Assembly (NCBI GenBank): GCA_048940445.1
Contig: JBHLON010000017.1
Span: forward strand, 1,574 to 65,573
Direction of reading: 5' to 3'
DNA length: 64,000 bases
Source of the DNA: Promethearchaeota archaeon
GTDB lineage: Archaea; Asgardarchaeota; Lokiarchaeia; Sigyniarchaeales; SOKP01
Made by a program: the position numbers and the translations under genes. This document shows positions 1 to 64,000 of the stretch, in pieces. The notes beneath the pieces are model-generated. The model had not been told where the DNA came from. It saw only the letters and a list, made by a program, of their open reading frames with translations, and did no database searches. Within the stretch, counting starts at the first letter, position 1; every line of letters begins with the position of its first letter.

Positions 1-116
1 TCTTTTAAAGCAGGTTGTCTTTTTGCCGGAATCACTGTTATACACCATTCTGGATTCAAATCAATTTCTAATCCCTTCCTACCATAGTCAAATTTTATTC
101 GATCTCACCTTCCTTA

Positions 117-1004
117 TTAAATATTCTTGAATTCTTTTCCACAAAAACCCCACGATTTTAAAATAGTTTCTGCTTCGAAAATAATATTATCAATAAAACT
201 TTTTACTGGAACAATTTTTTCAATATGTCCTGCTGCTGTACTCCAAATACTTTTATCTTTTAATTGAAAATGATAAATTTGTTTGTAAAATTTTTCCTCA
301 AAAATATCTTGATTTATTAATTTCATTTTATAACTTTGAGGTATACTACATTCTTCAGTCGCTAAAATGGCTGTCCCAAAACACACAGCATCTGCTCCCA
401 TGGCAAGAGCTGCAAGAAAACCTCGTGCATCACCAATACCTCCAGCCGCTATGACAGGTATCTTTAATAATTTCTTAGCCATAGTAATATTTACAAGTGT
501 AGTATTTTGCAAAGGATTCTTAAAACCTGTTCCTTCCAAACCAACTAAAGTCACTGCATCTGCTCCCAATTTCTCAGCAGATTGAGCATGCCTTAAAGTC
601 GCGCATTTATGAAACCATAATCCGCCGCTATCATGAACCTTTTTACCAATATGAGGGGCTTGATATGCAGAAGTGGTAAAAATTTTAACACCATGATCTA
701 AAGCGATATCAAGAAAATTTAAATAAAAATCTTCCGTTCTTGGTTTTGGAACTTTTTTAGCCGTCTCTGGAGGCATAATGGAAAAATTAATTCCAAATGG
801 TTTACTTGTTAAGGTTTTCATAACGTTTAATTCATTTAAAAATTCTTCATTTGTATCAAAATTTAATGCAGTGATAATGCCTAGCCCTCCGGCATTCGAA
901 AAAGAAGCTGCAAACTTAGCCCTCCCTACCCCAGCAAAAGCGCCCATTATTATAGGGAATTCTATGCCTGTCATCTGAGTAACTTTGGTTGTCCATTTCA
1001 GCAT
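117..1004 (-). CDS. FMN-dependent oxidoreductase, nitronate monooxygenase / FabK-like family
   Basis: 295-aa ORF. 'FPIIMGAFAGV', 'AGGLGIITA' and 'IPVIAAGGIGDARG...AMGADAV' match the NMO/2-nitropropane dioxygenase TIM-barrel pattern. Confidence 0.75.
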   Translation of the reverse strand: MLKWTTKVTQMTGIEFPIIMGAFAGVGRAKFAASFSNAGGLGIITALNFDTNEEFLNELNVMKTLTSKPFGINFSIMPPETAKKVPKPRTEDFYLNFLDIALDHGVKIFTTSAYQAPHIGKKVHDSGGLWFHKCATLRHAQSAEKLGADAVTLVGLEGTGFKNPLQNTTLVNITMAKKLLKIPVIAAGGIGDARGFLAALAMGADAVCFGTAILATEECSIPQSYKMKLINQDIFEEKFYKQIYHFQLKDKSIWSTAAGHIEKIVPVKSFIDNIIFEAETILKSWGFCGKEFKNI

Positions 1005-1171
1005 TATTAATCCCTTATTTTTACTAAATTGAAAAAAAATGCAATTTTAAGGAGGTAATCATTTATATTATAATAAATAAATATATTTTCTTAGAGAGAT
1101 CAGCATAAAAATTTTTACACTTTTATGTTTTTAATGAGATTTTTAATAGTAAATTAAAATTAGGGATTATA

Positions 1172-1591
1172 TTGCCAAAAATAATTAAAGATTTATGGAT
1201 TCTTACTTCCACGGGAGTTACTCTCTATTCAAGAGTTGCTGACCATGAAAAAATAAATCCCCAATTATTTGGCGCATTAATGTCTGCTCTAAATACTTTT
1301 GCTGAAAAACTTTCTAATGGAGGTATCTCTAATTTTGAAATGAGTGACATGAGGTTTACTATTGTTAAACGAAGAGATTATCTGTTCGTGGGTACTGCCC
1401 TAAATAAGACTAAAGAGAAAAAAGTAGTTGATGAATTAAAGACAATAAGTGATAAATTTTTTGAAATATATTCTTCTGAAGCTTTACTTAAATGGGATGG
1501 TGATGTATCTATTTTTGCTAATTTTGGCCAATTTATAGAAAATTCTTTAGAAAAACCTGTAGATAAATTAAAAGAGGCATTTTGGTCGTAA
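1172..1591 (+). CDS. small longin/roadblock-like domain protein (hypothetical)
   Basis: 139 aa. The pattern 'LWILTSTGVTLYSR...QLFGALMSALNTFAEKL...ISNFEMSDMRFTIVKRRDYLFVGTA' resembles longin domains of Mon1/Fuzzy-type proteins. Recognised by eye only. Confidence 0.4.
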   Translation: MPKIIKDLWILTSTGVTLYSRVADHEKINPQLFGALMSALNTFAEKLSNGGISNFEMSDMRFTIVKRRDYLFVGTALNKTKEKKVVDELKTISDKFFEIYSSEALLKWDGDVSIFANFGQFIENSLEKPVDKLKEAFWS

Positions 1592-1698
1592 GAGAAATTT
1601 GAAATTCAAAATTATAAAGAATTTTATTCTATAAGCATAAAAAATTTAAGATTGGATGTATATTTATTTCATGAATCAAATATATAATCAAATTATTT

Positions 1699-2046
1699 AT
1701 GACAAAGCAAAAAAAAAATAAAACAGATAATGGATCTTCACATGAAGTGAAAATAATTCAAAACTACGAAGAAGCATTCAATTCTAAATCAAGACTAAAT
1801 CCATTAAGAAGCACTAGTTTTAATAATATTATCAAAAATCTTTCTACGCCCCGCTTTCTAGGATCTTATCACCTCAAAGAAGCAGACAATCCCCAATTTA
1901 AGCCAATTGAAAACTTACTGAGAGGGAATCTTCAATTCAAGTATTCAAAATCCTTAAGAAGTATCGTTTTTAATCCAATAACTATTACTCTAATTGTAAT
2001 TGCGTTAGTTTTTAATCTATTTTTGTTATTTACAATCTTATTTTAA
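1699..2046 (+). CDS. tail-anchored membrane protein (hypothetical)
   Basis: 115 aa. Polar N-terminal region and a single hydrophobic helix at the extreme C-terminus (ITITLIVIALVFNLFLLFTILF). Confidence 0.4.
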   Translation: MTKQKKNKTDNGSSHEVKIIQNYEEAFNSKSRLNPLRSTSFNNIIKNLSTPRFLGSYHLKEADNPQFKPIENLLRGNLQFKYSKSLRSIVFNPITITLIVIALVFNLFLLFTILF

Positions 2047-2153
2047 AATATATTTATTTAGAATTTCAATTTTCTAATTAAATTTTAAAGAAATCTTACA
2101 ATTTATAACATAACTCACACTTCTCATTTAATTTATTAGGTAGGGATTAATAG

Positions 2154-3623
2154 TTGATATATGATGTCATTATAATTGGTGGTGGGGTAACTGGATGTTG
2201 TATAGCACGTACATTATCTAAATACAACCTGAAAATTTGTCTATTGGAAAAAGAAGCAGATATTGCAACTGGTACAACTAAGGCAAATTCTGGAGTTATC
2301 CACGCAGGTTATGGAGCCCCAAGGGAACATATAAGACGCAACTTTTGTATAAGGGGGAATAAACTCTATACCCAAGCAGCAGAAGAATTAAACTTTCCAT
2401 TTCAGAGAATTGGATCATTTGTAGTAGCTTTGGAAGACAATCAAATAAAGTTTCTTGAAGAGGAACGTAAACGTGGAATAGAGGATGGTATTCCAGGATT
2501 AGAACTTATACTAGATAAAGAAAAAATCAAATATATGGAACCTAATATCACAGATGATGTGATAGGTGTGTTACATGCCCCTACAGCTGGTATTGTAAGC
2601 CCTTATGAAATGACATTTGCTTTGGCTGAAAATGCTGCTATGAATGGGGTACAATTCTTCCGAAACCAAAAAGTCACTAAAATTAAACATCAAGATTATA
2701 TTTTTAAAATAAAGACCAAATCAGATGATTTTCAAGCGCGAAATGTGATTAATGCTGCTGGATTATATGCCGCTAAGGTCTCAAAGATGGTGGGCTTAGA
2801 GTCTTTTGAAATTATGCCAAGAAAGGGGGAATATATCTTATTTGATCGAAATGCAATGCATTTGAACAAAATTTTATTTCCAATACCCACTAAAGTGTCC
2901 AAAGGGATTTTGGTATGTCCAACGATTCATGGAAATACATTTGTTGGACCTAATGCTCAAAATATTACAGATAAGAAAGATATTTCGACAACAGAAGCTG
3001 GTTTGAAGGAAATAATTGAGGGTGGAAGACAATTAGTACCTAATTTACCATTAAGAGCCTCAATAAGAAATTTTGCAGGATTAAGGGCAGTACCAGATAC
3101 TTATGATTTCATTGTTGATAACACAGACATTTACGGCTTCATTAACGTTGCAGGGATTCTATCACCAGGATTAACTTCTTGTTATGCTATTGCCGAAAGA
3201 GTTATTGAATTTCTTCAATTACTGGGAGTTGAACTTAAAGAAAAAGAGGATTATAGTCCAAATCGCTCTAAACCAGAAAGGTTTAAGGATTTATCCAAAG
3301 CTGAACTAGATGCAAAGATAAAGGAAGATCCCAACTGGGCAAGAATTATTTGCCGGTGCGAAATGATCCCAGAAAAGGAAATAATAGATTCCATTCATAT
3401 GCGAGTAGGAGCTACAACCGTTGATGGTGTAAAATTCCGATGTCGCCCCGGCATGGGAAGATGCGGAGGTGGTTTTTGTCGCCCGCGTGTGATAGAAATT
3501 TTGTCCAGAGAATTAGGAATAACTTATGAAGAAGTTAGCAAAAGAGGAGAAGATACTTATTTTTTAATTGGTAAAACCAAAGATCTTCAACGTGACAAAA
3601 TTCAAGAAGGTGTTAATGAATGA
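2154..3623 (+). CDS. FAD-dependent glycerol-3-phosphate dehydrogenase-like oxidoreductase (GlpA/GlpD family) with BFD-like [2Fe-2S] domain
   Basis: TTG start. 'DVIIIGGGVTGCCIA' dinucleotide fold and C-terminal 'CRCEMIPEKEI...CRPGMGRCGGGFC' BFD-type cysteines. First gene of a three-gene unit. Confidence 0.75.
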   Translation: MIYDVIIIGGGVTGCCIARTLSKYNLKICLLEKEADIATGTTKANSGVIHAGYGAPREHIRRNFCIRGNKLYTQAAEELNFPFQRIGSFVVALEDNQIKFLEEERKRGIEDGIPGLELILDKEKIKYMEPNITDDVIGVLHAPTAGIVSPYEMTFALAENAAMNGVQFFRNQKVTKIKHQDYIFKIKTKSDDFQARNVINAAGLYAAKVSKMVGLESFEIMPRKGEYILFDRNAMHLNKILFPIPTKVSKGILVCPTIHGNTFVGPNAQNITDKKDISTTEAGLKEIIEGGRQLVPNLPLRASIRNFAGLRAVPDTYDFIVDNTDIYGFINVAGILSPGLTSCYAIAERVIEFLQLLGVELKEKEDYSPNRSKPERFKDLSKAELDAKIKEDPNWARIICRCEMIPEKEIIDSIHMRVGATTVDGVKFRCRPGMGRCGGGFCRPRVIEILSRELGITYEEVSKRGEDTYFLIGKTKDLQRDKIQEGVNE

Positions 3624-4918
3624 AGAAGTACAATACTGATGTTGTCGTTATAGGTTCGGGAGCAGCAGGTTTAGCTTCCGCTATTGAAGTAAAAAACGCA
3701 GATCTAAATGTCTTAATTATTGAGAGAGATAAAGAACTAGGTGGAATTACTTTACAATGTATTCATAATGGGTTTGGATTAAAAGAGTTTAAAGAAGAAT
3801 TAACAGGACCGGAATATATTCAGAGATTTATAAATCAAATAAAAGAACTGAAAATCCCATTTTTATTAGACACAATGGTTTTTGAAATTGCTAATGATAA
3901 GAAGTTATTTGCTGTTAATAAACAAGAAGGTCTTATAGAAATTGAAGCAAAATCAATAATTTTAGCTATGGGTTGTAGAGAAAGGACAAGAGGGGCAATC
4001 AATATACCTGGTTTCAGGCCTTCTGGAATTTATACAGCTGGGCAAGCTCAGCGATTTGTAAATATTGAGGGTTATTTACCAGGTACAACTTTTGTAATTT
4101 TAGGGAGTGGAGATATTGGAATGATAATGGCACGTAGATTAACATGGGAAGGTTGTAAAGTGAAAGCAGTAGTTGAGATACAACCCTATGTGAGTGGATT
4201 ATTAAGAAATCAAGTACAATGTTTGGAAGATTATGAAATTCCTCTGATCACCAGTTATACAGTCACTAAAATTCATGGAAGAGATAGAGTAAAAGGAGTT
4301 ACGATATCTAAAGTTGACAGAAATTTTGATCGTATTGTGGGTTCTGATAAATTCATCGAATGTGATACTTTACTATTATCAGTTGGATTAATTCCAGAAA
4401 ATGAATTAACCTTACAAGCAGGTGCAGAACTTTCTAAAAATGGTGGTCCAGTTGTTGATAATAACTTAGAAACGACTATTGAAGGGATTTTTGCATGTGG
4501 AAATGTGTTACAAGTGCATGATTTAGTTGATTTAGTTACAGCTGAAGCAAAACGAGCTGGGTTGAATGCTGTTGAATACATTATGAAAAGATATGGTAAA
4601 AAAATTAAGCCTCACAAAATGATTAAACTCATTCCTGGAGAAAATGTTAATTACATTAAACCTGATATAATAAACAATAACGATATATCCAAAGAACTTA
4701 TTTTCACTTTCAGAGTTAATTATCCTGATAGAAGAGTGCTTATCCAATTCAAAAATGAAGAAAATAATGTTATATATAAAAGAAAAAAGATATATGTGAT
4801 TCCGAGTGAAATGGTAGAATTGAGCATCAACCTAAAGAAAGAAGGTTTAAAACCTGATTGCAAGACAATTACAGTTGAAGTAATCCCTCGTCCAGAAGTA
4901 TTAATAGAAGAAGATTAA
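3620..4918 (+). CDS. NAD(P)/FAD-dependent pyridine nucleotide-disulfide oxidoreductase subunit
   Basis: ATGA start/stop overlap with the upstream gene. 'DVVVIGSGAAGLASA' and a second Rossmann motif 'FVILGSGDIGM'; 'FACGNV' near the C-terminus. Confidence 0.75.
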   Translation: MKKYNTDVVVIGSGAAGLASAIEVKNADLNVLIIERDKELGGITLQCIHNGFGLKEFKEELTGPEYIQRFINQIKELKIPFLLDTMVFEIANDKKLFAVNKQEGLIEIEAKSIILAMGCRERTRGAINIPGFRPSGIYTAGQAQRFVNIEGYLPGTTFVILGSGDIGMIMARRLTWEGCKVKAVVEIQPYVSGLLRNQVQCLEDYEIPLITSYTVTKIHGRDRVKGVTISKVDRNFDRIVGSDKFIECDTLLLSVGLIPENELTLQAGAELSKNGGPVVDNNLETTIEGIFACGNVLQVHDLVDLVTAEAKRAGLNAVEYIMKRYGKKIKPHKMIKLIPGENVNYIKPDIINNNDISKELIFTFRVNYPDRRVLIQFKNEENNVIYKRKKIYVIPSEMVELSINLKKEGLKPDCKTITVEVIPRPEVLIEED

Positions 4919-4934
4919 TGTGAAGTGATAAAAA

Positions 4935-5315
4935 ATGTCAGAATTAAGTACAATAAGAATAATTCGATGCATTGTATGCCCAACAGGCTGCGAGATAAAA
5001 GTTAAAAAAGATCCAAGCGATAAAGTAACATTTGAAGGTTATACTTGCGATCGGGGTTTAGAATATGCTCAACAGGAGTTCTATGAACCTAAGAGAATAC
5101 TTACTTCTACAATGCAAGTAAAACATGGTTTTTTACCCTTAATACCTGTAAGGACAGATAAAGCTATTCTTAAAGATCAATTAAAAAATGTAATGAAAGA
5201 AATAGCAAATGTAGAAGTAGAAGCTCCAATTAAAATGGGAGATATATTAATTGAAAATGTTCTTGGATTAGGAGCTAATATAATAGCAAGTAGAGATTTG
5301 AACAAAGAAGAATAG
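4935..5315 (+). CDS. DUF1667 domain protein (third subunit of the GlpA-like/NOX complex)
   Basis: 126 aa. 'CIVCPTGCEIKV...YTCDRGLEYAQQE' is the typical DUF1667 signature, in the conserved position after the two flavoproteins. Confidence 0.75.
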   Translation: MSELSTIRIIRCIVCPTGCEIKVKKDPSDKVTFEGYTCDRGLEYAQQEFYEPKRILTSTMQVKHGFLPLIPVRTDKAILKDQLKNVMKEIANVEVEAPIKMGDILIENVLGLGANIIASRDLNKEE

Positions 5316-5445
5316 TTTAATAAGAGGGTTAAAAGCTTATAAAAAAGCATATTTATCTCTTTTTTAAAACTCTACAGTTTACTAAATTAGGATTTTCTTG
5401 AATTATAAAATCAAAAATTTTTTGAATTCATAACCGTTTTCCATA

Positions 5446-5925
5446 ATGAAATTGAGAAATCATTTAAAAATGCCAGAAATGGATCAAATTTATAAAGTGG
5501 ATGAAAACCTATATATTGGAGCTTATTGGCCTAGGTTAAATTTTACGAAATTCAAAGAGCTTGGTATCACTGCAATAGTGAATTTAATGGAAGAAAATCT
5601 TTATGATCCAACAATTGAAGGTTTTGCCTATTTGCATAAAGGATTTCCTGATGATTGGTATCCTCCTCATAACTATATAAAGCAAATTTTGGAATTTATC
5701 GATAGAAACATTAGAAATGGAAAGGTCCTTGTACATTGTGCTATGGGAATAAGCAGATCTGGAGGAATAGTTGTAGCATGGCTAATGAAAAAACACCCTA
5801 AATGGACGTGGAAAGATGCCCTAGGATATGTAAATCAATCCAGATTGATATTTCCTGCTATTGAAATTAAGGAGTCTATTTTAGATTACTTTGAATCTAT
5901 AGAAGGAATAAGAAGAGAAATATAA
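5446..5925 (+). CDS. dual-specificity (Cys-based) protein phosphatase
   Basis: Active-site loop 'VHCAMGISRSGG' (HCxxGxxRS). Confidence 0.75.
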   Translation: MKLRNHLKMPEMDQIYKVDENLYIGAYWPRLNFTKFKELGITAIVNLMEENLYDPTIEGFAYLHKGFPDDWYPPHNYIKQILEFIDRNIRNGKVLVHCAMGISRSGGIVVAWLMKKHPKWTWKDALGYVNQSRLIFPAIEIKESILDYFESIEGIRREI

Positions 5926-6009
5926 GAATTATCATTTTACAAACATTTTTAAGAACATTTTTAGATCTTTTATTAAAGTATATATTTAAATTGAATTGGA
6001 GAAATTGAT

Positions 6010-6339
6010 ATGTCATTTTTTGAGGAGAAAGTACTATCACTACTAGAACAAATTAGTGAGAAGTTAGATAAACTTCTTGAACCAATTACCATCAAAACTA
6101 CTCAAATTGATAACATGACTAGTGAAAGAACTGTTAAACCATCATCAGTGGTGGAAAAGCAAGAAGAGGAAGAAAAGGCATTGGAACATCCTCCTATTGA
6201 AGGTAGGAGGGTTTGTCCAGATTGTGCGAGTACTGATTTTAGAACTGAAGAAGATAAAAGTCAGGTTTTACACCAGATGGGTGGAATTAAAATATACGCC
6301 AAAAAGTATATTTGTAAACGTTGTGGTAAGGTTTTATAA
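6010..6339 (+). CDS. small zinc-ribbon protein (hypothetical)
   Basis: 109 aa. Acidic linker followed by CPDC...CKRC. Confidence 0.45.
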   Translation: MSFFEEKVLSLLEQISEKLDKLLEPITIKTTQIDNMTSERTVKPSSVVEKQEEEEKALEHPPIEGRRVCPDCASTDFRTEEDKSQVLHQMGGIKIYAKKYICKRCGKVL

Positions 6340-6778
6340 ATATATTTTTACTTTTTAATTATTTTTTCAGGAGGTTTTCCTGACTAATATCAATAGAGTT
6401 TACGCTTTCATGTTTCAGAGGCATATCTTCTTATAAGATGGGATAATCATATTGATTTTCCATCTACATCCATCCTTTATTAAGTATTAATTCTTTAAAA
6501 TACCCTTTGCATTTTTTATATAAATTAAAAGAGTTAAAGCATCATTGAGAAGATTTTAGATTTTGTAATTGTTGTTATTTTGGGTGTGCTATTTTATCAA
6601 GTTTGCCTACGAAATTGCGACCCCTATTTTATAAATCTATTCAACGATACTTAAGAGGCAACTTAAAGTGTATTTAGATTTAATAATTTAATTATTATAA
6701 TGAAATAGCTAATTCCAGTTAAAGATTTTTAAAAAAATTTAATTGAAATTAAATCTTCTAAATTATTGTGATTAAAGT

Positions 6779-7399
6779 TTGACAAATGTAGATATTATAC
6801 TTCAGATAATGTTTATTAGTATTGGCATGGTAGCTTTAAGTTTATTGCTTAATAGAATTTTGGGAATAAATCTTGGTACTGCTAGAGAATTAAGACAAAA
6901 AGCGCTTAATCTTCAGGTACGTATGAGAACTGCTCAAGTAACTGCGAATGTTCAAGAAATCATTAAATTGCAACAAGAATCTACTGCTTTAATGAAGCAA
7001 ATGATGAAAAAACAATTACTTCCCTCATGTCTAAGATGTGTCGTCTTTCTCGGAATTTTTGCCATAATTGCAGTATTCTATGCCAATTATTCAGCTGGCC
7101 TTTTACCCTTCTTTATACCTCTTCTTGGAGATGGTTGGGTGGCACTATACTTCCTTTTTTCTCTTGGTTTTTCTCTATTAGCATATGGATTAAAAATATT
7201 GTATAGAAAAGTAACAGGTAAAACGGATTCTAGAACTAAAATCTCAAAAGAAATAATGAATGCATTATCTCCAGGATCGGAGGAAACGGAAACAGGCTTC
7301 CAATTAACTAGGCAATTACCATCATCCTCAGATGAAACTTTACAAGAAGAAAATACTGAAAAACCTGATTCATGGAAAGATAGGATCAAAAAGCCATAA
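6779..7399 (+). CDS. DUF106 / EMC3-TMCO1-like membrane protein (archaeal Oxa1/YidC-superfamily insertase candidate)
   Basis: TTG start (alternative ATG at 6809). The layout is TM1, then an amphipathic coiled region 'ARELRQKALNLQ...LQQESTALMKQMMKKQ', then TM2/TM3 and a polar tail. Confidence 0.5.
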   Translation: MTNVDIILQIMFISIGMVALSLLLNRILGINLGTARELRQKALNLQVRMRTAQVTANVQEIIKLQQESTALMKQMMKKQLLPSCLRCVVFLGIFAIIAVFYANYSAGLLPFFIPLLGDGWVALYFLFSLGFSLLAYGLKILYRKVTGKTDSRTKISKEIMNALSPGSEETETGFQLTRQLPSSSDETLQEENTEKPDSWKDRIKKP

Positions 7400-7439
7400 T
7401 TTGGGATACAGTAAAAAGTTATTAATAATCTATTTAGAT

Positions 7440-7763
7440 ATGAGATATTACAAAATAATATTTATTGGATTAATAATTATTTCAATAATTTTTTTGGTTT
7501 TGGGTTTCATTTTAGGGGACTTATTCATCTTGTTTCCTTCTTTCTTTATTTTGCCTCTTTCTTGCGGTGTCAGAAGAAGAGATGAAGAAACTACAGAAAC
7601 CGAAATTAATTCTTATGGGGACGTAGAGAATCATAAAAATCAGCAACAACATGATATGCAAAATTCCAACATTAATGAAAAAAGATGTTCAGCGTGTAAT
7701 AATATCATCTCAGAACAAAATTTAAGATTCTGTCCTTATTGTGGAAAAAGAGTTAAACAGTAA
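7440..7763 (+). CDS. membrane protein with C-terminal zinc ribbon (hypothetical)
   Basis: The internal ATG at 7440 avoids overlap with the upstream gene. Two TM helices, then 'CSACNN...CPYCG'. Confidence 0.45.
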   Translation: MRYYKIIFIGLIIISIIFLVLGFILGDLFILFPSFFILPLSCGVRRRDEETTETEINSYGDVENHKNQQQHDMQNSNINEKRCSACNNIISEQNLRFCPYCGKRVKQ

Positions 7764-8261
7764 TTGGTTGGAAAGACATTGAGCAAAGAGAATTTGAGAA
7801 ATCAAATGGTTTTGTATTTTCTTTTTGCAGCTGCTATGATTCTTCTAAATTATTTTATTCAAAAAATTAATCAACTTATAATCTACCCTTTAATCTGTGC
7901 CAATTTTGGGGATAATCCTATTATCTATTCCCTATATTGTTCAACAATCCCATATAATATGCATCAATTAATTGGATCCATACTTGCTGTTGGAATTACT
8001 TATCTTATTAAATTCTTTTTAGATAAGTATTACGTCTTTAAAAAAGCTGGAAGTAGATTAAAAGAAACATCGAAAGAGTTTATAAAGTACTTTTTATTCG
8101 CTATTTTAACAACTATTGAAAATATAGGAATACAATTTCTCCTCACTAACTTTTTGCACACTTCACTAGAAATAAGTTTTATTGTAGCGCTATCTATTGG
8201 ATATCTTACTAAATTTTTTCTTGATAGGAAATATGTATTCACTCAAGATTATTCAAATTAA
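7764..8261 (+). CDS. GtrA-like family membrane protein
   Basis: 4 TM helices. Duplicated 'KFFLDKYYVF' / 'KFFLDRKYVF' motif typical of GtrA. TTG start (alternative ATG at 7806). Confidence 0.6.
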   Translation: MVGKTLSKENLRNQMVLYFLFAAAMILLNYFIQKINQLIIYPLICANFGDNPIIYSLYCSTIPYNMHQLIGSILAVGITYLIKFFLDKYYVFKKAGSRLKETSKEFIKYFLFAILTTIENIGIQFLLTNFLHTSLEISFIVALSIGYLTKFFLDRKYVFTQDYSN

Positions 8262-8439
8262 GATATACCACATTAATTTATCCCTTTAGTAAAATTTTAA
8301 TGGATTTTATACAGAAAAGGTAAAATATTAAAGATAATTCTTGTTTTCTTTAATTTCCTCATTGAAATTCATATGTAGTATTATATAACATTTATTAAGA
8401 GTAGAAAAATTTAATAGATCAAAAATTGTTTTTTATATT

Positions 8440-9714
8440 ATGCCAGATGAACCAAACAATCAAAAAGATGAAGATGAATCAATTTCAGAAGCATTATCGT
8501 CTCTTGGTTGGGTAGAAGAAAAGGAGGAAGTTGATAAACCTATAGTGGAGAAAGGAAATCTTCAAGAACAATTGGATTATTTAAGTGAACAAAATAAAAA
8601 ACTAAATGAGCAAATTGTAAAATTATCAGGAGAAATAGAAAAAAAAGGGAATGATCATAAGTTTCTATTGCAAGAAAATGAAAAACTTCAGCAACTTGCT
8701 GATCAAAATAATACTACTATAGAAAATTTACTTCAAACAATTGTAAAGAAAGATGATTTAATAAAAGAATTAGAATCACAAATAAAGGATACTTCAGAGT
8801 CCACTCAAAAGGATATAGAGTTGAATGAACTCGTTGAGAATAAAAATGAAGAAATTAATAAGTTAAGCGGGCAATTAGAAACACAAGAGAAAGAAATAGA
8901 AAAATTAAATTCCTCAATCACCGATAAAAATCAATTACTACAAAACCAAACAAATGAAATAGATAATTTGAATGATACACTACAAGAATTAAAACAAAAA
9001 AATCAAACATTAGAGAAAGAACTCGAGCAATTAAAGTCTCAACAATCTGTAAATAAAGAATTAGTTGAGAGATTGAATGAAAAAGATAGTAAACTTAAAG
9101 AACTCCTAGAACAAGTACAATATCTTGAAAAAGACACTGTTCAAAAGTCTAAATTCGATAAACTTCAGGTGCTTTTAGAAAAAAAAGATGAAGTAATAAC
9201 TGAAAAAGAAAAAACTATTTTCTCAATTGATAACAATTTAGAAACAGCAAATAATAAAATAAAAGAGCTCCAACAACAGGTCGAAACATTTAGTTTGATG
9301 AAGAAAGATCTTGAGAAAAAAGAGGAAAGAATAAAAGAACTAGTTTTAGAAATTGAAAAGCTAACTCAAAAGGATAAAACCCGTGAAGAATATATAAATC
9401 GAATAGAAAAACAATTAGAAGAGTCCCAGGAAAAATCTGGTAGTATAATCGGAAAAGTTGAATTGGAAATTGCAAGCCTGCGTAACATTATCGAAGAACA
9501 AACCATTGAAATTAAAGATCTAAAAAAACAAGATACTCTCTTAAAGAATAAACTCTATGAAGCAGAACAGATTGAAGATAGAATCTTAGGAGAAATGCAG
9601 AATGTAAAGGATTCAAGATTAAAGTTACAATCTGAAATAGAAAAAAAAGATATAGAAATTATTGAATTAAAGAAAAAAATCAAATTGATGCGTAGAGATT
9701 TACAAAAGCCCTAA
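8440..9714 (+). CDS. long acidic coiled-coil protein (hypothetical)
   Basis: 424 aa, rich in E/K/L/Q/N with heptad-like composition throughout. No TM helix or enzymatic motif. Confidence 0.55.
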   Translation: MPDEPNNQKDEDESISEALSSLGWVEEKEEVDKPIVEKGNLQEQLDYLSEQNKKLNEQIVKLSGEIEKKGNDHKFLLQENEKLQQLADQNNTTIENLLQTIVKKDDLIKELESQIKDTSESTQKDIELNELVENKNEEINKLSGQLETQEKEIEKLNSSITDKNQLLQNQTNEIDNLNDTLQELKQKNQTLEKELEQLKSQQSVNKELVERLNEKDSKLKELLEQVQYLEKDTVQKSKFDKLQVLLEKKDEVITEKEKTIFSIDNNLETANNKIKELQQQVETFSLMKKDLEKKEERIKELVLEIEKLTQKDKTREEYINRIEKQLEESQEKSGSIIGKVELEIASLRNIIEEQTIEIKDLKKQDTLLKNKLYEAEQIEDRILGEMQNVKDSRLKLQSEIEKKDIEIIELKKKIKLMRRDLQKP

Positions 9715-9784
9715 GATTTGCTCTTTTCTTAGATAAAAAGTAGCTTTTAAAAAAAGTTTAAAGATAAAATTATATATTATAATC

Positions 9785-10798
9785 CTACTTTTCCCGCCAT
9801 TCTATTCCGCATTGCCCACAGCGGTATTTTTTGCCATACATTCTAGGATAATCCAGAATTATATTGCCTTTATCAACACTCTCATGAATCAACATTTTAT
9901 CCTCATTTCCACATTTAGGGCATTTTCGGCGGCCCTCTGTCTTTTCAATGGTTAATAGGTCATCAGCAGAACCAGGAATACCCGGAGCGGCCCCTGAAGG
10001 ACTTGCAGATTTTAATTCTGCAATGTCTGCTTTTATTTCTTCTGGTGTCACATCTGTAATTACTGCTTTTGTTTCAGATTTAATTGTAGCTGCCATTCTA
10101 TCTGCTTCAGTTTCGGGTTCTAACTCAGACTCTGCTCTCAATTGAACAGCATCAGATTCCTTATAATGTTCCCCTCGCTCTAAAGCAGCTAGAAACTCTG
10201 CATCATCACCTTCTTCAAATATTGTTTCATTCTGAAGCCCAGGGCGATTGGCATCGATTTCACGAGCCCATTGACCTGATTTTACTTTTTCTTTGACATT
10301 ACATTGTGAACCTTGCCATATATAAACCTTATTACCCAGATCAGCTAAAAAACAATCTTCAGTATCTAAGGAAGCTTTAGAAAACGGAACTTGAACCATT
10401 TTCATGGCGTTTATACCTTCGAACTCTTCAGAAGATACCCTATATAAAACATTAACATGTTCAGTAAATCCTGCCCAATCACCAGTAACCACATCTTTTA
10501 AAAGTGTTTTTGCAACATTTTTTTCCACAACTTTAACAGTTCCTAGTGAACTGATAGCTTTTAGATATTCTGCGGACTCTAAGCCCTCATCAATTGTAAT
10601 TATTTTAGCAGCACCACCTCTTTCTTGATCTAACCGTCTTGCTTGAGCAGCTCCGCTTGTCTTCTCATCAACTGAACATTTACTTCCGATCCAAACGTAG
10701 ATTGTTTTTTGGTCATCAAGAAGGTAAACGTCTCCTTTTGATAGAACGGGATTATTGATCTCATTAAGTTCCCCCTTATTGACCAAATATAGTTTCAT
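9785..10798 (-). CDS. two-domain gelsolin/villin-fold protein with C-terminal zinc ribbon
   Basis: Two gelsolin-repeat signatures: 'GDVYLLDDQKTIYVWIGSKCSVDEKTSGAAQARRL' and 'EDCFLADLGNKVYIWQGSQCNVKEKVKSGQWAREI'. An acidic/Pro-rich linker follows, then 'CPKCGN...CGQCG'. Confidence 0.7.
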   Translation of the reverse strand: MKLYLVNKGELNEINNPVLSKGDVYLLDDQKTIYVWIGSKCSVDEKTSGAAQARRLDQERGGAAKIITIDEGLESAEYLKAISSLGTVKVVEKNVAKTLLKDVVTGDWAGFTEHVNVLYRVSSEEFEGINAMKMVQVPFSKASLDTEDCFLADLGNKVYIWQGSQCNVKEKVKSGQWAREIDANRPGLQNETIFEEGDDAEFLAALERGEHYKESDAVQLRAESELEPETEADRMAATIKSETKAVITDVTPEEIKADIAELKSASPSGAAPGIPGSADDLLTIEKTEGRRKCPKCGNEDKMLIHESVDKGNIILDYPRMYGKKYRCGQCGIEWREK

Positions 10799-10921
10799 TT
10801 TGATTTTTCACTTTAATTTATTCTTAAATAATTTATATATCTTATAAAAGTTAGAATATATAAAATCACGTATTAAATTGATTTGATATATATTATAGTA
10901 ATATGGAAAAAACATCGACCA

Positions 10922-12307
10922 TTATTTAAAATCTCCTAAAGCCAAATTTATTCGATTTATGATTTCTGGAATTTGAGTTATATCAATTGAACAGAAGGCA
11001 ATTCTAATACCATTAACATTTTCTCTTATATTTTCAAATGGAATTATTCCTACTTTATATTTTTTTAATAAAAGATCTGCAAATTCAGTCGCTTTAATTT
11101 TCTTTGGATTTAAATTTAAAAATACAAAAAAACCTCCTCCATGAGGATCTATGGATACGTTTTCATTTTTAATTTTCTTCAATTCTGAATTTATTTTATC
11201 AAATCGTTGTCTAAGAACATTTTCTATGATGCTTCTTGTTTTCAAAATATTATCCATTCCTTTTTCCTTAAAGATTTCAGAGGTAATTGCTTGATAAAAA
11301 TGATTACAATTTGAAATTGTACTTCTATTAAAACCAGATAGTTTATTGTCAATTTCTTTTTGCAAACTTTCTAATTCTCTATCATTATTTACCCATTTTG
11401 GCTTCAAGCCTATTGTGACAAATCCTATTCGTCCACCGTACATTAAAAGTTCTTTTGTGATACCATCTAATTTAATAGGAATGATGTCTTCATCGAGCTG
11501 ATGAAGATCATAGAATAAAGACTTATTAATTACATCATCACTGAAAATATAAGGCTCATAAGCATCGTCTATAAGAATTAAAATTGGCTTTTTGAGGTCC
11601 TTTTGAACATTTCTTAAAGTTTCTATCAATTTAGTACTTTCCTCTCGTGTAGGTATAAATCCAGTGGGATTATTTGGAAATCCTATTATTATAGTAATTT
11701 TATTTTGTTTTTCTGATACTCTATAAATTGTATTAACAAGAGAATCAAGGTTTAATTCATTTTTAGCAAAAAATTCAAAAGCTTGAATATTAGCTCCTAA
11801 AAAAGTCTTAAAAATATTATCATAATTTTCCCATCGTTTATTTGGACAGATTATTGTTTCCATTGGATTTAAAAACATCGCAGAACTCATAAAAATCGCG
11901 TTCGTAACCCCTGAAGTTATTAAAGGCATAGATATATACTTTTCAAGTCTTACTAATTTTTCTACCTCTGAATTTAAATCATGTAATGATTTCTTAATAA
12001 TCCATTTCTTCCAAATTTTGCGTAATTCATCTAATCCTGGAATAGAAGCATACGGGACTAAATCATGAATATCTAAATTACCTAAATATTCATCTACATA
12101 TTTCAAATAACAAGGTACCCATGTAACAGAATTATCATTTAAAAAATCTTTTTTATATGCATAAGCTTCTCCAATAGTCCCAATATAATTTGCTTCCTTT
12201 TTCGCTCTTCCTGCCCAGTAAAATATACCTTCAGGTAAGGAAATTCGTTTTCCTAGGTCAGATAACATCTCATATAAAGGAATCTTTTTTAAAGTTTCAA
12301 AATCCAT
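10922..12307 (-). CDS. class I/II PLP-dependent aminotransferase
   Basis: 461 aa. 'GFPNNPTGFIPT', 'LIDDAYEPY' and 'ITKELLMYGGRIGF' (PLP-lysine region). Confidence 0.8.
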   Translation of the reverse strand: MDFETLKKIPLYEMLSDLGKRISLPEGIFYWAGRAKKEANYIGTIGEAYAYKKDFLNDNSVTWVPCYLKYVDEYLGNLDIHDLVPYASIPGLDELRKIWKKWIIKKSLHDLNSEVEKLVRLEKYISMPLITSGVTNAIFMSSAMFLNPMETIICPNKRWENYDNIFKTFLGANIQAFEFFAKNELNLDSLVNTIYRVSEKQNKITIIIGFPNNPTGFIPTREESTKLIETLRNVQKDLKKPILILIDDAYEPYIFSDDVINKSLFYDLHQLDEDIIPIKLDGITKELLMYGGRIGFVTIGLKPKWVNNDRELESLQKEIDNKLSGFNRSTISNCNHFYQAITSEIFKEKGMDNILKTRSIIENVLRQRFDKINSELKKIKNENVSIDPHGGGFFVFLNLNPKKIKATEFADLLLKKYKVGIIPFENIRENVNGIRIAFCSIDITQIPEIINRINLALGDFK

Positions 12308-12390
12308 CTTATTTCTAAACTTGAGATTAGTTTTAATTAAAAGTAGTTGATAAAATAAATATTTAAGTATCGGTGACTTATTAAAAGTCT

Positions 12391-13017
12391 ATGAGCGAGA
12401 ATAACAATTCTGAAGAACTATATAAAACTGACAATAAAATTGATACAATAAAAAAGAAAGACAAGATTGACACCATTCTAGTTAATGAATGGAATAATTT
12501 CGTTAGCAATATTAAAGATGGATTTAGTAAATTTCAACAATCAATAGAGGATCAGTCAAAAATGAATGAAGAATTATGGAATGAGAACAAAGAAAAGATT
12601 AACAATTTCTTTAATAGTACAAGGAATAATCTTGATAATACCATGAAAGATTGGGTTTCTGAAATTGAAAAAATACGCAATAAAAATGAAAAATTATGGG
12701 AAAAAAATAAAAAGATTATAGATACATTCCTCAAAAATACTGGAGAAGAATGGAATTCTAAATATCAGAAATGGTTAAGTGAGCTAAAAGCAAAACAGTT
12801 TGAGACGAAGGAACAATTAGAGACAAGTACAAAAAAGATACAGGAGGATATAAAAAATTGGCAAGATGCAACTCAGAAGAAATGGGATAAAAGCTTAAAA
12901 TCTTGGAGAAAAGAGCTTATTAAAGGATCATATCTATTTTTAGTTTTCATGATTCCAATTCTAATAGTGTTGTTTGTAATTGTGGCGTTAATCAATTGGT
13001 TATTTGGTAGAATCTAA
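12391..13017 (+). CDS. tail-anchored coiled-coil protein with Trp-containing internal repeat (hypothetical)
   Basis: 208 aa. Duplicated ~36-aa unit ('NEELWNENKEKINNFF...' / 'NEKLWEKNKKIIDTFL...') and a single C-terminal TM helix. Confidence 0.55.
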   Translation: MSENNNSEELYKTDNKIDTIKKKDKIDTILVNEWNNFVSNIKDGFSKFQQSIEDQSKMNEELWNENKEKINNFFNSTRNNLDNTMKDWVSEIEKIRNKNEKLWEKNKKIIDTFLKNTGEEWNSKYQKWLSELKAKQFETKEQLETSTKKIQEDIKNWQDATQKKWDKSLKSWRKELIKGSYLFLVFMIPILIVLFVIVALINWLFGRI

Positions 13018-13051
13018 AAATCTAATCTATAAGTTAATTTTTCTCTTATAT

Positions 13052-13711
13052 ATGTGGTATATTTTATTAACTTCTTTTGTATATGCATTAACAGGAGCTC
13101 TATCTCCAGGACCTTTATTAACCTTTACTATATATAAATCTCTAAGACAAGACCGAGGCTACCTTGCAGGCATATTCATTGTATTGGGGCATGCTACTAT
13201 AGAATTTTTATTAATAATTGCTCTTCTTGCTGGAGCGTTGTTGTTACTCCAAAATATTATTTTTCTTATCATTATGGGAATAATCGGTGGAATTATTTTA
13301 GTATTTTTTGGAATCTTAGTAATATATAATGCTTTAATAACTAATTTTGAAGAATATTTTTATGTAGGAAATGAACAACCTAAAGGTTTTAAAGGAAATA
13401 GTTTTTTAGGAGGGATAATTGTATCTCTTTCTAATCCTTACTGGGAAATTTGGTGGATAGTTGTTGGTTTTGATCTCATGATCAGGCTCAATATTTCTTT
13501 CATAAATCCTATAGGGATTCTACTTTTTTTTATCGGTCACGAATTGGGTGATGCAGTTTGGTATTTACCCATCTCAGTATTTACTTACTTGGGAGGTAAA
13601 GTCATCAAATATAAGATTTATAAGTATGCTTTATTACTATGCGGGAGTTTCATGATTATTTTTGGTATTTATCTATGTGTGAGTATTATTATTTTTCCTC
13701 CATCAATTTAA
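13052..13711 (+). CDS. LysE/RhtB-family amino-acid exporter
   Basis: N-terminal 'ALTGALSPGPLLTFTI' LysE signature and about 6 TM helices. ATG at 13052 preferred over the TTG at 13004. Confidence 0.7.
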   Translation: MWYILLTSFVYALTGALSPGPLLTFTIYKSLRQDRGYLAGIFIVLGHATIEFLLIIALLAGALLLLQNIIFLIIMGIIGGIILVFFGILVIYNALITNFEEYFYVGNEQPKGFKGNSFLGGIIVSLSNPYWEIWWIVVGFDLMIRLNISFINPIGILLFFIGHELGDAVWYLPISVFTYLGGKVIKYKIYKYALLLCGSFMIIFGIYLCVSIIIFPPSI

Positions 13712-13979
13712 TAGTGAAGTCACAATTTTTTATTTTACTTATATAGGCATTCTTAGTGAAAAACTTTAAGGTACTATTTAATGGCAAGAAATATCCTAAT
13801 ATCACATAATTATAATAATTTCTGGGAAACTCATTTAAAATAGTAGAATAAATTTCGAAATTTGTCAAAAATTAATAATACTTTTACAATTTTTTTTGGT
13901 TTAAAAATTAAAAATTCATTTGATTTGAGGTCTCTCAATAGAAGGTATAAGAATTTATTTTAAACATGGATGATAGAAG

Positions 13980-14843
13980 ATGAGTGAAAAGCAGATGATT
14001 AAATGTCCTGTGTGCGAAAATAAATTTATTCCAAGGACATTTTATCCTGAAGATGCTATCTTTTCGACTTCTGATGGAAAAAAATTATCTGGGTTTAATG
14101 GCTATTTAAGTAATGGAATCAAACCACCAGAAGCCATTATTAGTACTTGGAAAACTTATTGTCCAAACTGTAATTATGTTTTAAATTTTGTGAAGGAATT
14201 AGTTAAAAAAGAAAAGATTCAAGACAATTCAATTTCCTCAAAAGATATCCAAAATAAGTATAATAGCTACTACTTTGGTTTCCCTTTCGGAGATTATACT
14301 CACTTCTTAAAAGAAGTCTCAAAAAAAGTAGAGAACGAAATAGAAATAACTATGAAAGACTTAAATATGGATATCTGGGAAAATTTGTATACTATAAATG
14401 ATCATTTTAAATTTCTTGTCCGCTTTTTTGCGAGTTTAGAAAATTATTGCGATAATATCCTCGATTTAAAGAATGTGAGAAATCTGCCTAATAAAATTAA
14501 AGGACTGAAGATATCGAAAGATGTGGAACAGGATTTATTACTATTAAATAATATAAAAGACGCCATAGTGCATGGAGAATATGATTTAACTAAGGAAGAA
14601 GAAAATCAAATTAACACTATCTTAGTAAGATTTATTCTTTATCTAATCAACAAACATATCACACCATTAATTAATAAGGAAAAATTAGAAGATGGTTATG
14701 ATTTTATTGATTTTAAGGACTTAAAAATGGAAATAAAAACTTTCCTTAGTAGTTATCTTTATACTAAGTTTAATAATGAACCAAAAGCAAAAAATCAAAT
14801 ACGAGATTATTTAGAAGGAGTTTTTGAGGAAACTTTCACCTAA
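13980..14843 (+). CDS. zinc-ribbon protein with C-terminal helical DUF4145/HEPN-like region (hypothetical)
   Basis: 'CPVC...CPNC' at the N-terminus. C-terminal 'LLLLNNIKDAIVHGEYDLTKEEENQI' resembles the HEPN/DUF4145 helix, but with K/N where the Arg is expected. Confidence 0.45.
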   Translation: MSEKQMIKCPVCENKFIPRTFYPEDAIFSTSDGKKLSGFNGYLSNGIKPPEAIISTWKTYCPNCNYVLNFVKELVKKEKIQDNSISSKDIQNKYNSYYFGFPFGDYTHFLKEVSKKVENEIEITMKDLNMDIWENLYTINDHFKFLVRFFASLENYCDNILDLKNVRNLPNKIKGLKISKDVEQDLLLLNNIKDAIVHGEYDLTKEEENQINTILVRFILYLINKHITPLINKEKLEDGYDFIDFKDLKMEIKTFLSSYLYTKFNNEPKAKNQIRDYLEGVFEETFT

Positions 14844-14894
14844 TAGTAAATTTGTTCATTTTAAATTTCAACTCCCTTAAGTAGATTTTTAAAT

Positions 14895-15155
14895 ATGAAT
14901 AAAATTGAACCTAAAAAGTGCTCTGATTTAATGAAAAAACTAATTACTATCTGCCCAGTATGCAAAATGCATATTTATGGAAAGGATATTAACATTTTAA
15001 ACCTCTCTAATATTAAAGCAGATAGCTGGCCGTTAAATTATATCTATTATCATACATATAATGATTATCCTCTTCATTCATTAACACTCTACCTTGATTC
15101 ACACTTTTCTGTTCGAGGATATGAGGTATCTGATAATCTATTAGAAAATAGATAA
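14895..15155 (+). CDS. small CxxC protein (hypothetical)
   Basis: 86-aa ORF with 'CPVCKMH'. No other support. Confidence 0.3.
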   Translation: MNKIEPKKCSDLMKKLITICPVCKMHIYGKDINILNLSNIKADSWPLNYIYYHTYNDYPLHSLTLYLDSHFSVRGYEVSDNLLENR

Positions 15156-15158
15156 AAA

Positions 15159-17189
15159 TTAGTCATCAGTTTCGAACAAACCAGAATAAGGTTCAAGAAA
15201 GTGATTCATACACATAGGACAACTATTTTGCTTTGAAAGCCAATCAGCTACACATAAATAATGATATGTGCTCCCACAAAAGGGGCAAGTTATTAGTTTG
15301 TCTTGAGCAAAATTAATATATTTATGACATACAGTACATTGGATTTTAGATGCGGCGACTCCTTGTTTTATTTTGACTTTTTTAGACAAGATTTCTTCCA
15401 ATTTTGAGAGTTCAACTTGATATAATCCCATACTTGTCGTTAATTGATTAATTTTTGCATTTATCTCTGAAATACGTTCTCTTAATTCATCTTCAGATAA
15501 TCTTTCAGCTAGAAACGCTGAAAGAGCGAAATTTAAAGGAAGTCCCTCGAAGTTTTCAGTTTGTTTAGTAATTTCTGTAATCTCAGCAAATAAAATAGAT
15601 TCTTCATCGATTAAGTCCTTAAAACTTTTAAAAATCTTATTGATAAGTAATGTTAAGAGAAAAGTTAATTGCTGTTTTTTCCTTATGAAATTATTTTCCC
15701 ATTGTTTAATCACCTGATACATGTCTATATTGCTATCTTTAAAGGTATCTAATTTTTCATATACTTCTTCTTTAATTTCATCTATTTTTGATTTATATTC
15801 ACTTAATAATTCTCGTATTTGTTTTAATTGTGGTAATTCCTCTCGGATTATCCTTGATGTTTTATCCTCGTAATCACTGATCAATTTATTGACTTCATTG
15901 GCTTTTTCACTTACATATGCTCTAATATCAACTCTCAAACCTTCATCTTTAACGCTATTCAAGTATACCATATATTCATCTTTTCTTCGATAAATATCTG
16001 ACGTTAAATTAGCCAAGGTTTTCTTTAAAGAATTTGCCAAATTTGCATAAGGACTTAAAAACTGTTCATATTTTAAAAGCCAAGAGTCAATTTCATCGAT
16101 TATAGATAATAGATTATCTGCTTTTTCATAATAAGCATTCACGATTTTAACAAATTCATCTACATTTCTCTCGTCTGTTTTATTTATCAAAGATTGAAAC
16201 TTTTTATCTAATCCAATAAAATATATATCTATTAGTTGTGGTAAGAATACTTTAACCTTTTCTTTCATAAGTTTTTTTATATCTATTTCTCCTTTCTGAC
16301 CCTCTAAATTGTATTCTCTATCCAATTCGGCTATTTCGTTTAAAATCCCTTTCAATTTATCTTCAATTAAAGACATTAAAACAGGACGCATATTTGCTTT
16401 TAAATTATTAACTATATCCTTTCGCTCGATAACATTAATAAATTCGTCTCCTTGGAATTCTTCAATAACTTTTTTTCTGTATAAAAGATATATCAAATCT
16501 AAATATACATCCAGTTTTTTATCCTGTTTTGCTATAAAATACTGATATAGTTCATCAAAATGGAAAGTTAGTATTATCTCCTTTTTAGATTTTTTTTTAG
16601 TTTTTGACTCCACCAAACTATTTATAAAGATAGATACTTCTTGTACTTCATTCCATTTAATTAGGCTTTCAGGTGGATCATTAAATTTGAAATTAAGATT
16701 TTTTATTTTATTTGATTCTATCCATAAATTCGTGTCGTTATCATATTCTTTTTCGACTTCCGTCGAATGTCTTCGTAGTATTGAAGCAATAACATCTGAT
16801 TCATCAAGAAGAGACTTTGTTTGAGCTAAAAAGTCATTAAGATAATGGTGTTCTTTGAGAAACCTTTTTGTATTCCTCCCATTAGCACTCAAATTTGCTA
16901 AATTGCTAGAGATTAATTTTAATTCCTTCTGAATCTCTTTTTTTAAATTAATATAATAGCTATTTTCTAATTCCGATACTAAATATAGTTCTATAAATTG
17001 TTTAATATCTTCAATGTAATGATTATAATGATTTATAAGCTCTAATTCAAATATCTTTTTTATGAGTTCATCTAATTCTTCCTTATCAGAATTTAATTTT
17101 ACAATCTTATTCTTAAGTTCCAGAATTTCTTCCTTATTATAACCTTTTATCTCTCTGATATCTCTGAAAACATTGTCAAATAGGTACAA
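15159..17189 (-). CDS. long coiled-coil protein with C-terminal C4HC3 RING/PHD-type zinc finger
   Basis: 676 aa. Ligand spacing C-x2-C-x13-C-x2-C-x4-H-x2-C-x10-C-x2-C (nt 15210-15338), with RING-H2-like 'YHYLCVADWLSKQNSCPMC'. Confidence 0.65.
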   Translation of the reverse strand: MYLFDNVFRDIREIKGYNKEEILELKNKIVKLNSDKEELDELIKKIFELELINHYNHYIEDIKQFIELYLVSELENSYYINLKKEIQKELKLISSNLANLSANGRNTKRFLKEHHYLNDFLAQTKSLLDESDVIASILRRHSTEVEKEYDNDTNLWIESNKIKNLNFKFNDPPESLIKWNEVQEVSIFINSLVESKTKKKSKKEIILTFHFDELYQYFIAKQDKKLDVYLDLIYLLYRKKVIEEFQGDEFINVIERKDIVNNLKANMRPVLMSLIEDKLKGILNEIAELDREYNLEGQKGEIDIKKLMKEKVKVFLPQLIDIYFIGLDKKFQSLINKTDERNVDEFVKIVNAYYEKADNLLSIIDEIDSWLLKYEQFLSPYANLANSLKKTLANLTSDIYRRKDEYMVYLNSVKDEGLRVDIRAYVSEKANEVNKLISDYEDKTSRIIREELPQLKQIRELLSEYKSKIDEIKEEVYEKLDTFKDSNIDMYQVIKQWENNFIRKKQQLTFLLTLLINKIFKSFKDLIDEESILFAEITEITKQTENFEGLPLNFALSAFLAERLSEDELRERISEINAKINQLTTSMGLYQVELSKLEEILSKKVKIKQGVAASKIQCTVCHKYINFAQDKLITCPFCGSTYHYLCVADWLSKQNSCPMCMNHFLEPYSGLFETDD

Positions 17190-17308
17190 TGAAATCGACC
17201 AACTTATTACTCAAATTCACTATTAAAAAATATAACATTCAATAAATTTTTTAGCAAATTCCTAGAATTTGTCAAAATATTATAATTCCTAAATTAAAAG
17301 TTTTAAAA

Positions 17309-17382
17309 TGGGAGGGACGGGATTTGAACCCGCGACCTCTGGGTTCCGAACCCAGAATCATACCAGTCTAGACTACCCCCCC
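17309..17382 (-). tRNA. tRNA-Pro (anticodon CGG)
   Basis: Hand-folded cloverleaf. Acceptor GGGGGGG/CCCUCCC, anticodon stem CUGGG/CCCAG with loop UUCGGAA, T arm GCGGG-UUCAAAU-CCCGU, discriminator A. CCA is not encoded. Confidence 0.9.
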
Positions 17383-17490
17383 TTAATCTAAGATAAATTA
17401 ATAGTAATTGTAAATAAATATAGAGAGAATTAGGAATAAATAGTTTTTTTGATCAATAAAAAATTATGTTTTAGAAAAAGATTTTTAATT

Positions 17491-18111
17491 TTATTCTCCT
17501 AATTCCTTTATCTCAATAAACTTTTTTGTTGCTCCATCTTTAGTAATTATTAATAAATCAATTCCATTACCAGACATCGCGTCTCTTTTTATAGAATTTC
17601 TTATAGCTTTTTCTACAAGTTTTTCGCCCTCGACAACAGTCATATCTTTCTTATATTCCGCCTCAAGAATACCATAAGAAAAGAGCATTCCAGTTCCAGC
17701 GGCACCATAGTCCTCAGGTATTAAACTTCCAATTGCATCAAGAGTATATAACTTTGGACCATCTTTGTCCATTCCAGCTACTACTAAATTTGTATACAAT
17801 GGAGCCATCTTTCGGGAATATAAAAAGTTAGAGACTAACTTAGCTAAACTTTGTGTATTTATGCGTTCACTAGCATCAAGTTCATAGAGGTTTGCTTGCG
17901 CTCGAAGGATTTTCACTAAAATTTGAAAATCACCAATAAGTCCATATGCACATAATCCAATAAAATCGGTTATCTTGAAGACTTTTTGCGTTGCTTTATT
18001 GATAACAGAATATCCCCAGGTAGCGCGACGATCACTACCAAGAACTACTCCATCCTTACATTTAATAGCTACTGAAGCCGCTCCTGGTACCATTATTTGT
18101 TGTTCTGACAT
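17491..18111 (-). CDS. 20S proteasome beta-type subunit, apparently lacking the Thr1 nucleophile
   Basis: Aligns by eye along its length with archaeal PsmB ('KCKDGVVLGSDRRAT', 'GLIGDFQ', 'AAGTGMLFSYG', 'RDAMSGNGI'). Has G-A-A-S-V where G-T-T-T-V is expected. Confidence 0.85.
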   Translation of the reverse strand: MSEQQIMVPGAASVAIKCKDGVVLGSDRRATWGYSVINKATQKVFKITDFIGLCAYGLIGDFQILVKILRAQANLYELDASERINTQSLAKLVSNFLYSRKMAPLYTNLVVAGMDKDGPKLYTLDAIGSLIPEDYGAAGTGMLFSYGILEAEYKKDMTVVEGEKLVEKAIRNSIKRDAMSGNGIDLLIITKDGATKKFIEIKELGE

Positions 18112-18362
18112 ACTATTTCAATAATCGAATTATTTTGATCTTATAAATAATAAGAATTAATTAAAATTTTTGTTTACAAATTAAAATATTCAATTTTATC
18201 ATAATAGCTACAAGCATGAAATTTGAATCTGTTTATTAAAGGCCCTTGTCCAAGTTAGAGGTTTATAAATCTTTAGAAATAAAAACCTAATAATGGTTTT
18301 ATTATAAATAATAAAGAAAAGGAATAAAAAATTATAAAAAACCTTCATTGATTTTATTTATA

Positions 18363-19160
18363 TTAGGTAAGAAACTCAAATAGAGTTTTCAGAAATAAAT
18401 CAGGTTCGTGGGGAAATATTGCATGAGCACTGTTTTCAAATAACATAAGTTTTCTCTTTGGTATTAATTCAGCTAGTATTTCACCATTTTGGGGAGGAAC
18501 TAGAATATCTTTTTTGCCTTGCATTATTAAAGTGGGTATTTCCATTTTTTTCAATCTTCGACAAGTATTACAGCTTGCCATAGCTTTAAATTGCCGTATA
18601 TAACTTCTATAGGGAATGCGGCATTTGAGAAGTCTCTGAATTTTATCTTTGATATAATCAGGATTATTAATAATAAAATCCTTAGTAAATACAAGTGGAA
18701 TAGTTGCTTTAGCCATTCTTTCCGGTGTTAGATCCTCAATTGCTCCTATAAAAAGCTTATATGCTGCGAGTTCTGGAGGGACTAATTTCCTTCCCCCACA
18801 TGTTGCTCCCCATAAAACGAGTTTTTCAACATTTTGAGGATAACTTAACGCAAGTTCCTGAGCAATCATTCCTCCCATTGAAAAGCCAAGAACATGGGAA
18901 CGTTCGATATTTAATGCGTTCATCAGTCCAATAGTATCATCAGCCATCATTTGGAGCGTATATTCACCTTCTGGAATATCACTTTGACCTGAGCCTCTGT
19001 TATCAAATAATATTGTTTTAAAGTTGTTCGAAAGTCCTTCGATTAAAGGTTTATCCCATATTTTAAGACAAATAGATATTCCGTTTATCATTAAGAGGGG
19101 AAATCCATCACCATGAATTTCATAATAAATATTAATATCATTTACTCTGACTTTGGGCAA
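18363..19160 (-). CDS. alpha/beta-fold hydrolase
   Basis: 265 aa. Nucleophile elbow 'GFSMGG', 'LLMINGIS' oxyanion region and a C-terminal His ('SAHAIF'). Confidence 0.8.
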   Translation of the reverse strand: MPKVRVNDINIYYEIHGDGFPLLMINGISICLKIWDKPLIEGLSNNFKTILFDNRGSGQSDIPEGEYTLQMMADDTIGLMNALNIERSHVLGFSMGGMIAQELALSYPQNVEKLVLWGATCGGRKLVPPELAAYKLFIGAIEDLTPERMAKATIPLVFTKDFIINNPDYIKDKIQRLLKCRIPYRSYIRQFKAMASCNTCRRLKKMEIPTLIMQGKKDILVPPQNGEILAELIPKRKLMLFENSAHAIFPHEPDLFLKTLFEFLT

Positions 19161-19214
19161 TTTTAACCAACTATTTAATTTTTGGATTTCACAATAGCTA
19201 TAAACATAAATTTA

Positions 19215-19330
19215 TTGAAACTATATATTTTAGAAATAGGATAAAAAATAAAAGGATATTTAAAATGTATGTTTTGTCTGGATTAGAAATTTTACAATGT
19301 AACTTGACATTAACGTTCACATTAATTTCA
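19215..19330 (+). repeat. left copy of a ~115-bp direct repeat (promoter + first 22 codons of the 25153 gene)
   Basis: 'TTGAAaCTATATATT..AGAAATA' plus the coding part. 52 of 66 coding positions are identical to 25153-25218 in my hand alignment. Confidence 0.6.
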
Positions 19331-19333
19331 TAA
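19265..19333 (+). pseudogene. 22-codon remnant of the membrane-protein gene at 25153
   Basis: Translates to MYVLSGLEILQCNLTLTFTLIS*, versus MYVLDGLEILQGSLTLAFALIS... for the intact gene. Confidence 0.55.
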
Positions 19334-19417
19334 AAAGAATAAGTACGATCCCTAGGTTAGGAATTTGTGCTAATTTTCTGCGTTCATTATCCGAATTTTC
19401 TTTAGTCCTCTTCTTAA

Positions 19418-19435
19418 TATTTACGTCCGTAAATA
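19418..19435. promoter_or_regulatory. palindromic operator-like site TATTTACG-TC-CGTAAATA
   Basis: Perfect 8-nt inverted arms. The core TTTACGTCCGTAAA is repeated 87 bp downstream. Lies upstream of the corrinoid cassette. Confidence 0.35.
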
Positions 19436-19505
19436 ACTAATAACTTTTAAAAATTATGATGAGTTTATAACTATCTAAGAATTTTATTTACTGATATAGA
19501 ATGAT

Positions 19506-19521
19506 TTTTACGTCCGTAAAA
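19506..19521. promoter_or_regulatory. second palindromic site TTTTACG-TC-CGTAAAA
   Basis: Same core as 19420-19433. Lies 62 bp upstream of the ATG at 19584. Confidence 0.35.
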
Positions 19522-19583
19522 TCTAATTTTATTTTAATAAATAAAAAGGTATTTAAATAAAAAAGAAGAATAGTGAGAAGTTA

Positions 19584-20369
19584 ATGTCGCAGAAATTAAT
19601 ACCTGAAGTAGAGAAAGAGTGGTCTAAAATATCTTTTAAGTGGCGAAGACTATTACCAAAGAAGAAAGACAGACCACCTTCTCCGATACAGTTTGAGGCT
19701 AATGATAAAATCTTTCAGGAACTTATCAAGCGATCTAATAATATCATAGATGAAATAATAGCAAAATCAAAAATTGTTGCTAAAGGTCATGCTAAATTAA
19801 TAACGACTGATAAAATCGTAATAGATCCCCGTGTAAGATGGAAATGTCGAATTCCCGTGTGTTTTGGTTATGGAACCAGTATTAATTGTCCTCCGCATTC
19901 TCCAACTACTGAAGAGATGAAAGAAATTGTTAATAGTTATAAATATGCAATTTTAGTTTCGTTTTACCCACCAATTAAGAACCATATTTTTCCAAGCATT
20001 CTTTTAGGAGTTCAAGGAGATGTAAACTTATTAAATCAAATGGTTTCAATGATCGAAACTGAGGCAACATATTTAGGATATTATCTTGCCATGGGGTTTA
20101 AAGGTGGACCATGTGTTGGTTGTGGACTTTTTTCTCCAGAATACTTTAAAGAATTGATGCAACAAAAAAAAATACCTCCTTGTCCAGTACTTGACAATCA
20201 AATGTGCCGACAATATTTAAGGGCTCGACCAGCATTGGAAGCTTGTGGAGTAGATAGTTTTGCAACAGCGGTAAATTGTGATGAAAAAGCGCCTTACGTA
20301 ATTAATCCTGAACATCCAAAGGAATCCATTCCTTATGTTGTTTGGCATGGCATTGTATTTATAATTTAA
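19584..20369 (+). CDS. DUF2284-like Cys-rich metal-binding protein
   Basis: 261 aa. 'RWKCRIPVCFGYGTSINCPPHSP' and 'GGPCVGCG' resemble the DUF2284 family, which is often linked to corrinoid systems. Confidence 0.5.
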   Translation: MSQKLIPEVEKEWSKISFKWRRLLPKKKDRPPSPIQFEANDKIFQELIKRSNNIIDEIIAKSKIVAKGHAKLITTDKIVIDPRVRWKCRIPVCFGYGTSINCPPHSPTTEEMKEIVNSYKYAILVSFYPPIKNHIFPSILLGVQGDVNLLNQMVSMIETEATYLGYYLAMGFKGGPCVGCGLFSPEYFKELMQQKKIPPCPVLDNQMCRQYLRARPALEACGVDSFATAVNCDEKAPYVINPEHPKESIPYVVWHGIVFII

Positions 20370-20408
20370 TAAGATTGATAATTAAGAAAAGTCGAGGAAA
20401 TTTAATTA

Positions 20409-21071
20409 ATGGAAGACGCGAGTCTAGAAAATAGAAAAAGTTCCAAGGATCATTCTCATTACATTAATAGCATCATTGAAGCAGTTAATTCGCTTGATTT
20501 TTATTCGATGAAAGAATCAATAAAACAAGCAATAGATGCAGAAGTACCAGTAATCAATATAGTAAAGAAAGGAATTTTAGAAGGATTGAAAGAATCGGGA
20601 GAGATGGGACTCATTCTAGCTGCAGAAGCTCTTGAAGGCGAAATCCTATGTGTAGATGAGCAAAGGAGAATTAGTTTAGCTGAGACTCGGAATTACTCGG
20701 GAAAGGTAGTTATTGGTACTATTGAAGGTGATATTCATAGTTTGGGAAAAAATATAACAATTGCTTTAATGAAATCATATGGTATGGATATTTTAGACCT
20801 TGGAACAGATGTTAAACCTGAAAGATTTAAAGAAGCAGCTCGGATGCCTGATGTTAAGGTTATTGGTATATCCTTTCTACTTACTTCAGCAGAACCTGCA
20901 ATAAAAAAAGCGTTATCCTTGTTAAAAACTGGAGATATAGCAACAAAGGTTAAAGTAATCTTGGGAGGTGCTGCAGTATCACCTGAAATTGCAGAAGAGA
21001 CAAATGCAGATGCGTATGCTAAAGATGCTTTACAAGGTGTTGATATTATTGATAAATGGTTAAGGAATTAG
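20409..21071 (+). CDS. cobalamin (B12)-binding corrinoid protein, MtaC/MtbC-like
   Basis: 'GTIEGDIHSLGKNI' (DxHxxG), 'ISFLLTS' (SxL) and 'ILGGAA' (GG), plus an N-terminal helical cap. Confidence 0.85.
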   Translation: MEDASLENRKSSKDHSHYINSIIEAVNSLDFYSMKESIKQAIDAEVPVINIVKKGILEGLKESGEMGLILAAEALEGEILCVDEQRRISLAETRNYSGKVVIGTIEGDIHSLGKNITIALMKSYGMDILDLGTDVKPERFKEAARMPDVKVIGISFLLTSAEPAIKKALSLLKTGDIATKVKVILGGAAVSPEIAEETNADAYAKDALQGVDIIDKWLRN

Positions 21072-21136
21072 TATAATTTAATGGATCCTTAAATTTTCTT
21101 TACTTTAATAAATTATGGTATATAAGGTGCTTTTTT

Positions 21137-23143
21137 ATGAAGAATCAGAGAGTCACACTTATCTTAGAACCCATATCTAAACGAATCGGGGTAATGAAAG
21201 AATCTACAGTATATGAATCACTTTTAGCATTAAATTTCCCAATGAGTGCTTTATGTGCGGGAAATGGAACGTGCGGAAAATGTAAAATTAAAATATTAGA
21301 TCCTGATGCAAATGTTTCAGAACCTTCAGAGAAAGAAAAAAAGATTTTGGGCATCCAAAATATAGTAGAAGGTTTTAGGCTAGCTTGTCAAGCTAAAATT
21401 TTTGGAGATTTAAGAGTATATTTAACTGACTCGTTAATTTCAAGGGGAACAAGGATTTTAGTAGACTCTGGATTAGAATTTCTTGGAATAAAATATAATG
21501 ATAAGGTTAATCCAGCAATAACTTCACAGATGTGCGAGATAACCTCTGTTAATCTGTCAAATCCCAGAAATGATTTATCTGGTTTATTTGAAGCGATAAT
21601 AGAATCTAATAATAATTTTAATATTAAGGAAAATCACTCTAATTTCTTTGTTGATGATACTCTTTATTTAGTTGCAAAAAAATTACCACACATTATGAGA
21701 GAAAAAAATGGACTTCTTACTGCTTATTTTAGAAGGCCTTCATTGAAGGATCAGTGGACTCTCTACGATATTGATGCTGGAGATAAATCAAATGAGATCT
21801 ATGGATTAGCAGTTGATATAGGAACTACAACGTTAGTCGGATACTTGATTCATTTAAAAACAGGAGAGACTGCTTCGATTTCTGCAATAGTAAATCCTCA
21901 AGTGGCTATTGGGGAGGATTTAATTTCACGAATCACATATATTGTAAAAAACGATGCGCTTCACAAAGCTAAAGAATTGATAGTTGATGCTATCAGTGAT
22001 ATCATTGAGGATTGTTGTACTAAAGCAAATATTTCTGTATCAAGTGTTAAAGATATTTCAATTGTGGGTAACACCGGAATGCATCATATTTTTTTTGGAA
22101 TTACTCCCCAATTTTTATCTATATCACCTTTTGTTCCAGCATTTAAAGCCCCAATCAATTTAACGGCTGAAAAGCAAGGATTAAGGTGTAATCCCACTGT
22201 AAATGTATATTCACCTCCTGTTATTGCTGGTTATGTAGGAACAGATACCATTGGATGTATAATCTCGTCTAAAATCTATTCTTATGATACGTATTCTCTA
22301 TTAATTGACATAGGAACCAACGGTGAACTTGTTTTGGGAAATAATAAAGGATTGGTGACAGGCTCTTGCGCAGCAGGGTCTGCATTGGAGGGCGCTCACA
22401 TATTACATGGTATGCGAGCTTCTGAAGGTGCAATAGAATCAGTTAGTATAGATAAAGACACCTTAGAGCCTTCAATTAAAGTAATAGGAGAGATCATTCC
22501 ACTTGGAATATGCGGTTCTGGGTTAATTGATACTATAGCCGAAATGCTGAGATTAAATATTATCACGCGTGCAGGAAAATTTAACATTAAATCAGAAAAA
22601 ATAATTAAAAATCGTCGTATTGTAAAAAAAGAAGATGGATACCACTATCTTCTATATAAGCCAGAATGGGATATTGAACAATTTCAAATGAATAATAATG
22701 AGAATAATATTAAAGAAATTACGATTTGTCAAAAAGATATAAATCAAGTTCAATTAGCAAAAGGTGCATTTTTATGCGCGGCTAATTTATTGCTTGAAAT
22801 GGAAAACAAGGAAAAAAGATCTCTTGAACAAATACTTTTAGCAGGGGCCTTTGGAACTTATATCAATAAAAAAAACGCTGCCTTTATAGGTTTATTTCCC
22901 GAGGTAGAGCAAAATAATATTTTTCAGATTGGAAATGCTGCTGGAATAGGAGCACAATTATTCATAAGGGATGTTGAACAAAGAACTTTAGCGAATGAAA
23001 TTGCTCACAGAGTAAGATATAGAGAGATAGCGTCAACACCTTCCTTTCAAAAGGAATATACCTTTTCTCTTTATTTTCCCCATTATAATCTTGATCAATT
23101 TCCTTTAATAAAACCAGAATACGATAAAATTCCTTTAGTATAG
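21137..23143 (+). CDS. reductive activator of corrinoid proteins (RACo-like): [2Fe-2S] ferredoxin + ASKHA ATPase (DUF4445)
   Basis: N-terminal 'CAGNGTCGKCKIKI...LACQ' plant-type ferredoxin. ASKHA phosphate motifs 'GLAVDIGTTTLVG' and 'LLIDIGTNGE'. Confidence 0.8.
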   Translation: MKNQRVTLILEPISKRIGVMKESTVYESLLALNFPMSALCAGNGTCGKCKIKILDPDANVSEPSEKEKKILGIQNIVEGFRLACQAKIFGDLRVYLTDSLISRGTRILVDSGLEFLGIKYNDKVNPAITSQMCEITSVNLSNPRNDLSGLFEAIIESNNNFNIKENHSNFFVDDTLYLVAKKLPHIMREKNGLLTAYFRRPSLKDQWTLYDIDAGDKSNEIYGLAVDIGTTTLVGYLIHLKTGETASISAIVNPQVAIGEDLISRITYIVKNDALHKAKELIVDAISDIIEDCCTKANISVSSVKDISIVGNTGMHHIFFGITPQFLSISPFVPAFKAPINLTAEKQGLRCNPTVNVYSPPVIAGYVGTDTIGCIISSKIYSYDTYSLLIDIGTNGELVLGNNKGLVTGSCAAGSALEGAHILHGMRASEGAIESVSIDKDTLEPSIKVIGEIIPLGICGSGLIDTIAEMLRLNIITRAGKFNIKSEKIIKNRRIVKKEDGYHYLLYKPEWDIEQFQMNNNENNIKEITICQKDINQVQLAKGAFLCAANLLLEMENKEKRSLEQILLAGAFGTYINKKNAAFIGLFPEVEQNNIFQIGNAAGIGAQLFIRDVEQRTLANEIAHRVRYREIASTPSFQKEYTFSLYFPHYNLDQFPLIKPEYDKIPLV

Positions 23144-23226
23144 AAAAATTAAATAATTATAAGATTTATTTTTACGTAAGGAATTACTTCTTTACATCAG
23201 TAAAATATTTTTAATAGTATCTCAAA

Positions 23227-25029
23227 ATGAAAATTGCAAAAAGTAAAATTTCAGAGAAAACATCTGGTAACCCTAAATATTCTACTTTTTGGGCTTATAT
23301 ACCAACTTCTATAGTTAAAGACAACGCCTTTCCTTTTAGAGATAAAGAAGAGGTATTGATAGAATTAAAAGGTGAGCGGTTGGAAATTCGAAAGATCTAT
23401 AATTTAAGCGATCTCACTAAAACATATGATATCAAAGCAGCTACATTACCCCAACTTCTAGAAAGTAAAGCATTAGTGAATAAAGACATGCCCTTTATTT
23501 ACTTTCGTGATAAGGTTTATTCTTATTCAGATGCAAATATAATTTCAAATCAAATAGCGAATGGTCTTATAAAGCAAATTAAAAAACTAAAATTAAAAAA
23601 TCCCAATGTTTCTATACTGTTTCCTAATTGTCCAGAAATGCTATTTTGCTGGTTTGCCATAGCAAAAACAGGTAGTGTATTTGTCCCATTAAGTTATTTG
23701 TTAAAGGGAAATTTATTAGATTATGTATTGAGAAACAGTAATTCTGAAATATTGATTATAGATTATAATTATCTTCCTAATTTTAAAGAAATTAATGTAG
23801 TTTTTCCAAAAATTAGGAAAATATTTGTTCATAACGCTCCAAACGACTTTAACTACAACGGTAAGTATGCCAACTTTTCAGAACTTTTATCTGTAGATAT
23901 AGAGAATCCAGAAATTCGAGTCAATAATTTTGATCCTCTTGAAATAGCATACACATCAGGCACAACAGGAAAACCTAAAGGTGTGGTATATAGAAATTAT
24001 TATATATTATCAGGAATTAGTGTAGGGAAACAATTGGAAAGTTTAGGTTTTGGCGAAACCTTAAATAAATTTTATTGTCCATTACCACTATTTCAAGGGT
24101 TAGAACGTTTTTTCTTGATAATACCTATTATGTTTTATAATGGTTCGATTGTCATTGCAGAAAACTTTAATGTTTCAACTTTTTGGAGTGATGTAAAAAA
24201 ATATCAACCTGATGGCTTTTGTTATTATGGTGCTCAATTAACAACATTAGTAAATCAACCGCCATCAAAATTGGATAGAAATCATTCAATAAAATTCGCA
24301 ATTGGTGCTGGAGCTTTAAAGAAGATATGGGAATCGTTTGAAAGAAGATTTGGGATACAATTAATCGAAATGTGGTCTCTTGTTGAGGGTATTGGGTTTA
24401 CTATAAATAATGTTGGTTCTAAAGGAGGAAAACTCGGTTCTATTGGAATACCTGCTCGTGGTGTCGAAATAAAAATCGTTGATTCAGATGGACAAGAGCT
24501 TCCTCCTGGAAGAGACCATATCGGTGAGATTTGTGCAAGAACAAGACTTCCATTTGAACTTGAATATTATAATCTACAAGAGGAGTCAATAACAAGAAAA
24601 GGAGAAGACCGATGGGTTTATACAGGGGATTTTGGTTATATGGACCATCAAAATTACTTATATTACTTAGGAAGGAAATCTGATATGATACGCCGAGGAA
24701 AAGAAACATTTTTTGCAATTGATGTCGAAATAGTAGCGAATTCACATCCACTTATAATTGAAAGCGCCGTTTTTGAAACCTCTGGTGAAGACTCCCAAGA
24801 TAACGACTTAAAAATATGTGCTGTGACTCGCAAAGGGGCTTTAATTACTCATAAGGAGTTTTATAATTATTTACAACAAAATTTAGCCTATTTTATGGTT
24901 CCAAGATACATAGAATTTAAAAAAGACTTACCAAAAAATGCAAATGAATTAATCCAGAAATTCATTCTTATTAACGAATGGCAATCAGGTAAATCATTAA
25001 AAAACACGTATGACATGTTAAAAGACTAA
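23227..25029 (+). CDS. AMP-forming acyl-CoA synthetase/ligase with N-terminal AbrB/SpoVT-like extension
   Basis: 'YTSGTTGKPKGV' AMP-binding motif and 'YTGDFGYMD'. The first ~58 aa ('AYIPTSIVKDNAFPFRDKEEVLIELKGERLEIRK') look like a swapped-hairpin AbrB domain. Confidence 0.8.
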   Translation: MKIAKSKISEKTSGNPKYSTFWAYIPTSIVKDNAFPFRDKEEVLIELKGERLEIRKIYNLSDLTKTYDIKAATLPQLLESKALVNKDMPFIYFRDKVYSYSDANIISNQIANGLIKQIKKLKLKNPNVSILFPNCPEMLFCWFAIAKTGSVFVPLSYLLKGNLLDYVLRNSNSEILIIDYNYLPNFKEINVVFPKIRKIFVHNAPNDFNYNGKYANFSELLSVDIENPEIRVNNFDPLEIAYTSGTTGKPKGVVYRNYYILSGISVGKQLESLGFGETLNKFYCPLPLFQGLERFFLIIPIMFYNGSIVIAENFNVSTFWSDVKKYQPDGFCYYGAQLTTLVNQPPSKLDRNHSIKFAIGAGALKKIWESFERRFGIQLIEMWSLVEGIGFTINNVGSKGGKLGSIGIPARGVEIKIVDSDGQELPPGRDHIGEICARTRLPFELEYYNLQEESITRKGEDRWVYTGDFGYMDHQNYLYYLGRKSDMIRRGKETFFAIDVEIVANSHPLIIESAVFETSGEDSQDNDLKICAVTRKGALITHKEFYNYLQQNLAYFMVPRYIEFKKDLPKNANELIQKFILINEWQSGKSLKNTYDMLKD

Positions 25030-25100
25030 ATTAATTCCACACTCAAATTTTTGTTTACGATTTAAAACAAATTAATATAAGAAGTTTACATATAAATACG

Positions 25101-25218
25101 TTGAATCTATATATTAAGAAATAATTCATCAAAATATAACCAGGTCTTATAAGTGTATGTACTGGATGGATTAGAAATTTTACAAGGTAGTTTGACCTTA
25201 GCGTTCGCATTAATTTCT
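25101..25218 (+). repeat. right copy of the ~115-bp direct repeat (functional promoter + 5' end of the 25153 gene)
   Basis: See 19215-19330. The offset between copies is 5886-5888 bp. Confidence 0.6.
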
Positions 25219-25905
25219 TTTATCTTAGGTATCCTAATATTGCAAAAATACTTTAAGTTGCGAGATAAAAATTTGCTTTATATTGGAATCACATGGATAT
25301 TTCTAATTTCTCCATGGTGGCCTGATGCAATTTCTTTCCTATTACTAATCTTTTCAGGAGGAATAATTAATTTGCCTGACCCGATTTACTTTTTTATAGC
25401 AAATGCATTGATAGCCCCCATTTTTTATACATGGGCAAAAGCTTTTACAAACTTAGTAATTTCTAAGAATAAAAAGCTAAAAGTGGTGATTGTAGTAGGT
25501 TTAACAGCGTGGGCAGTCATTTTCGAGATATTCTTCTTGATCTTCTACTTTATGGATTACAATTTGATTGGGATTCGTCAAGCAGTATTTTATGTAGAAT
25601 GGATTGACTTTATTGATATTAATTTATTACTTGCTTCCGTCTTTTTCACTATAACAGGTTTAATTTTTAGTGGAAAAGCGTTAAGATCAGATAGCCCAGA
25701 GATTAAACTAAAGGGTGTATTTCTTTTGATAGCATTTATAACATTTACAATTGGCGCAGTGTTTGATGTGTTATTTGTAGGTCAATATAATGAAGTCACA
25801 TTGATTATCGCAAGAACCTTCGTAATTATAGCTGCCTTTTCATTTTATATCGGCTTTATCCTCCCAAAATTCATAAAAAAAATGATCTTAAAATCAGTTA
25901 ATTAA
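25153..25905 (+). CDS. polytopic (about 7 TM) membrane protein (hypothetical)
   Basis: GTG start, 250 aa, hydrophobic throughout. Confidence 0.55.
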   Translation: MYVLDGLEILQGSLTLAFALISFILGILILQKYFKLRDKNLLYIGITWIFLISPWWPDAISFLLLIFSGGIINLPDPIYFFIANALIAPIFYTWAKAFTNLVISKNKKLKVVIVVGLTAWAVIFEIFFLIFYFMDYNLIGIRQAVFYVEWIDFIDINLLLASVFFTITGLIFSGKALRSDSPEIKLKGVFLLIAFITFTIGAVFDVLFVGQYNEVTLIIARTFVIIAAFSFYIGFILPKFIKKMILKSVN

Positions 25906-25933
25906 TGCCTATTTCTTAAAAAAAAACTTTTTT

Positions 25934-26305
25934 TTAGTATACTAAACGTCCCAATAATAGAATAATTAATATATACACAACTAAAGGGACTAGAGTTCCT
26001 ATAGTAGTCCCAATAGGAATTATCCATATTAATTCAATTACTTTATAATTCAAAATACCCCATATTGTTGAAATTGTAGCACCCAATACACCTCCAATGA
26101 TAGAAAGAATAGCTAAAATCCTTAAACGTTCAGATCTTATTTCCTTTCTTCCACTAATAGTATCAATGATAAGTTCTGAACCACATGATGGACAAAAATC
26201 TTGTCTTTCATGAGAATAAAGAACTTTTTTCCCACAATTAGGACATTTTATTCTTTCATAAGAAACCCCATCAATCTTAATAGTCATCCTAAATAAAGTT
26301 TTCAT
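25934..26305 (-). CDS. zinc-ribbon membrane protein (hypothetical)
   Basis: 'CPNCGK...CPSCG' followed by two or three TM helices. Confidence 0.5.
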   Translation of the reverse strand: MKTLFRMTIKIDGVSYERIKCPNCGKKVLYSHERQDFCPSCGSELIIDTISGRKEIRSERLRILAILSIIGGVLGATISTIWGILNYKVIELIWIIPIGTTIGTLVPLVVYILIILLLGRLVY

Positions 26306-27093
26306 TTAATGGTATTAAAATATTTTCTTCTCACAATTTTTACTTCTTGAAGGAGATGAATATCAAAGTTTTCCTCGGAAGGTAATACTTTACTTGATAT
26401 TTCAAAAAATAAAAGTCTTTTATCCTTAATCTGACTTAATTAATGTTCCCTCTACAATTAATCGAATGATATCTCCTTTAGAATTAATGTATCTTTTTTA
26501 CATTGATCATAACTTATTAATCAAAAACAAAAATTTAAGTGGGGAATTTAATATGGGAATGTAACTTTTTAATTCAAAAATTCTTTAATCTTCAATCTAT
26601 CATAGCGAATATAATATGTACTATGAAATTTTCAATATGCATAATCGAAATGTTTTTAGTCTAATAAAATCGTTTCAACTTTTTCGATTAGTTACCCACT
26701 AAGTGATCAGATATCAAATGACATGATACTTATCATGGATTATTTTTTTTAACTGATTATTTTTTAATCTTCCATTGAATGATATTGAAATCAAGATATA
26801 AGATGTATTATTCGGTTTTATTATTTGAATAATGGTGATACTAACAAATTTAATTCATTTCCGATGATTGATCAGCTTCTGACATATCATAGATGGTGAT
26901 GGTTAAATCAAAACAAAAATTTTTTGTCGTGATGTTTTATGCATTTATTTTCCCATCCTTTTCTCATTACTACATAACATTTAAATAACTCTTCAGATAT
27001 ATTATTATCTAAGATACTCTAAATATAACTTCAAAAAAAATTAAAAATTAAAAAGATAAAAAAAATTTCATAAAAAAGTGGAGGAATAAAATT

Positions 27094-27312
27094 ATGGCAA
27101 AAAAGAAACACTCATTCGCTTGGAGCCCAATCAGAAGATTAATGAAGCAACAAGGTGCTAGCATTGTAGCAAGAAATGCAGTTGATTTATTGATTGATCA
27201 TCTTGAAAAAAGTGCAACTGCTTTAACTGATAAAGCAAGACAATTCACAATGCATGCTAACAGGAAGAAGATAACGAAGAATGACTTACTCCTAGCGATT
27301 AAATACAAGTAA
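27094..27312 (+). CDS. archaeal histone (HMf-like histone fold)
   Basis: 72 aa. 'SPIRRLMKQQGASIVARNAVDLLIDHLEKSATALTDKARQFTMHANRKKITKNDLLLAI' aligns by eye with HMfB. GTGGAGG Shine-Dalgarno at 27078-27084. Confidence 0.85.
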   Translation: MAKKKHSFAWSPIRRLMKQQGASIVARNAVDLLIDHLEKSATALTDKARQFTMHANRKKITKNDLLLAIKYK

Positions 27313-27354
27313 GTAGTTTTGACCAATTGGGTTCCAAAAAGATAAAATATTCAC

Positions 27355-27362
27355 TTTTTTTT
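27355..27362 (+). terminator. oligo-T tract (T8), candidate archaeal terminator for the histone gene
   Basis: T8 run 43 nt after the stop codon. Confidence 0.3.
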
Positions 27363-27499
27363 CCTTTCTATTTATAAATTATTTTAGTTCAAGAGTATTT
27401 TAGTTAATTCCTTATCTTATTTAGCTAGATGAAACTAGGAATCAAAATAAGATTCGAAGCACTAATAATAAGTTTTTCAATAATAAAAATTAAAAAAAA

Positions 27500-29488
27500 T
27501 TATGTATTTTTTAAATAATTTTTAGTAAGGTTCTTTTTAGTCATAATTACTATTAATATAGAGACACATAAAGCGAAAATAACAACCGAAATATCATATC
27601 CCGGAATTATTTGCATTTGTTTATTTATGATTGTAATCTCTGTAGTTTCTAAGTAGGTTACACCATATTCAGATAATTGAACAGGGATATTCCCAGAATA
27701 ATAATTCAATACGACTCTATCTGGTGTTTTTTCAACTGGAATTATTATAGAAGTAGTGCCATTAACCCATTTAGAATCATTAAATTCTAAATTCGAACCG
27801 CTATTATAAATCTCAATCGGAATTGGTTGTGAATAACTATATGGGTTTATTTGTTCATTAACATCCTCTATAGTAATGTTTATCAGCTTACTTTGAGCAT
27901 CATATATTACACTTGTAAAGTTATATTTTGGAAGATAAGGATTATCAAACCATGGAAAAAAGAACCAATCAAGCGATGCTCCTACAGCTGTCTCAATCGA
28001 TTGTATAAAATTCTCAAATGTTGCAATTTCAAAATAATAATTATGCGTAAAAAGGGTCAAACCTTCCAGAAATTTATCAAGACCTATTATACGTCGTAAA
28101 TTTTCAAAAATAACTGGAGCCTTTCTATATGCTGTATACCAATAATCGGTACCGCTAGTAAAGCAATCATATACAGATTGATTAATTCTATTTGGTAAAC
28201 CAATATCTAAAGAATAATACCAGATATAATCCATTAACCAATATGGTTCAAAAAGATGCCAAGAGGGATGGAAAAAGTCTTTAGCCCAATCTGTAACCCA
28301 GCATACAATTCCTTCATCTAAAAAGCCCCAATCGACCTCATCTACTCCAACTAAATTATAAAACCATTGATGAGCCACTTCGTGCACTATAACAGTTTCA
28401 AGATATAGCCATGGATTCTTATCTCTATCTGCTGCTTCAGAAGCATAAACTTGACATGGATATTCCATACCGCCATAATGTGTATATTCTTCAACTACAT
28501 TTAATGAAGGATATGGATAATCTCCAAATGTATAGTTATACAAACCACCTGCACTGATGTAATCCATAGCATTAATATGCCATAACCACTCAGATTTTGG
28601 AAGAAAATAAGTAGAAACTGTTACGTTAGTTGTTCCTGCTTTAACCTCAGTAGTTTCTACTATAAAATAACGAGATGCTGAAAATGTCACTTCACGTACG
28701 GGTAACCGAGGGTTATAATGATGGATTGCTCTATCTCCAATAGTAACATTATCAATTAAAGCTCCTGTTGCCGCTACGATCATATTTTTTGGCACATTTA
28801 CAATTAAATCGTAATAAGCCATATCAAAATAGAAGGGATCACCCGTTAAGAGATAGGGATCAGTATTCCACCCATCAAATTCATCATATACACATGGTTG
28901 AGGATAACAATGTGAGAATTTAAAAATGCGAGATTGATTGTGATCCCATCCATACTCATTTGCTCTATCGATTCCTCCATCTGGAATAGTAGTATTGAAA
29001 GATATAATGAAAGAAGTGCGATTTCCAGGTTGTAAATCTTCAGTCAAATTTACCCACATCAACTGAGAACTATTATAGAAATCAAAAAGCAGTCCTTCTT
29101 TAGGATGTTCTACACTGGTTACGTTTAAGATTTCAATATAACCCGGTCTTGTGTCATATTGCATTCCAGAGGGATAAATGTGGAATGGGATCCGAGAAAA
29201 ATTTACAGGATCATTATTATAATAATTAACTGTTAAATTCCCAGCTATAGTAGAAGCATTTTCATTCAAATAAACAGAAAGATTGTAATAAGAGAATTCA
29301 TAACCAGTAAAATTTCCCTTTGAAAAATGATCATAATCTGAAATTGATAAACCGTATTGTCCGTTGTTTTGATCTGTCATTCTAATTATTTGTTTTCCAT
29401 TAAGAGAGAATATGGTTCCTATTAGAAGAGAGGGAATTAAAATGAAAACTAATAATATGAAGAGAATGTTTTGACGAAATTTCATCAA
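27500..29488 (-). CDS. membrane-anchored extracellular M1-family (gluzincin) metallopeptidase
   Basis: 'HEVAH-x18-E' zinc site and 'GGMEYP' (GAMEN-like). N-terminal signal/anchor, many N-x-S/T sequons, and C-terminal 'IPGYD' + TM + Lys-rich tail. Confidence 0.8.
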   Translation of the reverse strand: MMKFRQNILFILLVFILIPSLLIGTIFSLNGKQIIRMTDQNNGQYGLSISDYDHFSKGNFTGYEFSYYNLSVYLNENASTIAGNLTVNYYNNDPVNFSRIPFHIYPSGMQYDTRPGYIEILNVTSVEHPKEGLLFDFYNSSQLMWVNLTEDLQPGNRTSFIISFNTTIPDGGIDRANEYGWDHNQSRIFKFSHCYPQPCVYDEFDGWNTDPYLLTGDPFYFDMAYYDLIVNVPKNMIVAATGALIDNVTIGDRAIHHYNPRLPVREVTFSASRYFIVETTEVKAGTTNVTVSTYFLPKSEWLWHINAMDYISAGGLYNYTFGDYPYPSLNVVEEYTHYGGMEYPCQVYASEAADRDKNPWLYLETVIVHEVAHQWFYNLVGVDEVDWGFLDEGIVCWVTDWAKDFFHPSWHLFEPYWLMDYIWYYSLDIGLPNRINQSVYDCFTSGTDYWYTAYRKAPVIFENLRRIIGLDKFLEGLTLFTHNYYFEIATFENFIQSIETAVGASLDWFFFPWFDNPYLPKYNFTSVIYDAQSKLINITIEDVNEQINPYSYSQPIPIEIYNSGSNLEFNDSKWVNGTTSIIIPVEKTPDRVVLNYYSGNIPVQLSEYGVTYLETTEITIINKQMQIIPGYDISVVIFALCVSILIVIMTKKNLTKNYLKNT

Positions 29489-29677
29489 TTATCACTTTAA
29501 TATTTTTCATTAAATTATTTATACTGGAAAATTAATCGCAAATATATATTAAATTACTATAGACCAATCTTTATATTTTATCACCAAATAATCGAATTAA
29601 ATTAGTGAAAAGATTTATAACAAAGCTTACATAACTTTTTGTCATATACATTTAATAATAATGAAGGGTAAATTCAA

Positions 29678-30076
29678 ATGCCTACACAAATTTTAAAGGG
29701 TTTAAAGATTGTACTTCTTGTGGAATTGGCTGTATGGGTTGTATTTGGAGTATTACTTACATTTTTCATTCAATATTTTGTAACTTGGTTCAATTGGCCT
29801 GATTATGATCCAACAGCAGGGAGATATACAGGAGTAATATTTCTAAGTCTTGCGTTTATTACATTTATAGTTTATAGGGAAAAAGATTGGGAGAGAATTG
29901 AGATATTTATTATCCTTGATATCGTAATTTGTATTACTGGAGGAATTATTCAGCTTCTTGGTGTTTTTCTTGATATTACAAGAAGTACAGGATGGGCAGG
30001 ATGGTTGTTTTTTGGAATACATATGGCGTTCTTTGTACTGATTTTATATTTCTATATTCAGCAACAAAAACAATAG
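29678..30076 (+). CDS. 4-TM membrane protein (hypothetical)
   Basis: 132 aa with four hydrophobic helices. Confidence 0.45.
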   Translation: MPTQILKGLKIVLLVELAVWVVFGVLLTFFIQYFVTWFNWPDYDPTAGRYTGVIFLSLAFITFIVYREKDWERIEIFIILDIVICITGGIIQLLGVFLDITRSTGWAGWLFFGIHMAFFVLILYFYIQQQKQ

Positions 30077-30151
30077 AAATAAATCCTAATATTTTTTATT
30101 ATTTTTTTTTATTTATCTCATTAAAAAACAAATGAATAGCAAATCATATAT

Positions 30152-31069
30152 TTAGTACCAGTCTAAATAATGACTTGCCATTGGATTTTTATCTGTACAC
30201 TGAACTCCAAATTGACATAACTCACAGCCCACAGGAAAGTTATGTGCTTTAAATTTCCAATTAACACGTCGAGTATATGATTTAAGAATTGACTTGAGGC
30301 GCGGTACCATTTCTCTTGCAACTTTATTTCTGTACTTATTGCATTTTGTTGCGTCATAACCTTTTTCTGTAATTGCATTAGCCGGACATTTTTTAGCACA
30401 TTCTCTGCAAGTTGCTTTAGCGTAATAAAGGCAATTTGCATAAAGTTCATCACTTTTTCTAAGGGTTACTTGAAGTGGGGCGTTTGTAATCACTGAAGCT
30501 AATCGAACGTTACAACCAGCTTCAGTAATAATTCCTTCATGTAAGCCAAAAGTTCCTAAACCTGCAGCAAAAGCTATATGGTTTTCTGACCAGGTTGAAT
30601 AAAAGTTTTTTTTAGCTATCAAGGTATAAGCCTCGCTAAGTTTTCCAGAAATTGCGTTATAACCTTGACTTTTGAAAAAGTCGATAGTTTGTTCTATAAT
30701 ATAGTTTCTAAAATCCTTACCAAAATTTCTTGCTACAGAATATATTTCAGCAGGTAATATGATCTTTGGTAATGAAATTGGATTGCTAGCCTCATTTCGA
30801 ATCATATCTTCAAAAGGGAATATTATAGATACAATATTTAAATTAGATATAGGTATTTGTTTCTCCCCACTTGCTAACCACATTTCTAAAGGAGTGAGAT
30901 GCTCGGGACCCACTATTTCTTTAAATTTAAAGAAAATTGAATCATCACCACGAGCGACACCTACTAAAGGGTGAGAGAAAATATTTCCATTTCCAAATTT
31001 CTCTGGAAGATGATTGAGATTACTCTCTTCGAATTTGGTTTTTAAGAACTCTAAAAGGATTTCATTCAA
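30152..31069 (-). CDS. 4Fe-4S protein of the epoxyqueuosine reductase (QueG) / reductive-dehalogenase superfamily
   Basis: 'AFAAGLGTFGLHEGIITEAGCNVRLASVITNAPL' followed by 'CRECAKKCPANAI' and 'CELCQFGVQC'. Confidence 0.5.
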   Translation of the reverse strand: MNEILLEFLKTKFEESNLNHLPEKFGNGNIFSHPLVGVARGDDSIFFKFKEIVGPEHLTPLEMWLASGEKQIPISNLNIVSIIFPFEDMIRNEASNPISLPKIILPAEIYSVARNFGKDFRNYIIEQTIDFFKSQGYNAISGKLSEAYTLIAKKNFYSTWSENHIAFAAGLGTFGLHEGIITEAGCNVRLASVITNAPLQVTLRKSDELYANCLYYAKATCRECAKKCPANAITEKGYDATKCNKYRNKVAREMVPRLKSILKSYTRRVNWKFKAHNFPVGCELCQFGVQCTDKNPMASHYLDWY

Positions 31070-31148
31070 AATTAATCGAAAAATTTTTTATGTTTTTGTA
31101 TAATAGTGTCAATTTTTTATTTATTTTTTACTCATTGAAAACTCGTTT

Positions 31149-31607
31149 TTAACTTACATTTTTATACATGAAGTATTCTTCTCCATTTTTCAGTTGGGAT
31201 TTAATTACATTTCTAATAACTAAATCATGCATAAATGCTTCCAAGATACCTTCATCTATTTCAAATTGACTTTCAATATAAACTCTTTTCAACAAAGCAT
31301 TTATAGTATAAGCCTTCCCTTCATTCTGTTTTAAGTAATTAATAATATTATCTATTACTTCTCTTAGAAGTTCTCGATTAGATACTTTACCTTTAGTAAA
31401 ATGAGCAACTATTCGAATTATTACTCCAATTATAAATAGTAGGGCGCCAATGAGGAGCATAATCCCCGCAAAAATTCTTATAGGTTTCAAAGTTGATGTA
31501 AAAGGATAGACTGGGGCAGGGAGACTTATTAGTAAAAAAAACCCTATTATAATAAAATTTATCCCTATTATTGTTAATATCATTCCGAAAAGATTTAATG
31601 GTCTCAT
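31149..31607 (-). CDS. 2-TM protein with cytoplasmic winged-helix-like C-terminus (hypothetical)
   Basis: 152 aa. Two N-terminal TM helices and a helical C-terminal domain. Confidence 0.4.
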   Translation of the reverse strand: MRPLNLFGMILTIIGINFIIIGFFLLISLPAPVYPFTSTLKPIRIFAGIMLLIGALLFIIGVIIRIVAHFTKGKVSNRELLREVIDNIINYLKQNEGKAYTINALLKRVYIESQFEIDEGILEAFMHDLVIRNVIKSQLKNGEEYFMYKNVS

Positions 31608-31802
31608 TTCAAATTTTCTTCTTTTAGAATAAATAATAATTTGTCTGGACTCTTAAGATCTTTAAAAAAATCATGATATAAAAATTAATCCTTTGATAAT
31701 TGGATTTTAAAAGATTTAAATTAAAAATTATTATAACACAAATCTATTTTTAAAATCAAAACTTATGATTAATGTATCTTCAAAATAAAAAAGTGAATTA
31801 GG

Positions 31803-32450
31803 ATGGCTGATAAAGCTAATAATCAAGTTGAAGTAAATGGGAAAGCGAAAGAAATTCTTTTCCGAGCTATGGAATTAATGATGAAAAATCTTGAAGATAA
31901 TATGATCCATCTTAAAAAGAACAAATACTTCATGCATACCCAAAGATTCATAGATTACCTCTATGATGCTCTTATAAATAAACGGAAATTATTTCTACTT
32001 GCTAGTGGACGTTCCGCCTTTATTTTACAATGCTTTGCAACACGTTTAGTACATTTAGGAGCTGATGTATATATGGTGACAAACCTAGCTTCAATTCCTG
32101 CACTTACAATTAATGACTTATTAATAATTCTCTCAGGATCAGGAACAACAGAGATTGTTATATCTCTATTGAAAAATTATGTAAATTCCGTGAAACCTCG
32201 TTGCATAATATCGATAACATCTCATCCTGAATCAATTGTTGGGAGAGTTTCTGATGTCACAATTAAGTTAAAAGGTAGAACCAAACGTGATAAAGTCGAT
32301 CGTCATGATGATACTGCTTTACTAACTCCTGAAGGCACCAATTTTGAGATCGCATCTTTTGTATATTTAGATTCAATTATAGCTGAATTAGCTATTAAAA
32401 TGGGAAAAACTAATGAAGATTTACTTAAAAGACACGCAGAATCTATATAA
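31803..32450 (+). CDS. SIS-domain sugar-phosphate isomerase (6-phospho-3-hexuloisomerase-like)
   Basis: 'LFLLASGRSAFI' and 'LLIILSGSGTTE' SIS motifs. Confidence 0.6.
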   Translation: MADKANNQVEVNGKAKEILFRAMELMMKNLEDNMIHLKKNKYFMHTQRFIDYLYDALINKRKLFLLASGRSAFILQCFATRLVHLGADVYMVTNLASIPALTINDLLIILSGSGTTEIVISLLKNYVNSVKPRCIISITSHPESIVGRVSDVTIKLKGRTKRDKVDRHDDTALLTPEGTNFEIASFVYLDSIIAELAIKMGKTNEDLLKRHAESI

Positions 32451-32601
32451 AATAAATTAATTTTTTAAGAAATATTTAAGTTTATGAATTTCTTCACTTT
32501 AATAGTGCCCATTTATAGTGTTTCTAAGAGTATTATTTTAATAATTTCGATGAATAGAGATCTCCAAATGGGCACACAACTTTAATTATAATTTAAGTAA
32601 A

Positions 32602-33495
32602 TTAAAAAAGAAGCGCTCCTATTGCTCCATTAAATTCAGAATTTTCTATAATTAATAATCTCAGTCCATTTATCTTACAAATCATTTTAAGAATCTTTAC
32701 TAAAACAGTATTATTAATCAAAAATCCCCCACAAAACACAAGAGTTCCGATCTTATTGATTTTAGCGTAAATAGAAGCTAGAGAACCAATATTTTCACCT
32801 ATAAGACAAATTAATGAATTTAATATATCATCTTTTTTCAATAAGTTCAAGTTAATATCTTTAGTAATCTTTCCAAGAGAGGAAGCTGTAAACTCTCTAA
32901 ATAAAATATCTACTCTCTTATCTTGGGCATCGTAAATATCTTTTACTCTTAAGTCAACATTATATCGATTTCCTTTCTTAGCAAGGTCAATTGCTTGCTG
33001 ATAATTATTGATATTAAATAAAAGTCTAATAATAGCCATAAAGAATCCTCCACCAAGAGCAGTTCCTCCTATGTGTTTAACAGTATCATTCTTTAATATA
33101 AATGATGTACCTGTACCGATTGTAATAATAAGAGAACTAGGTAAAGATTTCTTTTTGTTAGATTGGAATATAAAATCCAGCCCTTTTATATTTGCTTCAA
33201 ATTCATCAACTAATTTACATTGATAAGAATTTTCATACTTTTTAAAAAGTTTAAAAGCTTTTCCTCCTGTGAAATTAAAATATTTATTATTCGCTCTCAA
33301 TGTTTCAATAAATTCTAAAATGTGTCCCAAATCATCTCTTGTATCACTAATTGATAAAACTAACGTTTCTTCTTCTAAAAATGCGATCTTAGTGAGACTT
33401 TGACCAATATCAATTCCAACTTTTTCAGATAGATCCTGTTTCTCAGAAGGAGATAATATGGTATTGATTTTAATTTGTTTAAAAATAATGTTCAC
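32602..33495 (-). CDS. type II (eukaryotic/Staphylococcus-type) pantothenate kinase
   Basis: 'VGIDIGQSLTKIA', 'ITIGTGTSFIL', 'IGGTALGGGFF' and C-terminal 'ENSEFNGAIGALL' parallel S. aureus CoaW / fumble-family motifs. Confidence 0.8.
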   Translation of the reverse strand: MNIIFKQIKINTILSPSEKQDLSEKVGIDIGQSLTKIAFLEEETLVLSISDTRDDLGHILEFIETLRANNKYFNFTGGKAFKLFKKYENSYQCKLVDEFEANIKGLDFIFQSNKKKSLPSSLIITIGTGTSFILKNDTVKHIGGTALGGGFFMAIIRLLFNINNYQQAIDLAKKGNRYNVDLRVKDIYDAQDKRVDILFREFTASSLGKITKDINLNLLKKDDILNSLICLIGENIGSLASIYAKINKIGTLVFCGGFLINNTVLVKILKMICKINGLRLLIIENSEFNGAIGALLF

Positions 33496-33554
33496 CTAAA
33501 GAGAATTTAATTAAAGTATAATTAACTATATAATTTTAACAATTTATTGTATTA

Positions 33555-35006
33555 ATGAATTTTCCATTAAAATCTATAATGAATGATAATCTAACTTCTT
33601 CTGAAATTGCATCAGTAGCAATAATTAAAGGTAATACCCCAAAAGAATCTGTTTTAGAAGGAATTGCAAAATTAGGCGGGATTTCAAAATTCATTAATAA
33701 AGGGGATAGCGTATTTATTAAGATTAATCTTAAGAAACCTAATGGATCTCCTACCAATACAAATTTAGATGTAATTAATGCAGTTATTTCTCTATGTAAA
33801 AATGCTGAAGCTAGAGAAATAATCGTTGGTAGTTTTCCAGTAAAACATATTAGAACTAAAGATCTTGTTGAAACTTTAGGTCTAGAAAGATTGTTTGAAA
33901 AATTTGGAGCAAAACTATTATTATTGGATAATAATGAAGAATATTCTCATAAGATAATTCAAGTTGGAGGCAAAGAATTTAAAGTACCTTCGGAAATTTT
34001 AGAATCTGATAAGATGATTTCTATTAATCAAGTAAATGTAGATCCTATTTTTACTTGTACTTTGGGGTTACTCAATTCCTATTCAATCGTTTCTAGTGAA
34101 TATCGAAAAATCACAAATATGAAAGGAGAAAAAGATTATCTAAGATATGATTATTATAAGAAAGAGCTTATTTACAACATTTTAGATGTTTTTACCATAA
34201 AAAAACCGCAGTTAATAATAAATGATCTGTTCTATTCGCTGGAAAGCGCTGGGCCATTCATTTATAAAGACTCAAATCTAAAAGAAACAGGTTTTATGGT
34301 CATAGGGAATGATACTGTGGCGGTTGATGTAACCACATTAAATCTATTAAACCTAGATTATGAGAATCACCCTCTTTTATTGGAAGCTCGAATTAGGAAA
34401 ATTGGTATAACAAATCCATCGGATATAAAAGTCATTGGTGAAAATCTAAATAACAAGCGATTAAAATTTAAGACTTGTGCGTCTAGTTTACAGGATATAG
34501 AAGTGTTTAATACAGATATCAAAAAAGGTCAAATGTGTTCGGGGTGCTTCAATCAAGCTTATCACTTATTAAATTTAATGAAGTCAAATATGACTAAGGA
34601 TTTAAAGTATATCATACAACAATCTTTCTTAATAGGAGAAAAACCAGAGGAACCAGAATCACCAGATAATCTCCTGATTTTTGGAGATTGTGCAATTAAT
34701 AGTACAAAAAATCGTAGTTTTAGAATATTGATTATCCAAAAACGAGAGAATTTAATTAAAAGTCTTACCAGAAAAATAAAAGGCAAAGAGAAAAAAGATA
34801 CTAAACAAAAAACTAAGATGGTTCCAAATAAAAAGATTCTTGAATTACCAGGCTGTCCTCCAGATATCTTACAATCAATTTATTCTATAATTAAGTTTTA
34901 CAGTCAAGATGATGTTCCGGGATTGAATCTATATTATCATTTAATAGATTCATTTACCAATCTTAAGGAGATTGAAGCTAATGAAAAGGAGGGAAGAAAA
35001 TCGTAA
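33555..35006 (+). CDS. DUF362 domain protein with long Lys-rich C-terminal extension
   Basis: 'GDSVFIKINLKKPNGSPTNTNLDVINAVISLC...IIVGS' matches the DUF362 N-terminal pattern. 'CSGC' and 'FGDCAIN' cysteines. Confidence 0.5.
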   Translation: MNFPLKSIMNDNLTSSEIASVAIIKGNTPKESVLEGIAKLGGISKFINKGDSVFIKINLKKPNGSPTNTNLDVINAVISLCKNAEAREIIVGSFPVKHIRTKDLVETLGLERLFEKFGAKLLLLDNNEEYSHKIIQVGGKEFKVPSEILESDKMISINQVNVDPIFTCTLGLLNSYSIVSSEYRKITNMKGEKDYLRYDYYKKELIYNILDVFTIKKPQLIINDLFYSLESAGPFIYKDSNLKETGFMVIGNDTVAVDVTTLNLLNLDYENHPLLLEARIRKIGITNPSDIKVIGENLNNKRLKFKTCASSLQDIEVFNTDIKKGQMCSGCFNQAYHLLNLMKSNMTKDLKYIIQQSFLIGEKPEEPESPDNLLIFGDCAINSTKNRSFRILIIQKRENLIKSLTRKIKGKEKKDTKQKTKMVPNKKILELPGCPPDILQSIYSIIKFYSQDDVPGLNLYYHLIDSFTNLKEIEANEKEGRKS

Positions 35007-36536
35007 ATGATCAATAATTATTTTCAAAATAACTGGAAGAAAATTTTGAATTTTAATTCAAAAATAAATTTAGTAGAAAATCCAGAAGATTTATCAGAAC
35101 AAGTTAGGATTCCCTTTACACCCATTAATATTGAAGGATATTTACTATATTATTTATTTAACCTTCTCTATCCTAAATTTATCAATGATCAACAAAATAT
35201 ATTAGATTTAATAATTTCCGATTATGATATTGAGAATAAAATCCTAGCTATATACCTATATATCACTAAAAATGCAGGAATCCATGAATCAGTCGAGTTG
35301 CTACCTAAAGATTTGTTTAAAGTGGATCAAAGCGATCTTAAAGATTTAGACAATTTATATAATAAAATACAATCTCAAATCCTTGAACAGAAGCAAATTA
35401 AAGTTTCCTTGATCAGAATTTTTAAAAAAAGAGGAATAGATTTAATAAATACCTATTGTAGTAATTTAGAGAAAACTCCTAATTTAGATTTTATAATTTT
35501 CTTCTTAGATTTATTTCAAAAATTAATTCAAGAGGACTTAATCTATCTTCTCCCTGAACCGAATATCTTGTCATTTTTTAAAGGTATTTTCAATATATTT
35601 AGCAATTTTAAAGTATCACAATTGGGGCAATTAATTAAAATATTGCTGCCAGATTTTATTACAACTGTGGTTTTTCACTCTGAAGAATTAACTTTTCTTT
35701 CTATAATCAATAAAACAAATAATTCTGAAATTTCTATTGACTTGAAAACAATTAATGAGTTAAATTTAGAACTTACTGATCATTTATCAAAAGATAGATT
35801 ACAAATAATTCAAAAGAAGTGTAATTCTGAAAGTATATTTAGTTTTAGACAAGAACAATTGCTAGAGTTATTCCTTGAATTAGTAGACTTACAATTTCCA
35901 ATAAAAAAAGAATATTTTAAGTTGATGCTTCAAAAAATTATATTTGGGATAAGATCATTTGAAATTCACTGGAATCTTCTACCACGTCCCAAGATTTATA
36001 ATACTTTAATTAGGTTTCTATTACGATTAATTGGACTAAATATCAATTTTAAAAAATTTTCTCATTGGGCAATTCCAGACTTTCTCTTTAATATATTCGA
36101 TACCTATTTTGGTTTAAATTCTAATGTATTAATCATTTTAACAGATGATAATAAGATTTTCACTAAAAATTTTCTGATGTTAGAGATTTATAATAGTTCT
36201 TTAATAAAAACTAGGCTAATTGATAACTCAGAATTTAGTAAAAATAAAATCGAATCTCTTGAACCAATTAAGTACCATATCTTGGAAAAATACGGTTGTT
36301 TTCCAATTATTATAAAAGTTGATAAGGCGCTAATCCAAAAGATCATGAGATGTTTCTTTTTTAAATATTATAAGATCAAACCATTATCTCTTTTGAGCAT
36401 AGTCAAAATGATCAAGAAAGACGAATTTTTTCAAATTACTCCAAAATTACCTCCCTATCAATTATTAAAAAGAAAAGGGCCTTTTTCTCTTTTAAAGCTG
36501 TTGCTCTCTATAGTAATTGACAAACATGAATTTTAA
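35007..36536 (+). CDS. hypothetical protein (509 aa), start directly abuts the DUF362 stop
   Basis: Long ORF with coding-like composition. I recognise no motif. Confidence 0.45.
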   Translation: MINNYFQNNWKKILNFNSKINLVENPEDLSEQVRIPFTPINIEGYLLYYLFNLLYPKFINDQQNILDLIISDYDIENKILAIYLYITKNAGIHESVELLPKDLFKVDQSDLKDLDNLYNKIQSQILEQKQIKVSLIRIFKKRGIDLINTYCSNLEKTPNLDFIIFFLDLFQKLIQEDLIYLLPEPNILSFFKGIFNIFSNFKVSQLGQLIKILLPDFITTVVFHSEELTFLSIINKTNNSEISIDLKTINELNLELTDHLSKDRLQIIQKKCNSESIFSFRQEQLLELFLELVDLQFPIKKEYFKLMLQKIIFGIRSFEIHWNLLPRPKIYNTLIRFLLRLIGLNINFKKFSHWAIPDFLFNIFDTYFGLNSNVLIILTDDNKIFTKNFLMLEIYNSSLIKTRLIDNSEFSKNKIESLEPIKYHILEKYGCFPIIIKVDKALIQKIMRCFFFKYYKIKPLSLLSIVKMIKKDEFFQITPKLPPYQLLKRKGPFSLLKLLLSIVIDKHEF

Positions 36537-36553
36537 CAGTCTTGTTTTATCAA

Positions 36554-37642
36554 TTAATTTAATAGTCCTTTCACTTTTAGTAATTCAGCAATTAAAATAG
36601 CTCCACCAGCAGCACCTCTTATGGTATTATGACTCAAAGCTATAAATTTGAAATCAAAAATATTATCCTCTCGTAATCTTCCTATAGTAACTGCCATTCC
36701 TTTTTCATTGTCTCTATCTTTTTTTGGTTGAGGTCTATCATTTTCTCGAAGATATATAATTGGTCTTTGGGGAGCAAATGGTAAATCTAAATCTTGCGGG
36801 AGCGATCTAAAAGTTGACCAAATCTTTATTATCTCATCTTTATTTGGCACTGTATTCTTGAATTTTAAATTTATAGATGCAACATGACCATCACTTACAG
36901 GTACTCTGGTACAAGTTGCACTAATTTGAATTGATTCATTATTCTCTATCCCATTAATTCCTATAGAACCTAATATCTTAGCAGATTCATTCTCGGTTTT
37001 AGCTTCCTCACCATTGATGAAAGGTACAATGTTATCTACTATATCTAATGAAGGAACTCCTGGATATCCTGCTCCTGAAACTGCTTGTAAAGTAGTAATA
37101 ATCAATTTATCAACTTTATATCCTGATTGCTCTAGAGCATAAATTGGGGTAACAAAACTCTGAATTGAACAATTTGGTTTTACAACTACAAAACCCTTAT
37201 GTAAATTTCGATTTTTTTGCTGAATTGGAATCAGGTTTATATGCTCATGATTTACTTCAGGAATTATCATTGGGACATCAGATGTCCATCTATTAGCAGA
37301 ACTATTACTTATTACAGGAATTCCTTTGTTAGCATACTCAAATTCAATCTCACATATTTCTTGTTTATCCGGCAAATCCATAGCAGAAAACACAAAATTC
37401 AAGTTTGACGCAATAGAATTAAAATCCTGTGCATCTCTAACTATTAAATTCTTCAAATTATCTGGTATCTCTATTGCCATTTGCCACTTTTGATCTGTTG
37501 CTTCTTCATAAGTTTTTCCAGCTGAACGTGGTGAAGCTGCTACATCTACAACTTGAAACCAAGGATGATTTTCTAATAATTTGATATAATTTTGTCCTAC
37601 TATGCCAGTAGCTCCTAATATTCCTACTCTTAATTTTTCCAT
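36554..37642 (-). CDS. asd: aspartate-semialdehyde dehydrogenase (archaeal/fungal type)
   Basis: 'RVGILGATGIVGQ' NADP fold, 'VKPNCSIQSF' active-site Cys and 'SHNTIRGAAGG'. Confidence 0.85.
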   Translation of the reverse strand: MEKLRVGILGATGIVGQNYIKLLENHPWFQVVDVAASPRSAGKTYEEATDQKWQMAIEIPDNLKNLIVRDAQDFNSIASNLNFVFSAMDLPDKQEICEIEFEYANKGIPVISNSSANRWTSDVPMIIPEVNHEHINLIPIQQKNRNLHKGFVVVKPNCSIQSFVTPIYALEQSGYKVDKLIITTLQAVSGAGYPGVPSLDIVDNIVPFINGEEAKTENESAKILGSIGINGIENNESIQISATCTRVPVSDGHVASINLKFKNTVPNKDEIIKIWSTFRSLPQDLDLPFAPQRPIIYLRENDRPQPKKDRDNEKGMAVTIGRLREDNIFDFKFIALSHNTIRGAAGGAILIAELLKVKGLLN

Positions 37643-37748
37643 AAGTTTTATCTTGTAATGGGTTTGAAATTTTTTAATTTATTTATATTAAATAATTTTA
37701 TTAAAAAATTTGGTTTTAGAATTATTATAGACAAATCGAAAAAACTTA

Positions 37749-39089
37749 ATGAATTGCATGCAAAATACTGAAGATAACTTATTAAAACAAGCTGAGGAAT
37801 TAGAGAAACGTTCTAAAGTCGAGATTCGAAATAAAAATTATGACAGTGCTATTGCCTTGTTATTAGAGGCTAAGGATCTCTATGCTAGATTAGCACTAAC
37901 TGGTCAAGTAGGGATATTATTAAAGGAAATCGTCAAAATTAAGAACATTAAAAAAGAAGATATGAAATTGGAAACTGTATCAGTAGATAGGTTACAGGTC
38001 CAAAAAGAAGATGCAATTAAAATGGAAGTGAATGGTAAGGAAAGTTTAGAAACCAAAGGAAATAATTTGCTAGAAGAAGCACGAAAACTTACATTAAATG
38101 AGGAGCTAGATAAGGCATTGAAACTATACAATGAAGCATATGATAGTTTTAAAAAGATCAACTATAGTTATGTAATGAAGCAAATTTTATGGCAAATTAA
38201 TGAGATTAAAAAGTATCAAAAGTGGAATAGGTCTCAATCTTCCACTAAACAACAAATTCCCGTAAAGGACATTCTGGCATTAGCTGCTGCTGAAAAAAGA
38301 AGATTACGAATCCAGGAAGAATTAAGTGAAGGAAAGAAATCTAGAACAAAACATGAAATAGAAGAGAGATCAAGAGCAGTAGATCTAAAAGAAGTTAAAT
38401 CCTATAAACTATTTGAACAATTGAGTGAAAAAGAACATTTAGAAAAAGAGCAAAAGAAAGCAGAAAAAGAATTATTACAAAAACAAAGAGAAGAAAGAAA
38501 TCAAGTGATAAAAGAACGTACAATGAAATTAAGACACTTAACGGAACGTAAAAAGAAAGAAGAGTCACTTCTCAAGACTGCTGAAGAATCTCTAAATATA
38601 GCCAAAAGTTTGGTTCAAAAAAGGCAATATGGACAAGCTAAGTCGCACTATGAAAAAGCAATAGAAACTTTTACTCAACTAGGGTGGTTAGATCAAGTAA
38701 GAGTATTAAAACAAGAATTATGGAACATTGATCGCTATAAAAAAGAATATGAGAAAAAACTTGAATTAGAAATTACTGCAAAACAGAAAAGTGAAGATGA
38801 ATTCGAAAAAAGAGTAAAACTTGTATCACATAAGCAAGAGAAACATCAAGAAATAGCTTTAGAAAAAATGAAAGCGTTATCTCCAGAATTAAAAGCAAAA
38901 TTAGAAAAGATATGTTTAATAAAAAGAAAAGCAGATAAAGAAGAGTCTTTAAATAATTTTTCTAGAATATTAGATCGTTATAAATATATTTTAGAATTAT
39001 ACAATTCGATCCCAACTGATATACTTGATGTAAATGAAGAGATTTCACAAATAAGAAAGAAAATTTCAGAATTAGAATCCCGATTATAA
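37749..39089 (+). CDS. K/E-rich helical-repeat / coiled-coil protein (hypothetical)
   Basis: 446 aa. Recurrent TPR/MIT-like hairpin units ('NYDSAIALLLEAKDLYARL', 'LDKALKLYNEAYDSFKKI', 'QYGQAKSHYEKAIETFTQLGW'). Confidence 0.5.
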   Translation: MNCMQNTEDNLLKQAEELEKRSKVEIRNKNYDSAIALLLEAKDLYARLALTGQVGILLKEIVKIKNIKKEDMKLETVSVDRLQVQKEDAIKMEVNGKESLETKGNNLLEEARKLTLNEELDKALKLYNEAYDSFKKINYSYVMKQILWQINEIKKYQKWNRSQSSTKQQIPVKDILALAAAEKRRLRIQEELSEGKKSRTKHEIEERSRAVDLKEVKSYKLFEQLSEKEHLEKEQKKAEKELLQKQREERNQVIKERTMKLRHLTERKKKEESLLKTAEESLNIAKSLVQKRQYGQAKSHYEKAIETFTQLGWLDQVRVLKQELWNIDRYKKEYEKKLELEITAKQKSEDEFEKRVKLVSHKQEKHQEIALEKMKALSPELKAKLEKICLIKRKADKEESLNNFSRILDRYKYILELYNSIPTDILDVNEEISQIRKKISELESRL

Positions 39090-39117
39090 TTTCTTGACCT
39101 CTTGAAAATGATTTATT

Positions 39118-40158
39118 ATGAAGAATCCGTTTTTAGATTTTTATCACGTTCCTAATTCTAAACAATTATTGGATATTGCATTCAGTAGAGCTATGAAAAG
39201 CTCAGCTCAAGTTTCCAAGAATGCTCCTATTTTAGTAAAAGCAAAAAAAAAAGAATTTAAACGAATAAAAGTAGCGATTAGTGAAATAATTGAGAGAATT
39301 CTTAAAATAATAAAAAGCGTCCCAATAATAGATGAATTACCTGAGTTCTATAAGGAATTAGCTTCATTACTTGTAGATATTGAAAAATTAAAATTAACGT
39401 TGGGTAAATTAAATGGGATTTTACCGATTCTGAGTCAAATTGAACGTTATTATTCTAAACAATTAAATTATATTAATGCCCCGAATGAAGCAGACAAACT
39501 AAGACGGGCTGCTTTTGGAAGGATATCTTCAATTTTAAATAAACAAAACAAAAATCTTGAATATTTGAATACAATTAGAGGGAAGTTACGATCTATACCC
39601 TCAATTGATTACACCCTACCGTGTGTTGTCATCGCTGGTTATCCAAATGTGGGGAAAAGCAGTTTAGTAAAAAATATATCTACTAATAAGAAAATTGAAG
39701 TTCAAGAATACCCCTTCACTACTAAAGAATTAATTATGGGTCATTTAGATATCGTGCGAAAATTTGATAAAATCAAAATTCAATGTTTAGATACACCCGG
39801 TATTTTAGACAGACCTATGATAGAGAGAAATAATATCGAATTACAAGCAATATTAGCTTTAAGACTTATATCAGATTTAATTATTTTTATGTTTGATCCT
39901 ACTCCTGCGTGTGGTTATTCAATCGATTCACAAGTACAATTATTTTATGAAATTAAGAGTAATTTTACACAAAATGAAAAAATTCAAATAAAGATTGTGT
40001 TTAATAAGATGGACCTAGCAAGTCAATCGGAAATTTCAGATTTAGCTCAAAAATTAGGATTGAACAATGAAGAATATCTCCTAACTAATGCAAAAACAGG
40101 TGATAACCTAGATAAATTAATTTCTTTCTTACAGGGTAAATATTCAGGAGAAAACTAA
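39118..40158 (+). CDS. NOG1-family GTPase
   Basis: NOG1-type helical N-domain, G1 'AGYPNVGKSS', G3 'DTPGILDRP' and G4 'NKMD'. Confidence 0.85.
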   Translation: MKNPFLDFYHVPNSKQLLDIAFSRAMKSSAQVSKNAPILVKAKKKEFKRIKVAISEIIERILKIIKSVPIIDELPEFYKELASLLVDIEKLKLTLGKLNGILPILSQIERYYSKQLNYINAPNEADKLRRAAFGRISSILNKQNKNLEYLNTIRGKLRSIPSIDYTLPCVVIAGYPNVGKSSLVKNISTNKKIEVQEYPFTTKELIMGHLDIVRKFDKIKIQCLDTPGILDRPMIERNNIELQAILALRLISDLIIFMFDPTPACGYSIDSQVQLFYEIKSNFTQNEKIQIKIVFNKMDLASQSEISDLAQKLGLNNEEYLLTNAKTGDNLDKLISFLQGKYSGEN

Positions 40159-40176
40159 TTCTTTTTTCGATAAATT

Positions 40177-41292
40177 ATGAGCAGCTTAAAAATCTTAGGT
40201 TTAGACATTGGAGGAGCAAACACAAAAGCAGCTTTAATTATAAGTGATCAACATAAAATAATCAAGTCGATATCTTCAATTGAATATTTTCCATTTTGGG
40301 AAAAAAATTTAGATGAAATTCCCAAAATGCTTAAAAGAATCACGAAAAAAGTAGTACACAATCATATCAAACCTAATGATATTGATTTTATTTCAATTAC
40401 TATTACAGCAGAACTTTCAGATGCGTTTCAAACTAAACGGGAAGGAATCGAAATCATTCTTGATAAATTAGGTGAAGTTTTTAATAAAGAAAAAATGGTG
40501 TTCATAAATTCAGATGCTAAATTCATTACCACTGATAATGCAAAGAAATATTATTTAATGATCGCTGGTTCAAATTGGGCTTCGACTGCCTTATTTCTGG
40601 GCAATTTTGTAAAAAATTGTATCTTAATTGATGCTGGATCCACTACTATTGATCTTATTCCTATATTAAATTCTCAACCAATTTGTTTAGGAAAAACGGA
40701 TATAGATAGAATAATTAATCATGAATTAATTTATACTGGAGGTTTAAGAGCAACCATTCCCTCGATTACTCATTTTGTACCATATAATGGTAAAAATGTC
40801 AGAATTTCTTTTGAAAAGTTTGCTTTGATCTCTGATATACATAGAATATTGAATAATATTTCAGAGGATGAATATATTACTGATACAGCAGATAATCGTT
40901 CGAAAACAATTGATAATTGTTATGCACGTCTCTCACGTATGATATGTATGGATCCAGAACTTATTTCTAAAGAAGAGTTAAATAAAATAGCCCAGTTTGT
41001 TTACGAAAAGCAATTAGATATTGTAGCTTCAGAAATTTCATTGTTCATGGAATCATTAACTTCAAGACTGCCAACTTTTAAAAATGATCCTTTATTTGTA
41101 ATAACTGGCTTAGCAGCAGACTTTTTAATTAAAAAAACTTTAATAAAACTAGGTTTTAATAAAATTAAATATTTAGATAATGTAACTAATACTTCTGATA
41201 AAATAGGTTCCTCTGCTTTAGCAGTAGCAGGAGCACTTTACTATCAATTACAGAAAGATAAGAATTATGGCAATAAAAAGCGCTATCTTTAA
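40177..41292 (+). CDS. hydantoinase/oxoprolinase-like ASKHA protein (H4MPT-linked C1-transfer-pathway protein-like)
   Basis: 'LGLDIGGANTKAALI' and 'ILIDAGSTTIDLIP' ASKHA phosphate motifs. The family assignment is from memory of TIGR03123-type proteins. Confidence 0.5.
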   Translation: MSSLKILGLDIGGANTKAALIISDQHKIIKSISSIEYFPFWEKNLDEIPKMLKRITKKVVHNHIKPNDIDFISITITAELSDAFQTKREGIEIILDKLGEVFNKEKMVFINSDAKFITTDNAKKYYLMIAGSNWASTALFLGNFVKNCILIDAGSTTIDLIPILNSQPICLGKTDIDRIINHELIYTGGLRATIPSITHFVPYNGKNVRISFEKFALISDIHRILNNISEDEYITDTADNRSKTIDNCYARLSRMICMDPELISKEELNKIAQFVYEKQLDIVASEISLFMESLTSRLPTFKNDPLFVITGLAADFLIKKTLIKLGFNKIKYLDNVTNTSDKIGSSALAVAGALYYQLQKDKNYGNKKRYL

Positions 41293-41995
41293 AATTGGCG
41301 GCAAAATATTTGAAAATAGTAAACGCTTGATTAATTCTATAACTCAACTAACTCAATTGTATGAAAATGACATAATTCAGAAAATAATATTAATTCCTGG
41401 TGGAGGTAAAGCTGCTAGTTTTGTAAGGGAAATGTGTTTAGAATTTAAATTTAGTAATGAATTAGCTCATTGGATTGCAATATATTCTATGAATTTTAAT
41501 GGAATTAAAATAAATAAGAAATTTCCTGATTTTGAGATCAGTGAAGAATTTGAAGATATTCAGAAAGAAGATAAGATCATGGAAATTTTTCTACCTTATA
41601 GATATTTGAGAAATACAGATGAGTTACCTCATAGTTGGGATGTGACTTCAGATTCAATTACTTTATATTTAGCACATAAACTCAATTTAGAAGAATGCTT
41701 TTTGATAAAAGATGTAGATGGAATTATAGATATTAATCAATCAGTTATTAAGGAACTTTCCACTGAAAGATTGAATAAACTCAAAGAGCAAGGTTGGTTA
41801 TTTAGATATCAATTCGTTAAACAAGATTTAAAAAGCAAATCGGCACCAATTGATTCTTATATTGTAAAATTAATAGACGAATTTAAAATAATTTGTACTA
41901 TTTTAAATGGAGCAAGTCAAAATTTGATGATTTATGATTACTTTAAATCTGATAAAAATGTCAATAAGAAATACACAAAAATATTCCCCACTTAA
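41267..41995 (+). CDS. amino-acid-kinase-fold protein (possibly MfnE-like)
   Basis: 'IFKIGGKIFEN' and 'LIPGGGKAASFVRE'. Overlaps the upstream gene by 26 nt. Confidence 0.5.
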   Translation: MAIKSAIFKIGGKIFENSKRLINSITQLTQLYENDIIQKIILIPGGGKAASFVREMCLEFKFSNELAHWIAIYSMNFNGIKINKKFPDFEISEEFEDIQKEDKIMEIFLPYRYLRNTDELPHSWDVTSDSITLYLAHKLNLEECFLIKDVDGIIDINQSVIKELSTERLNKLKEQGWLFRYQFVKQDLKSKSAPIDSYIVKLIDEFKIICTILNGASQNLMIYDYFKSDKNVNKKYTKIFPT

Positions 41996-42130
41996 GTTAG
42001 GTTACTTTTCAACTATTTATTCCATTAAAACATATGATTAGATAATGTAATTAAAGTTTTAATTGAATTGAACCTAATTTAATAATATAATTAATAAATT
42101 TTTAAAATCAAAATTTAGTGAAATTTTACT

Positions 42131-42631
42131 ATGAATGATGAACAAATCAAGAAAAATGCAGAATTTTTAGTAAATAATTTAGGAGGCAAAGAAGTTCCTG
42201 GTTCAGTAAAATTTAACGTGAGATATAAGACGCTTGTTGATTTTGCTAAGGTTTATGGGATTACAGATCCTAAATATGTAGGGCTAGAAGAAGAAGGAGT
42301 GATCGCATGCCATGCATTTGCTAATAATTTTACTATTAAAGCACTTTATAAAATGCTTCTTGGAATGAAAATCGTACGAGATGGAGAAGAACGCCCCTTT
42401 CTTAAAAATCCCGGAAAATTATTGCATATGGGTCAAACATATGACTGGGATGGTTGTGTAGACATTAATGCTGGAGATAAACTTATTATTACGGCTAAAT
42501 GGGGAAAGGTATGGTTAATTGAAAAAAACATGATGCTCTTAGCCGAATTTTTAGTGACCGTTAAGAACCAAAATGGAGAATTGGTGGTAAAACCAATTGT
42601 AACTGCTGGAATTAGACCAGGAGGGTATTAG
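42131..42631 (+). CDS. hot-dog fold protein (MaoC N-terminal-like / HadA-like dehydratase partner)
   Basis: 166 aa. 'FAKVYGITDPKYV', and paired with the MaoC gene 24 nt downstream. Confidence 0.55.
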   Translation: MNDEQIKKNAEFLVNNLGGKEVPGSVKFNVRYKTLVDFAKVYGITDPKYVGLEEEGVIACHAFANNFTIKALYKMLLGMKIVRDGEERPFLKNPGKLLHMGQTYDWDGCVDINAGDKLIITAKWGKVWLIEKNMMLLAEFLVTVKNQNGELVVKPIVTAGIRPGGY

Positions 42632-42655
42632 TTTAATAATGGGAGGTAAAAAAAA

Positions 42656-43204
42656 ATGGTAAAAATTTCAGATCTTAAAATAGGACAAGTTATTAGAAAT
42701 GAATTTGATGGAATTACACGTGAATTATTAAGAGAGTATGCAAAAGCTTCAGGAGATACAAATCCAATCCATACTAATGATGAAATAGCTATAAAGGCAG
42801 GGTTAAAAGGTATAATTGCACATGGACTTTTTTCTTTTGGATTTATAACAAAACTGTTTGAAGATTTTCTTGAGCATGGCAAATATGGAAAACTTATTAA
42901 GACAGATGTAGAAATGCGAGGCATGGTACGCTGCGGTGACATGCTCGTAACAGAGGCTAAGATAACCAATATAGAAGGTAGTAGAGTTTATTATGATGTT
43001 ACCCAAACAACCTTTACTAATGTAGATATAAAAGATAAAAATGGAAATTTAATAAAGCAATTTGAGGCTGGCGAAAGAGGTTATATTTCTGATAAAGATA
43101 TAGAAAGAGGGTTAGTTAAGACAAAAGAAGTCCCAGAGGGTATTTTAACATATAGAGAAAGAATTGCCACTCCTGGTACAGCCATTATTGAACTATTTGA
43201 ATAA
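42656..43204 (+). CDS. MaoC-like (R)-specific enoyl-CoA hydratase / dehydratase
   Basis: 'YAKASGDTNPIHTNDEIA...GLKGIIAHG' hydratase-2 motif. Confidence 0.8.
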   Translation: MVKISDLKIGQVIRNEFDGITRELLREYAKASGDTNPIHTNDEIAIKAGLKGIIAHGLFSFGFITKLFEDFLEHGKYGKLIKTDVEMRGMVRCGDMLVTEAKITNIEGSRVYYDVTQTTFTNVDIKDKNGNLIKQFEAGERGYISDKDIERGLVKTKEVPEGILTYRERIATPGTAIIELFE

Positions 43205-43381
43205 CTCCGTCAAAAATATTATTAAGGGATAACCCCTTAAAGCTTATTATTTTTTAATTTTCATTCTCCTAAACTTTAAAATAACAAATTGTTATGTTAT
43301 TTTTGAAATAACATTTTTATAGTTTTATAACAAAAGAGTTTATTGCAATATTTAGATAATAGATTACGTTGAAGTATTAGT

Positions 43382-46315
43382 TTGACATCTATTGATTTAG
43401 ACGAAGAGAAAGTAAAGGATTTGATAGCTTGCGGTTCTTATGAAAAAGCCGCTGAGCAAATCTTCCTAATTTTAGAAGAACATGCTAGTTCAGATAAGGA
43501 GTTAATATATAAAACTCTGAGTTTATTAAATTTAATTTGTGATAAATCTCCTTCTATTTCTGAGCGAATAATAAAGATAATAGATTTAATAATAAATGAT
43601 GAGAATTCTTGGATTCGCCTTGTTTGCTTAGAAATTCTTTATCAAATCTCATTATATCGCCCTAATTTATTAATTGATCTTATAGAGAAAATTAAAAATC
43701 GGTTTTATGATCAAGAATCAGCAATTCGAAGATTAGCGGTTAAAATAATTGGTAATTTGATTTTATATTTACATATTGATCGTGAAGAATTATATACGAT
43801 TATTGAAGAATTTACAGAAAAATTAATGGATTCTGATTGGAAAGTTAAATTAGAAGTAATTAAAACAATAAAAAGAATTCTAAACCAAGATTATACAAAG
43901 ATTCGCGACTTAGAACCTTTATTATCAATTGTTATTGTAAATTTGAGAGATGAAGATGATGATGTAGCGCGATCAGCAGCAGAATTGCTCAAAATCCTTG
44001 GGATTTACTTTTTATCTAAAGAAAAGATAATGTATATCCTCTTAAATTTATTATACAATGAAGAATCTCGGGTGAAAGAATTAATCATTTGGTTGTTTGG
44101 AGAAATAGGGAAAGAAAAATCCTCAGAAATAATCCCTATTATTCCAAAATTAATAAATCTGCTCAAAGAAGACAATTATCGTATTCAAATTAAAGTAATC
44201 GATGCACTTGTAAGCATTGCTCAAAATAATTTTGATCAAATTTGGTCAAACTTGATTAATAAGCTATATACGACTAGTGATCTTGACTTTAAAAACATAA
44301 TTATTAATGCTCTTTATCATTTGAGTCAGAATAATATCACAGATATCTTTAATTATGTTTTTGAGGAACTTGAAAACCCATCTGAAGATGTGAGAGACGG
44401 TGTTGCATTGGTTTTTAAGCGATTATTTGAAGAATATCAAGTTGAGATTGAAAATGAGATTACTAAAATCTTATATAGATTAGAATCTAAATATTGGAGA
44501 GAGAGAAAGAAAGCAATAAATTTACTAGGGAATGTTTGTTTCATTTTGGAAAACAAAAAAATAGCAGTTTGGCTTTATGTTGAATTAGAGAAAAGGCTAA
44601 AAATCGAAACTGATCCTGATGTTCAAGAAGAAATCTCATATACATTAAATCATATTAAATTAAATTTTAGTAATATTGATGATATTATACTGAGAGTCAA
44701 TGAAGATTTAGATGACTTTCATAAAACTATTAAAGACTTCCAAAAAATTCCGGCTCAATTTCGTGAAAAAATGAATTCATATATAAAGGAATTCAAATTT
44801 CATGAAACTGAAGTTAAGTTAAATAAAATTTATTCTGATATTCTTAAAAAGATAAAAAAATTTAATAAGAAAATCAATAAATTCGAATATAAGAGATTGG
44901 CATTTAATTTAATTGAAGACTGGCAAGAAACTAAATTGCTTATCATTGATGAGTTAAGTATAGTTAAAGGTTTTATTTCTGAAATATTTGAAGAAAAAAA
45001 AGTAGAATTTACATCAACCCTAAAATCAAAAATTAAAGTTTTGGAGGATCGAATTTCAGTTTTAAATGCGCAGTTTGAAGTAATTAAAAATTATAAATTT
45101 CCAGACAATTTAGATACCATTCTAATGTCTCAAACTCAGGATAAAGATGTGGAGGAACGTCTAACTCAAATTACTCAGTTAAGAAATTATTTATTTAGAC
45201 TCGATGACGATATTAGAGAAATTTTAGTAAATAATGTAGAATTTAATGAAATCTTTAAAGAGTTAGTGAAAAAATGGGTTGAATCAAAAATCCAAATTCA
45301 AGAGTATTTAAGTGAATTAGATAAGAAAATAAAGCAAATAAAAGATAAAATTGTGGATTATTTTGTAGAAACAACCAAAGGAGATAAACAAGAATTAAAG
45401 GTTAATGGAATCCAAAATGAATTAGGATTTCAATTATTTCAGGGACATATTCAATCAATAATAACTCAAGGTATTGAAGGTTTTAAGAAGTTTAACGAGG
45501 ATTTTGATAAACTAAATTCAAACTTAAATACATTAATCCAAAAAAGTGAATTTGGTGATGCAATTAAATTAATTGAAATGAATTCGAAGCAAATCCAAAA
45601 TTTTATCGAAAATTATGAAGATCAGATTGATAATATCATTGGAAAAGTTGGAGAAGAGAAAAATGATATTTTTAATTTATATATTAGGCCTTTTATTACA
45701 AAATTTGTATCGGCAAAAGAGTTGTTGATTAATAAATTAAAAAACTTTTCAGAAAAAGGTACTAACAAAATCTATTTGAACCAGATTAAATATTATTTAG
45801 AAGTAATTAATCCAATAAATTTAGAAAGTCTTGCATCATATCTAGAATTAGATACTGAATATTTGAAGGAATTAATTTTCAATTTCATCCATAAAGGTAA
45901 ATTAAATGCCAAAATAGTAAATGATAACCTATATTCTCCAAGAAGTGAAGATGATTTTATAGAGGCAAAGGATCTCCTCTTTTTTAAAAATATAAAAACA
46001 ATAGGTAATAAAATGAATTTAAACTTTAAATTAAATAATCCTACCAATTTCGATTTTCGAGAAATTCAAATTTCACTAAAAATCCCATCTTATCTAACTT
46101 TTATTATGAAAGAAAGCTTTCCAAGCTATTTATATCTAAATGAATTAAAGTCTGGAAGTGTTTTTAAATTCAATTATGTTCTTAAGATTAATCGTAATAT
46201 TGAAAAAAATATAGCAGATCCAACTGTGGATGAGATAACTCTTAATTTATTTTATAAAGATCCATTTGATATTCAACGAAAAACAACTAAAAAAATTGAT
46301 CTGCTCCTACCTTGA
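43382..46315 (+). CDS. HEAT-repeat protein with central coiled coil, PCI-like winged helix and C-terminal beta-rich domain (hypothetical)
   Basis: 977 aa, TTG start. At least 7 HEAT-like units in residues ~60-420 ('IRRLAVKIIGNL', 'WKVKLEVIKTIKRIL', 'VARSAAELL', 'YRIQIKVIDALVSIA', 'VRDGVALVFKRL', 'WRERKKAINLLGNV'). WH-like 'INLESLASYLELDTEYLKELIFNFIHKGKLNAKIVND' at nt ~45790-45940. Confidence 0.55.
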   Translation: MTSIDLDEEKVKDLIACGSYEKAAEQIFLILEEHASSDKELIYKTLSLLNLICDKSPSISERIIKIIDLIINDENSWIRLVCLEILYQISLYRPNLLIDLIEKIKNRFYDQESAIRRLAVKIIGNLILYLHIDREELYTIIEEFTEKLMDSDWKVKLEVIKTIKRILNQDYTKIRDLEPLLSIVIVNLRDEDDDVARSAAELLKILGIYFLSKEKIMYILLNLLYNEESRVKELIIWLFGEIGKEKSSEIIPIIPKLINLLKEDNYRIQIKVIDALVSIAQNNFDQIWSNLINKLYTTSDLDFKNIIINALYHLSQNNITDIFNYVFEELENPSEDVRDGVALVFKRLFEEYQVEIENEITKILYRLESKYWRERKKAINLLGNVCFILENKKIAVWLYVELEKRLKIETDPDVQEEISYTLNHIKLNFSNIDDIILRVNEDLDDFHKTIKDFQKIPAQFREKMNSYIKEFKFHETEVKLNKIYSDILKKIKKFNKKINKFEYKRLAFNLIEDWQETKLLIIDELSIVKGFISEIFEEKKVEFTSTLKSKIKVLEDRISVLNAQFEVIKNYKFPDNLDTILMSQTQDKDVEERLTQITQLRNYLFRLDDDIREILVNNVEFNEIFKELVKKWVESKIQIQEYLSELDKKIKQIKDKIVDYFVETTKGDKQELKVNGIQNELGFQLFQGHIQSIITQGIEGFKKFNEDFDKLNSNLNTLIQKSEFGDAIKLIEMNSKQIQNFIENYEDQIDNIIGKVGEEKNDIFNLYIRPFITKFVSAKELLINKLKNFSEKGTNKIYLNQIKYYLEVINPINLESLASYLELDTEYLKELIFNFIHKGKLNAKIVNDNLYSPRSEDDFIEAKDLLFFKNIKTIGNKMNLNFKLNNPTNFDFREIQISLKIPSYLTFIMKESFPSYLYLNELKSGSVFKFNYVLKINRNIEKNIADPTVDEITLNLFYKDPFDIQRKTTKKIDLLLP

Positions 46316-46348
46316 TTCAATTTCAAGTTTATTCTGCTCTTCTTTACC

Positions 46349-46537
46349 CTACTCCGGAAATGGTGGATGAAGAATAGGTAACTCAATTTTTTCCCATTCT
46401 ATAATAGACTTTATCTTTTCAGTTAACTTCTGATAATCAGAATCTAAAACAGCTTTAACATAGGCTTTTTCTATCTGCACCATACTCTGCCATTGTCTTT
46501 TAACTACTAATATTTGGGTGTTATAACCACCACTCAT
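46349..46537 (-). CDS. small ORF (62 aa), possible 3' half of a split gene
   Basis: The ORF stays open upstream through an A10 run. See the partner ORF at 46555-46668. Confidence 0.3.
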   Translation of the reverse strand: MSGGYNTQILVVKRQWQSMVQIEKAYVKAVLDSDYQKLTEKIKSIIEWEKIELPILHPPFPE

Positions 46538-46554
46538 ATAACGATCTTTTTTTT

Positions 46555-46668
46555 TTAAGGAAATCCAAAACTTTGTTTAAGTTCATTAAATTGTTTATCA
46601 AGTTTCTTTAACTCATCCCATTTACCATTTGCTATCCTTTGAATCAGGCTCTCAATTATTATAACCAT
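46555..46668 (-). CDS. small ORF (37 aa), possible 5' half of a split gene
   Basis: Hand translation gives MVIIIESLIQRIANGKWDELKKLDKQFNELKQSFGFP*. It ends at the start of the A10 run. Confidence 0.25.
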   Translation of the reverse strand: MVIIIESLIQRIANGKWDELKKLDKQFNELKQSFGFP

Positions 46669-46888
46669 TAAATTTCATCTTTATTCACTTACTAATAACA
46701 AATAATTATGTTAACAAAAATTTATATTCCATTTCATATTAAAAATATTTTTTATCGAAATATTAAATAAATCTATCGAAGAAATAAATCAATTAATAAG
46801 TGATAATTAATTTTGAAATACGATAATTTAAAATCTATTACAAACTAGGAGTTATACCAAATTATCTGAATAAAAGATGAGGTGAAAG

Positions 46889-47917
46889 ATGGAAAAAAAT
46901 AAAGAATATAGACTTACAGCTCAAGTAAAAATTCATGGATGATCATGTAAACTATCCTCAGACAATTTAGAAAATTTATTACGAAACGCTGGTCTTCGGG
47001 GAGATTTTGAGGATGCTGCAGTAATCACTATTCCTAATAGTGACATAGTATTAGTAAAAAATTTGGACGTATTTACTCCAATCGTAGATGAACCTGAGAT
47101 TATGGGTGAAATTGCCGCATGTAATGTGACAAATGACATTTTTGCTATGAATGTACCTGAGATCTCTGGAATGTTAGTCTTTTTAGCTATTAATACAAAT
47201 ACTCCTCTGGAAATTGCTGAAGGAATATTAGTCGGTATAAGAAATTTTATGGAAAGAAAACTGAATTCTCGTATAGTAGGAGGGCATACAATTTACTCAG
47301 AATGGCCATTAATAGGAGGAGAAGCTTCGGGGTTTGTCAAACGAGATCAAATAATTTGGAAACAAGGTGTTAAAAACGGTGATAAACTGATTTTAACCAA
47401 ACCAGTTGGATTGCAAGGGATCATGGCAGCATACAGAATCTTAAAGGACTTCCCAGATATGTTAGAAAACTATTCCAAAAAGGAATTAATAAAGTCTATT
47501 AATTTTGCGATTGAACTGATGACTACTCCGAATCAAAATGTAGTAAAGATAATTCATTCTCATCCAGACTTTTCCTTTATACATTCAATGTCGGATGTGA
47601 CTGGGTTTGGATTAGCTGGTCATACAAAAGAAATGCTACAGAATTCAAAATTATCCGCAATTATTGAAAAGATTCCTTCGATAAAGTTATCCCAAGAACT
47701 ATCAAGTGAGCTAGGTTATGCGTTTGACGATTGCACTTGCCATGAAACCGCTGGTGGATTATTAATCGCTATAGATCCAAATAAGGCAGAAGAATTTTCA
47801 AATACTCTCCTAGATGGTGGTGTTAAAAATTGGATTATCGGAAGAATTGATTCAAATAAACCAGGAATCGTGAAAATTGCCAAAAATGTAGAAATCATCG
47901 AAATTAATGAGAGTTAG
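46889..47917 (+). CDS. selD: selenide, water dikinase (selenophosphate synthetase) with in-frame UGA (Sec) at codon 18
   Basis: The listed ORF 47063-47917 carries 'DVFTPIVDEPEIMGEIAACNVTNDIFAM', 'RIVGGHT' and similar motifs. The same frame extends upstream to ATG 46889 (GAGGTGA SD at 46879-46885) through one TGA at 46940-46942. That gives MEKNKEYRLTAQVKIHG-U-SCKLSSDNLENLL, matching the E. coli 'LTQYSHGAGCGCK' region with U at the Cys17 position. Confidence 0.85.
46940..46942 (+). other. UGA selenocysteine codon in selD
   Basis: It is the only stop in an otherwise continuous 342-codon SelD frame. It lies in the glycine-rich N-terminal loop where SelD orthologs carry Cys or Sec. Confidence 0.75.
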
Positions 47918-47918
47918 A

Positions 47919-47971
47919 GGTGCGATGATATAAGCAAAAAGACCCTATGGAAAGTGCTTATTGAGAGCTCC
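47919..47971 (+). promoter_or_regulatory. candidate SECIS element (eukaryote-like kink-turn layout) in the selD 3' UTR
   Basis: Helix I GGUGC (47919-23) / GCUCC (47967-71). Core AUGA (47925-28) faces UGAG (47962-65). Helix II AUAAGCA (47930-36) / UGCUUAU (47955-61). The 18-nt apical loop begins AAAA (47937-40). Confidence 0.5.
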
Positions 47972-48000
47972 ACTTGCAAAGTGGCATCTATAATTATATT

Positions 48001-48795
48001 TTATTCTTTAATTTTTCCGTTTAAATTTAACACAATAGTTTTAGCTTCATTAAGTGCTTTTTCAACTATTTCATCTCCATTTTCAACATTGAAGCAAGTA
48101 ATAGAAATCTCAACTTCTACAGATAACCCAATCCGTGGATGAGTTTTTATCCAGAGTTGTGGAAACTTTTCTTCAAGTCTAGTCATATAAGGAGCAATCT
48201 GACTTTCTCCAATACCAGAGAAAGCAAAATGTTTCTCTATAAATTTACCTTCTTGTTCTTTTAAAATAGGCACAATAATATTTCTAAACATCGCTTTCAT
48301 TTCAGCAGGTACACCAGGTAGTATGAAAAGAGTCGTATTTCCTTCAGATAATTTGACTCCAGGAGCTGTACCAACTGTATTTGGTAATGGAATTGAGCCG
48401 TGGGGAATAATGGCCATCTTTTCACGCTCTTTAGTCATTCCTTCCAGTTTTAAAATTCCTTTATGATATGCATTATCATATGCCTTCTTTATTGAATTAT
48501 AAGCATGTTGATTTAACTCTAAATTTCTGTTTAAGCCTTTCGCAACTCCATTTAAGGTTACGTCATCAAATGTTGGTCCTAAACCTCCAGAAGTGATGAC
48601 TATGTCTGGTTTACGTTTTAAAATATCCTGTAGTGTATCTGATATTAAGTCTACTTCGTCGCCTATAGTTATTATTCTCCTAACTTTATGACCATATTTT
48701 GTAATCCTTTTTACCATCCAATAAGAGTTAGTATCTTGAGTTTTACCAATTAAAATTTCATTGCCTATTACTAAAATTTCAATCTCCATTATCAT
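48001..48795 (-). CDS. CinA-like / MoCF-biosynthesis-domain protein
   Basis: 'IEILVIGNEILIGKTQDTNSYWM' and 'VITSGGLGPTFDDVT'. Confidence 0.8.
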   Translation of the reverse strand: MIMEIEILVIGNEILIGKTQDTNSYWMVKRITKYGHKVRRIITIGDEVDLISDTLQDILKRKPDIVITSGGLGPTFDDVTLNGVAKGLNRNLELNQHAYNSIKKAYDNAYHKGILKLEGMTKEREKMAIIPHGSIPLPNTVGTAPGVKLSEGNTTLFILPGVPAEMKAMFRNIIVPILKEQEGKFIEKHFAFSGIGESQIAPYMTRLEEKFPQLWIKTHPRIGLSVEVEISITCFNVENGDEIVEKALNEAKTIVLNLNGKIKE

Positions 48796-48899
48796 TCAAG
48801 ATTTTCGTATTAAGATTTTTTCACTAGAATTATAATCTTTTAAATAATTCTCAATACAATAATATTATTATCATTTTGGATAGATTTACTTTATTATAA

Positions 48900-50279
48900 A
48901 TGGGTTCCTTCATGGATAAAAATAAAGAAAAAGCCCCATCATCTACATTCCGTGCCATATGGCTCTTATATTTGACTCTCTTTTACTGCACAGGAGTTTT
49001 GACAGCTAATGTGGAAAATTTATTATCATTTTTATTTGGTACTACTGAATTTGGTATAGGATTCTCAATTGCAATGTTTTATATAGTTTGTATAATAAGT
49101 TCATTATTCTTTGGTTATTTTTGTGATAAAATATCAAAAAAAATTCCTCGCAAATGGTTATTTTTTCTAACTAATAGTATTTGGATTCTCGGTTATGGAC
49201 TTGCTTCATTAGCTATCAATTATTATTTTTATTTAACGTATATATGTATCGCCGCAATTGGATCCGGAGCATTTTTACCAATAGGTTATTCAATTATTGG
49301 AGATTTTTACCCCCCTAAAGATAGAGCTAAGAAATATGGAATGATGCAGGTTAGTATAGCTTTAGGTATTGGTATTGGGGTGATTCTTGGTGGAATTTTG
49401 GGGAGTTATCTAAGAGCTATAGGATGGAGATATGCTTATGGAGTTGGCTTTATTCTTGGTTTAATTTCATTATTACTATTTGGAGTAAAAGGTGTTAATC
49501 CTAAAAGAGCTAGTAGCGAACCTGAATTTGAAGATCTACAAGGCTCAATTGAATATGATTACAAAATAACTTTGGATAATTTGTTCTCTCTCTTTAAAAA
49601 AAAATCAATTTTGAGCGTCTTGCTTTATGTATTGTGTCAAGGTATAGCGATTTCCACGATTGCTTTATGGGGGATTTTTTATTTGGAAATGAAGATCACT
49701 ATTAGCGGATCACAATTATATGCTTCAATTCTTTATTTAATATCTGGTGCGGGAGGTTTACCAGGAGTCATTATTGGGGGGAGATTGGGTGATAAATACT
49801 ATAATTTAGGCAAATTAAGAGGGCGTGTTATTATTTCCTTTATTGGAGTTATCTTGGGGTCACTATTCCTTTTAGGTTTTTACTTATTACCATTTTTCAC
49901 AGGAAATCTAACTGAGGTTATATTCTCTTGGATACTTTTCATATTTTTAGGTTTTATGGGATATTTTTTTATAAATTTATCTATAGGAAATCAATTCGCA
50001 ATTTACTCAGAAGTGTGTACACCTGAAGTGAGAAACACTGCAAATGCATTTAATAGTGTGATGGTTAACATTGGAGCTATTATTGGAAATCTCGTTTTGT
50101 CATCATTAATTCAGCAAAATATTTTACTATTGCCTTTTTCATATTCACTCGTATTGTTGATAAATCTGTTTGGGGCTGCATTTTGGATAATAACTTATTT
50201 TTATTATCCCCAAGAGGCTGAAGAGTTTAGAGAATTAATGAGAAAAAGAAGATTAGAAATTGAAGACAAAAATAAATGA
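48900..50279 (+). CDS. MFS transporter
   Basis: About 12 TM helices. Motif-A-like 'GYFCDKISKKIPRKW' and 'GGRLGDKY'. Confidence 0.8.
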   Translation: MGSFMDKNKEKAPSSTFRAIWLLYLTLFYCTGVLTANVENLLSFLFGTTEFGIGFSIAMFYIVCIISSLFFGYFCDKISKKIPRKWLFFLTNSIWILGYGLASLAINYYFYLTYICIAAIGSGAFLPIGYSIIGDFYPPKDRAKKYGMMQVSIALGIGIGVILGGILGSYLRAIGWRYAYGVGFILGLISLLLFGVKGVNPKRASSEPEFEDLQGSIEYDYKITLDNLFSLFKKKSILSVLLYVLCQGIAISTIALWGIFYLEMKITISGSQLYASILYLISGAGGLPGVIIGGRLGDKYYNLGKLRGRVIISFIGVILGSLFLLGFYLLPFFTGNLTEVIFSWILFIFLGFMGYFFINLSIGNQFAIYSEVCTPEVRNTANAFNSVMVNIGAIIGNLVLSSLIQQNILLLPFSYSLVLLINLFGAAFWIITYFYYPQEAEEFRELMRKRRLEIEDKNK

Positions 50280-50349
50280 TTCTTCTTCAAAAAATTGAAA
50301 ACTAATAATACTTTTAAAATAATAATTACAAGTTCTGAATTAAACCAAA

Positions 50350-50892
50350 ATGACAATTGAAATTGATGACGCTGGAACAGGAGATATAGTAGGGGATGCT
50401 TTTATTGGTTTATTAAAAAAAGAAACCGGAGAACTAGTATTCAAGACACTTCCAGTAGAGTTGTTTCAAAATGACAATTGGAAAAACAAATTACCATATA
50501 AAAGGACAGTAGAATTAGTAAAAGATGGACTATATGAATTGAACTTTAAGAAGGAAGAAGAAAAAATTAGAATATGTCGCGGAAACATCTTTGATGAAGT
50601 AAGAGCTTATTTTGATGAAGAAGGTATTATCTATGAAAATTCAACTATTGAAGGCACCCTTCAAGATGCTATCGAAAATAGATTGATTTCACATCTAAAG
50701 AATGATTTAGGAATAAAATCGAAAAAACTAAATAAAGAAAGCGGCATAAAAAGATACTTTATATTATATAATTGGGTTTGTTATAATTTCTATAAAAGAG
50801 AAAAATATGTAAAATCCGGGTTTAAAAAATGGAATACGATTTGGAGAGAGAGAGCAATTAAAAAATATAAAAAGCTTAAAGAAAAAATGTAA
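50350..50892 (+). CDS. hypothetical protein (N-terminal 'EIDDAGTGDIVG' RNase-H-fold-like motif)
   Basis: 180-aa ORF. The motif only loosely recalls RNase HII 'IDEAGRGPxxG'. Function unknown. Confidence 0.4.
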   Translation: MTIEIDDAGTGDIVGDAFIGLLKKETGELVFKTLPVELFQNDNWKNKLPYKRTVELVKDGLYELNFKKEEEKIRICRGNIFDEVRAYFDEEGIIYENSTIEGTLQDAIENRLISHLKNDLGIKSKKLNKESGIKRYFILYNWVCYNFYKREKYVKSGFKKWNTIWRERAIKKYKKLKEKM

Positions 50893-50906
50893 GAATTTAG
50901 TTGGTT

Positions 50907-52595
50907 TTAGCTTCTTAATTTTTTTTTCTTGATTAAAACATAACTAAAACTGATAGTTGAAACTGAAATTAATATTCCCCCAGGAATAACCATTCCAAGT
51001 TCTATCGAATTAGCAAATGAAGTTGAATCTGTCGGTAACTCCATCTCTTCTTGAGCTAAAAATGGCATTACATTGTCTCTAAAGTTTGGTAGCCAACTCA
51101 AGATCATTTCCATTGCTTTGTCTTCCAATGAATTAACAATTTGAACATTTTCTGCAACTGTTGAAGTTGGATTATTAATTGCTATATACCATTTCCTCAA
51201 TCCTTCATCATTTACTAAGGAATACTCATTTGAGGCATCCCAAAGTGATTCAACTGATTCTAATGAAGCATTTGATGGTAATATTGGCAAATTTTTACCT
51301 TGGTACCCTATTTCAAATCCATAGATTATGCCTGCTTTTAAAGGTAATGGAAAACCATAAGGAAATATAACTTCACCCAGTGCTGTGCCATTTGCCCACT
51401 GTTCTAATAATAAAACTCTCGCAAATTTGGTAATATTCATACCTACACCATCTGGTGGAGGGAGTATCATAAGTTCTGGGACTACATTATCTTGAAATGA
51501 TTCCTCGAATAACCAGAAAAGAATCATATCTAGTTGAGATTCAGTTAAATTAAAGTCATTCATTAATATTATCTTTACCGTATCATTTGAAGATGCAGCT
51601 ATCCATTTATTAATTCCAGTATCATTTGTTAGTGCATTAGGATAATTTATTTCATCAAATAGTGCATAAGCAGAACTTCGAGTGATATTTGAGGGATGAA
51701 TACGACCTACTTCAAAACCAACCACCGTTGTATTTATAAGCTCAAGCATGTCACTAAAATCGATCCCTCCTTCATATATCACCTCATTCAATACCGTTCC
51801 ATTTGCCCATTGTTCCATAAACAAAGCTTTAGCAATAGCATTCACTGAGAGGAGTCCTGCTAGTTGTGGCATATACTCTACATGTAAATTATTTGCAATG
51901 ATTATTGGGATTACAAGTTCAATTAAGTAATTGATAACGTACTCATATACTTTTGTTAATTGATACCATGTACAATTAAAGCTTTCTTGCATTGTTTCAT
52001 TTAGCAAACTAGTTCCACTTGAATTGGCTATAGAATATTGAATTAAAAAGTTAGTTACACCTTCACCAGTTGAAGTATCATTAAGTAAACCTGAAATACC
52101 AAATATATGACCAGAGGTTGTTGTACTATTGCCATACAAAATCCTATTTTGTGCATCATCTGTAAAATTAAGAGGCTCACCATGGTAAGCCGAAATACCA
52201 CTAAATATAACCCAAACACCAGTTGTATCATTATTGAAGAACCTTTCTTTTCCTATAGGTGCATAAAAAGTACTAAAAACTTCACCACCTGTGTTAACGA
52301 ATGTATTAATTAATACTGAAACAAATGTTGCTTCAACCATATCTTCAAGAATAGGAATTCCTAAATCTCTTATTCCTCTAAGTGTTTGGGGGATACCTTT
52401 CTCTTTAATCATCGGTTCAATTAATGGGATCGCTTCTTCTTCAATACCTAAAAGAGCTTCATCAACAGAATTAAAAACCTTCTCATTAATATAATCCTCT
52501 ATCAAAATTCCTCCAGAAATCAAACCTGAGCCAACTGCAAGCAGTATTACAGAAATAAATATAATCTTTTTGGACATTATTTTATCCCTGACCAT
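50907..52595 (-). CDS. large extracellular protein with N- and C-terminal membrane anchors (hypothetical)
   Basis: 562 aa. Internal duplication ('FMEQWANGTVLNEVIYEGG' / 'LLEQWANGTALGEVIFPYG'), many N-x-S/T sequons, and C-terminal 'IPGG' + TM + KKKKLRS. Confidence 0.55.
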   Translation of the reverse strand: MVRDKIMSKKIIFISVILLAVGSGLISGGILIEDYINEKVFNSVDEALLGIEEEAIPLIEPMIKEKGIPQTLRGIRDLGIPILEDMVEATFVSVLINTFVNTGGEVFSTFYAPIGKERFFNNDTTGVWVIFSGISAYHGEPLNFTDDAQNRILYGNSTTTSGHIFGISGLLNDTSTGEGVTNFLIQYSIANSSGTSLLNETMQESFNCTWYQLTKVYEYVINYLIELVIPIIIANNLHVEYMPQLAGLLSVNAIAKALFMEQWANGTVLNEVIYEGGIDFSDMLELINTTVVGFEVGRIHPSNITRSSAYALFDEINYPNALTNDTGINKWIAASSNDTVKIILMNDFNLTESQLDMILFWLFEESFQDNVVPELMILPPPDGVGMNITKFARVLLLEQWANGTALGEVIFPYGFPLPLKAGIIYGFEIGYQGKNLPILPSNASLESVESLWDASNEYSLVNDEGLRKWYIAINNPTSTVAENVQIVNSLEDKAMEMILSWLPNFRDNVMPFLAQEEMELPTDSTSFANSIELGMVIPGGILISVSTISFSYVLIKKKKLRS

Positions 52596-52807
52596 TAATG
52601 ATCAGCAATATTATTGATCAATATTTTATTATTTTGTAATTTGACAAATTAATATATAAATATTTCTTTTTAAAAAATTGATCCTTCCTCTAAGAAGAAT
52701 GATGTATGTTTTGATATTGTTAATCTTTTAATTTTAATCAAGATTAAGCTATGATATGGCAAGCATTATAAAATAGAAGACCAAGAATATTAGACATTTG
52801 ATTTAAA

Positions 52808-53419
52808 TTAACTATTTTTTAGGTGTGTACCACATTTAGGACATATATTGGTACTTGAGGGCAATTCTTGGCCACATGCAAAACAAATGATTTTGTTTTG
52901 ACTTTCTTCTTTTTTGTTGATATCAATTTGATCTTGCGATATGATTTTTTTAATATAATCTTTATCATGTGGAGTAATAATTTCAAAATCTTTTGTTGCT
53001 TCAATTTCTTTAAATCCTTTCGGTATGTTTTTAAACTGACTTTTTTCAACGATCTTAATAGGTTTTTGAGCATTAATCTCATTGCCCTCAATTTTTTCCT
53101 CAGAAATGAGACTTTCTTTGACTTCACCAGATTTTACATCATTCTCTTCTTTTAACTCAGATTCTTCAATCTTTGTTATTTTATTTTCTGTGATGAGACT
53201 TAATTTTAAGCTTTTTATGTGTTCAATTATCTGCTTTGTTTTATCAATTAACATAGATTTATATGAAAATTCAATGTTAGGTGTCTTAGATGTTTTGATT
53301 GCCATTTCAGAAATAGCAACCCACTCGTCTATAGCCTCTTTGACTTTATTGTTATTTTCGAGTCCGGTTGCTTTAGCGACTCTATACGAAAGTTCCTTGT
53401 TAAATTTAGCAATATCCAT
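52808..53419 (-). CDS. MIT-like three-helix N-domain protein with C-terminal zinc ribbon (hypothetical)
   Basis: N-terminal ~75 aa 'YRVAKATGLENNNKVKEAIDEWVAISEMAIK...DKTKQIIEHIKSLK', an acidic linker, then 'CFACGQ...CPKCG'. Confidence 0.45.
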   Translation of the reverse strand: MDIAKFNKELSYRVAKATGLENNNKVKEAIDEWVAISEMAIKTSKTPNIEFSYKSMLIDKTKQIIEHIKSLKLSLITENKITKIEESELKEENDVKSGEVKESLISEEKIEGNEINAQKPIKIVEKSQFKNIPKGFKEIEATKDFEIITPHDKDYIKKIISQDQIDINKKEESQNKIICFACGQELPSSTNICPKCGTHLKNS

Positions 53420-53559
53420 TATAAAACCATAATATTATTTTATAAACATTCAAAGTTAACAAGTAAATCCAACTATTTATAATTGTTAATATTTAAAGTA
53501 AAGATTAAAATTATTGAATTTTATTAGTTAATTAAATAAATCAATTCAATCACTGAATT

Positions 53560-55452
53560 ATGTCAATTCGACCCCTTTCTGAAAATGAGCTATCGAATCT
53601 TAGAACGGCGATAGAAAAAAATGGATGGCAAATCTATGGAAGTGTCCAAAATTTCTTTAGATACAGTGTTGCGAAGGAAAAATTATTATTATTCACTATA
53701 AAACTCCCTGTTTTTTTACCTTTACGTATTAATATACCCTTTGAGATAGTAAATTTTCGAGTATCAATATCGTTTAAATTTTGGGATTTAAATCAGAGTA
53801 CTGACAATATGATTTTCTATTTTATGAAAACATTGAGAGATCTCGCACTAAGAATCTCAATTGAACAAAATTTTCCAATTAAGGGAAAAGAAAGTAAACT
53901 AGTAGATTTGTTAAATGTTTTAATGCCTGAACCTATCAAAGATGAAAATGAGAATGCTTGGATAAATCGAATCCGAATTTCATTATCAAATAAAAGAGAA
54001 AACTTTCATGAATTTGATAGTTTGTATGCGCCAAAAATTGTAGAAATCCTAAGAAAGATTAGATTATGCCCCACTTTCAAATTACCTTGGGAATTAGGAA
54101 AAGGAGTACCAAAACATAGAACTGCTGAATCTCTTTTTTTTTCTAATGATGAAAAATTTGATGAATTCTTCATTTTGGAGAAAGGTTTTTTTACATACTT
54201 TAAAGATTTGGAATATAATAAATTCTATATCCGCTCATCTTTTGATTGTTATACACCTTATATTTTAAATAATATATTTGATGATTCGGACTTTAGATTG
54301 GAGGAGACTCTCGAAAATTGGATAAAGTTTTCTAGAACGCTCCTAAATTCGGTAATTGAAATAGTTAGCTTAGGAGAGATAAATCAAAATGACTTCTTAA
54401 ATTTAAGACCAGAAAGAGAATTAGATTCCATAGATTTTGAATTAGATCAGAATAATTTTCCATTTTCTCCGCTTCATTATGAAAGTATTCTCTCAAAAAC
54501 AGAATTATATCCAATTCATAATGATTTCTTAAATTCTCCTCCAATCAACTTTGAAACTATTGAATCGCTAAATTCATATACTCGAGCAGAGGAGTTGATA
54601 AAGAATTATCGATTTGATGAAGCAACGGAATTGCTTAATAATTCTTTAATAATATTTAATAAGAATCACCAACGGAAGATTGTGGTTTCAATATTACTTA
54701 AATTAAGGAAAATTGCTTCAATGTTGAACCAAGATCAGATTGTTCTGAACTATCTCCAGAATGCTCTCGAAGTTGCGAAATCAGGAGAAGTACCATTAGG
54801 ATTTGTTATAAAGATACATTATAAATTGGGTAAATGGTATTATGACAAACAAGACTTGGTTAATGCAATTAAACATTTTGAGATTATAATCAAATTCTTA
54901 GAGGAAGAAGAAGATTATTTAATCAGGATAGAAGATTTCTTAGGAATGGCTTATCTTTACAGTGGTTTAATAAATCTTAGTCAAAGGCAATTATCTCAAG
55001 CAAAAACTAATCTTAAACAAGCATTTCAATTGACATCTAATTCAATTAAAGTTAAATTAAATTATTATCTTCTCCGGGCAAAATATTACAAAAATATTGG
55101 CAATTTATCTCAAACCCAGAAACTATTAAGATCAGGAATAGATTCTGTGGGATTAGATTTTAAAGATAAGGAATATGAAAATATCTTTTTTGATCTAATT
55201 TTAGAACTAGCAGAGTTTTATATCCATCACCGAGTCGATTCCCGAAAAGCACTATTTCTGCTTAAAAGTGTTGAAAATCGGTTAGCACTTAATGTTAAGC
55301 AAATATCAGGAATAAAAAGAGCAATAAGATGGAATTTATTGATGTGTGACTTTTCAGATATTTTAGCAAAAGATAGTCATAATTCTACGTATTATTATAA
55401 ACAAAGCCAAATCTTAGTTAATCAACTAAGAAAAATTGGAGTACTAGATTAA
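53560..55452 (+). CDS. hypothetical protein with C-terminal TPR-like repeats
   Basis: 630 aa. Residues ~330-600 show TPR-like A/Y/L periodicity ('YRFDEATELLNNSLIIF', 'LVNAIKHFEIIIKFL', 'LSQAKTNLKQAFQL'). Confidence 0.5.
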   Translation: MSIRPLSENELSNLRTAIEKNGWQIYGSVQNFFRYSVAKEKLLLFTIKLPVFLPLRINIPFEIVNFRVSISFKFWDLNQSTDNMIFYFMKTLRDLALRISIEQNFPIKGKESKLVDLLNVLMPEPIKDENENAWINRIRISLSNKRENFHEFDSLYAPKIVEILRKIRLCPTFKLPWELGKGVPKHRTAESLFFSNDEKFDEFFILEKGFFTYFKDLEYNKFYIRSSFDCYTPYILNNIFDDSDFRLEETLENWIKFSRTLLNSVIEIVSLGEINQNDFLNLRPERELDSIDFELDQNNFPFSPLHYESILSKTELYPIHNDFLNSPPINFETIESLNSYTRAEELIKNYRFDEATELLNNSLIIFNKNHQRKIVVSILLKLRKIASMLNQDQIVLNYLQNALEVAKSGEVPLGFVIKIHYKLGKWYYDKQDLVNAIKHFEIIIKFLEEEEDYLIRIEDFLGMAYLYSGLINLSQRQLSQAKTNLKQAFQLTSNSIKVKLNYYLLRAKYYKNIGNLSQTQKLLRSGIDSVGLDFKDKEYENIFFDLILELAEFYIHHRVDSRKALFLLKSVENRLALNVKQISGIKRAIRWNLLMCDFSDILAKDSHNSTYYYKQSQILVNQLRKIGVLD

Positions 55453-55831
55453 AAAAATGCATTATCTTGAAAAAGTAGCACGCTTGGCACCGAGAGAATC
55501 ACGTTGGCCACCATATTTTCCTTCCTCAAATCTTTTAATATACAATTTCCTAAACCTCACTCGAGGAGGGTTTTTCTTTGAGGAATTCACTCCTGTTCTA
55601 TCTATTTTAGGAGTTTGCTGTTTTACTTTTCCAGCTTTTGTTAATGATCCATGCGAACCTGGAATATCTTATCAACTCTTTGTGTTATGTTATTTGAATA
55701 TAGTACTAGAATATAATTAAAATTCTTAAATTTTGTCATTACACTATATTAGAATAGAATAAAGATTGGACTCCATTTTTTTTAAAGAGATATAATGTTT
55801 TCTTTAATATATTACTATTGATTGAGTTAAA

Positions 55832-56002
55832 ATGGATGAAAAAAAATCAAAGGAAAATGAAGTTAGCTCAAAAGATTTCTTAGATCAGAAAATTCAATAT
55901 GGGCAAACTCAAGTCAAATGTTTTGCATGTGGAGAAAATATAAAATCTGGTACAGAAATCTGTCCATATTGCAATACTAAACAAGAGACTCTTAAATCAT
56001 AA
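55832..56002 (+). CDS. small zinc-ribbon protein (56 aa; not in the supplied ORF track)
   Basis: Hand translation gives MDEKKSKENEVSSKDFLDQKIQYGQTQVKCFACGENIKSGTEICPYCNTKQETLKS*. Confidence 0.4.
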   Translation: MDEKKSKENEVSSKDFLDQKIQYGQTQVKCFACGENIKSGTEICPYCNTKQETLKS

Positions 56003-56073
56003 TGATAATCTTTTTTGGTAAACAAGTATACACTATTAATTATTTATTAATATAATGTTAAGTCGAGATTTTC

Positions 56074-56568
56074 TTGAGTCTTAGAAATTATAACCGAAAA
56101 ACAATTTCAATAATATGTGTGTTCCTTTTGGGATTTGTTGTGATTTTCTTTGTGATTTCTTTATTCTTTTTTAATATAACACTTACTCTATCTGTAATAA
56201 TTCCTATCATACTCATTATCATAATTGTAATCATTGTAATACGATTTTCATGGAAACCTCAGAAATATTGTCCAAGATGTAATACTCCAATTGGTACTTA
56301 TTCAGAATATTGTAGAAATTGCGGTTTAAAACTTATTATGCATTGCCCTAACTGTAATCAATATTTACGTGCTGGAGTGCCCTTTTGCGATAATTGTGGT
56401 TATAAACTTGAATATATTCCAGGACCTAAAGAATTAAGGGAATATAAAGTCATCAAAAAAGGTTCTCCTGCACCTGAGGAACCAAATTTCTGTCCAACCT
56501 GTGGTGCTAGCTTGAAAGGCGCTGAAAATCTGAGGTTTTGTGAATTTTGTGGTTCAAAATTGAATTAA
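56074..56568 (+). CDS. membrane protein with triple zinc-ribbon (DZR-like) cytoplasmic domain
   Basis: TTG start and 2 TM helices. Six CxxC pairs follow: 'CPRC..CRNCG', 'CPNC..CDNCG', 'CPTCG..CEFCG'. Confidence 0.55.
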   Translation: MSLRNYNRKTISIICVFLLGFVVIFFVISLFFFNITLTLSVIIPIILIIIIVIIVIRFSWKPQKYCPRCNTPIGTYSEYCRNCGLKLIMHCPNCNQYLRAGVPFCDNCGYKLEYIPGPKELREYKVIKKGSPAPEEPNFCPTCGASLKGAENLRFCEFCGSKLN

Positions 56569-56681
56569 TTTTTTAATTTCTATTCTTTTATTTCTAAATA
56601 ACCTTTAAATGAAGAATAATTACAGGGTAAATTAGAAAAGATATAAATTTCATAAAATCTTTAATAAATTAACTTCACAAT

Positions 56682-56814
56682 GGGGACTTGGTGTAGCCCG
56701 GTAGCACAGCAGGCTCCAGATCCTTTATGCAAAAGCAATTCCGTGGACACCTGTCGGTCGGGGGTTCAAAAATGAGCCAAATTTCTTAGTTTTTTGAAAT
56801 TCCCTCAGTCCCCA
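56682..56814 (+). tRNA. tRNA-Trp (anticodon CCA) with two introns (~56720-56748 after position 37; ~56771-56800 in the T-loop)
   Basis: Acceptor GGGGACU / AGUCCCC + A. D arm GUGU-AGCCCGGUA-GCAC. Anticodon arm GCAGG-CUCCAGA-[29 nt]-CCUGU. Variable loop CGGUC. T arm GGGGG-UUCAAA-[30 nt]-U-CCCUC. Confidence 0.85.
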
Positions 56815-56924
56815 CTCTTATTATATTCTTTGATAATTTTCACTCTCGACAATTTAAACAATATTTTTGATAAGAATTATTTGGGTATAGATTTTTAAAG
56901 TTAGGATGATTCTATTGATTTTAA

Positions 56925-57668
56925 ATGGAAGAATTCCGTAAAGCATTATTAAAGGATGATTTAGATTTATATGAAGCTAAAAAGTTACAAATAAAATATA
57001 AATCTATCTTTAAAAATTTAGAGTCTAAAGAGGAAATCTCCTTAAGTAATATAATCAATATTGCTGCGGTTGATATATCTTATCTTAAAAAGGAAAATGA
57101 AGAACACGGTATATCATGCGCTGTTCTATGGAATATTAAGAATAAAAGGGTCAATAGTAGTGTGTTTTGTGAGGATCAGATCAGATTTCCATATCGACCA
57201 GGGTTTCTAGGATTTAGGGAATGTCATTTATTGGCAGAAGCAATTAATAAACTTGTAGAAAAGCCCGATGTGATCATGTGCGATGGACATGGAATTATTC
57301 ATCCTAAAAGATTTGGAGAAGCCGTTCAACTAGGTTTTGCACTAAATGTTCCTTCAATTGGTATAGCTAAAAATCCATTTATAGGATTTTATAAATGGAA
57401 ATCATTAGAAAAAAAAAGAGGAAATAAACAACCTATCTTAACTTCTAAACCAAAATTTATAAATATTAAAAAACCAGAATTACTAGGCTATGCAGTGTGT
57501 TTAAATGACAATATGAGGCCAGTTTTTATTAGTGAGGGTTATGGAGTAAATTTAGACTTAGCGATTGAACTTGCGTTACAAACAACTTTAAATCATAGAC
57601 AACCTGAACCGCTTTATTTAGCAGATCAGTTGTCAAAAAGGAAAGCGAGAGAAATCTTTAAAACGTGA
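56925..57668 (+). CDS. nfi: endonuclease V
   Basis: 'AAVDISY', 'GFLGFRE', 'VIMCDGHGIIHPKRFGEAVQLG' and 'PSIGIAK' are conserved EndoV motifs. Confidence 0.9.
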   Translation: MEEFRKALLKDDLDLYEAKKLQIKYKSIFKNLESKEEISLSNIINIAAVDISYLKKENEEHGISCAVLWNIKNKRVNSSVFCEDQIRFPYRPGFLGFRECHLLAEAINKLVEKPDVIMCDGHGIIHPKRFGEAVQLGFALNVPSIGIAKNPFIGFYKWKSLEKKRGNKQPILTSKPKFINIKKPELLGYAVCLNDNMRPVFISEGYGVNLDLAIELALQTTLNHRQPEPLYLADQLSKRKAREIFKT

Positions 57669-57749
57669 ATTTTTTTTCGTGAAAGCCTTGTTTCACGAAT
57701 TTTTTAGTTTTATTCTTTGATATTCAATCTCTTTTTACACCTTTTTATT

Positions 57750-57955
57750 CTATTGATTGATTACTAAACAAAAAGAAGTTCTCAGAAGAAGAATGGGGGA
57801 AGTCTCAATCAATTGCGTTAAAAAAGTCACACTTTCAAGATACCGTACCAGTTATGGAGATAAGTGATTATATAGGGACTCATGTAAAAGGAGAAATCGA
57901 ATATTTTAAATACAATTTAAAGAAGAAAATCTATTATTTAATAGAATTATTGTAA
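57750..57955 (+). pseudogene. decayed copy of the 3' half of the 60095-60496 gene
   Basis: Nucleotide similarity to 60268-60480 (for example 'AAAAGGAGAAATCGAA' and 'TTAAAGAAGAAAATCTATT'). The frame is broken by stops. Confidence 0.55.
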
Positions 57956-57974
57956 TAATTAAATAAAAAATGAA

Positions 57975-59087
57975 TTAAGATGTTAATCTTCTTTTAATAG
58001 TGATACTAATCATAATTAATGAAATACTAATTAGTAAAAGAATACTATAACCCGGAATTTCTGGAACTTCTTCTGGAAGAATACCTATGCTGAATTGTCT
58101 TAAATTTGAGGCATATATCGTTCCAAAAGCATCGATTCCAAATACCTGAATGTTATGATGTCCTTTATTAGGCATTACGATAGTTGTATTTCCTAAAATT
58201 GTCTTATTGATTGATCCATCTAAGGAATAACCTAACCAATCAGGAGTAAAGATTGTATTAAAGCTCAATAATAATCCCTCATCGAAGTTATCTCCGACTT
58301 TATAACCCACATCCCATGAGTAAGCAATGGCATCAATATATAAAGTTTGTAATCCTGGATTTCCACCCATAAACTGAATTCTATCTACGCTTAGTTTGTT
58401 ATTCCAAAAACCAAATTCTCCATATTCGGTATGATTTATCCATACTTTGAACTTATATTGATCTAATCCTCTATAACGTCCTGCTGTGCATTCGAATGCA
58501 ATTTCTATATGATACCACCTATTATTTTCACAAATAGTTATATCATGCCACACTCCATCGTAACATCTGAATTTTCCGTTTGATATTAAAAAATCAACCG
58601 CGACATTAGAATCAATAATATTTCCGGAGTATAGTCTAAGTCCTTGAAAACCAGTTGCATTTGTTGTTCTTACCCAAAATTCATAAGTTCCATTAGTTTG
58701 AGTAACCTCAAAAGTATTGTAGAAATAAGGAAAATCACTAGAACTAGTATCATTAATCGCTACAACCTTATTATGACCATCAATATGATCTAAGACATTA
58801 ACTTCGCCTCCTATTTCCTCTACAATGCAATTTAATGGATTAGCTCCTTCTAAATCACATTCAAAACCTAATGTTGCGGGATAATATCCACTCATAGGAG
58901 ATATATAGGCTTTATTTTCTGGAGTGATTATCACAATCTCATTAGCATTTAAATTTGGTATATTATATCCATTTGAATAGATTTTTGACTTTTCAAACGA
59001 ATAAGCGTACGTGCTTAAAGAAATAACATTAAATATAGAAACTACTAATAAAAATAAGATTAACAAAGAATAATTCTTATCTTGCAA
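57975..59087 (-). CDS. cell-surface protein, one LamG/jelly-roll-like + Ig-like module, C-terminal 'IPGY' anchor
   Basis: 370 aa. Signal/anchor at the N-terminus. Diverged paralog of one repeat unit of 60491-63904 ('YYPATLGFECD', 'RWYHIEIAFEC', 'WLGYSLDGS'). Ends 'EIPGYSILLLISISLIMISITIKRRLTS'. Confidence 0.65.
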   Translation of the reverse strand: MQDKNYSLLILFLLVVSIFNVISLSTYAYSFEKSKIYSNGYNIPNLNANEIVIITPENKAYISPMSGYYPATLGFECDLEGANPLNCIVEEIGGEVNVLDHIDGHNKVVAINDTSSSDFPYFYNTFEVTQTNGTYEFWVRTTNATGFQGLRLYSGNIIDSNVAVDFLISNGKFRCYDGVWHDITICENNRWYHIEIAFECTAGRYRGLDQYKFKVWINHTEYGEFGFWNNKLSVDRIQFMGGNPGLQTLYIDAIAYSWDVGYKVGDNFDEGLLLSFNTIFTPDWLGYSLDGSINKTILGNTTIVMPNKGHHNIQVFGIDAFGTIYASNLRQFSIGILPEEVPEIPGYSILLLISISLIMISITIKRRLTS

Positions 59088-59255
59088 ATTCCAACACCTT
59101 AATATTTTTGTCAGAATGTTTAATTAAATTAAAATTAATTTAACATACTAATAAATATTTCTGTTGAGGCTTATATTAGTATAATAAAAGATCGATAGAA
59201 GTATATTGAACAACTAAAAGTACTTACTTAAAACCTTAAATTACTTTTCTGTTAA

Positions 59256-60056
59256 TTATTTAAGATTTAACCTCACTCTGCATAATTCTAATGCATTTGG
59301 ATTATTATCTGTTCCTATCCAATTCCGATTAAACTTATTAGCAACAACTAAAGTAGTACCCGTACCGCAAAAGAAATCAGCAACTAAATCTCCTTCATTA
59401 GATGATGCTAATATTATTCTTTCGAGCAGTTTTTCAGGTTTTTGGGTAGGGTACCCTAAGTATTCTTTTGATCTCGTAGTAGTTTGAAATGAATAGATAT
59501 CATTCCATACGTCTCCTACAAAATTTCCTGGATGTTCATCAAGATATTGTTTTCCACCTCTTCTCTTTCGAAATAATCGACCATCATTGTCAGAATACCT
59601 AAACATCTTTTTGATATATTCTTTATTGTAAGGTTTATATTGTTTATTGAAAGTAAAATTATTTGATTTTGTATAATAAAGAATTGTATCATGCTGGCGG
59701 ACCCATCCCCTTACTTGGCTTTTAAAGCCAGATACACTACCTACATTCCAAATAATTTCACGTCTAAAGTTTTCTCGCCCAAAAATTTCATCGCATAAAG
59801 GTTTTAAATCAAAAACTGCACTTGGATCACAATGCAGGTAAAAACTTCCAGTAATTTTTAAGACTCGAAGCATTTCACTTATTCTTATTTCCATAAAATC
59901 TAAATAATCGTCTAGTGATTCCCATTTATCCGAAAATTCTTCATAATCAACACCACTATAAAAAGGAGGATCAATGTAAATTAAATCAATAAATTCCGAA
60001 TCTAATTTTCTTAGAAATTCTAAATTATCTACTAAATATACAGAGTTTATTATCAT
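59256..60056 (-). CDS. beta-class DNA (adenine-N6 / cytosine-N4) methyltransferase, probably N6A
   Basis: Motif IV 'IYIDPPFYSG' precedes motif I 'DFFCGTGTT'. 'YPTQKPEKLLERII' is typical of the PF01555-type family. Confidence 0.85.
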   Translation of the reverse strand: MIINSVYLVDNLEFLRKLDSEFIDLIYIDPPFYSGVDYEEFSDKWESLDDYLDFMEIRISEMLRVLKITGSFYLHCDPSAVFDLKPLCDEIFGRENFRREIIWNVGSVSGFKSQVRGWVRQHDTILYYTKSNNFTFNKQYKPYNKEYIKKMFRYSDNDGRLFRKRRGGKQYLDEHPGNFVGDVWNDIYSFQTTTRSKEYLGYPTQKPEKLLERIILASSNEGDLVADFFCGTGTTLVVANKFNRNWIGTDNNPNALELCRVRLNLK

Positions 60057-60094
60057 CGTAAGCTTAAATAACAGTAAATTTTATTTATTTTATT

Positions 60095-60496
60095 ATGAGA
60101 AAGGAACGGTTAAATAAGAAGTTCTTGACTGAATTCCAACAATCGAATTTTTCTCGTATTAAGGAAGAAAAAATCTATTTAGTAGGTTCTGCCCGTTTTA
60201 AACATTATTTTCTAGAAATCAAATCAATATTACAAATAAATTATAATAAACTCGTTACCATTTGTTCATTTGACTGGTTATTAAATAAAAAGAAATTTTC
60301 AAAAGAAGAATGGGAAAAATTACAATTAATTGCATTAAAAAAATTGCATTATCAAGATGCTGTATTAGTTTTGGACATAAATGGTTATTTTGGGGGTCAT
60401 ACAAAAGGAGAAATCGAACACTTTAACAATAACTTAAAGAAGAAAATCTATTTTTTATCTGAGTTATTGAAAAAATTAAAAAAAATTGAATTATGA
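60095..60496 (+). CDS. small protein with DUF4406 / nucleoside 2-deoxyribosyltransferase-like pattern (hypothetical)
   Basis: 133 aa. 'KIYLVGSARF' ... 'QDAVLVLDINGYFGGHTKGEIEHF' mirrors the 'KIYIxGP ... CDAVxxLpGWexSxGaxxE' pattern. Divergent from the MTase with a 38-bp spacer. Confidence 0.4.
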   Translation: MRKERLNKKFLTEFQQSNFSRIKEEKIYLVGSARFKHYFLEIKSILQINYNKLVTICSFDWLLNKKKFSKEEWEKLQLIALKKLHYQDAVLVLDINGYFGGHTKGEIEHFNNNLKKKIYFLSELLKKLKKIEL

Positions 60497-63400
60497 TTTT
60501 ATTGTTCTTTTAATAACGATTCCAATCAATAGTAATGAAACACCAATCAATAAAAGGACGTTATAACCTGGTATTCCTGGAGGCACTTCTGGAGCATTCT
60601 TTATCACTTCTACCTCTCGGTACTGAATATTTCCAGCGTGATCACTTGCATAAAATCTAATAGTTATTGCTCCATATGGGGCATTATTCCATACAGCAGA
60701 ATCAATAGAACCAATCAATTGAGATATTGTGATGTTGATAAACCCATCATCTAATGTATACCAAATTTGATCTAGATTAGATTCAACCACTGTTATATTA
60801 TATGATGGAGGTAAACCTGTAAACTGCTGTCCGGCTATTGGAGAATTTATCATAACAACAGGTGAGATTGTGTCCTTCATTATAGTGACCTCATCAAAAT
60901 CTTCCTGATCAACTATATCTCTGGCATAGAATCTAATAGTAACAGGACCATCTGGCAATGAATTCCATGCTGTAAAGTTAATTGTTCCAGTAGTTTCTAT
61001 AAATTGAATGTCAGTTCCTCCATTTAATGTATACCATGATGATACTAAATTTGTCGCTGTAATTGAAAGGATAAAAGAAGGAGGATCACTGAAGTATTGA
61101 CCTGCAGTAGGCGAGACTATTGAGACTTGTGGCGGAAGAATACCAATAGTAAAGTATCTTATATCTGAAGTATACATTGTCCCCAAAGTATTGTTTCCGA
61201 ATATCTGAATATTGTGATAGCCATTATTAGGCATTGAGATTGTTGAATTACCCATTATTGTCTTATATGCGGATCCATCTAAAGAATAACCAATCCAATC
61301 CAAAGTAATATGCTTCTCAAAATTGAGCAATAATCCCTCATTAAGATTGATTCCGATACTATAATATGGATCCCAGGAATATCCAAATGCATCATAATAG
61401 GCTAAGCTGGTATTTTCAAGATCATTAGATGCAAGTCTGATTTCTCCGATTGCTGTGGCTACAAGTCTGAAATTATAAGGGCCATATTTAACATCATTAA
61501 TCCAAATAAAAAAGGTGTCTGCAGATAATCCCATATACCCTCCACCTCCACATTCAAAGTCGATCCTTACATGATACCACGTATTATCTAACGCAGGACA
61601 GATGTTTGCAAATTGATAACTTGGCTGACGGTATTGAAAATGATCCTCACCAATTCTAACAAAAATTCTAGCTTCGGAACCTTGATAAAGATTAAGCGCA
61701 CTTACTAATGATGCATCTGGAGTGTAGATCCAATATTCTATGGAGCCAGCTTGTTGATTTGAACCAAATTGATTGAAAAAATCATATCGTCCACTTAAAT
61801 TCGTGTCAGTTAGTTGCAAAATTTGTTTGTGATTATCAATCTCATCAAAAATTTCAGCTGTACATCCTGAAGAACTATTAGAAGAATCTATAAATGCAAT
61901 ATTTTGATCAGTCGTTCCAATTTCGTCATTTTCAAACCCATATGTTGCGGGATAATATCCATTCATGGGGGATGTATATGTTGTATTTGCTGGAGTTATA
62001 ATATTAATATATTGAATATTAATAGTAAAGTATCTTATATCTGAAGTATACATTGTCCCCAAAGTATCATTTCCAAATATTTGAATATTGTGATAGCCAT
62101 TATTAGGCATTGAGATTGTTGAATTACCCATTATTGTCTTATATGCGGATCCATCTAAAGAATAACCAATCCAATCCAAAGTAATATGCTTCTCAAAATT
62201 GAGCAATAATCCCTCATTAAGATTGATTCCGATACTATAATATGGATCCCAGGAATATCCAAATGCATCATAATAGGCTAAGCTGGTATTTTCAAGATCA
62301 TTAGATGCAAGTCTGATTTCTCCGATTGCTGTGGCTACAAGTCTGAAATTATAAGGGCCATATTTAACATCATTAATCCAAATAAAAAAGGTGTCTGCAG
62401 ATAATCCCATATACCCTCCACCTCCACATTCAAAGTCGATCCTTACATGATACCACGTATTATCTAACGCAGGACAGATGTTTGCAAATTGATAACTTGG
62501 CTGACGGTATTGAAAATGATCCTCACCAATTCTAACAAAAATTCTAGCTTCGGAACCTTGATAAAGATTAAGCGCACTTACTAATGATGCATCTGGAGTG
62601 TAGATCCAATATTCTATGGAGCCAGCTTGTTGATTTGAACCAAATTGATTGAAAAAATCATATCGTCCACTTAAATTCGTGTCAGTTAGTTGCAAAATTT
62701 GTTTGTGATTATCAATCTCATCAAAAATTTCAGCTGTACATCCTGAAGAACTATTAGAAGAATCTATAAATGCAATATTTTGATCAGTCGTTCCAATTTC
62801 GTCATTTTCAAACCCATATGTTGCGGGATAATATCCACTCATGAGAGAGGTATAGGTTGTATTTGCTGGAGTTATAATATTAATATATTGAATATTAATA
62901 GTAAAATGTCTTATGTCTGAAGCAAATGTTGTTCCTAAAGTATCATTTCCAATTATCTGAATGTTATGATGGCCATTATTAGGCATTGAGAGCGTTGAAT
63001 TACCCAATATTGTCCTATTCGCGGATCCATCTAAAGAATAGCCAATCCAATCTAGTGAGGTATTGTTTTCAAAACTGAGCAATAATCCCACATTAAGATT
63101 CTCTCCGATGCTATAATATGGATCCCATGAATATCCAATTGCATCATAATAAGCTAAGCTAGTATCTTGAAATTCATTTGACGCAAGTCTGAGTTCCTCG
63201 ATTGCTGTGGCTGTAAGCCTGAAATTATAAGGACCATATTTAACATCATTAATCCAAATAAAAAAGGTGTCTGCAGATAATCCCATATACCCTCCACTAC
63301 TACATTCAAAGTCGATCCTTACATGATACCACGTATTATCTAACGCAGGACAGATGTTTGCAAATTGATAACTTGGCTGACGGTATTGAAAATGATCCTC

Positions 63401-63904
63401 ACCAATTCTAACAAAAATTCTAGCTTCGGAACCTTGATAAAGATTAAGCGCACTTACTAATGATGCATCTGGAGTGTAGATCCAATATTCTATGGAGCCA
63501 GCTTGTTGATTTGAACCAAATTGATTGAAAAAATCATATCGTCCACTTAAATTCGTGTCAGTTAGTTGCAAAATTTGTTTGTGATTATCAATCTCATCAA
63601 AAATTTCAGCTGTACATCCTGAAGAACTATTAGAAGAATCTATAAATGCAATATTTTGATCAGTCGTTCCAATTTCGTCATTTTCAAACCCATATGTTGC
63701 GGGAAAATATCCACTCATGGAAGATGTATATGTGACATTATCAGGAGAAATTATAATAATTTCATTAGCATTTGATTTTGGGAATTTGTATTTATTATTT
63801 TGAACTATTTTAGTTGAGCAGAGAAATCGAGTCGAATAGAAACCCGCAAATAGAGCTAGAAACAAAAGAAGAATTAAAATTCGGGAAGTATTAATCTTTT
63901 TCAA
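60491..63904 (-). CDS. giant cell-surface protein: 3 x (LamG/jelly-roll-like + Ig-like) modules + 2 Ig-like domains + 'IPGY' C-terminal anchor
   Basis: 1137 aa. N-terminal signal/anchor. Three ~292-aa repeats. Two ~90-aa related domains ('WYTLNGG...IRFYARD' / 'WYTLDDG...IRFYASD'). Ends 'GIPGYNVLLLIGVSLLLIGIVIKRTIKS'. Many N-x-S/T sequons. Confidence 0.7.
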   Translation of the reverse strand: MKKINTSRILILLLFLALFAGFYSTRFLCSTKIVQNNKYKFPKSNANEIIIISPDNVTYTSSMSGYFPATYGFENDEIGTTDQNIAFIDSSNSSSGCTAEIFDEIDNHKQILQLTDTNLSGRYDFFNQFGSNQQAGSIEYWIYTPDASLVSALNLYQGSEARIFVRIGEDHFQYRQPSYQFANICPALDNTWYHVRIDFECSSGGYMGLSADTFFIWINDVKYGPYNFRLTATAIEELRLASNEFQDTSLAYYDAIGYSWDPYYSIGENLNVGLLLSFENNTSLDWIGYSLDGSANRTILGNSTLSMPNNGHHNIQIIGNDTLGTTFASDIRHFTINIQYINIITPANTTYTSLMSGYYPATYGFENDEIGTTDQNIAFIDSSNSSSGCTAEIFDEIDNHKQILQLTDTNLSGRYDFFNQFGSNQQAGSIEYWIYTPDASLVSALNLYQGSEARIFVRIGEDHFQYRQPSYQFANICPALDNTWYHVRIDFECGGGGYMGLSADTFFIWINDVKYGPYNFRLVATAIGEIRLASNDLENTSLAYYDAFGYSWDPYYSIGINLNEGLLLNFEKHITLDWIGYSLDGSAYKTIMGNSTISMPNNGYHNIQIFGNDTLGTMYTSDIRYFTINIQYINIITPANTTYTSPMNGYYPATYGFENDEIGTTDQNIAFIDSSNSSSGCTAEIFDEIDNHKQILQLTDTNLSGRYDFFNQFGSNQQAGSIEYWIYTPDASLVSALNLYQGSEARIFVRIGEDHFQYRQPSYQFANICPALDNTWYHVRIDFECGGGGYMGLSADTFFIWINDVKYGPYNFRLVATAIGEIRLASNDLENTSLAYYDAFGYSWDPYYSIGINLNEGLLLNFEKHITLDWIGYSLDGSAYKTIMGNSTISMPNNGYHNIQIFGNNTLGTMYTSDIRYFTIGILPPQVSIVSPTAGQYFSDPPSFILSITATNLVSSWYTLNGGTDIQFIETTGTINFTAWNSLPDGPVTIRFYARDIVDQEDFDEVTIMKDTISPVVMINSPIAGQQFTGLPPSYNITVVESNLDQIWYTLDDGFINITISQLIGSIDSAVWNNAPYGAITIRFYASDHAGNIQYREVEVIKNAPEVPPGIPGYNVLLLIGVSLLLIGIVIKRTIKS
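61146..63773. repeat. 3 x 876-bp in-frame tandem repeat inside the surface-protein gene
   Basis: Landmarks recur at exactly 876-bp spacing (CTGAAG at 61165/62041/62917; TTTCGTCA at 61921/62797/63673). The two lower-coordinate copies differ at only a handful of positions by eye. Confidence 0.85.
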
Positions 63905-64000
63905 ATTAATTGACCTTAATTATTTTGTCTAAATTTAGGTATATCATATTTAGTTAATTAAATTAATAAATGTTTCCTTGTGTGTCCAAATTTATAGATT

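Follow-up and report, generated by a model that had tools for sequence, protein, structure and literature searches.

The gelsolins closest to the protein described here are the "extended" two-domain gelsolins (2DGels) of Lokiarchaeia studied by Akil et al. (2022, Commun Biol 5:890; PMC9433394). Their commonest layout includes a first gelsolin domain (D1), a WH2-like motif, a second gelsolin domain (D2), a linker of 69 aa (Link), and a potential Zn-binding domain. The same work reports in-vitro actin assays and the crystal structure of a closely related full-length ortholog in complex with two actins (PMC9433394). Actin and several Ca2+ ions are bound by D1, the WH2-like segment, D2, and the proximal part of the linker. 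On actin, some 20 residues at the start of the linker adopt an ordered conformation, and the main chain of Leu220 contributes a Ca2+ ligand (PMC9433394). Two orthologs, Loki2DGel and MKD1-2DGel, bind actin in a Ca2+-dependent manner and sever, cap, or sequester it (PMC9433394). The WH2-like motif is LVDV in GC14_75 and MKD1 (PMC9433394); LKDV is reported for L. ossiferum.

The Zn domain was only modelled by Akil et al. (PMC9433394). The same study finds it C-terminally on multi-domain Loki proteins that are otherwise unrelated, and also as a separate protein of 64 residues, and states that it is not consistently detected beyond Loki. The isolated Zn domain of Loki2DGel showed no association with rabbit F-actin (PMC9433394). 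Thor2DGel has no C-terminal extension at all, and Heim2DGel carries an unrelated charged helical tail but no zinc ribbon (PMC9433394).

The window analyzed here is a stretch of 64,000 nucleotides of a Promethearchaeota archaeon (contig JBHLON010000017.1). The ORF listing of the window gives the gelsolin gene as a single ORF with an ATG start at 9785..10798 on the minus strand, which encodes 337 aa. Its best match among PDB sequences is chain G of 7WHG, “Lokiarchaeota gelsolin (2DGel)”, with residues 1-337 aligned to 1-335 at E 1.7e-156. At least 40 further PDB matches are to gelsolin, villin, CapG, and severin. The two-domain core, the WH2-like linker, and the Ca2+ sites are shared with Thor2DGel and Heim2DGel (7C2G, 7C2H, 7WHF; E 1.9e-22 and 1.2e-19). 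The repeat fold is also that of eukaryotic villin and gelsolin (horse plasma gelsolin 1D0N, villin 9JUS; E 6.8e-30 to 2.4e-23).

It is practically certain that the gene is an ortholog of Loki2DGel. The order D1, WH2-like motif, D2, Link, Zn is the same as in Loki2DGel (Lokiarchaeota GC14_75, KKK44901.1) and in MKD1-2DGel, and so are the Ca-site signatures, the proximal linker, and the (CxxC)2 ribbon. The differences are those of another species: 337 aa instead of 335 aa, many substituted positions, LKDV instead of LVDV, and another sequence of the distal linker. The sequence features of the extended Loki 2DGels were found: collinearity over the full length, Link and Zn included, the WH2-like motif, the conserved first ~20 residues of the linker, and (Cys-X-X-Cys)2 with the hairpin Tyr. 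The D1-D2-Link-Zn architecture is thus already known and is not new. The original prediction, made from the letters of the window, treated the terminal ribbon as an extra element of open role. As a reading this holds; as a novelty it does not, because the exact architecture was published in 2022 and the question is already posed in PMC9433394.

The ORF encodes two gelsolin repeats, an acidic linker, and a C-terminal zinc ribbon. Domain 1 (residues 1-90; 10529..10798, minus strand) contains the best stretch of the Pfam Gelsolin profile PF00626 (residues 19-77) and aligns with D1 of 7WHG_G. The inter-domain segment (residues 91-113; 10460..10528, minus strand) carries the WH2-like motif LKDV at 100-103. 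Domain 2 (residues 114-208; 10175..10459, minus strand) contains the second PF00626 stretch and aligns with G1-G2 of human and horse gelsolin. The profile, at E 1.9e-25 and 88.9 bits (cut-off 21), therefore passes its curated cut-off in two copies, which places the protein in the gelsolin superfamily. Two gelsolin repeats had been proposed before any search, with motifs that start at residues 26 and 151. The two PF00626 stretches, the PDB-sequence alignments, and the presence of both motifs bear this out, and the gelsolin fold, whose absence from profile searches had been named as a refutation, is recovered by them.

Type-II Ca2+ signatures occur in both domains, G22-D23...E45 in domain 1 and E147-D148...E170 in domain 2, each within a stretch aligned to 7WHG_G. 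We take these residues to be Ca2+ ligand positions on the basis of the Loki2DGel study and of gelsolins in general. An alignment of 40 orthologs was used to assess conservation. G22, D23, D44, E45, and K46 are invariant in it, as are E147, D148, and E170. In the LKDV motif L100, D102, and V103 are invariant, and K101 is conserved in at least 90% of the orthologs. The protein keeps the segments and the signature residues with which its orthologs contact actin and Ca2+.

The linker spans 81 aa (residues 209-289). Its proximal part (residues 209-229, YKESDAVQLRAES-LE; 10112..10174, minus strand) is strongly conserved, with 12 residues invariant among the 40 orthologs (G209, Y212, E214, S215, D216, A217, Q219, L220, A222, S224, L226, E227). 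The distal acidic part occupies residues 230-289 (9932..10111, minus strand). The pre-ribbon motif S-x-S-x-A-x-PG-x-PG is conserved in it (S268, A270, P272, G273, P275, and G276 are invariant), and the rest varies among the 40 orthologs in both length and sequence. The linker is rich in Glu, Ala, Ser, and Thr and has a pI of 4.3. The description of the linker as acidic and rich in Glu and Ala was correct; its supposed length of ~90 aa and its richness in Pro were not, since there are 81 residues with 5 Pro only. In the full-length AF2 model (pLDDT 64) the gelsolin domains reach 70-85, the inter-domain segment is of low confidence, and the linker stays below 50, i.e., it is predicted to be disordered.

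The ribbon covers residues 290-337 (9788..9931, minus strand) and runs RRKCPKC...long beta-hairpin (tip DYPR)...YGKKYRCGQCG-EWREK. The predicted pair of CxxC knuckles at the C-terminus is present, as CPKC at 293-296 and CGQC at 327-330. The conservation of these cysteines was the other point on which the original prediction could have failed, and all four (C293, C296, C327, C330) are invariant in the 40 orthologs, together with Y317 and Y321; P318, R319, G322, and the final WREK are conserved as well.

The ribbon (the last 48 residues) is basic, with a pI of 9.2, against 4.8 for the gelsolin core and 4.3 for the linker. These complementary charges would suit an intramolecular regulator, in which the ribbon folds back on the acidic core or linker and gates actin binding in the manner of the C-terminal latch of eukaryotic gelsolin; charged tails may indeed add calcium regulation according to Akil et al. 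(PMC9433394). Such a latch is highly improbable. The linker is variable in length and sequence among the 40 orthologs. The same ribbon occurs alone and on unrelated proteins, which means that its conserved surface cannot specifically recognize the gelsolin core.

Villin similarly appends a small C-terminal module to a gelsolin core by a flexible linker. Unlike villin and gelsolin, which have three or six repeats, the present protein has two, and its module is a C4 zinc ribbon and not a three-helix headpiece. A villin headpiece (VHP) was absent: Pfam gave no match to it at E up to 1, and the model of the C-terminal domain is all-beta.

The gene belongs to a conserved family. A search gave 423 homologs, the best 120 of which are 318-362 aa long and match over the full length at 70-94% identity; those sources that name a lineage for these 120 place them in Promethearchaeota (Asgard). 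Among genomes of the window's order with completeness of at least 88%, a D1-D2 ortholog (E <= 1e-60) is encoded in 101 of 108, mostly in a single copy, by open frames of ~304-385 aa except for a few cut at contig ends. An aminotransferase gene lies upstream on the same strand. Downstream there is a convergent gene for a coiled-coil protein of 407-443 aa, followed by genes for GtrA and for an EMC3/TMCO1-like membrane protein. This order recurs in two other genomes. Throughout the window's order the gelsolin gene is single-copy and syntenic. The window's genome also encodes four actin-family proteins (best 442 bits) and two further gelsolin-domain genes; its Lokiactin gene is located at L018:1474-2616.

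The fold of the ribbon was modelled with AF2 from 110 aligned copies (pLDDT 88). The model is a beta-ribbon that begins with a short strand and ends in another one; between the knuckles lies a long hairpin of 12 + 8 residues whose tip is DYPR. None of the 110 copies deviates at the four Cys. From these cysteines and the modelled fold we predict a C4 zinc-binding domain. No curated Pfam or NCBIfam model matches the ribbon, its paralogs, or its stand-alone homologs at the cut-off, and below it there are generic zinc ribbons only. The nearest solved structures are TFIIS domain III, Rpb9/TFS, NrdR, RNase P Rpp21, and ribosomal ribbons. Foldseek against the PDB gave generic zinc ribbons only (best E 0.29, TM 0.51), which carry no functional weight, and VIA-align gave generic ribbons at Z <= 4.0 (TFIIS 3.2-3.5, Rpb9 2.6), a range typical of a common arrangement.

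One might read these neighbors as a sign that the domain is a ribbon of the TFIIS/TFS/Rpb9 type, which binds nucleic acid or RNA polymerase and ties the gelsolin to transcription or RNA. The modelled three-stranded ribbon with its long hairpin between the CxxC knuckles resembles TFIIS domain III, TFS, and Rpb9, and so does the spacing CPxCG...YxCxxCGxxW. The nearest folds (TFIIS domain III, Rpb9/TFS, NrdR, and ribosomal ribbons) appear at Foldseek E 0.29-0.6, TM ~0.5, and VIA Z 2.5-4.0; there are sub-threshold matches to TFS_arch and to a Zn-ribbon RNA-binding protein; the domain is basic; and some sources label the orthologs “RNA polymerase subunit M/TFIIS”. However, these matches fall far under the family cut-offs: TFS_arch reaches 17.9 bits where 64.75 are required, too few for a TFIIS/TFS match, PF01096 is not among the Pfam matches of the gelsolin, and the Z values are uninformative. 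The hairpin tip is DYPR, in contrast to the acidic tip of TFIIS. The context is cytoskeletal and not transcriptional: the domain is fused to gelsolin, coiled coils, and a small GTPase, not to nucleic-acid enzymes, and six of eight carriers in another genome co-purify with Lokiactin according to the available part of a co-immunoprecipitation table discussed below. We consider a function of the TFIIS type very unlikely.

To find other carriers, the window's own genome was searched with the last 60 residues of the gelsolin and then with a profile. It encodes 10 proteins with the Zn domain, and in 10/10 the domain stands at the very C-terminus. Besides the gelsolin they are two stand-alone ribbons of 64 and 57 aa, a protein of 86 aa from its first ATG (in an open frame of 179 aa), a protein of 109 aa, four mainly coiled-coil proteins, and a 304-aa protein without an assigned type. 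The 109-aa protein is encoded in the window itself at 6010..6339 on the plus strand, 3.4 kb from the gelsolin gene; it consists of an N-terminal helix, an acidic linker, and the ribbon (HMM iteration E 4.8e-21; match at G000:C2:7766-7900 in the own-genome search). All 10 paralogs share the four Cys as well as one Asp and one Tyr. The nearest paralog of the gelsolin ribbon is the 64-aa stand-alone protein, which is 76% identical to it, the pre-ribbon strand included. Pfam found nothing in the partner regions of these carriers besides coiled-coil look-alikes.

A profile search against 1.84 billion representatives gave 546 clusters at 50% identity (E <= 0.001). Among the best 150 of the 546, the domain lies at most 12 residues from the C-terminus in 147, occurs in two copies in 10, and stands alone in 14. 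Pfam assigned no family or a coiled coil to most of these 150, and otherwise one Ras/Roc GTPase, one TPR, and one gelsolin. A separate “longer” search with the profile gave gelsolins almost exclusively. The ribbon is an autonomous module, expanded in this lineage, that keeps its four Cys without exception and a strictly C-terminal position.

We surveyed 301 genomes of the phylum for the ribbon. It is present in 68/68 genomes of the window's family, with 3-13 matches each, and in 7/7 genomes of the sister family, with 4-9 each; the class is represented by two more genomes, which carry 2-3 copies. In other classes, sixteen families have exactly one copy (E 1e-6 to 1e-16), and within the same 301 genomes the ribbon was not found in several other families, e.g., in 0/76, 0/19, and 0/21 genomes. 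The single copy was inspected in five genomes of other classes. It is a stand-alone frame of 50-68 aa with the pattern CPKCG...DK...Y-K...C-DCG-EW, and in these five genomes it has no conserved neighbors, only unrelated metabolic genes. The single stand-alone ribbon beyond Loki extends the statement in PMC9433394.

Another possible role of the ribbon is that of an oligomerisation module, homotypic or heterotypic, in which Zn domains pair and the gelsolin is an adaptor that brings other carriers to actin. Several observations are in line with such pairing: the closest paralog of the gelsolin ribbon is a stand-alone one, the small 109-aa carrier is encoded near the gelsolin gene in the window, and a gene for a stand-alone ribbon is the tail-to-tail neighbor of the gelsolin gene in a 4.4-Mb genome assembled as a single contig (G210) and is located four genes from it in another genome (G316). 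Ten of the 150 best cluster representatives have two tags, and coiled-coil carriers would present tags in pairs. However, neither the Loki nor the MKD1 2DGel, assayed at full length, bundled actin in low-speed pelleting (PMC9433394), and a dimerising tail predicts otherwise. Outside Lokiarchaeia there is one stand-alone copy and the gelsolins have no tag, therefore heterotypic pairing cannot be the ancestral role. On balance we regard oligomerisation as an unlikely role of the ribbon.

Data on Lokiactin partners are provided by a Lokiactin co-immunoprecipitation (Co-IP) table of ~1,480 rows, ~650 of which were listed in the version available to us (bioRxiv 10.1101/2025.11.30.690169). The same 2025 preprint, which deals with L. 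ossiferum B35, lists the two 2DGels of this strain under the tags GNAMCCOK_04136 and 02589. G316, a genome of the window's order in one contig of 6,035,313 bp, has two gelsolin matches, at 4.784 and 3.040 Mb. Since these positions fit the two tags, we infer that G316 is L. ossiferum B35. G316 holds 8 Zn-domain ORFs; sequence comparison clearly links several of them to carriers among the ten in the window's genome. The ORFs were assigned to Co-IP rows through their molecular weight and gene index, not their accession, so the mapping depends on this identification of the genome. Computed and listed masses differ by at most 0.03 kDa; interpolation gives the gene index exactly or within one for four carriers and within ~1.5% for 04980 and 05159.

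Six of the 8 Zn-domain ORFs of the presumed L. ossiferum genome were matched to rows of the available table. The gelsolin (04136, 36.6 kDa) has a log2 actin/IgG of 3.97 at adjusted p 0.015, and a repeat protein (05159, 43.78 kDa) has 3.85 at 0.066. Two stand-alone ribbons are enriched as well: 03900 (6.54 kDa; 2.53, adjusted p 0.004) and 04132 (7.37 kDa; 1.74, adjusted p 0.029), the latter being the one encoded four genes from the gelsolin. The remaining two rows are a coiled-coil protein (04980, 44.64 kDa; 2.10, adjusted p 0.001) and a protein with a low-complexity N-terminal part and the ribbon (00612, 36.98 kDa; 1.91, adjusted p 0.012). All six are among the top 54 non-contaminant rows of ~1,480, which corresponds to a hypergeometric P of ~5e-8, or 6e-6 if only the ~650 rows listed are counted. 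Two G316 carriers (39.87 and 57.24 kDa) were not found among the ~650 rows listed under several spellings of the mass; they may have escaped detection, may have a different annotated start, or may lie in the remaining 841 rows. Stronger rows among those listed were considered as candidate hubs: one of 56.41 kDa fits a 488-aa helical-repeat protein, and one of 20.61 kDa has five equally good ORF candidates.

Two of the six enriched carriers have no domain other than the ribbon, and for this reason the ribbon alone appears to be enough to bring a protein into the Lokiactin immunoprecipitate. As far as the listed part of the table goes, this re-reading of the Co-IP data narrows the partner of the ribbon to the actin network. 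Because six of eight carriers co-purify with Lokiactin in these rows, the two stand-alone ribbons included, we read the tag as placing its carriers in an actin-associated network. We somewhat favor the view that the ribbon is a docking tag which ties its carriers to the archaeal actin network. The flexible acidic linker would be a leash that holds the small basic C4 ribbon away from the gelsolin core. The tag, C-terminal on about ten proteins per genome, would place its carriers in the actin-associated network, so that the tagged gelsolin could be concentrated where filaments need remodelling. Stand-alone ribbons could compete for the same docking site.

Several points speak against docking. 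One is the failure of the isolated Zn domain to associate with rabbit F-actin; another is the dependence of the Co-IP mapping on the identification of G316. Co-purification does not amount to direct contact, and proteins that are small and basic may stick. In the listed part of the table, row 05159 has an adjusted p of only 0.066 and two of the eight carriers are not among the rows. The stand-alone homolog outside Lokiarchaeia has no conserved neighbors that would point to actin.

Eukaryotes anchor actin regulators, coiled coils, and small GTPases through their C-termini. The carriers of the ribbon (an actin regulator, a small GTPase, and long coiled coils) are of the same types, and so it might be a peripheral membrane or lipid anchor that tethers them by their C-termini. 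Its strictly C-terminal position behind a flexible linker, the conserved basic and aromatic residues (RR, KK, Y, W), and the expression of phosphoinositide synthesis enzymes in L. ossiferum agree with this. The sequence has no hydrophobic stretch between the knuckles, though, and searches gave no above-noise similarity to lipid-binding zinc modules of the FYVE, C1, or LITAF type. The Co-IP enrichment in the available rows is compatible with both partners but favors actin over membranes. Anchoring to lipid is quite unlikely in our opinion.

The docking tag leaves a choice of partner. Since the isolated Zn domain did not associate with rabbit F-actin, any actin binding would have to involve a surface specific to archaeal actin, G-actin, or a partner in between. 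That the ribbon binds Lokiactin itself is possible, though doubtful. The stronger form of this proposal, namely that the C4 ribbon is an Asgard-specific, previously unrecognised actin-binding or actin-network docking domain which contacts Lokiactin directly, we put forward only tentatively. The ribbon would then go back to one ~55-aa protein, present across many Asgard lineages, and would later have been copied in Lokiarchaeia onto gelsolin, long coiled coils, and a small GTPase. Rabbit F-actin would fail as a partner because the contact surface is archaeal-specific.

Taken as a whole, a Loki2DGel ortholog whose ribbon is an actin-network docking tag is the best explanation of the locus, with a probability of about 0.75. 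The gene itself is a further ortholog in a family whose structure has been solved by crystallography and whose biochemistry is published, and the remaining interest lies in its zinc-ribbon tail. If the ribbon is a docking tag, its coiled-coil, GTPase, and stand-alone carriers would be a ready list of candidate archaeal actin-associated proteins. If it contacts actin directly, about ten proteins per genome would make up a hidden archaeal actin-associated set. A docking tag of this kind would bear on the complexity of the actin cytoskeleton before eukaryogenesis.

The gelsolin gene in the window is accompanied by a small gene whose product ends in the same zinc ribbon. This gene (6010..6339, plus strand) lies 3.4 kb from the gelsolin gene and encodes a 109-aa paralog in a single uninterrupted frame. 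A helix at the N-terminus and an acidic segment precede its ribbon, in which all four cysteines are kept. G210, a genome of 4.4 Mb in one contig, has a gene for a ribbon without other domains tail to tail with the gene of the gelsolin with a zinc ribbon, at a gap of about 180 bp (G210:C1:4004421-4004941). In G316, the single-contig genome inferred to be that of L. ossiferum B35, a stand-alone ribbon is found four genes from the gelsolin (G316:C1:4779080-4784548). Thus the linkage of a gelsolin and a small ribbon gene is recurrent in three lineages.

The slot convergent with the gelsolin gene is occupied in the window by a gene for a 424-aa protein (8440..9714, plus strand) that is predicted to form a coiled coil over nearly its whole length and has no zinc ribbon. 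The same slot holds a gene for a protein of 407-443 aa in two other genomes that share the gelsolin neighbourhood; these proteins have no Pfam match.

Another zinc ribbon, unlike that of the gelsolin, is located at the C-terminus of a 143-aa ORF (7332..7763, plus strand), with sub-threshold matches to Zn_ribbon_3, NOB1 and DZR. This ORF overlaps the end of an EMC3/TMCO1-like ORF (6779..7399), and a GtrA-like gene directly adjoins it. The window also includes a row of genes (2154..5315, plus strand) for an FAD-dependent oxidoreductase that carries a BFD-like 2Fe-2S domain, for a pyridine-nucleotide disulphide oxidoreductase and for a DUF1667 protein; this row is similar to the anaerobic glycerol-3-phosphate dehydrogenase set. 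It is followed by a gene for a dual-specificity protein phosphatase (DSPc; 5446..5925, plus strand).

Two G316 proteins were matched to rows of the Lokiactin co-immunoprecipitation table (bioRxiv 10.1101/2025.11.30.690169). A 374-aa ribbon carrier encoded at the end of the chromosome (G316:C1:6033933-6035069, minus strand) is built mostly from the octapeptide KAKEEADR repeated in tandem, seems to carry the ribbon twice and was matched to row 05159 (log2 3.85). A 488-aa protein with about eight helical repeats of about 55 aa each (L036:14364-15827, at about 4.727 Mb, minus strand) is consistent in mass (56.45 kDa) and position with GNAMCCOK_04085, whose row is among the strongest and best-covered matches (log2 4.5, 44 peptides) and which is not discussed in the portions of the preprint text that were examined. 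This protein may be an unrecognised actin-associated repeat protein.

Follow-up and report, generated by a model that had tools for sequence, protein, structure and literature searches.

A selD gene from an Asgard archaeon, very probably decoded with selenocysteine through a kink-turn SECIS element in its 3'UTR

Based on its sequence, the region 46889-47917 of the window (the window being the whole stretch of 64,000 nucleotides that was analysed) is a selD gene encoding selenophosphate synthetase, and codon 18 of this gene is UGA. We consider it very probable that this UGA is decoded as selenocysteine (Sec) and that the decoding is served by a kink-turn (K-turn) SECIS element located in the 3'UTR. 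A Sec-containing SelD with a special SECIS in Lokiarchaeia/Asgard archaea was published in 2016 and 2024. In view of these descriptions of Asgard selD (PMC4989117 and PMC11227280), the present result is a correct re-discovery in one more genome. The gene and the open reading frames (ORFs) overlapping it are located as follows.

46889..47917, + strand: complete coding sequence of selD (selenide, water dikinase), 342 codons when the predicted Sec18 is counted, stop codon TAG
46879..46885, + strand: Shine-Dalgarno-like GAGGTGA, with a 3-nt spacer before the selD ATG, read directly
46940..46942, + strand: UGA, the putative Sec codon 18, in the loop G17-U18-S19-C20-K21 (46937-46951), placed by homologue alignment and conservation
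47063..47917, + strand: truncated 284-aa ORF with a TTG start, from the mechanical ORF list, without the catalytic loop
46933..47139, - strand: antisense 68-aa ORF over the 5' part of selD, from the mechanical ORF list; spurious

The selD frame runs from the ATG at 46889 to the TAG at 47915-47917, and its sole in-frame stop is the TGA at 46940-46942, around which the translation reads MEKNKEYRLTAQVKIHG*SCKLSS.... The N-terminus of the protein can be regarded as fixed, because an in-frame stop is located directly upstream of the ATG and the Shine-Dalgarno-like motif precedes it. Among 76 related selD copies, no fewer than 46 have a motif of the AGGTG/GGTGA type 6-11 nt 5' of the start; the choice of the start in these copies was crude, so that the count is a lower bound. 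A previous sequence-only reading had described the ATG at 46889 as preceded by a Shine-Dalgarno motif, the TGA as the single interruption of the frame and the ORF track as giving only the C-terminal 284 aa together with an antisense ORF, and had expected gene callers to truncate the gene. All of this agrees with the sequence as read directly and with the mechanical ORF list, in which only the 284-aa tail of SelD appears. The 284-aa ORF is an annotation artefact of ordinary gene calling. The 68-aa antisense ORF falls wholly within conserved selD coding sequence, and a look-up of recorded proteins for its product returned none. The practical value of the result is thus that of annotation repair, as gene callers leave a catalytically dead 284-aa fragment and a spurious antisense ORF. 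The corrected selD marks the organism as a selenium user.

The protein profile and homology tests were run with Cys substituted for U18. The product reached 297.8 bits with NF010705, the NCBIfam SelD equivalog (cutoff 291, residues 3-339), and 190 bits with TIGR00476 (cutoff 125). It also contained the AIRS N-terminal domain PF00586 (46.4 bits) and the AIRS_C domain PF02769 (56.5 bits), which upholds the earlier assignment of the gene to SelD. About 335 residues, covering the PurM-like two-domain fold, align to the human SPS1 and Leishmania SPS2 chains. These two are the best relatives with solved structures, followed by the SelD proteins of A. aeolicus and E. coli. All of the Asp/Asn motifs (EDAAV, NLDVF, N..NDIFAM and SDVTGFG) are aligned with SelD homologues: D42, D60, N79 and D83 find their counterparts in E. 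coli DDAAV, TTDFF and N..SDIFAM, and SDVTGFG corresponds to human TDITGFG. In E. coli SelD, we take the ATP/metal-binding residues to be D51, D68, N87, D91 and D227.

In residue-by-residue SelD alignments, codon 18 faces Cys17 of E. coli SelD (HG-U18-S-C20-K21 against G-C17-G-C19-K20, in GAG-C-GCK). Its counterpart is likewise Cys in the SelD chains of A. aeolicus and Leishmania, but Thr in human SPS1 (KG-T-GCK); the neighbouring Cys20-Lys21 is aligned too. Therefore, the TGA is situated exactly at the catalytic Sec/Cys position. The sequence-only reading had placed it at the equivalent of E. coli Cys17 and had proposed an alignment with SelD/SPS2 orthologs as a check; once run, this alignment put the TGA inside the conserved loop. 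Sec or Cys occupies the same loop position in bacterial SelD, as in the Sec-containing protein of Haemophilus influenzae and in the Aquifex aeolicus structure 2yye.

To assess the conservation of the UGA, 52 related selD loci from a species-representative genome set were compared. Their protein identity was 60-79%, with 77-79% for the closest copies. All but one of the loci (51/52; the exception is L048) came from MAGs labelled Asgard or 'uncultured archaeon', mostly Promethearchaeota/Promethearchaeia and some Hod-, Hermod-, Thor- and Odin-. Plain translation without a motif filter revealed an in-frame stop at the homologous site in 52/52 loci, in the context YRLT..VKI[HFY]G*[SN]CK. The G, C and K of the catalytic loop were kept in all displayed related copies. 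A motif search yielded 78 selD copies, the window's own included, and the stop was TGA in each of them. An exact-pattern metagenome scan across the UGA gave a sole match, the orthologue of another species in a JGI metagenome (L055), and it has TGA too. Consequently, TGA occupies codon 18 in 79/79 copies, and a Cys codon in none. Since the TGA is conserved in all relatives, it is neither a matter of chance nor an error of one sequence.

The same data bear on the suggestion that a true TGT/TGC was turned into TGA by faulty sequencing or assembly. Among the assemblies looked up, there was no independent same-strain sequence over the UGA; neither the 284-aa fragment nor the antisense ORF nor the 977-aa protein encoded upstream led to one. 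However, the same codon is TGA in 78 further copies, orthologous or paralogous, that were assembled independently, and selD is followed by a matching SECIS, which is base-for-base identical in the independent assembly L053 (Logan SRR34261206; 99.8% identity over 47491-51661 of the window). We consider the chance of such an error negligible.

The related copies were also compared with the window by codon position. The fractions of differing sites at positions 1/2/3 were 0.37/0.18/0.49 for the 12 codons 5' of the UGA and 0.45/0.16/0.53 for the 12 codons 3' of it. Because the coding pattern is alike on both sides, the piece upstream of the UGA is translated in the selD frame; the upstream extension, claimed earlier from the open frame, is genuine coding sequence. 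This is of importance for another explanation, according to which the UGA is a true stop, so that selD is a pseudogene or that only the C-terminal 284-aa fragment is produced from an internal start. Standard gene calling does yield this fragment, but it has no catalytic Sec/Cys-x-Cys-Lys loop. Moreover, the 17 codons upstream of the UGA are conserved at the protein level with a coding substitution pattern; the start codon, the Shine-Dalgarno-like motif and the upstream in-frame stop are all present; the full-length frame scores above the SelD equivalog cutoff; and a SECIS is present. True termination at codon 18 is thus highly improbable, and we retain the full-length frame.

It is also conceivable that UGA has been reassigned as a sense codon throughout the genome. 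TGA is a rare stop in the 64-kb window: 47 ORFs reach a length of 150 aa or more, and 4 of them end with it. Nevertheless, these four TGAs close well-defined ORFs, including that of a 489-aa DAO/BFD protein whose end overlaps the ATG of the next gene, and a scan of TGA-containing open frames in the window gave no other convincing TGA-interrupted gene. Given that TGA otherwise serves as a regular stop in the window, the UGA of selD represents a site-specific recoding, and we assign next to no probability to reassignment. The window has a G+C content of approximately 29-30%, and its other genes include those for a NOG1 GTPase and for gelsolin-repeat, RING-finger and HEAT/adaptin-like proteins. 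These features and the labels of the related loci assign it to a Lokiarchaeia-type Asgard archaeon, whose own selD stretch is not among the 52 loci returned.

The selD stop is separated by 83 nt from a convergent gene, which encodes a MoCF-biosynthesis-domain protein (PF00994, MoaB/CinA-like; 48001-48795), and this spacer is strikingly conserved among the relatives. The predicted SECIS fills this spacer, and its parts are listed below.

47918..47989, + strand: complete SECIS, type II eukaryote-like, on a three-way junction, predicted from the RNAalifold consensus, covariation and a covariance model
47918..47922, + strand: lower stem 5' strand AGGUG, pairing with CAUCU at 47985-47989
47923..47928, + strand: 5' side of the K-turn core, namely C47923, the bulge G-A-U (47924-47926), and G47927 and A47928 of AUGA
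47929..47962, + strand: upper stem (47929-47935 with 47956-47962) and apical part
47963..47965, + strand: 3' side of the K-turn core, with G47963 and A47964 as the sheared partners of A47928 and G47927, and G47965 as the partner of C47923
47970..47984, + strand: side hairpin CCACU-UGCAA-AGUGG, flanked by the 3' strands of the K-turn and of the lower stem

Based on an alignment of 69 selD 3'UTRs, RNAalifold predicted the lower stem, the upper stem, the apical ministem and the side hairpin, with at least one compensatory change in every predicted pair. When all 23 pairs of the structure were taken together, 93.1% of the cells were paired, against 31-52% when the partners were slid by 1-3 columns. 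Double changes were observed in 22 of the 23 pairs, and none of 500 shuffles reached the observed values. A covariance model (R1) built from 68 relatives, with the window left out, matched at 47915-47998 of the + strand, starting from the selD stop codon, with 62.7 bits and E=1.7e-13. This was its one significant match in the 64 kb, the runner-up having E=0.45. The single-sequence fold of the 3'UTR (z = -0.4) is uninformative alone, and the structure becomes visible by comparison only.

The bacterial SECIS takes the form of a hairpin within the coding region, directly behind the UGA. The sequence directly 3' of the selD UGA was considered as an element of this type and rejected, as its fold is not more stable than that of shuffled sequence (z = +0.9). 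The Rfam SECIS families gave no match in the window at either the gathering or the E<=10 threshold. This was to be expected, since the standard SECIS tools also miss the element of the Loki-like SPS (PMC4989117). A scan of the window with a loose AUGA-stem-GA pattern and with R1 gave no convincing SECIS besides that of selD; the pattern matches at 14895-14934 and 25840-25874 are weak, and the ORFs preceding them have no in-frame TGA. In four related loci (L019, L031, L033 and one L045 copy), selD is followed by a simpler element of type I.

The AUGA of the core occupies 47925-47928, starting 8 nt after the TAG, and the GA lies at 47963-47964. Below the core, columns 7-11/77-81 of the alignment, which form the lower stem, were 94.7% paired, and the pair 7-81 alternated between CG (22), UA (21) and AU (11). 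In the C-stem, columns 13-57 were represented by CG in 52 sequences, UA in 15 and UG in 1, and columns 12-58 by UA in 63 and AU in 3, with 99.3% pairing. The window's own C-stem is reduced to 1 bp (C47923-G47965) and is weaker than the family consensus. The bulge corresponds to columns 14-16. It is followed by the tandem G.A/A.G, in which G17/A18 stand opposite A56/G54, all invariant or nearly so: in the 69 sequences, the G and A of AUGA are invariant, and on the 3' side the A never varies and the G hardly ever does.

The upper stem (columns 19-25/47-53) was 92% paired with double changes in 7/7 pairs; in the window, its 7 positions comprise 6 Watson-Crick pairs and one U.U. Then follows an A-rich bulge, AAAAA, at 47936-47940. 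The ministem (columns 31-34/40-43) was 90% paired and has 3-4 bp in the family consensus. In the window, its two outer pairs are non-canonical, leaving a weak ministem of 2 bp (CC/GG, 47943-47944 with 47949-47950) under the apical loop CUAU. The side hairpin (columns 62-67/72-76) was 92.9% paired, all of its 5 pairs were double-changed, and the pair 64-74 was GC in 33 sequences and AU in 27.

The covariation of the C-stem, together with the 3-nt bulge, the G.A/A.G tandem and the NC stem, defines a canonical kink-turn at the sequence level, so that at this level the SECIS core is a canonical kink-turn on a three-way junction. Such an arrangement is reminiscent of the k-junction motif (PMC4005666). 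We propose only tentatively, and with considerable doubt, that the selD-specific Asgard SECIS goes beyond a short type II hairpin of the eukaryote-like kind and is k-junction-like, i.e., a canonical K-turn in a three-way junction with a conserved 5-bp side hairpin bearing a GNRA-like cap. The side hairpin, the three-way junction and the covarying C-stem have no description in the main text of PMC4989117 or PMC11227280, as far as the portions used here extend. If the proposal is true, a three-way-junction SECIS could provide selD with a handle of its own for recognition or regulation, e.g., for priority or feedback control of a selenoprotein that is required for making all the others. The covariation-backed picture of the selD SECIS (K-turn C-stem, three-way junction and side hairpin) is the sole increment over the published descriptions. 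The refined picture suggests concrete mutations for a Methanococcus reporter system.

Based on the above results and on established Sec decoding, we suggest the following course of events. Translation would start at 46889, and the ribosome would pass the UGA at codon 18 without terminating because of the SECIS, which follows the TAG at a distance of 8-75 nt and thus lies roughly 1 kb 3' of the UGA. The K-turn SECIS may recruit EFSec carrying Sec-tRNA(Sec), either directly or through some adaptor; Asgard archaea are not known to have a homologue of SBP2 (PMC4989117, PMC11227280). Sec-tRNA(Sec) would be made via SerRS, PSTK and SepSecS, using SelD's own product. The insertion of Sec at codon 18 would yield the loop G-U-S-C-K. 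In this flexible N-terminal loop, Sec18 and Lys21 are likely to take part in selenide binding and phosphoryl transfer, and the loop would serve ATP-dependent selenophosphate synthesis.

The 64-kb window contains one tRNA (Pro) and no tRNA-Sec, and no EFSec, PSTK or SepSecS was detected among the 40 window ORFs scanned with Pfam. The 52 related loci likewise yielded no tRNA gene at all. This lack of Sec machinery in the window would suit an explanation in which the UGA is read through without Sec, either by a near-cognate tRNA (Cys/Trp) or as a relic turning to the Cys form. In addition, a few Asgard genomes are reported to have Sec-type homologues with little or no machinery, which may reflect incomplete assemblies (PMC11227280). 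Against such read-through, the SECIS is intact, as judged by its 62.7-bit match, its compensatory evolution is ongoing across the relatives, and all 79 copies have TGA with no Cys codon. A covarying SECIS that is maintained speaks for Sec decoding, as it would be lost otherwise. Read-through without Sec is therefore improbable in our estimation, although less so than the other explanations weighed above. Sec decoding by this organism is supported by the SECIS, by the conservation of the UGA and by the published surveys of Asgard genomes, and the claim of the sequence-only reading that selD is itself a selenoprotein gene is supported to this extent by the TGA at the catalytic site (79/79) and the SECIS in the 3'UTR. 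In these surveys, 85.9% of Lokiarchaeia/Helarchaeales genomes carry the Sec trait, and more than 90% of the Asgard archaea that use Sec have SelD as a selenoprotein (PMC11227280).

The window's selD shares with eukaryotic SEPHS2/SPS2 the predicted Sec, a SECIS in the 3'UTR, the AUGA/GA kink-turn core, the unpaired adenines and the ministem, whereas its SECIS differs in lying at most 10 nt from the stop codon and in having a side hairpin. The upper stem of eukaryotic type II SECIS comprises about 12-14 bp, compared with 7 in the window. The SelD of Methanococcales/Methanopyrus is likewise archaeal, with Sec at the homologous site and a SECIS in the 3'UTR. However, the euryarchaeal SECIS is a two-stem hairpin that is rich in GC and carries a GAA_A bulge (PMC4989117), unlike the kink-turn AUGA...GA core of the window.

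Mariotti et al. (2016) described a Loki-like SPS whose frame contains a single UGA, located where Sec is expected. Its lokiSECIS is located directly after the stop and has AUGA...GA; the stem is followed by adenines, the main stem is shorter, and there is an additional stem at the apex (PMC4989117). The window shares with that description the archaeal-type SelD, the UGA site and the type II-like post-stop SECIS, but it belongs to a different species. The combination of an Asgard selD with a kink-turn SECIS is a proposed link between archaeal and eukaryotic Sec decoding, a point already made in the literature.

Huang, Xiao and Zhang (2024) surveyed more than 400 Asgard genomes, in which SelD was the most widespread selenoprotein. 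The SECIS of Asgard SelD was mostly type II eSECIS-like, and multiple copies were noted in Loki/Thor genomes (PMC11227280). The type II model given there consists of a GA_[G/A]A core, an upper stem of 7-15 bp with no more than 2 mismatches, a bulge of 4-12 nt, a ministem of 2-8 bp and an apical loop of 2-6 nt. The SECIS of the window agrees with every numeric value of this model: its AAAAAGA bulge, its ministem of 2 bp (the minimum) and its CUAU loop all fall within the type II ranges. Its lower stem, GGUG/CAUC in the window and GAUG/CAUC in the consensus, is near the published G[A/U]G_C[U/A]C, although the correspondence is inexact (PMC11227280). As for the number of copies, a second, tandem selD copy was found in 26 of the 52 related loci, and the window has a single copy at the locus.

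Within the selD SECIS, the type II element in the 3′UTR of the gene, the 3′ half houses a side hairpin that is conserved and strongly covarying. Its loops in the alignment of 69 selD 3′UTRs are UGCRA or GNRA-like.

Window 47970-47984 (+), columns 62-76 of the alignment: side hairpin

Given this position inside the 3′ half, a three-way junction is formed adjoining the kink-turn. The hairpin is absent from the accessible text of both papers on Asgard SECIS elements, Mariotti et al. 2016 (PMC4989117) and Huang et al. 2024 (PMC11227280).

For four selD copies among the related loci, the element after the gene is not the type II form with the side hairpin. It is instead lokiSECIS-like and of type I, consisting of AUGA, a 9-nt stem, an 11-nt A-rich loop and GA/AA.

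L019:4027-4110: type I element 3′ of selD
L031, past the stop ending at 2131: type I element 3′ of selD
L033:4027-4110: type I element 3′ of selD
L045, past the stop ending at 4026: type I element 3′ of selD

These elements suggest SECIS swapping among selenoprotein genes.

The selD of the window is a single copy, whereas half of the related loci (26 of 52) carry two tandem same-strand paralogues separated by roughly 0.2-1.9 kb (L006-L015, L020-L029, L032, L038, L039, L043-L046 and L052). In these loci, the main copy shares about 66-72% identity with the SelD protein of the window and the extra copy about 59-66%. Each tandem copy has its own UGA, and every copy complete within its locus has its own 3′UTR SECIS. 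Multiple selD genes in Loki/Thor genomes were described by Huang et al. 2024 (PMC11227280).

Two loci are labelled as other lineages, 'Candidatus Nanopelagicaceae bacterium' (L048, DATKTW010000110.1) and 'Odinarchaeota' (L001, JBHLPZ010000030.1), yet in both the selD is Loki-type and its UGA stands in the Asgard context; the two contigs are probably mis-binned or mislabelled.

Directly upstream of the selD start and in frame with it lies a three-codon mini-frame, ATG AGG TGA (window 46877-46885, +), which overlaps the SD-like motif of selD and is probably incidental. Its TGA delimits the SelD N-terminus. A Logan contig (L053, SRR34261206_46449) was 99.8% identical to window 47491-51661, the two differing over 4171 nt by 7 substitutions and 1 gap. 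The contig represents a near-identical strain and comes from an independent assembly of a public read set, SRR34261206, against whose reads the selD UGA could be checked.

The window also contains four signature genes that are eukaryote-like and of a kind typical of Asgard archaea, the last of them directly 5′ of selD.

9785-10798 (-): gelsolin-repeat protein
15159-17189 (-): RING-finger protein
39118-40158 (+): NOG1-type GTPase
43382-46315 (+): HEAT/adaptin-N-like protein, 977 aa

A further gene cluster resembles a maintenance module for corrinoid-dependent methyltransferases, RACo being the reductive activator of corrinoid proteins.

19584-25029 (+): DUF2284 (metal-binding), B12-binding-domain protein, RACo and AMP-binding enzyme

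One long ORF had no Pfam match.

60491-63904 (-): ORF of 1137 aa with three tandem repeats

The repeat units, each 876 nt (292 aa), start at 61138, 62014 and 62890; copies 2 and 3 are 98% and 83% identical to copy 1, respectively. Three weak, evenly spaced matches to the SECIS RNA model arise from these repeats.

Follow-up and report, generated by a model that had tools for sequence, protein, structure and literature searches.

The RNA read from positions 47918 to 47989 of the window (the whole 64-kb stretch of Promethearchaeota archaeon DNA that was analysed; all features described here lie on its forward strand) is very probably a selD-type lokiSECIS, folded as a three-helix junction, which would recode the UGA at 46940-46942 of the preceding selD gene as selenocysteine. 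The element is 72 nt long, makes up a conserved part of the selD 3'UTR and was delimited by its match to a covariance model and by column conservation. We infer its SECIS function from position, conservation and resemblance to known elements. It is an SPS/selD-type lokiSECIS, equivalent to type II of Huang 2024, and thus of a kind that is already published. The sequence-only reading of this DNA had proposed that a Sec-containing selD gene is followed directly by a SECIS of eukaryote-like layout (AUGA...AAA...GA), as in Lokiarchaeota, and both the related sequences and the literature support that proposal.

The selD coding sequence for selenophosphate synthetase occupies 46889-47917 (342 codons plus TAG), starting with the ATG at 46889 and ending with the stop codon at 47915-47917. 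Translation places the in-frame UGA at codon 18 within the motif IHG-U-SCK, which is the catalytic position of the enzyme. The protein passes the NCBIfam equivalog model NF010705 (297.8 bits, cut-off 291). A protein search returned more than 1300 relatives, of which the named closest ones belong to Promethearchaeota (Lokiarchaeota) or Hermodarchaeota; identity to SelD from Promethearchaeota and other Asgard MAGs is 66-78%, with 70-79% for the closest relatives, and one relative (locus L081) reaches 94%. A TGA stands before SCK at the same position in all but 3 of the approximately 115 homologous selD copies (loci L001-L080), and in these three the protein alignment stopped short of the codon. 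In full-length database SelD entries the Sec residue appears as W, a result of recoding of the UGA by gene callers, and other entries are N-terminally truncated. Within the 64-kb window selD is the only gene with a credible in-frame TGA; other selenoprotein genes, after which the motif might have been repeated, were sought across the window and none is present, and a search of the window for tRNA-Sec with ARAGORN found only a tRNA-Pro. A cinA/NMN-deamidase-like gene converges on selD and ends at 48001, which leaves an intergenic gap of 83 nt. The element begins 1 nt after the selD stop, at a distance of 976 nt from the UGA, and has a G+C content of 43% in a window of 29.6%.

Direct inspection found each of the sequence features that had been named for this region. 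GGUGC (47919-47923) faces GCUCC (47967-47971) with a U47921/U47969 mismatch, AUGA (47925-47928) and UGAG (47962-47965) are present, the 7-bp stem AUAAGCA/UGCUUAU is made by 47930-47936 with 47955-47961 and carries an 18-nt apical loop opening with AAAAA, and a perfect hairpin, CCACUU-GCA-AAGUGG, spans 47970-47984. Taken by itself the window sequence is no better than chance. The fold of 47915-47990 has a z value of -0.19 against dinucleotide shuffles, 78 of 200 shuffles folding equally well or better, and a loose pattern of AUGA, stem, A-rich loop and GA has three other matches in the window, all inside ordinary ORFs. The support for the element is comparative. It is kept after more than 100 selD genes of Asgard genomes, and a covariance model built from 53 homologues, from which the window was left out, gave a single match in the 64 kb, at 47915-47999 (65.4 bits, E 4e-13). 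The alignment to this model flags only the apical ministem of the window as non-standard (two non-standard pairs). No SECIS family was returned by Rfam, either for the window at the gathering score or for 47850-48050 at E<=10, a search that included all eukaryotic SECIS models and gave no other meaningful family.

Scanning of one genome per species yielded 80 Asgard loci, many of them with two tandem selD copies, and 108 distinct selD 3'UTRs were brought into a structural alignment. In nearly all of these UTRs the element begins 1 nt past the stop codon. The consensus reads, in order, stop, N, GAUG, UC, A, AUGA, AAUAAGC, UAAAA, CAC...GUG, GNN, GCUUAU, UGAG, AAUU, CCACYUGCRAGGUGG, CAUC, N. The model consists of five helices: a closing stem, P1 (columns 9-13/80-84), a 2-bp helix (14-15/59-60), helix II (21-27/50-56), the ministem (33-35/44-46) and a further hairpin, P3 (64-69/74-79). 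Across its 23 pairs, 92.0% of the cells are paired, compared with 30-47% when the 3' partners are slid. Compensatory changes are widespread, 20 of the 23 pairs changing on both sides, and none of 500 shuffles reached the observed values. Furthermore, RNAalifold returned P1, helix II and P3 with no structure supplied, and an unbiased mutual-information scan over all column pairs placed at the top 66/77, 65/78, 9/84, 15/59, 35/44 and 68/75, which are pairs of the model. The double changes at columns 15/59 and 35/44 co-occur in one clade, and hence the independent covariation events are fewer than the cell counts suggest. Past the 3' strand of P1 the conservation per column drops at once, from about 1.9 bits to about 0.4, and the boundary of the element was therefore set there. 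An extension of P1 by pairing columns 14-15 with 78-79 was ruled out, as these bases covary with columns 59-60 and 64-65.

The conserved fold predicted from this alignment is a three-helix junction composed of P1, the SECIS arm and P3, the last of these lying in the 3' strand. In P1, the 5' strand AGGUG (47918-47922) pairs with the 3' strand CAUCU (47985-47989) through A47918-U47989, G47919-C47988, G47920.U47987, U47921-A47986 and G47922-C47985. Its columns are 93% paired, three of the five pairs change on both sides, columns 9/84 rank third by mutual information and C47985 (column 80) is invariant in the 108 sequences. Above P1, C47923 pairs with G47965 in the short helix under the K-turn (position -1b; columns 15/59), where CG occurs 77 times, UA 26 times, UG 5 times and an unpaired combination never, and this column pair ranks fourth by mutual information. 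The window is without the column-14 U, which makes a second pair under the K-turn in 107 of the 108 sequences.

Column conservation marks G-AUGA (47924-47928) as the K-turn bulge and 5' side of the SECIS core: the G and A of columns 19-20 are found in 108 of 108 sequences, the U in 107 and the first A in 99 (U in 6, G in 3). On the 3' side the core is UGAG (47962-47965), in which G47963 and A47964 supply the GA to the quartet and G47965 is the partner of C47923; the A (column 58) is invariant, and at column 57 the G is shared by 105 of the 108 sequences, the other 3 having A. G47927.A47964 and A47928.G47963 would form tandem sheared pairs. U47929 and U47962 are unpaired in the window, between the core and helix II. 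The two 7-nt strands of helix II (AUAAGCA, 47930-47936, and UGCUUAU, 47955-47961) are 92.3% paired across the family, six of the seven pairs change on both sides, and the pair probability in the window is 0.69-0.82. The apical region opens with the AAAAA run (47937-47941), the counterpart of the eukaryotic AAR motif, with conserved columns 30-32 being A in 106-108 of the 108 sequences. It continues with a remnant of the ministem, CC(CUAU)GG (47943-47950), which has only 2 bp in the window; the family ministem is a CAC/GUG helix of 3-4 bp, 95% paired. The apical substitutions of L081 fall outside the CC/GG ministem pairs (C47943-44/G47949-50) and outside all other stems.

The linker AGCU (47966-47969) joins the K-turn arm to P3, the third arm of the junction (47970-47984, with 47970-47975 pairing with 47979-47984). 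P3 is 86.9% paired, all six pairs change on both sides (for instance CG 82/UA 25 and AU 55/GC 44), and the two highest mutual-information ranks fall to its pairs. It occurs as 64 distinct sequences, a single one of which fails to form even a short hairpin, and the loop nucleotide G47976 is invariant in the 108 UTRs. Owing to this strong covariation we regard P3 as an integral part of the element.

This arrangement differs from the one originally drawn, in which the lower helix was helix I (GGUGC/GCUCC, 47919-47923/47967-47971) and the hairpin at 47970-47984 was its competitor. Helix I is not the conserved helix: 48.7% of its cells are paired across the 108 UTRs, no UTR forms all five pairs and 7 form four, and the conserved lower helix is instead 47918-47922/47985-47989. 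Likewise the presumed competitor is enclosed by the conserved closing stem and covaries, which makes it the third arm. A two-helix SECIS as the functional fold of this genome, with the hairpin at 47970-47984 left outside the element as a competing structure or terminator, is improbable, although energetics alone does not decide against it. In the window the fold with helix I (-11.8 kcal/mol) and the conserved fold (-12.1 kcal/mol) are equivalent, and the minimum free energy structure of the isolated 72-mer (-13.9 kcal/mol, with competing folds within 2 kcal/mol) uses helix I and not P1 or P3. Moreover, substitutions in the lineage of the window, common to L081, namely the AGCU linker and the loss of the column-14 U, create the complementarity of helix I. 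Nevertheless, both the window and L081 retain P1 and P3 in full, P3 lies inside P1 and covaries, and it is the model with P1 and P3 that scores the window at 65.4 bits; these points join the poor pairing of helix I across the family. L081 is too similar to separate P1 from helix I within the lineage of the window. Since the energies are equivalent, the fold with helix I may be an alternative conformer in this lineage, and the three-helix junction is the fold that we retain for the family.

The layout of the junction was also found in other selenoprotein UTRs. Seven of the approximately 115 related selD genes carry the canonical lokiSECIS with 9-bp stem and 11-nt loop, after which a small hairpin, its loop being GCA/GCG, stands in each case; a closing stem is evident in four of the seven (L043, L063, L078, L080). 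In addition, we started from the Loki sequences of the Huang supplement and assembled 80 metagenome loci of Prx-like genes. In their 3'UTRs the closing stem is GAUUUGG/CCAAAUC, the main hairpin has 10-12 bp, and a second, small hairpin carries the loop UUAGCC in 50 of 57; the three-helix structure is 94.1% paired, and 18 of its 21 pairs covary. The loop of the second hairpin is conserved: YUGCR with an invariant G in selD, UAGC in canonical-type selD and UUAGCC in Prx-like genes. As a P3-like hairpin also occurs in canonical-type selD and in Prx-like UTRs, P3 would seem to be a module of general use and not a sensor specific to selD. These observations bear on the idea that the junction is a selD-specific regulatory RNA, acting instead of or besides a SECIS, for example in selenium or selenophosphate feedback with P3 as sensor or protein site. 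The selD element does differ from the canonical 9-bp/11-nt lokiSECIS of other genes, and SelD makes the selenium donor, from which autoregulation could plausibly be supposed. Yet the P3-like hairpin accompanies the canonical lokiSECIS in the seven selD genes, the Prx-like genes share the layout, and a candidate ligand or regulator has no support, so that a regulatory role of this kind appears quite unlikely.

It is very improbable that P3, with P1, is mainly a transcript 3'-end, terminator or stability structure shared with the convergent cinA-like gene and unrelated to Sec decoding: a hairpin richer in G+C does lie in the 83-nt gap between convergent genes, with T-rich sequence within about 10 nt after it, but a scan of 47700-48200 gave 0 terminator-like sites, no T-run abuts the P3 stem, which is followed by CAUCUAUAAUU, the invariant CAUC after P3 pairs back to the start of the UTR, the G of the P3 loop is invariant, Prx-like selenoprotein UTRs carry an analogous second hairpin, and in tandem selD pairs P3 is kept equally behind the upstream copy, which has a different downstream context with a co-directional next gene. 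The suggestion that the hairpin at 47970-47984 is such a shared terminator was accordingly dropped, and the selD-type lokiSECIS with three helices is compared below with known elements.

The proposed fit to the eukaryote-like SECIS structures of Lokiarchaeota agrees with two publications. Mariotti 2016 (PMC4989117) describes in its main text Loki-like SPS genes with a conserved structure at the stop codon that resembles eukaryotic type II SECIS; in this SPS lokiSECIS the AUGA, an A-rich loop and the GA are combined with a main stem of reduced length and an additional apical stem. According to the main text of Huang 2024 (PMC11227280), the predominant form in Asgard selD is the type II eSECIS-like structure. 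The window element shares with the SPS-type lokiSECIS its place adjoining the selD stop, the AUGA before and GA after the main stem, the A-rich start of the apical region, a main stem of 7 bp (that is, below 9 bp) and, in a reduced and putative form, the extra apical stem, and homology is indicated by the covariance model from other selD UTRs. The model of Huang 2024 (PMC11227280), as given in the main text, sets limits of 7-15 bp for the main stem, 2-8 bp for the ministem, 4-12 nt for the bulge and 2-6 nt for the loop. The CC/GG ministem of the window with its CUAU loop lies within these limits, but departs from the 3-4 bp CAC/GUG of the family. Thus the window element is unlike the rest of the selD-type family in its ministem of only 2 bp and in one missing K-turn-flanking pair. 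With the canonical lokiSECIS (PrxL, VhuU, HdrA-VhuD) it has in common the core of AUGA, A-rich loop and GA and the location at the stop codon; the canonical form has a 9-bp stem and 11-nt loop, against 7 bp and an 18-nt apical region with ministem in the window.

Mariotti et al. (PMC4989117) reported, according to their main text, that archaeal, bacterial and eukaryotic SECIS models had no significant match in Loki genes, and the absence of an Rfam SECIS match in our window agrees with this null result. Their main text further states that a search of Loki selenoprotein genes with RNAz brought up no further conserved structure.

Similarity to eukaryotic SECIS type II (RF00031, SECIS_1) extends to the 3'UTR location, the AUGA...AA...GA arrangement, the putative tandem sheared G.A pairs and perhaps the apical ministem. 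In eukaryotic SECIS elements helix I is continuous below the core, and some 9 bp or more of helix II separate the quartet from the A motif. In contrast, helix II of the window element has 7 bp, the lower helix is interrupted by the inserted P3, and there is no match to the Rfam models. A further difference from eukaryotes is that SBP2, the eukaryotic SECIS-binding protein, has not been detected in Lokiarchaeota in the published work considered here. The archaeal SECIS of Methanococcales and Methanopyrus resembles the window element in its 3'UTR location and in acting, as the window element would, on a distant UGA in an archaeon, and is distinguished from it by two stems, a GAA_A bulge and three consecutive G-C/C-G pairs in the upper stem. 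A pattern scan for GAA_A-bulged hairpins found none in 47880-48060, and none with three G-C pairs in the whole window. The view that the element is not a methanogen-type SECIS is therefore upheld, and no canonical archaeal SECIS was found elsewhere in the UTR.

The core also resembles a standard K-turn, as far as sequence and covariation go, in the three-nucleotide bulge G-A-U (47924-47926), the invariant G.A/A.G and the covarying -1 pair (CG 77/UA 26). In the k-junction defined by Lilley (PMC10573300) the third helix faces the K-turn loop directly, from the non-bulged strand. P3 is likewise on the non-bulged strand, but 2 bp (1 bp in the window) and a linker of 3-4 nt intervene between it and the G.A pairs, and the label k-junction was ruled out on this account. 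As modelled, the element would be a putative K-turn beside a three-way junction and not a strict k-junction.

By analogy with eukaryotic SECIS and standard K-turns, the AUGA/GA core would fold into a kink-turn, and this kink-turn may be bound by an L7Ae-type or another protein. Through the resulting RNA-protein complex, EFSec.GTP.Sec-tRNASec would reach the ribosome at the UGA. P1 and P3 might either hold the K-turn arm in place or offer a second contact surface.

The element adds one case to the eukaryote-like SECIS elements by which selenocysteine decoding in archaea is linked to that in eukaryotes, and by itself this confirms published work. The structural addition is that the extra hairpin and the closing stem covary as strongly as the SECIS arm. 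In the main text of both PMC4989117 and PMC11227280 the structure is a single stem-loop with a lower stem, whereas the element described here has a closing stem that encloses a covarying hairpin, and a junction or second hairpin has no mention in the main text of Mariotti 2016, Huang 2024 or a 2026 review. Measured against these main texts, the junction with its second hairpin is possibly an undescribed, modest refinement. The published search models, as presented there, extend over the apical loop, the upper stem and the core only, and may therefore overlook the lower part of the structure or draw it wrongly. It is conceivable, if rather doubtful, that Asgard SECIS elements are three-way junctions in which the closing stem and second hairpin constitute a second module, a candidate docking site for an archaeal SECIS-binding factor or EFSec; were this so, the hairpin at 47970-47984 would be one instance of that module. 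In archaea without detected SBP2, the second conserved module would thus provide a concrete target for binding and mutational work.

The two parts of the SECIS core, AUGA and GA, vary in sequence and in setting among the Asgard selenoprotein genes compared here. UUGA takes the place of AUGA in six of the 108 distinct aligned selD 3'UTRs (loci L001-L004, L008 and L011), three of which come from the closest relatives of the window (about 77-78% SelD identity), and again in the selD 3'UTR of L082, which lies outside that alignment. A GUGA core was found in three more selD 3'UTR sequences. The core forms named in the available text of published lokiSECIS accounts are AUGA and GUGA only.

In seven selD genes the canonical lokiSECIS, with its 9-bp stem and 11-nt loop (AUGA...AAAAA..AG...GA), stands in place of the selD-type element. 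A strict pattern for this form, run over all fetched selD loci, matched at those seven sites only (L042, L043, L057, L063, L069, L078 and L080). All seven carry a small hairpin with a GCA or GCG loop 3' of the canonical element, and four of them a long closing stem, e.g. CUCCAAA/UUUGGAG. In the Prx-like (NIK-U-PYCRWH) selenoprotein genes of metagenome loci L083-L155, a conserved 3'UTR element lies about 10-90 nt past the stop. It is closed by the stem GAUUUGG/CCAAAUC and contains two hairpins, one of 10-12 bp and a second one that has UUAGCC as its loop. Both AUGA and GA fall within the apical loop in at least 22-26 of 57 such sequences, in the order stem-(N)GA-AAAA...-AUGA-(N)-stem. This arrangement is K-loop-like and topologically inverted with respect to the canonical lokiSECIS.

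The element can also overlap the coding region. In L025 and in the copy at 276 of L018, the UGA stop codon of selD sits within the closing stem (UGAUG...), so that any ribosome terminating there has to open the fold. Similar overlaps at other genes are described in Mariotti 2016 (PMC4989117).

The window holds one selD. Many Asgard genomes carry two tandem, co-directional copies (L007-L009, L011, L012, L014, L016, L018, L020, L021 and others); multiple selD genes are also reported in Huang 2024 (PMC11227280). Compared with the window SelD, the tandem products show identities of about 60-65% and 70-75%, and each gene of a pair contains a UGA and is followed by a separate copy of the junction element. 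Upstream of selD in the window (43382-46315, + strand), a 977-aa HEAT-repeat protein gives weak matches to the eukaryote-typical families Adaptin_N, PDS5, condensin Cnd1 and GCN1 HEAT; two further ORFs near the locus, of 180 aa (50350-50892, +) and 562 aa (50907-52595, -), gave no Pfam match at E<=0.001.

Public gene calls for the SelD database entries P0001, P0003, P0006 and others either give the Sec UGA as W or place the start downstream of it. Thus the selenoprotein is systematically mis-annotated in the collections.
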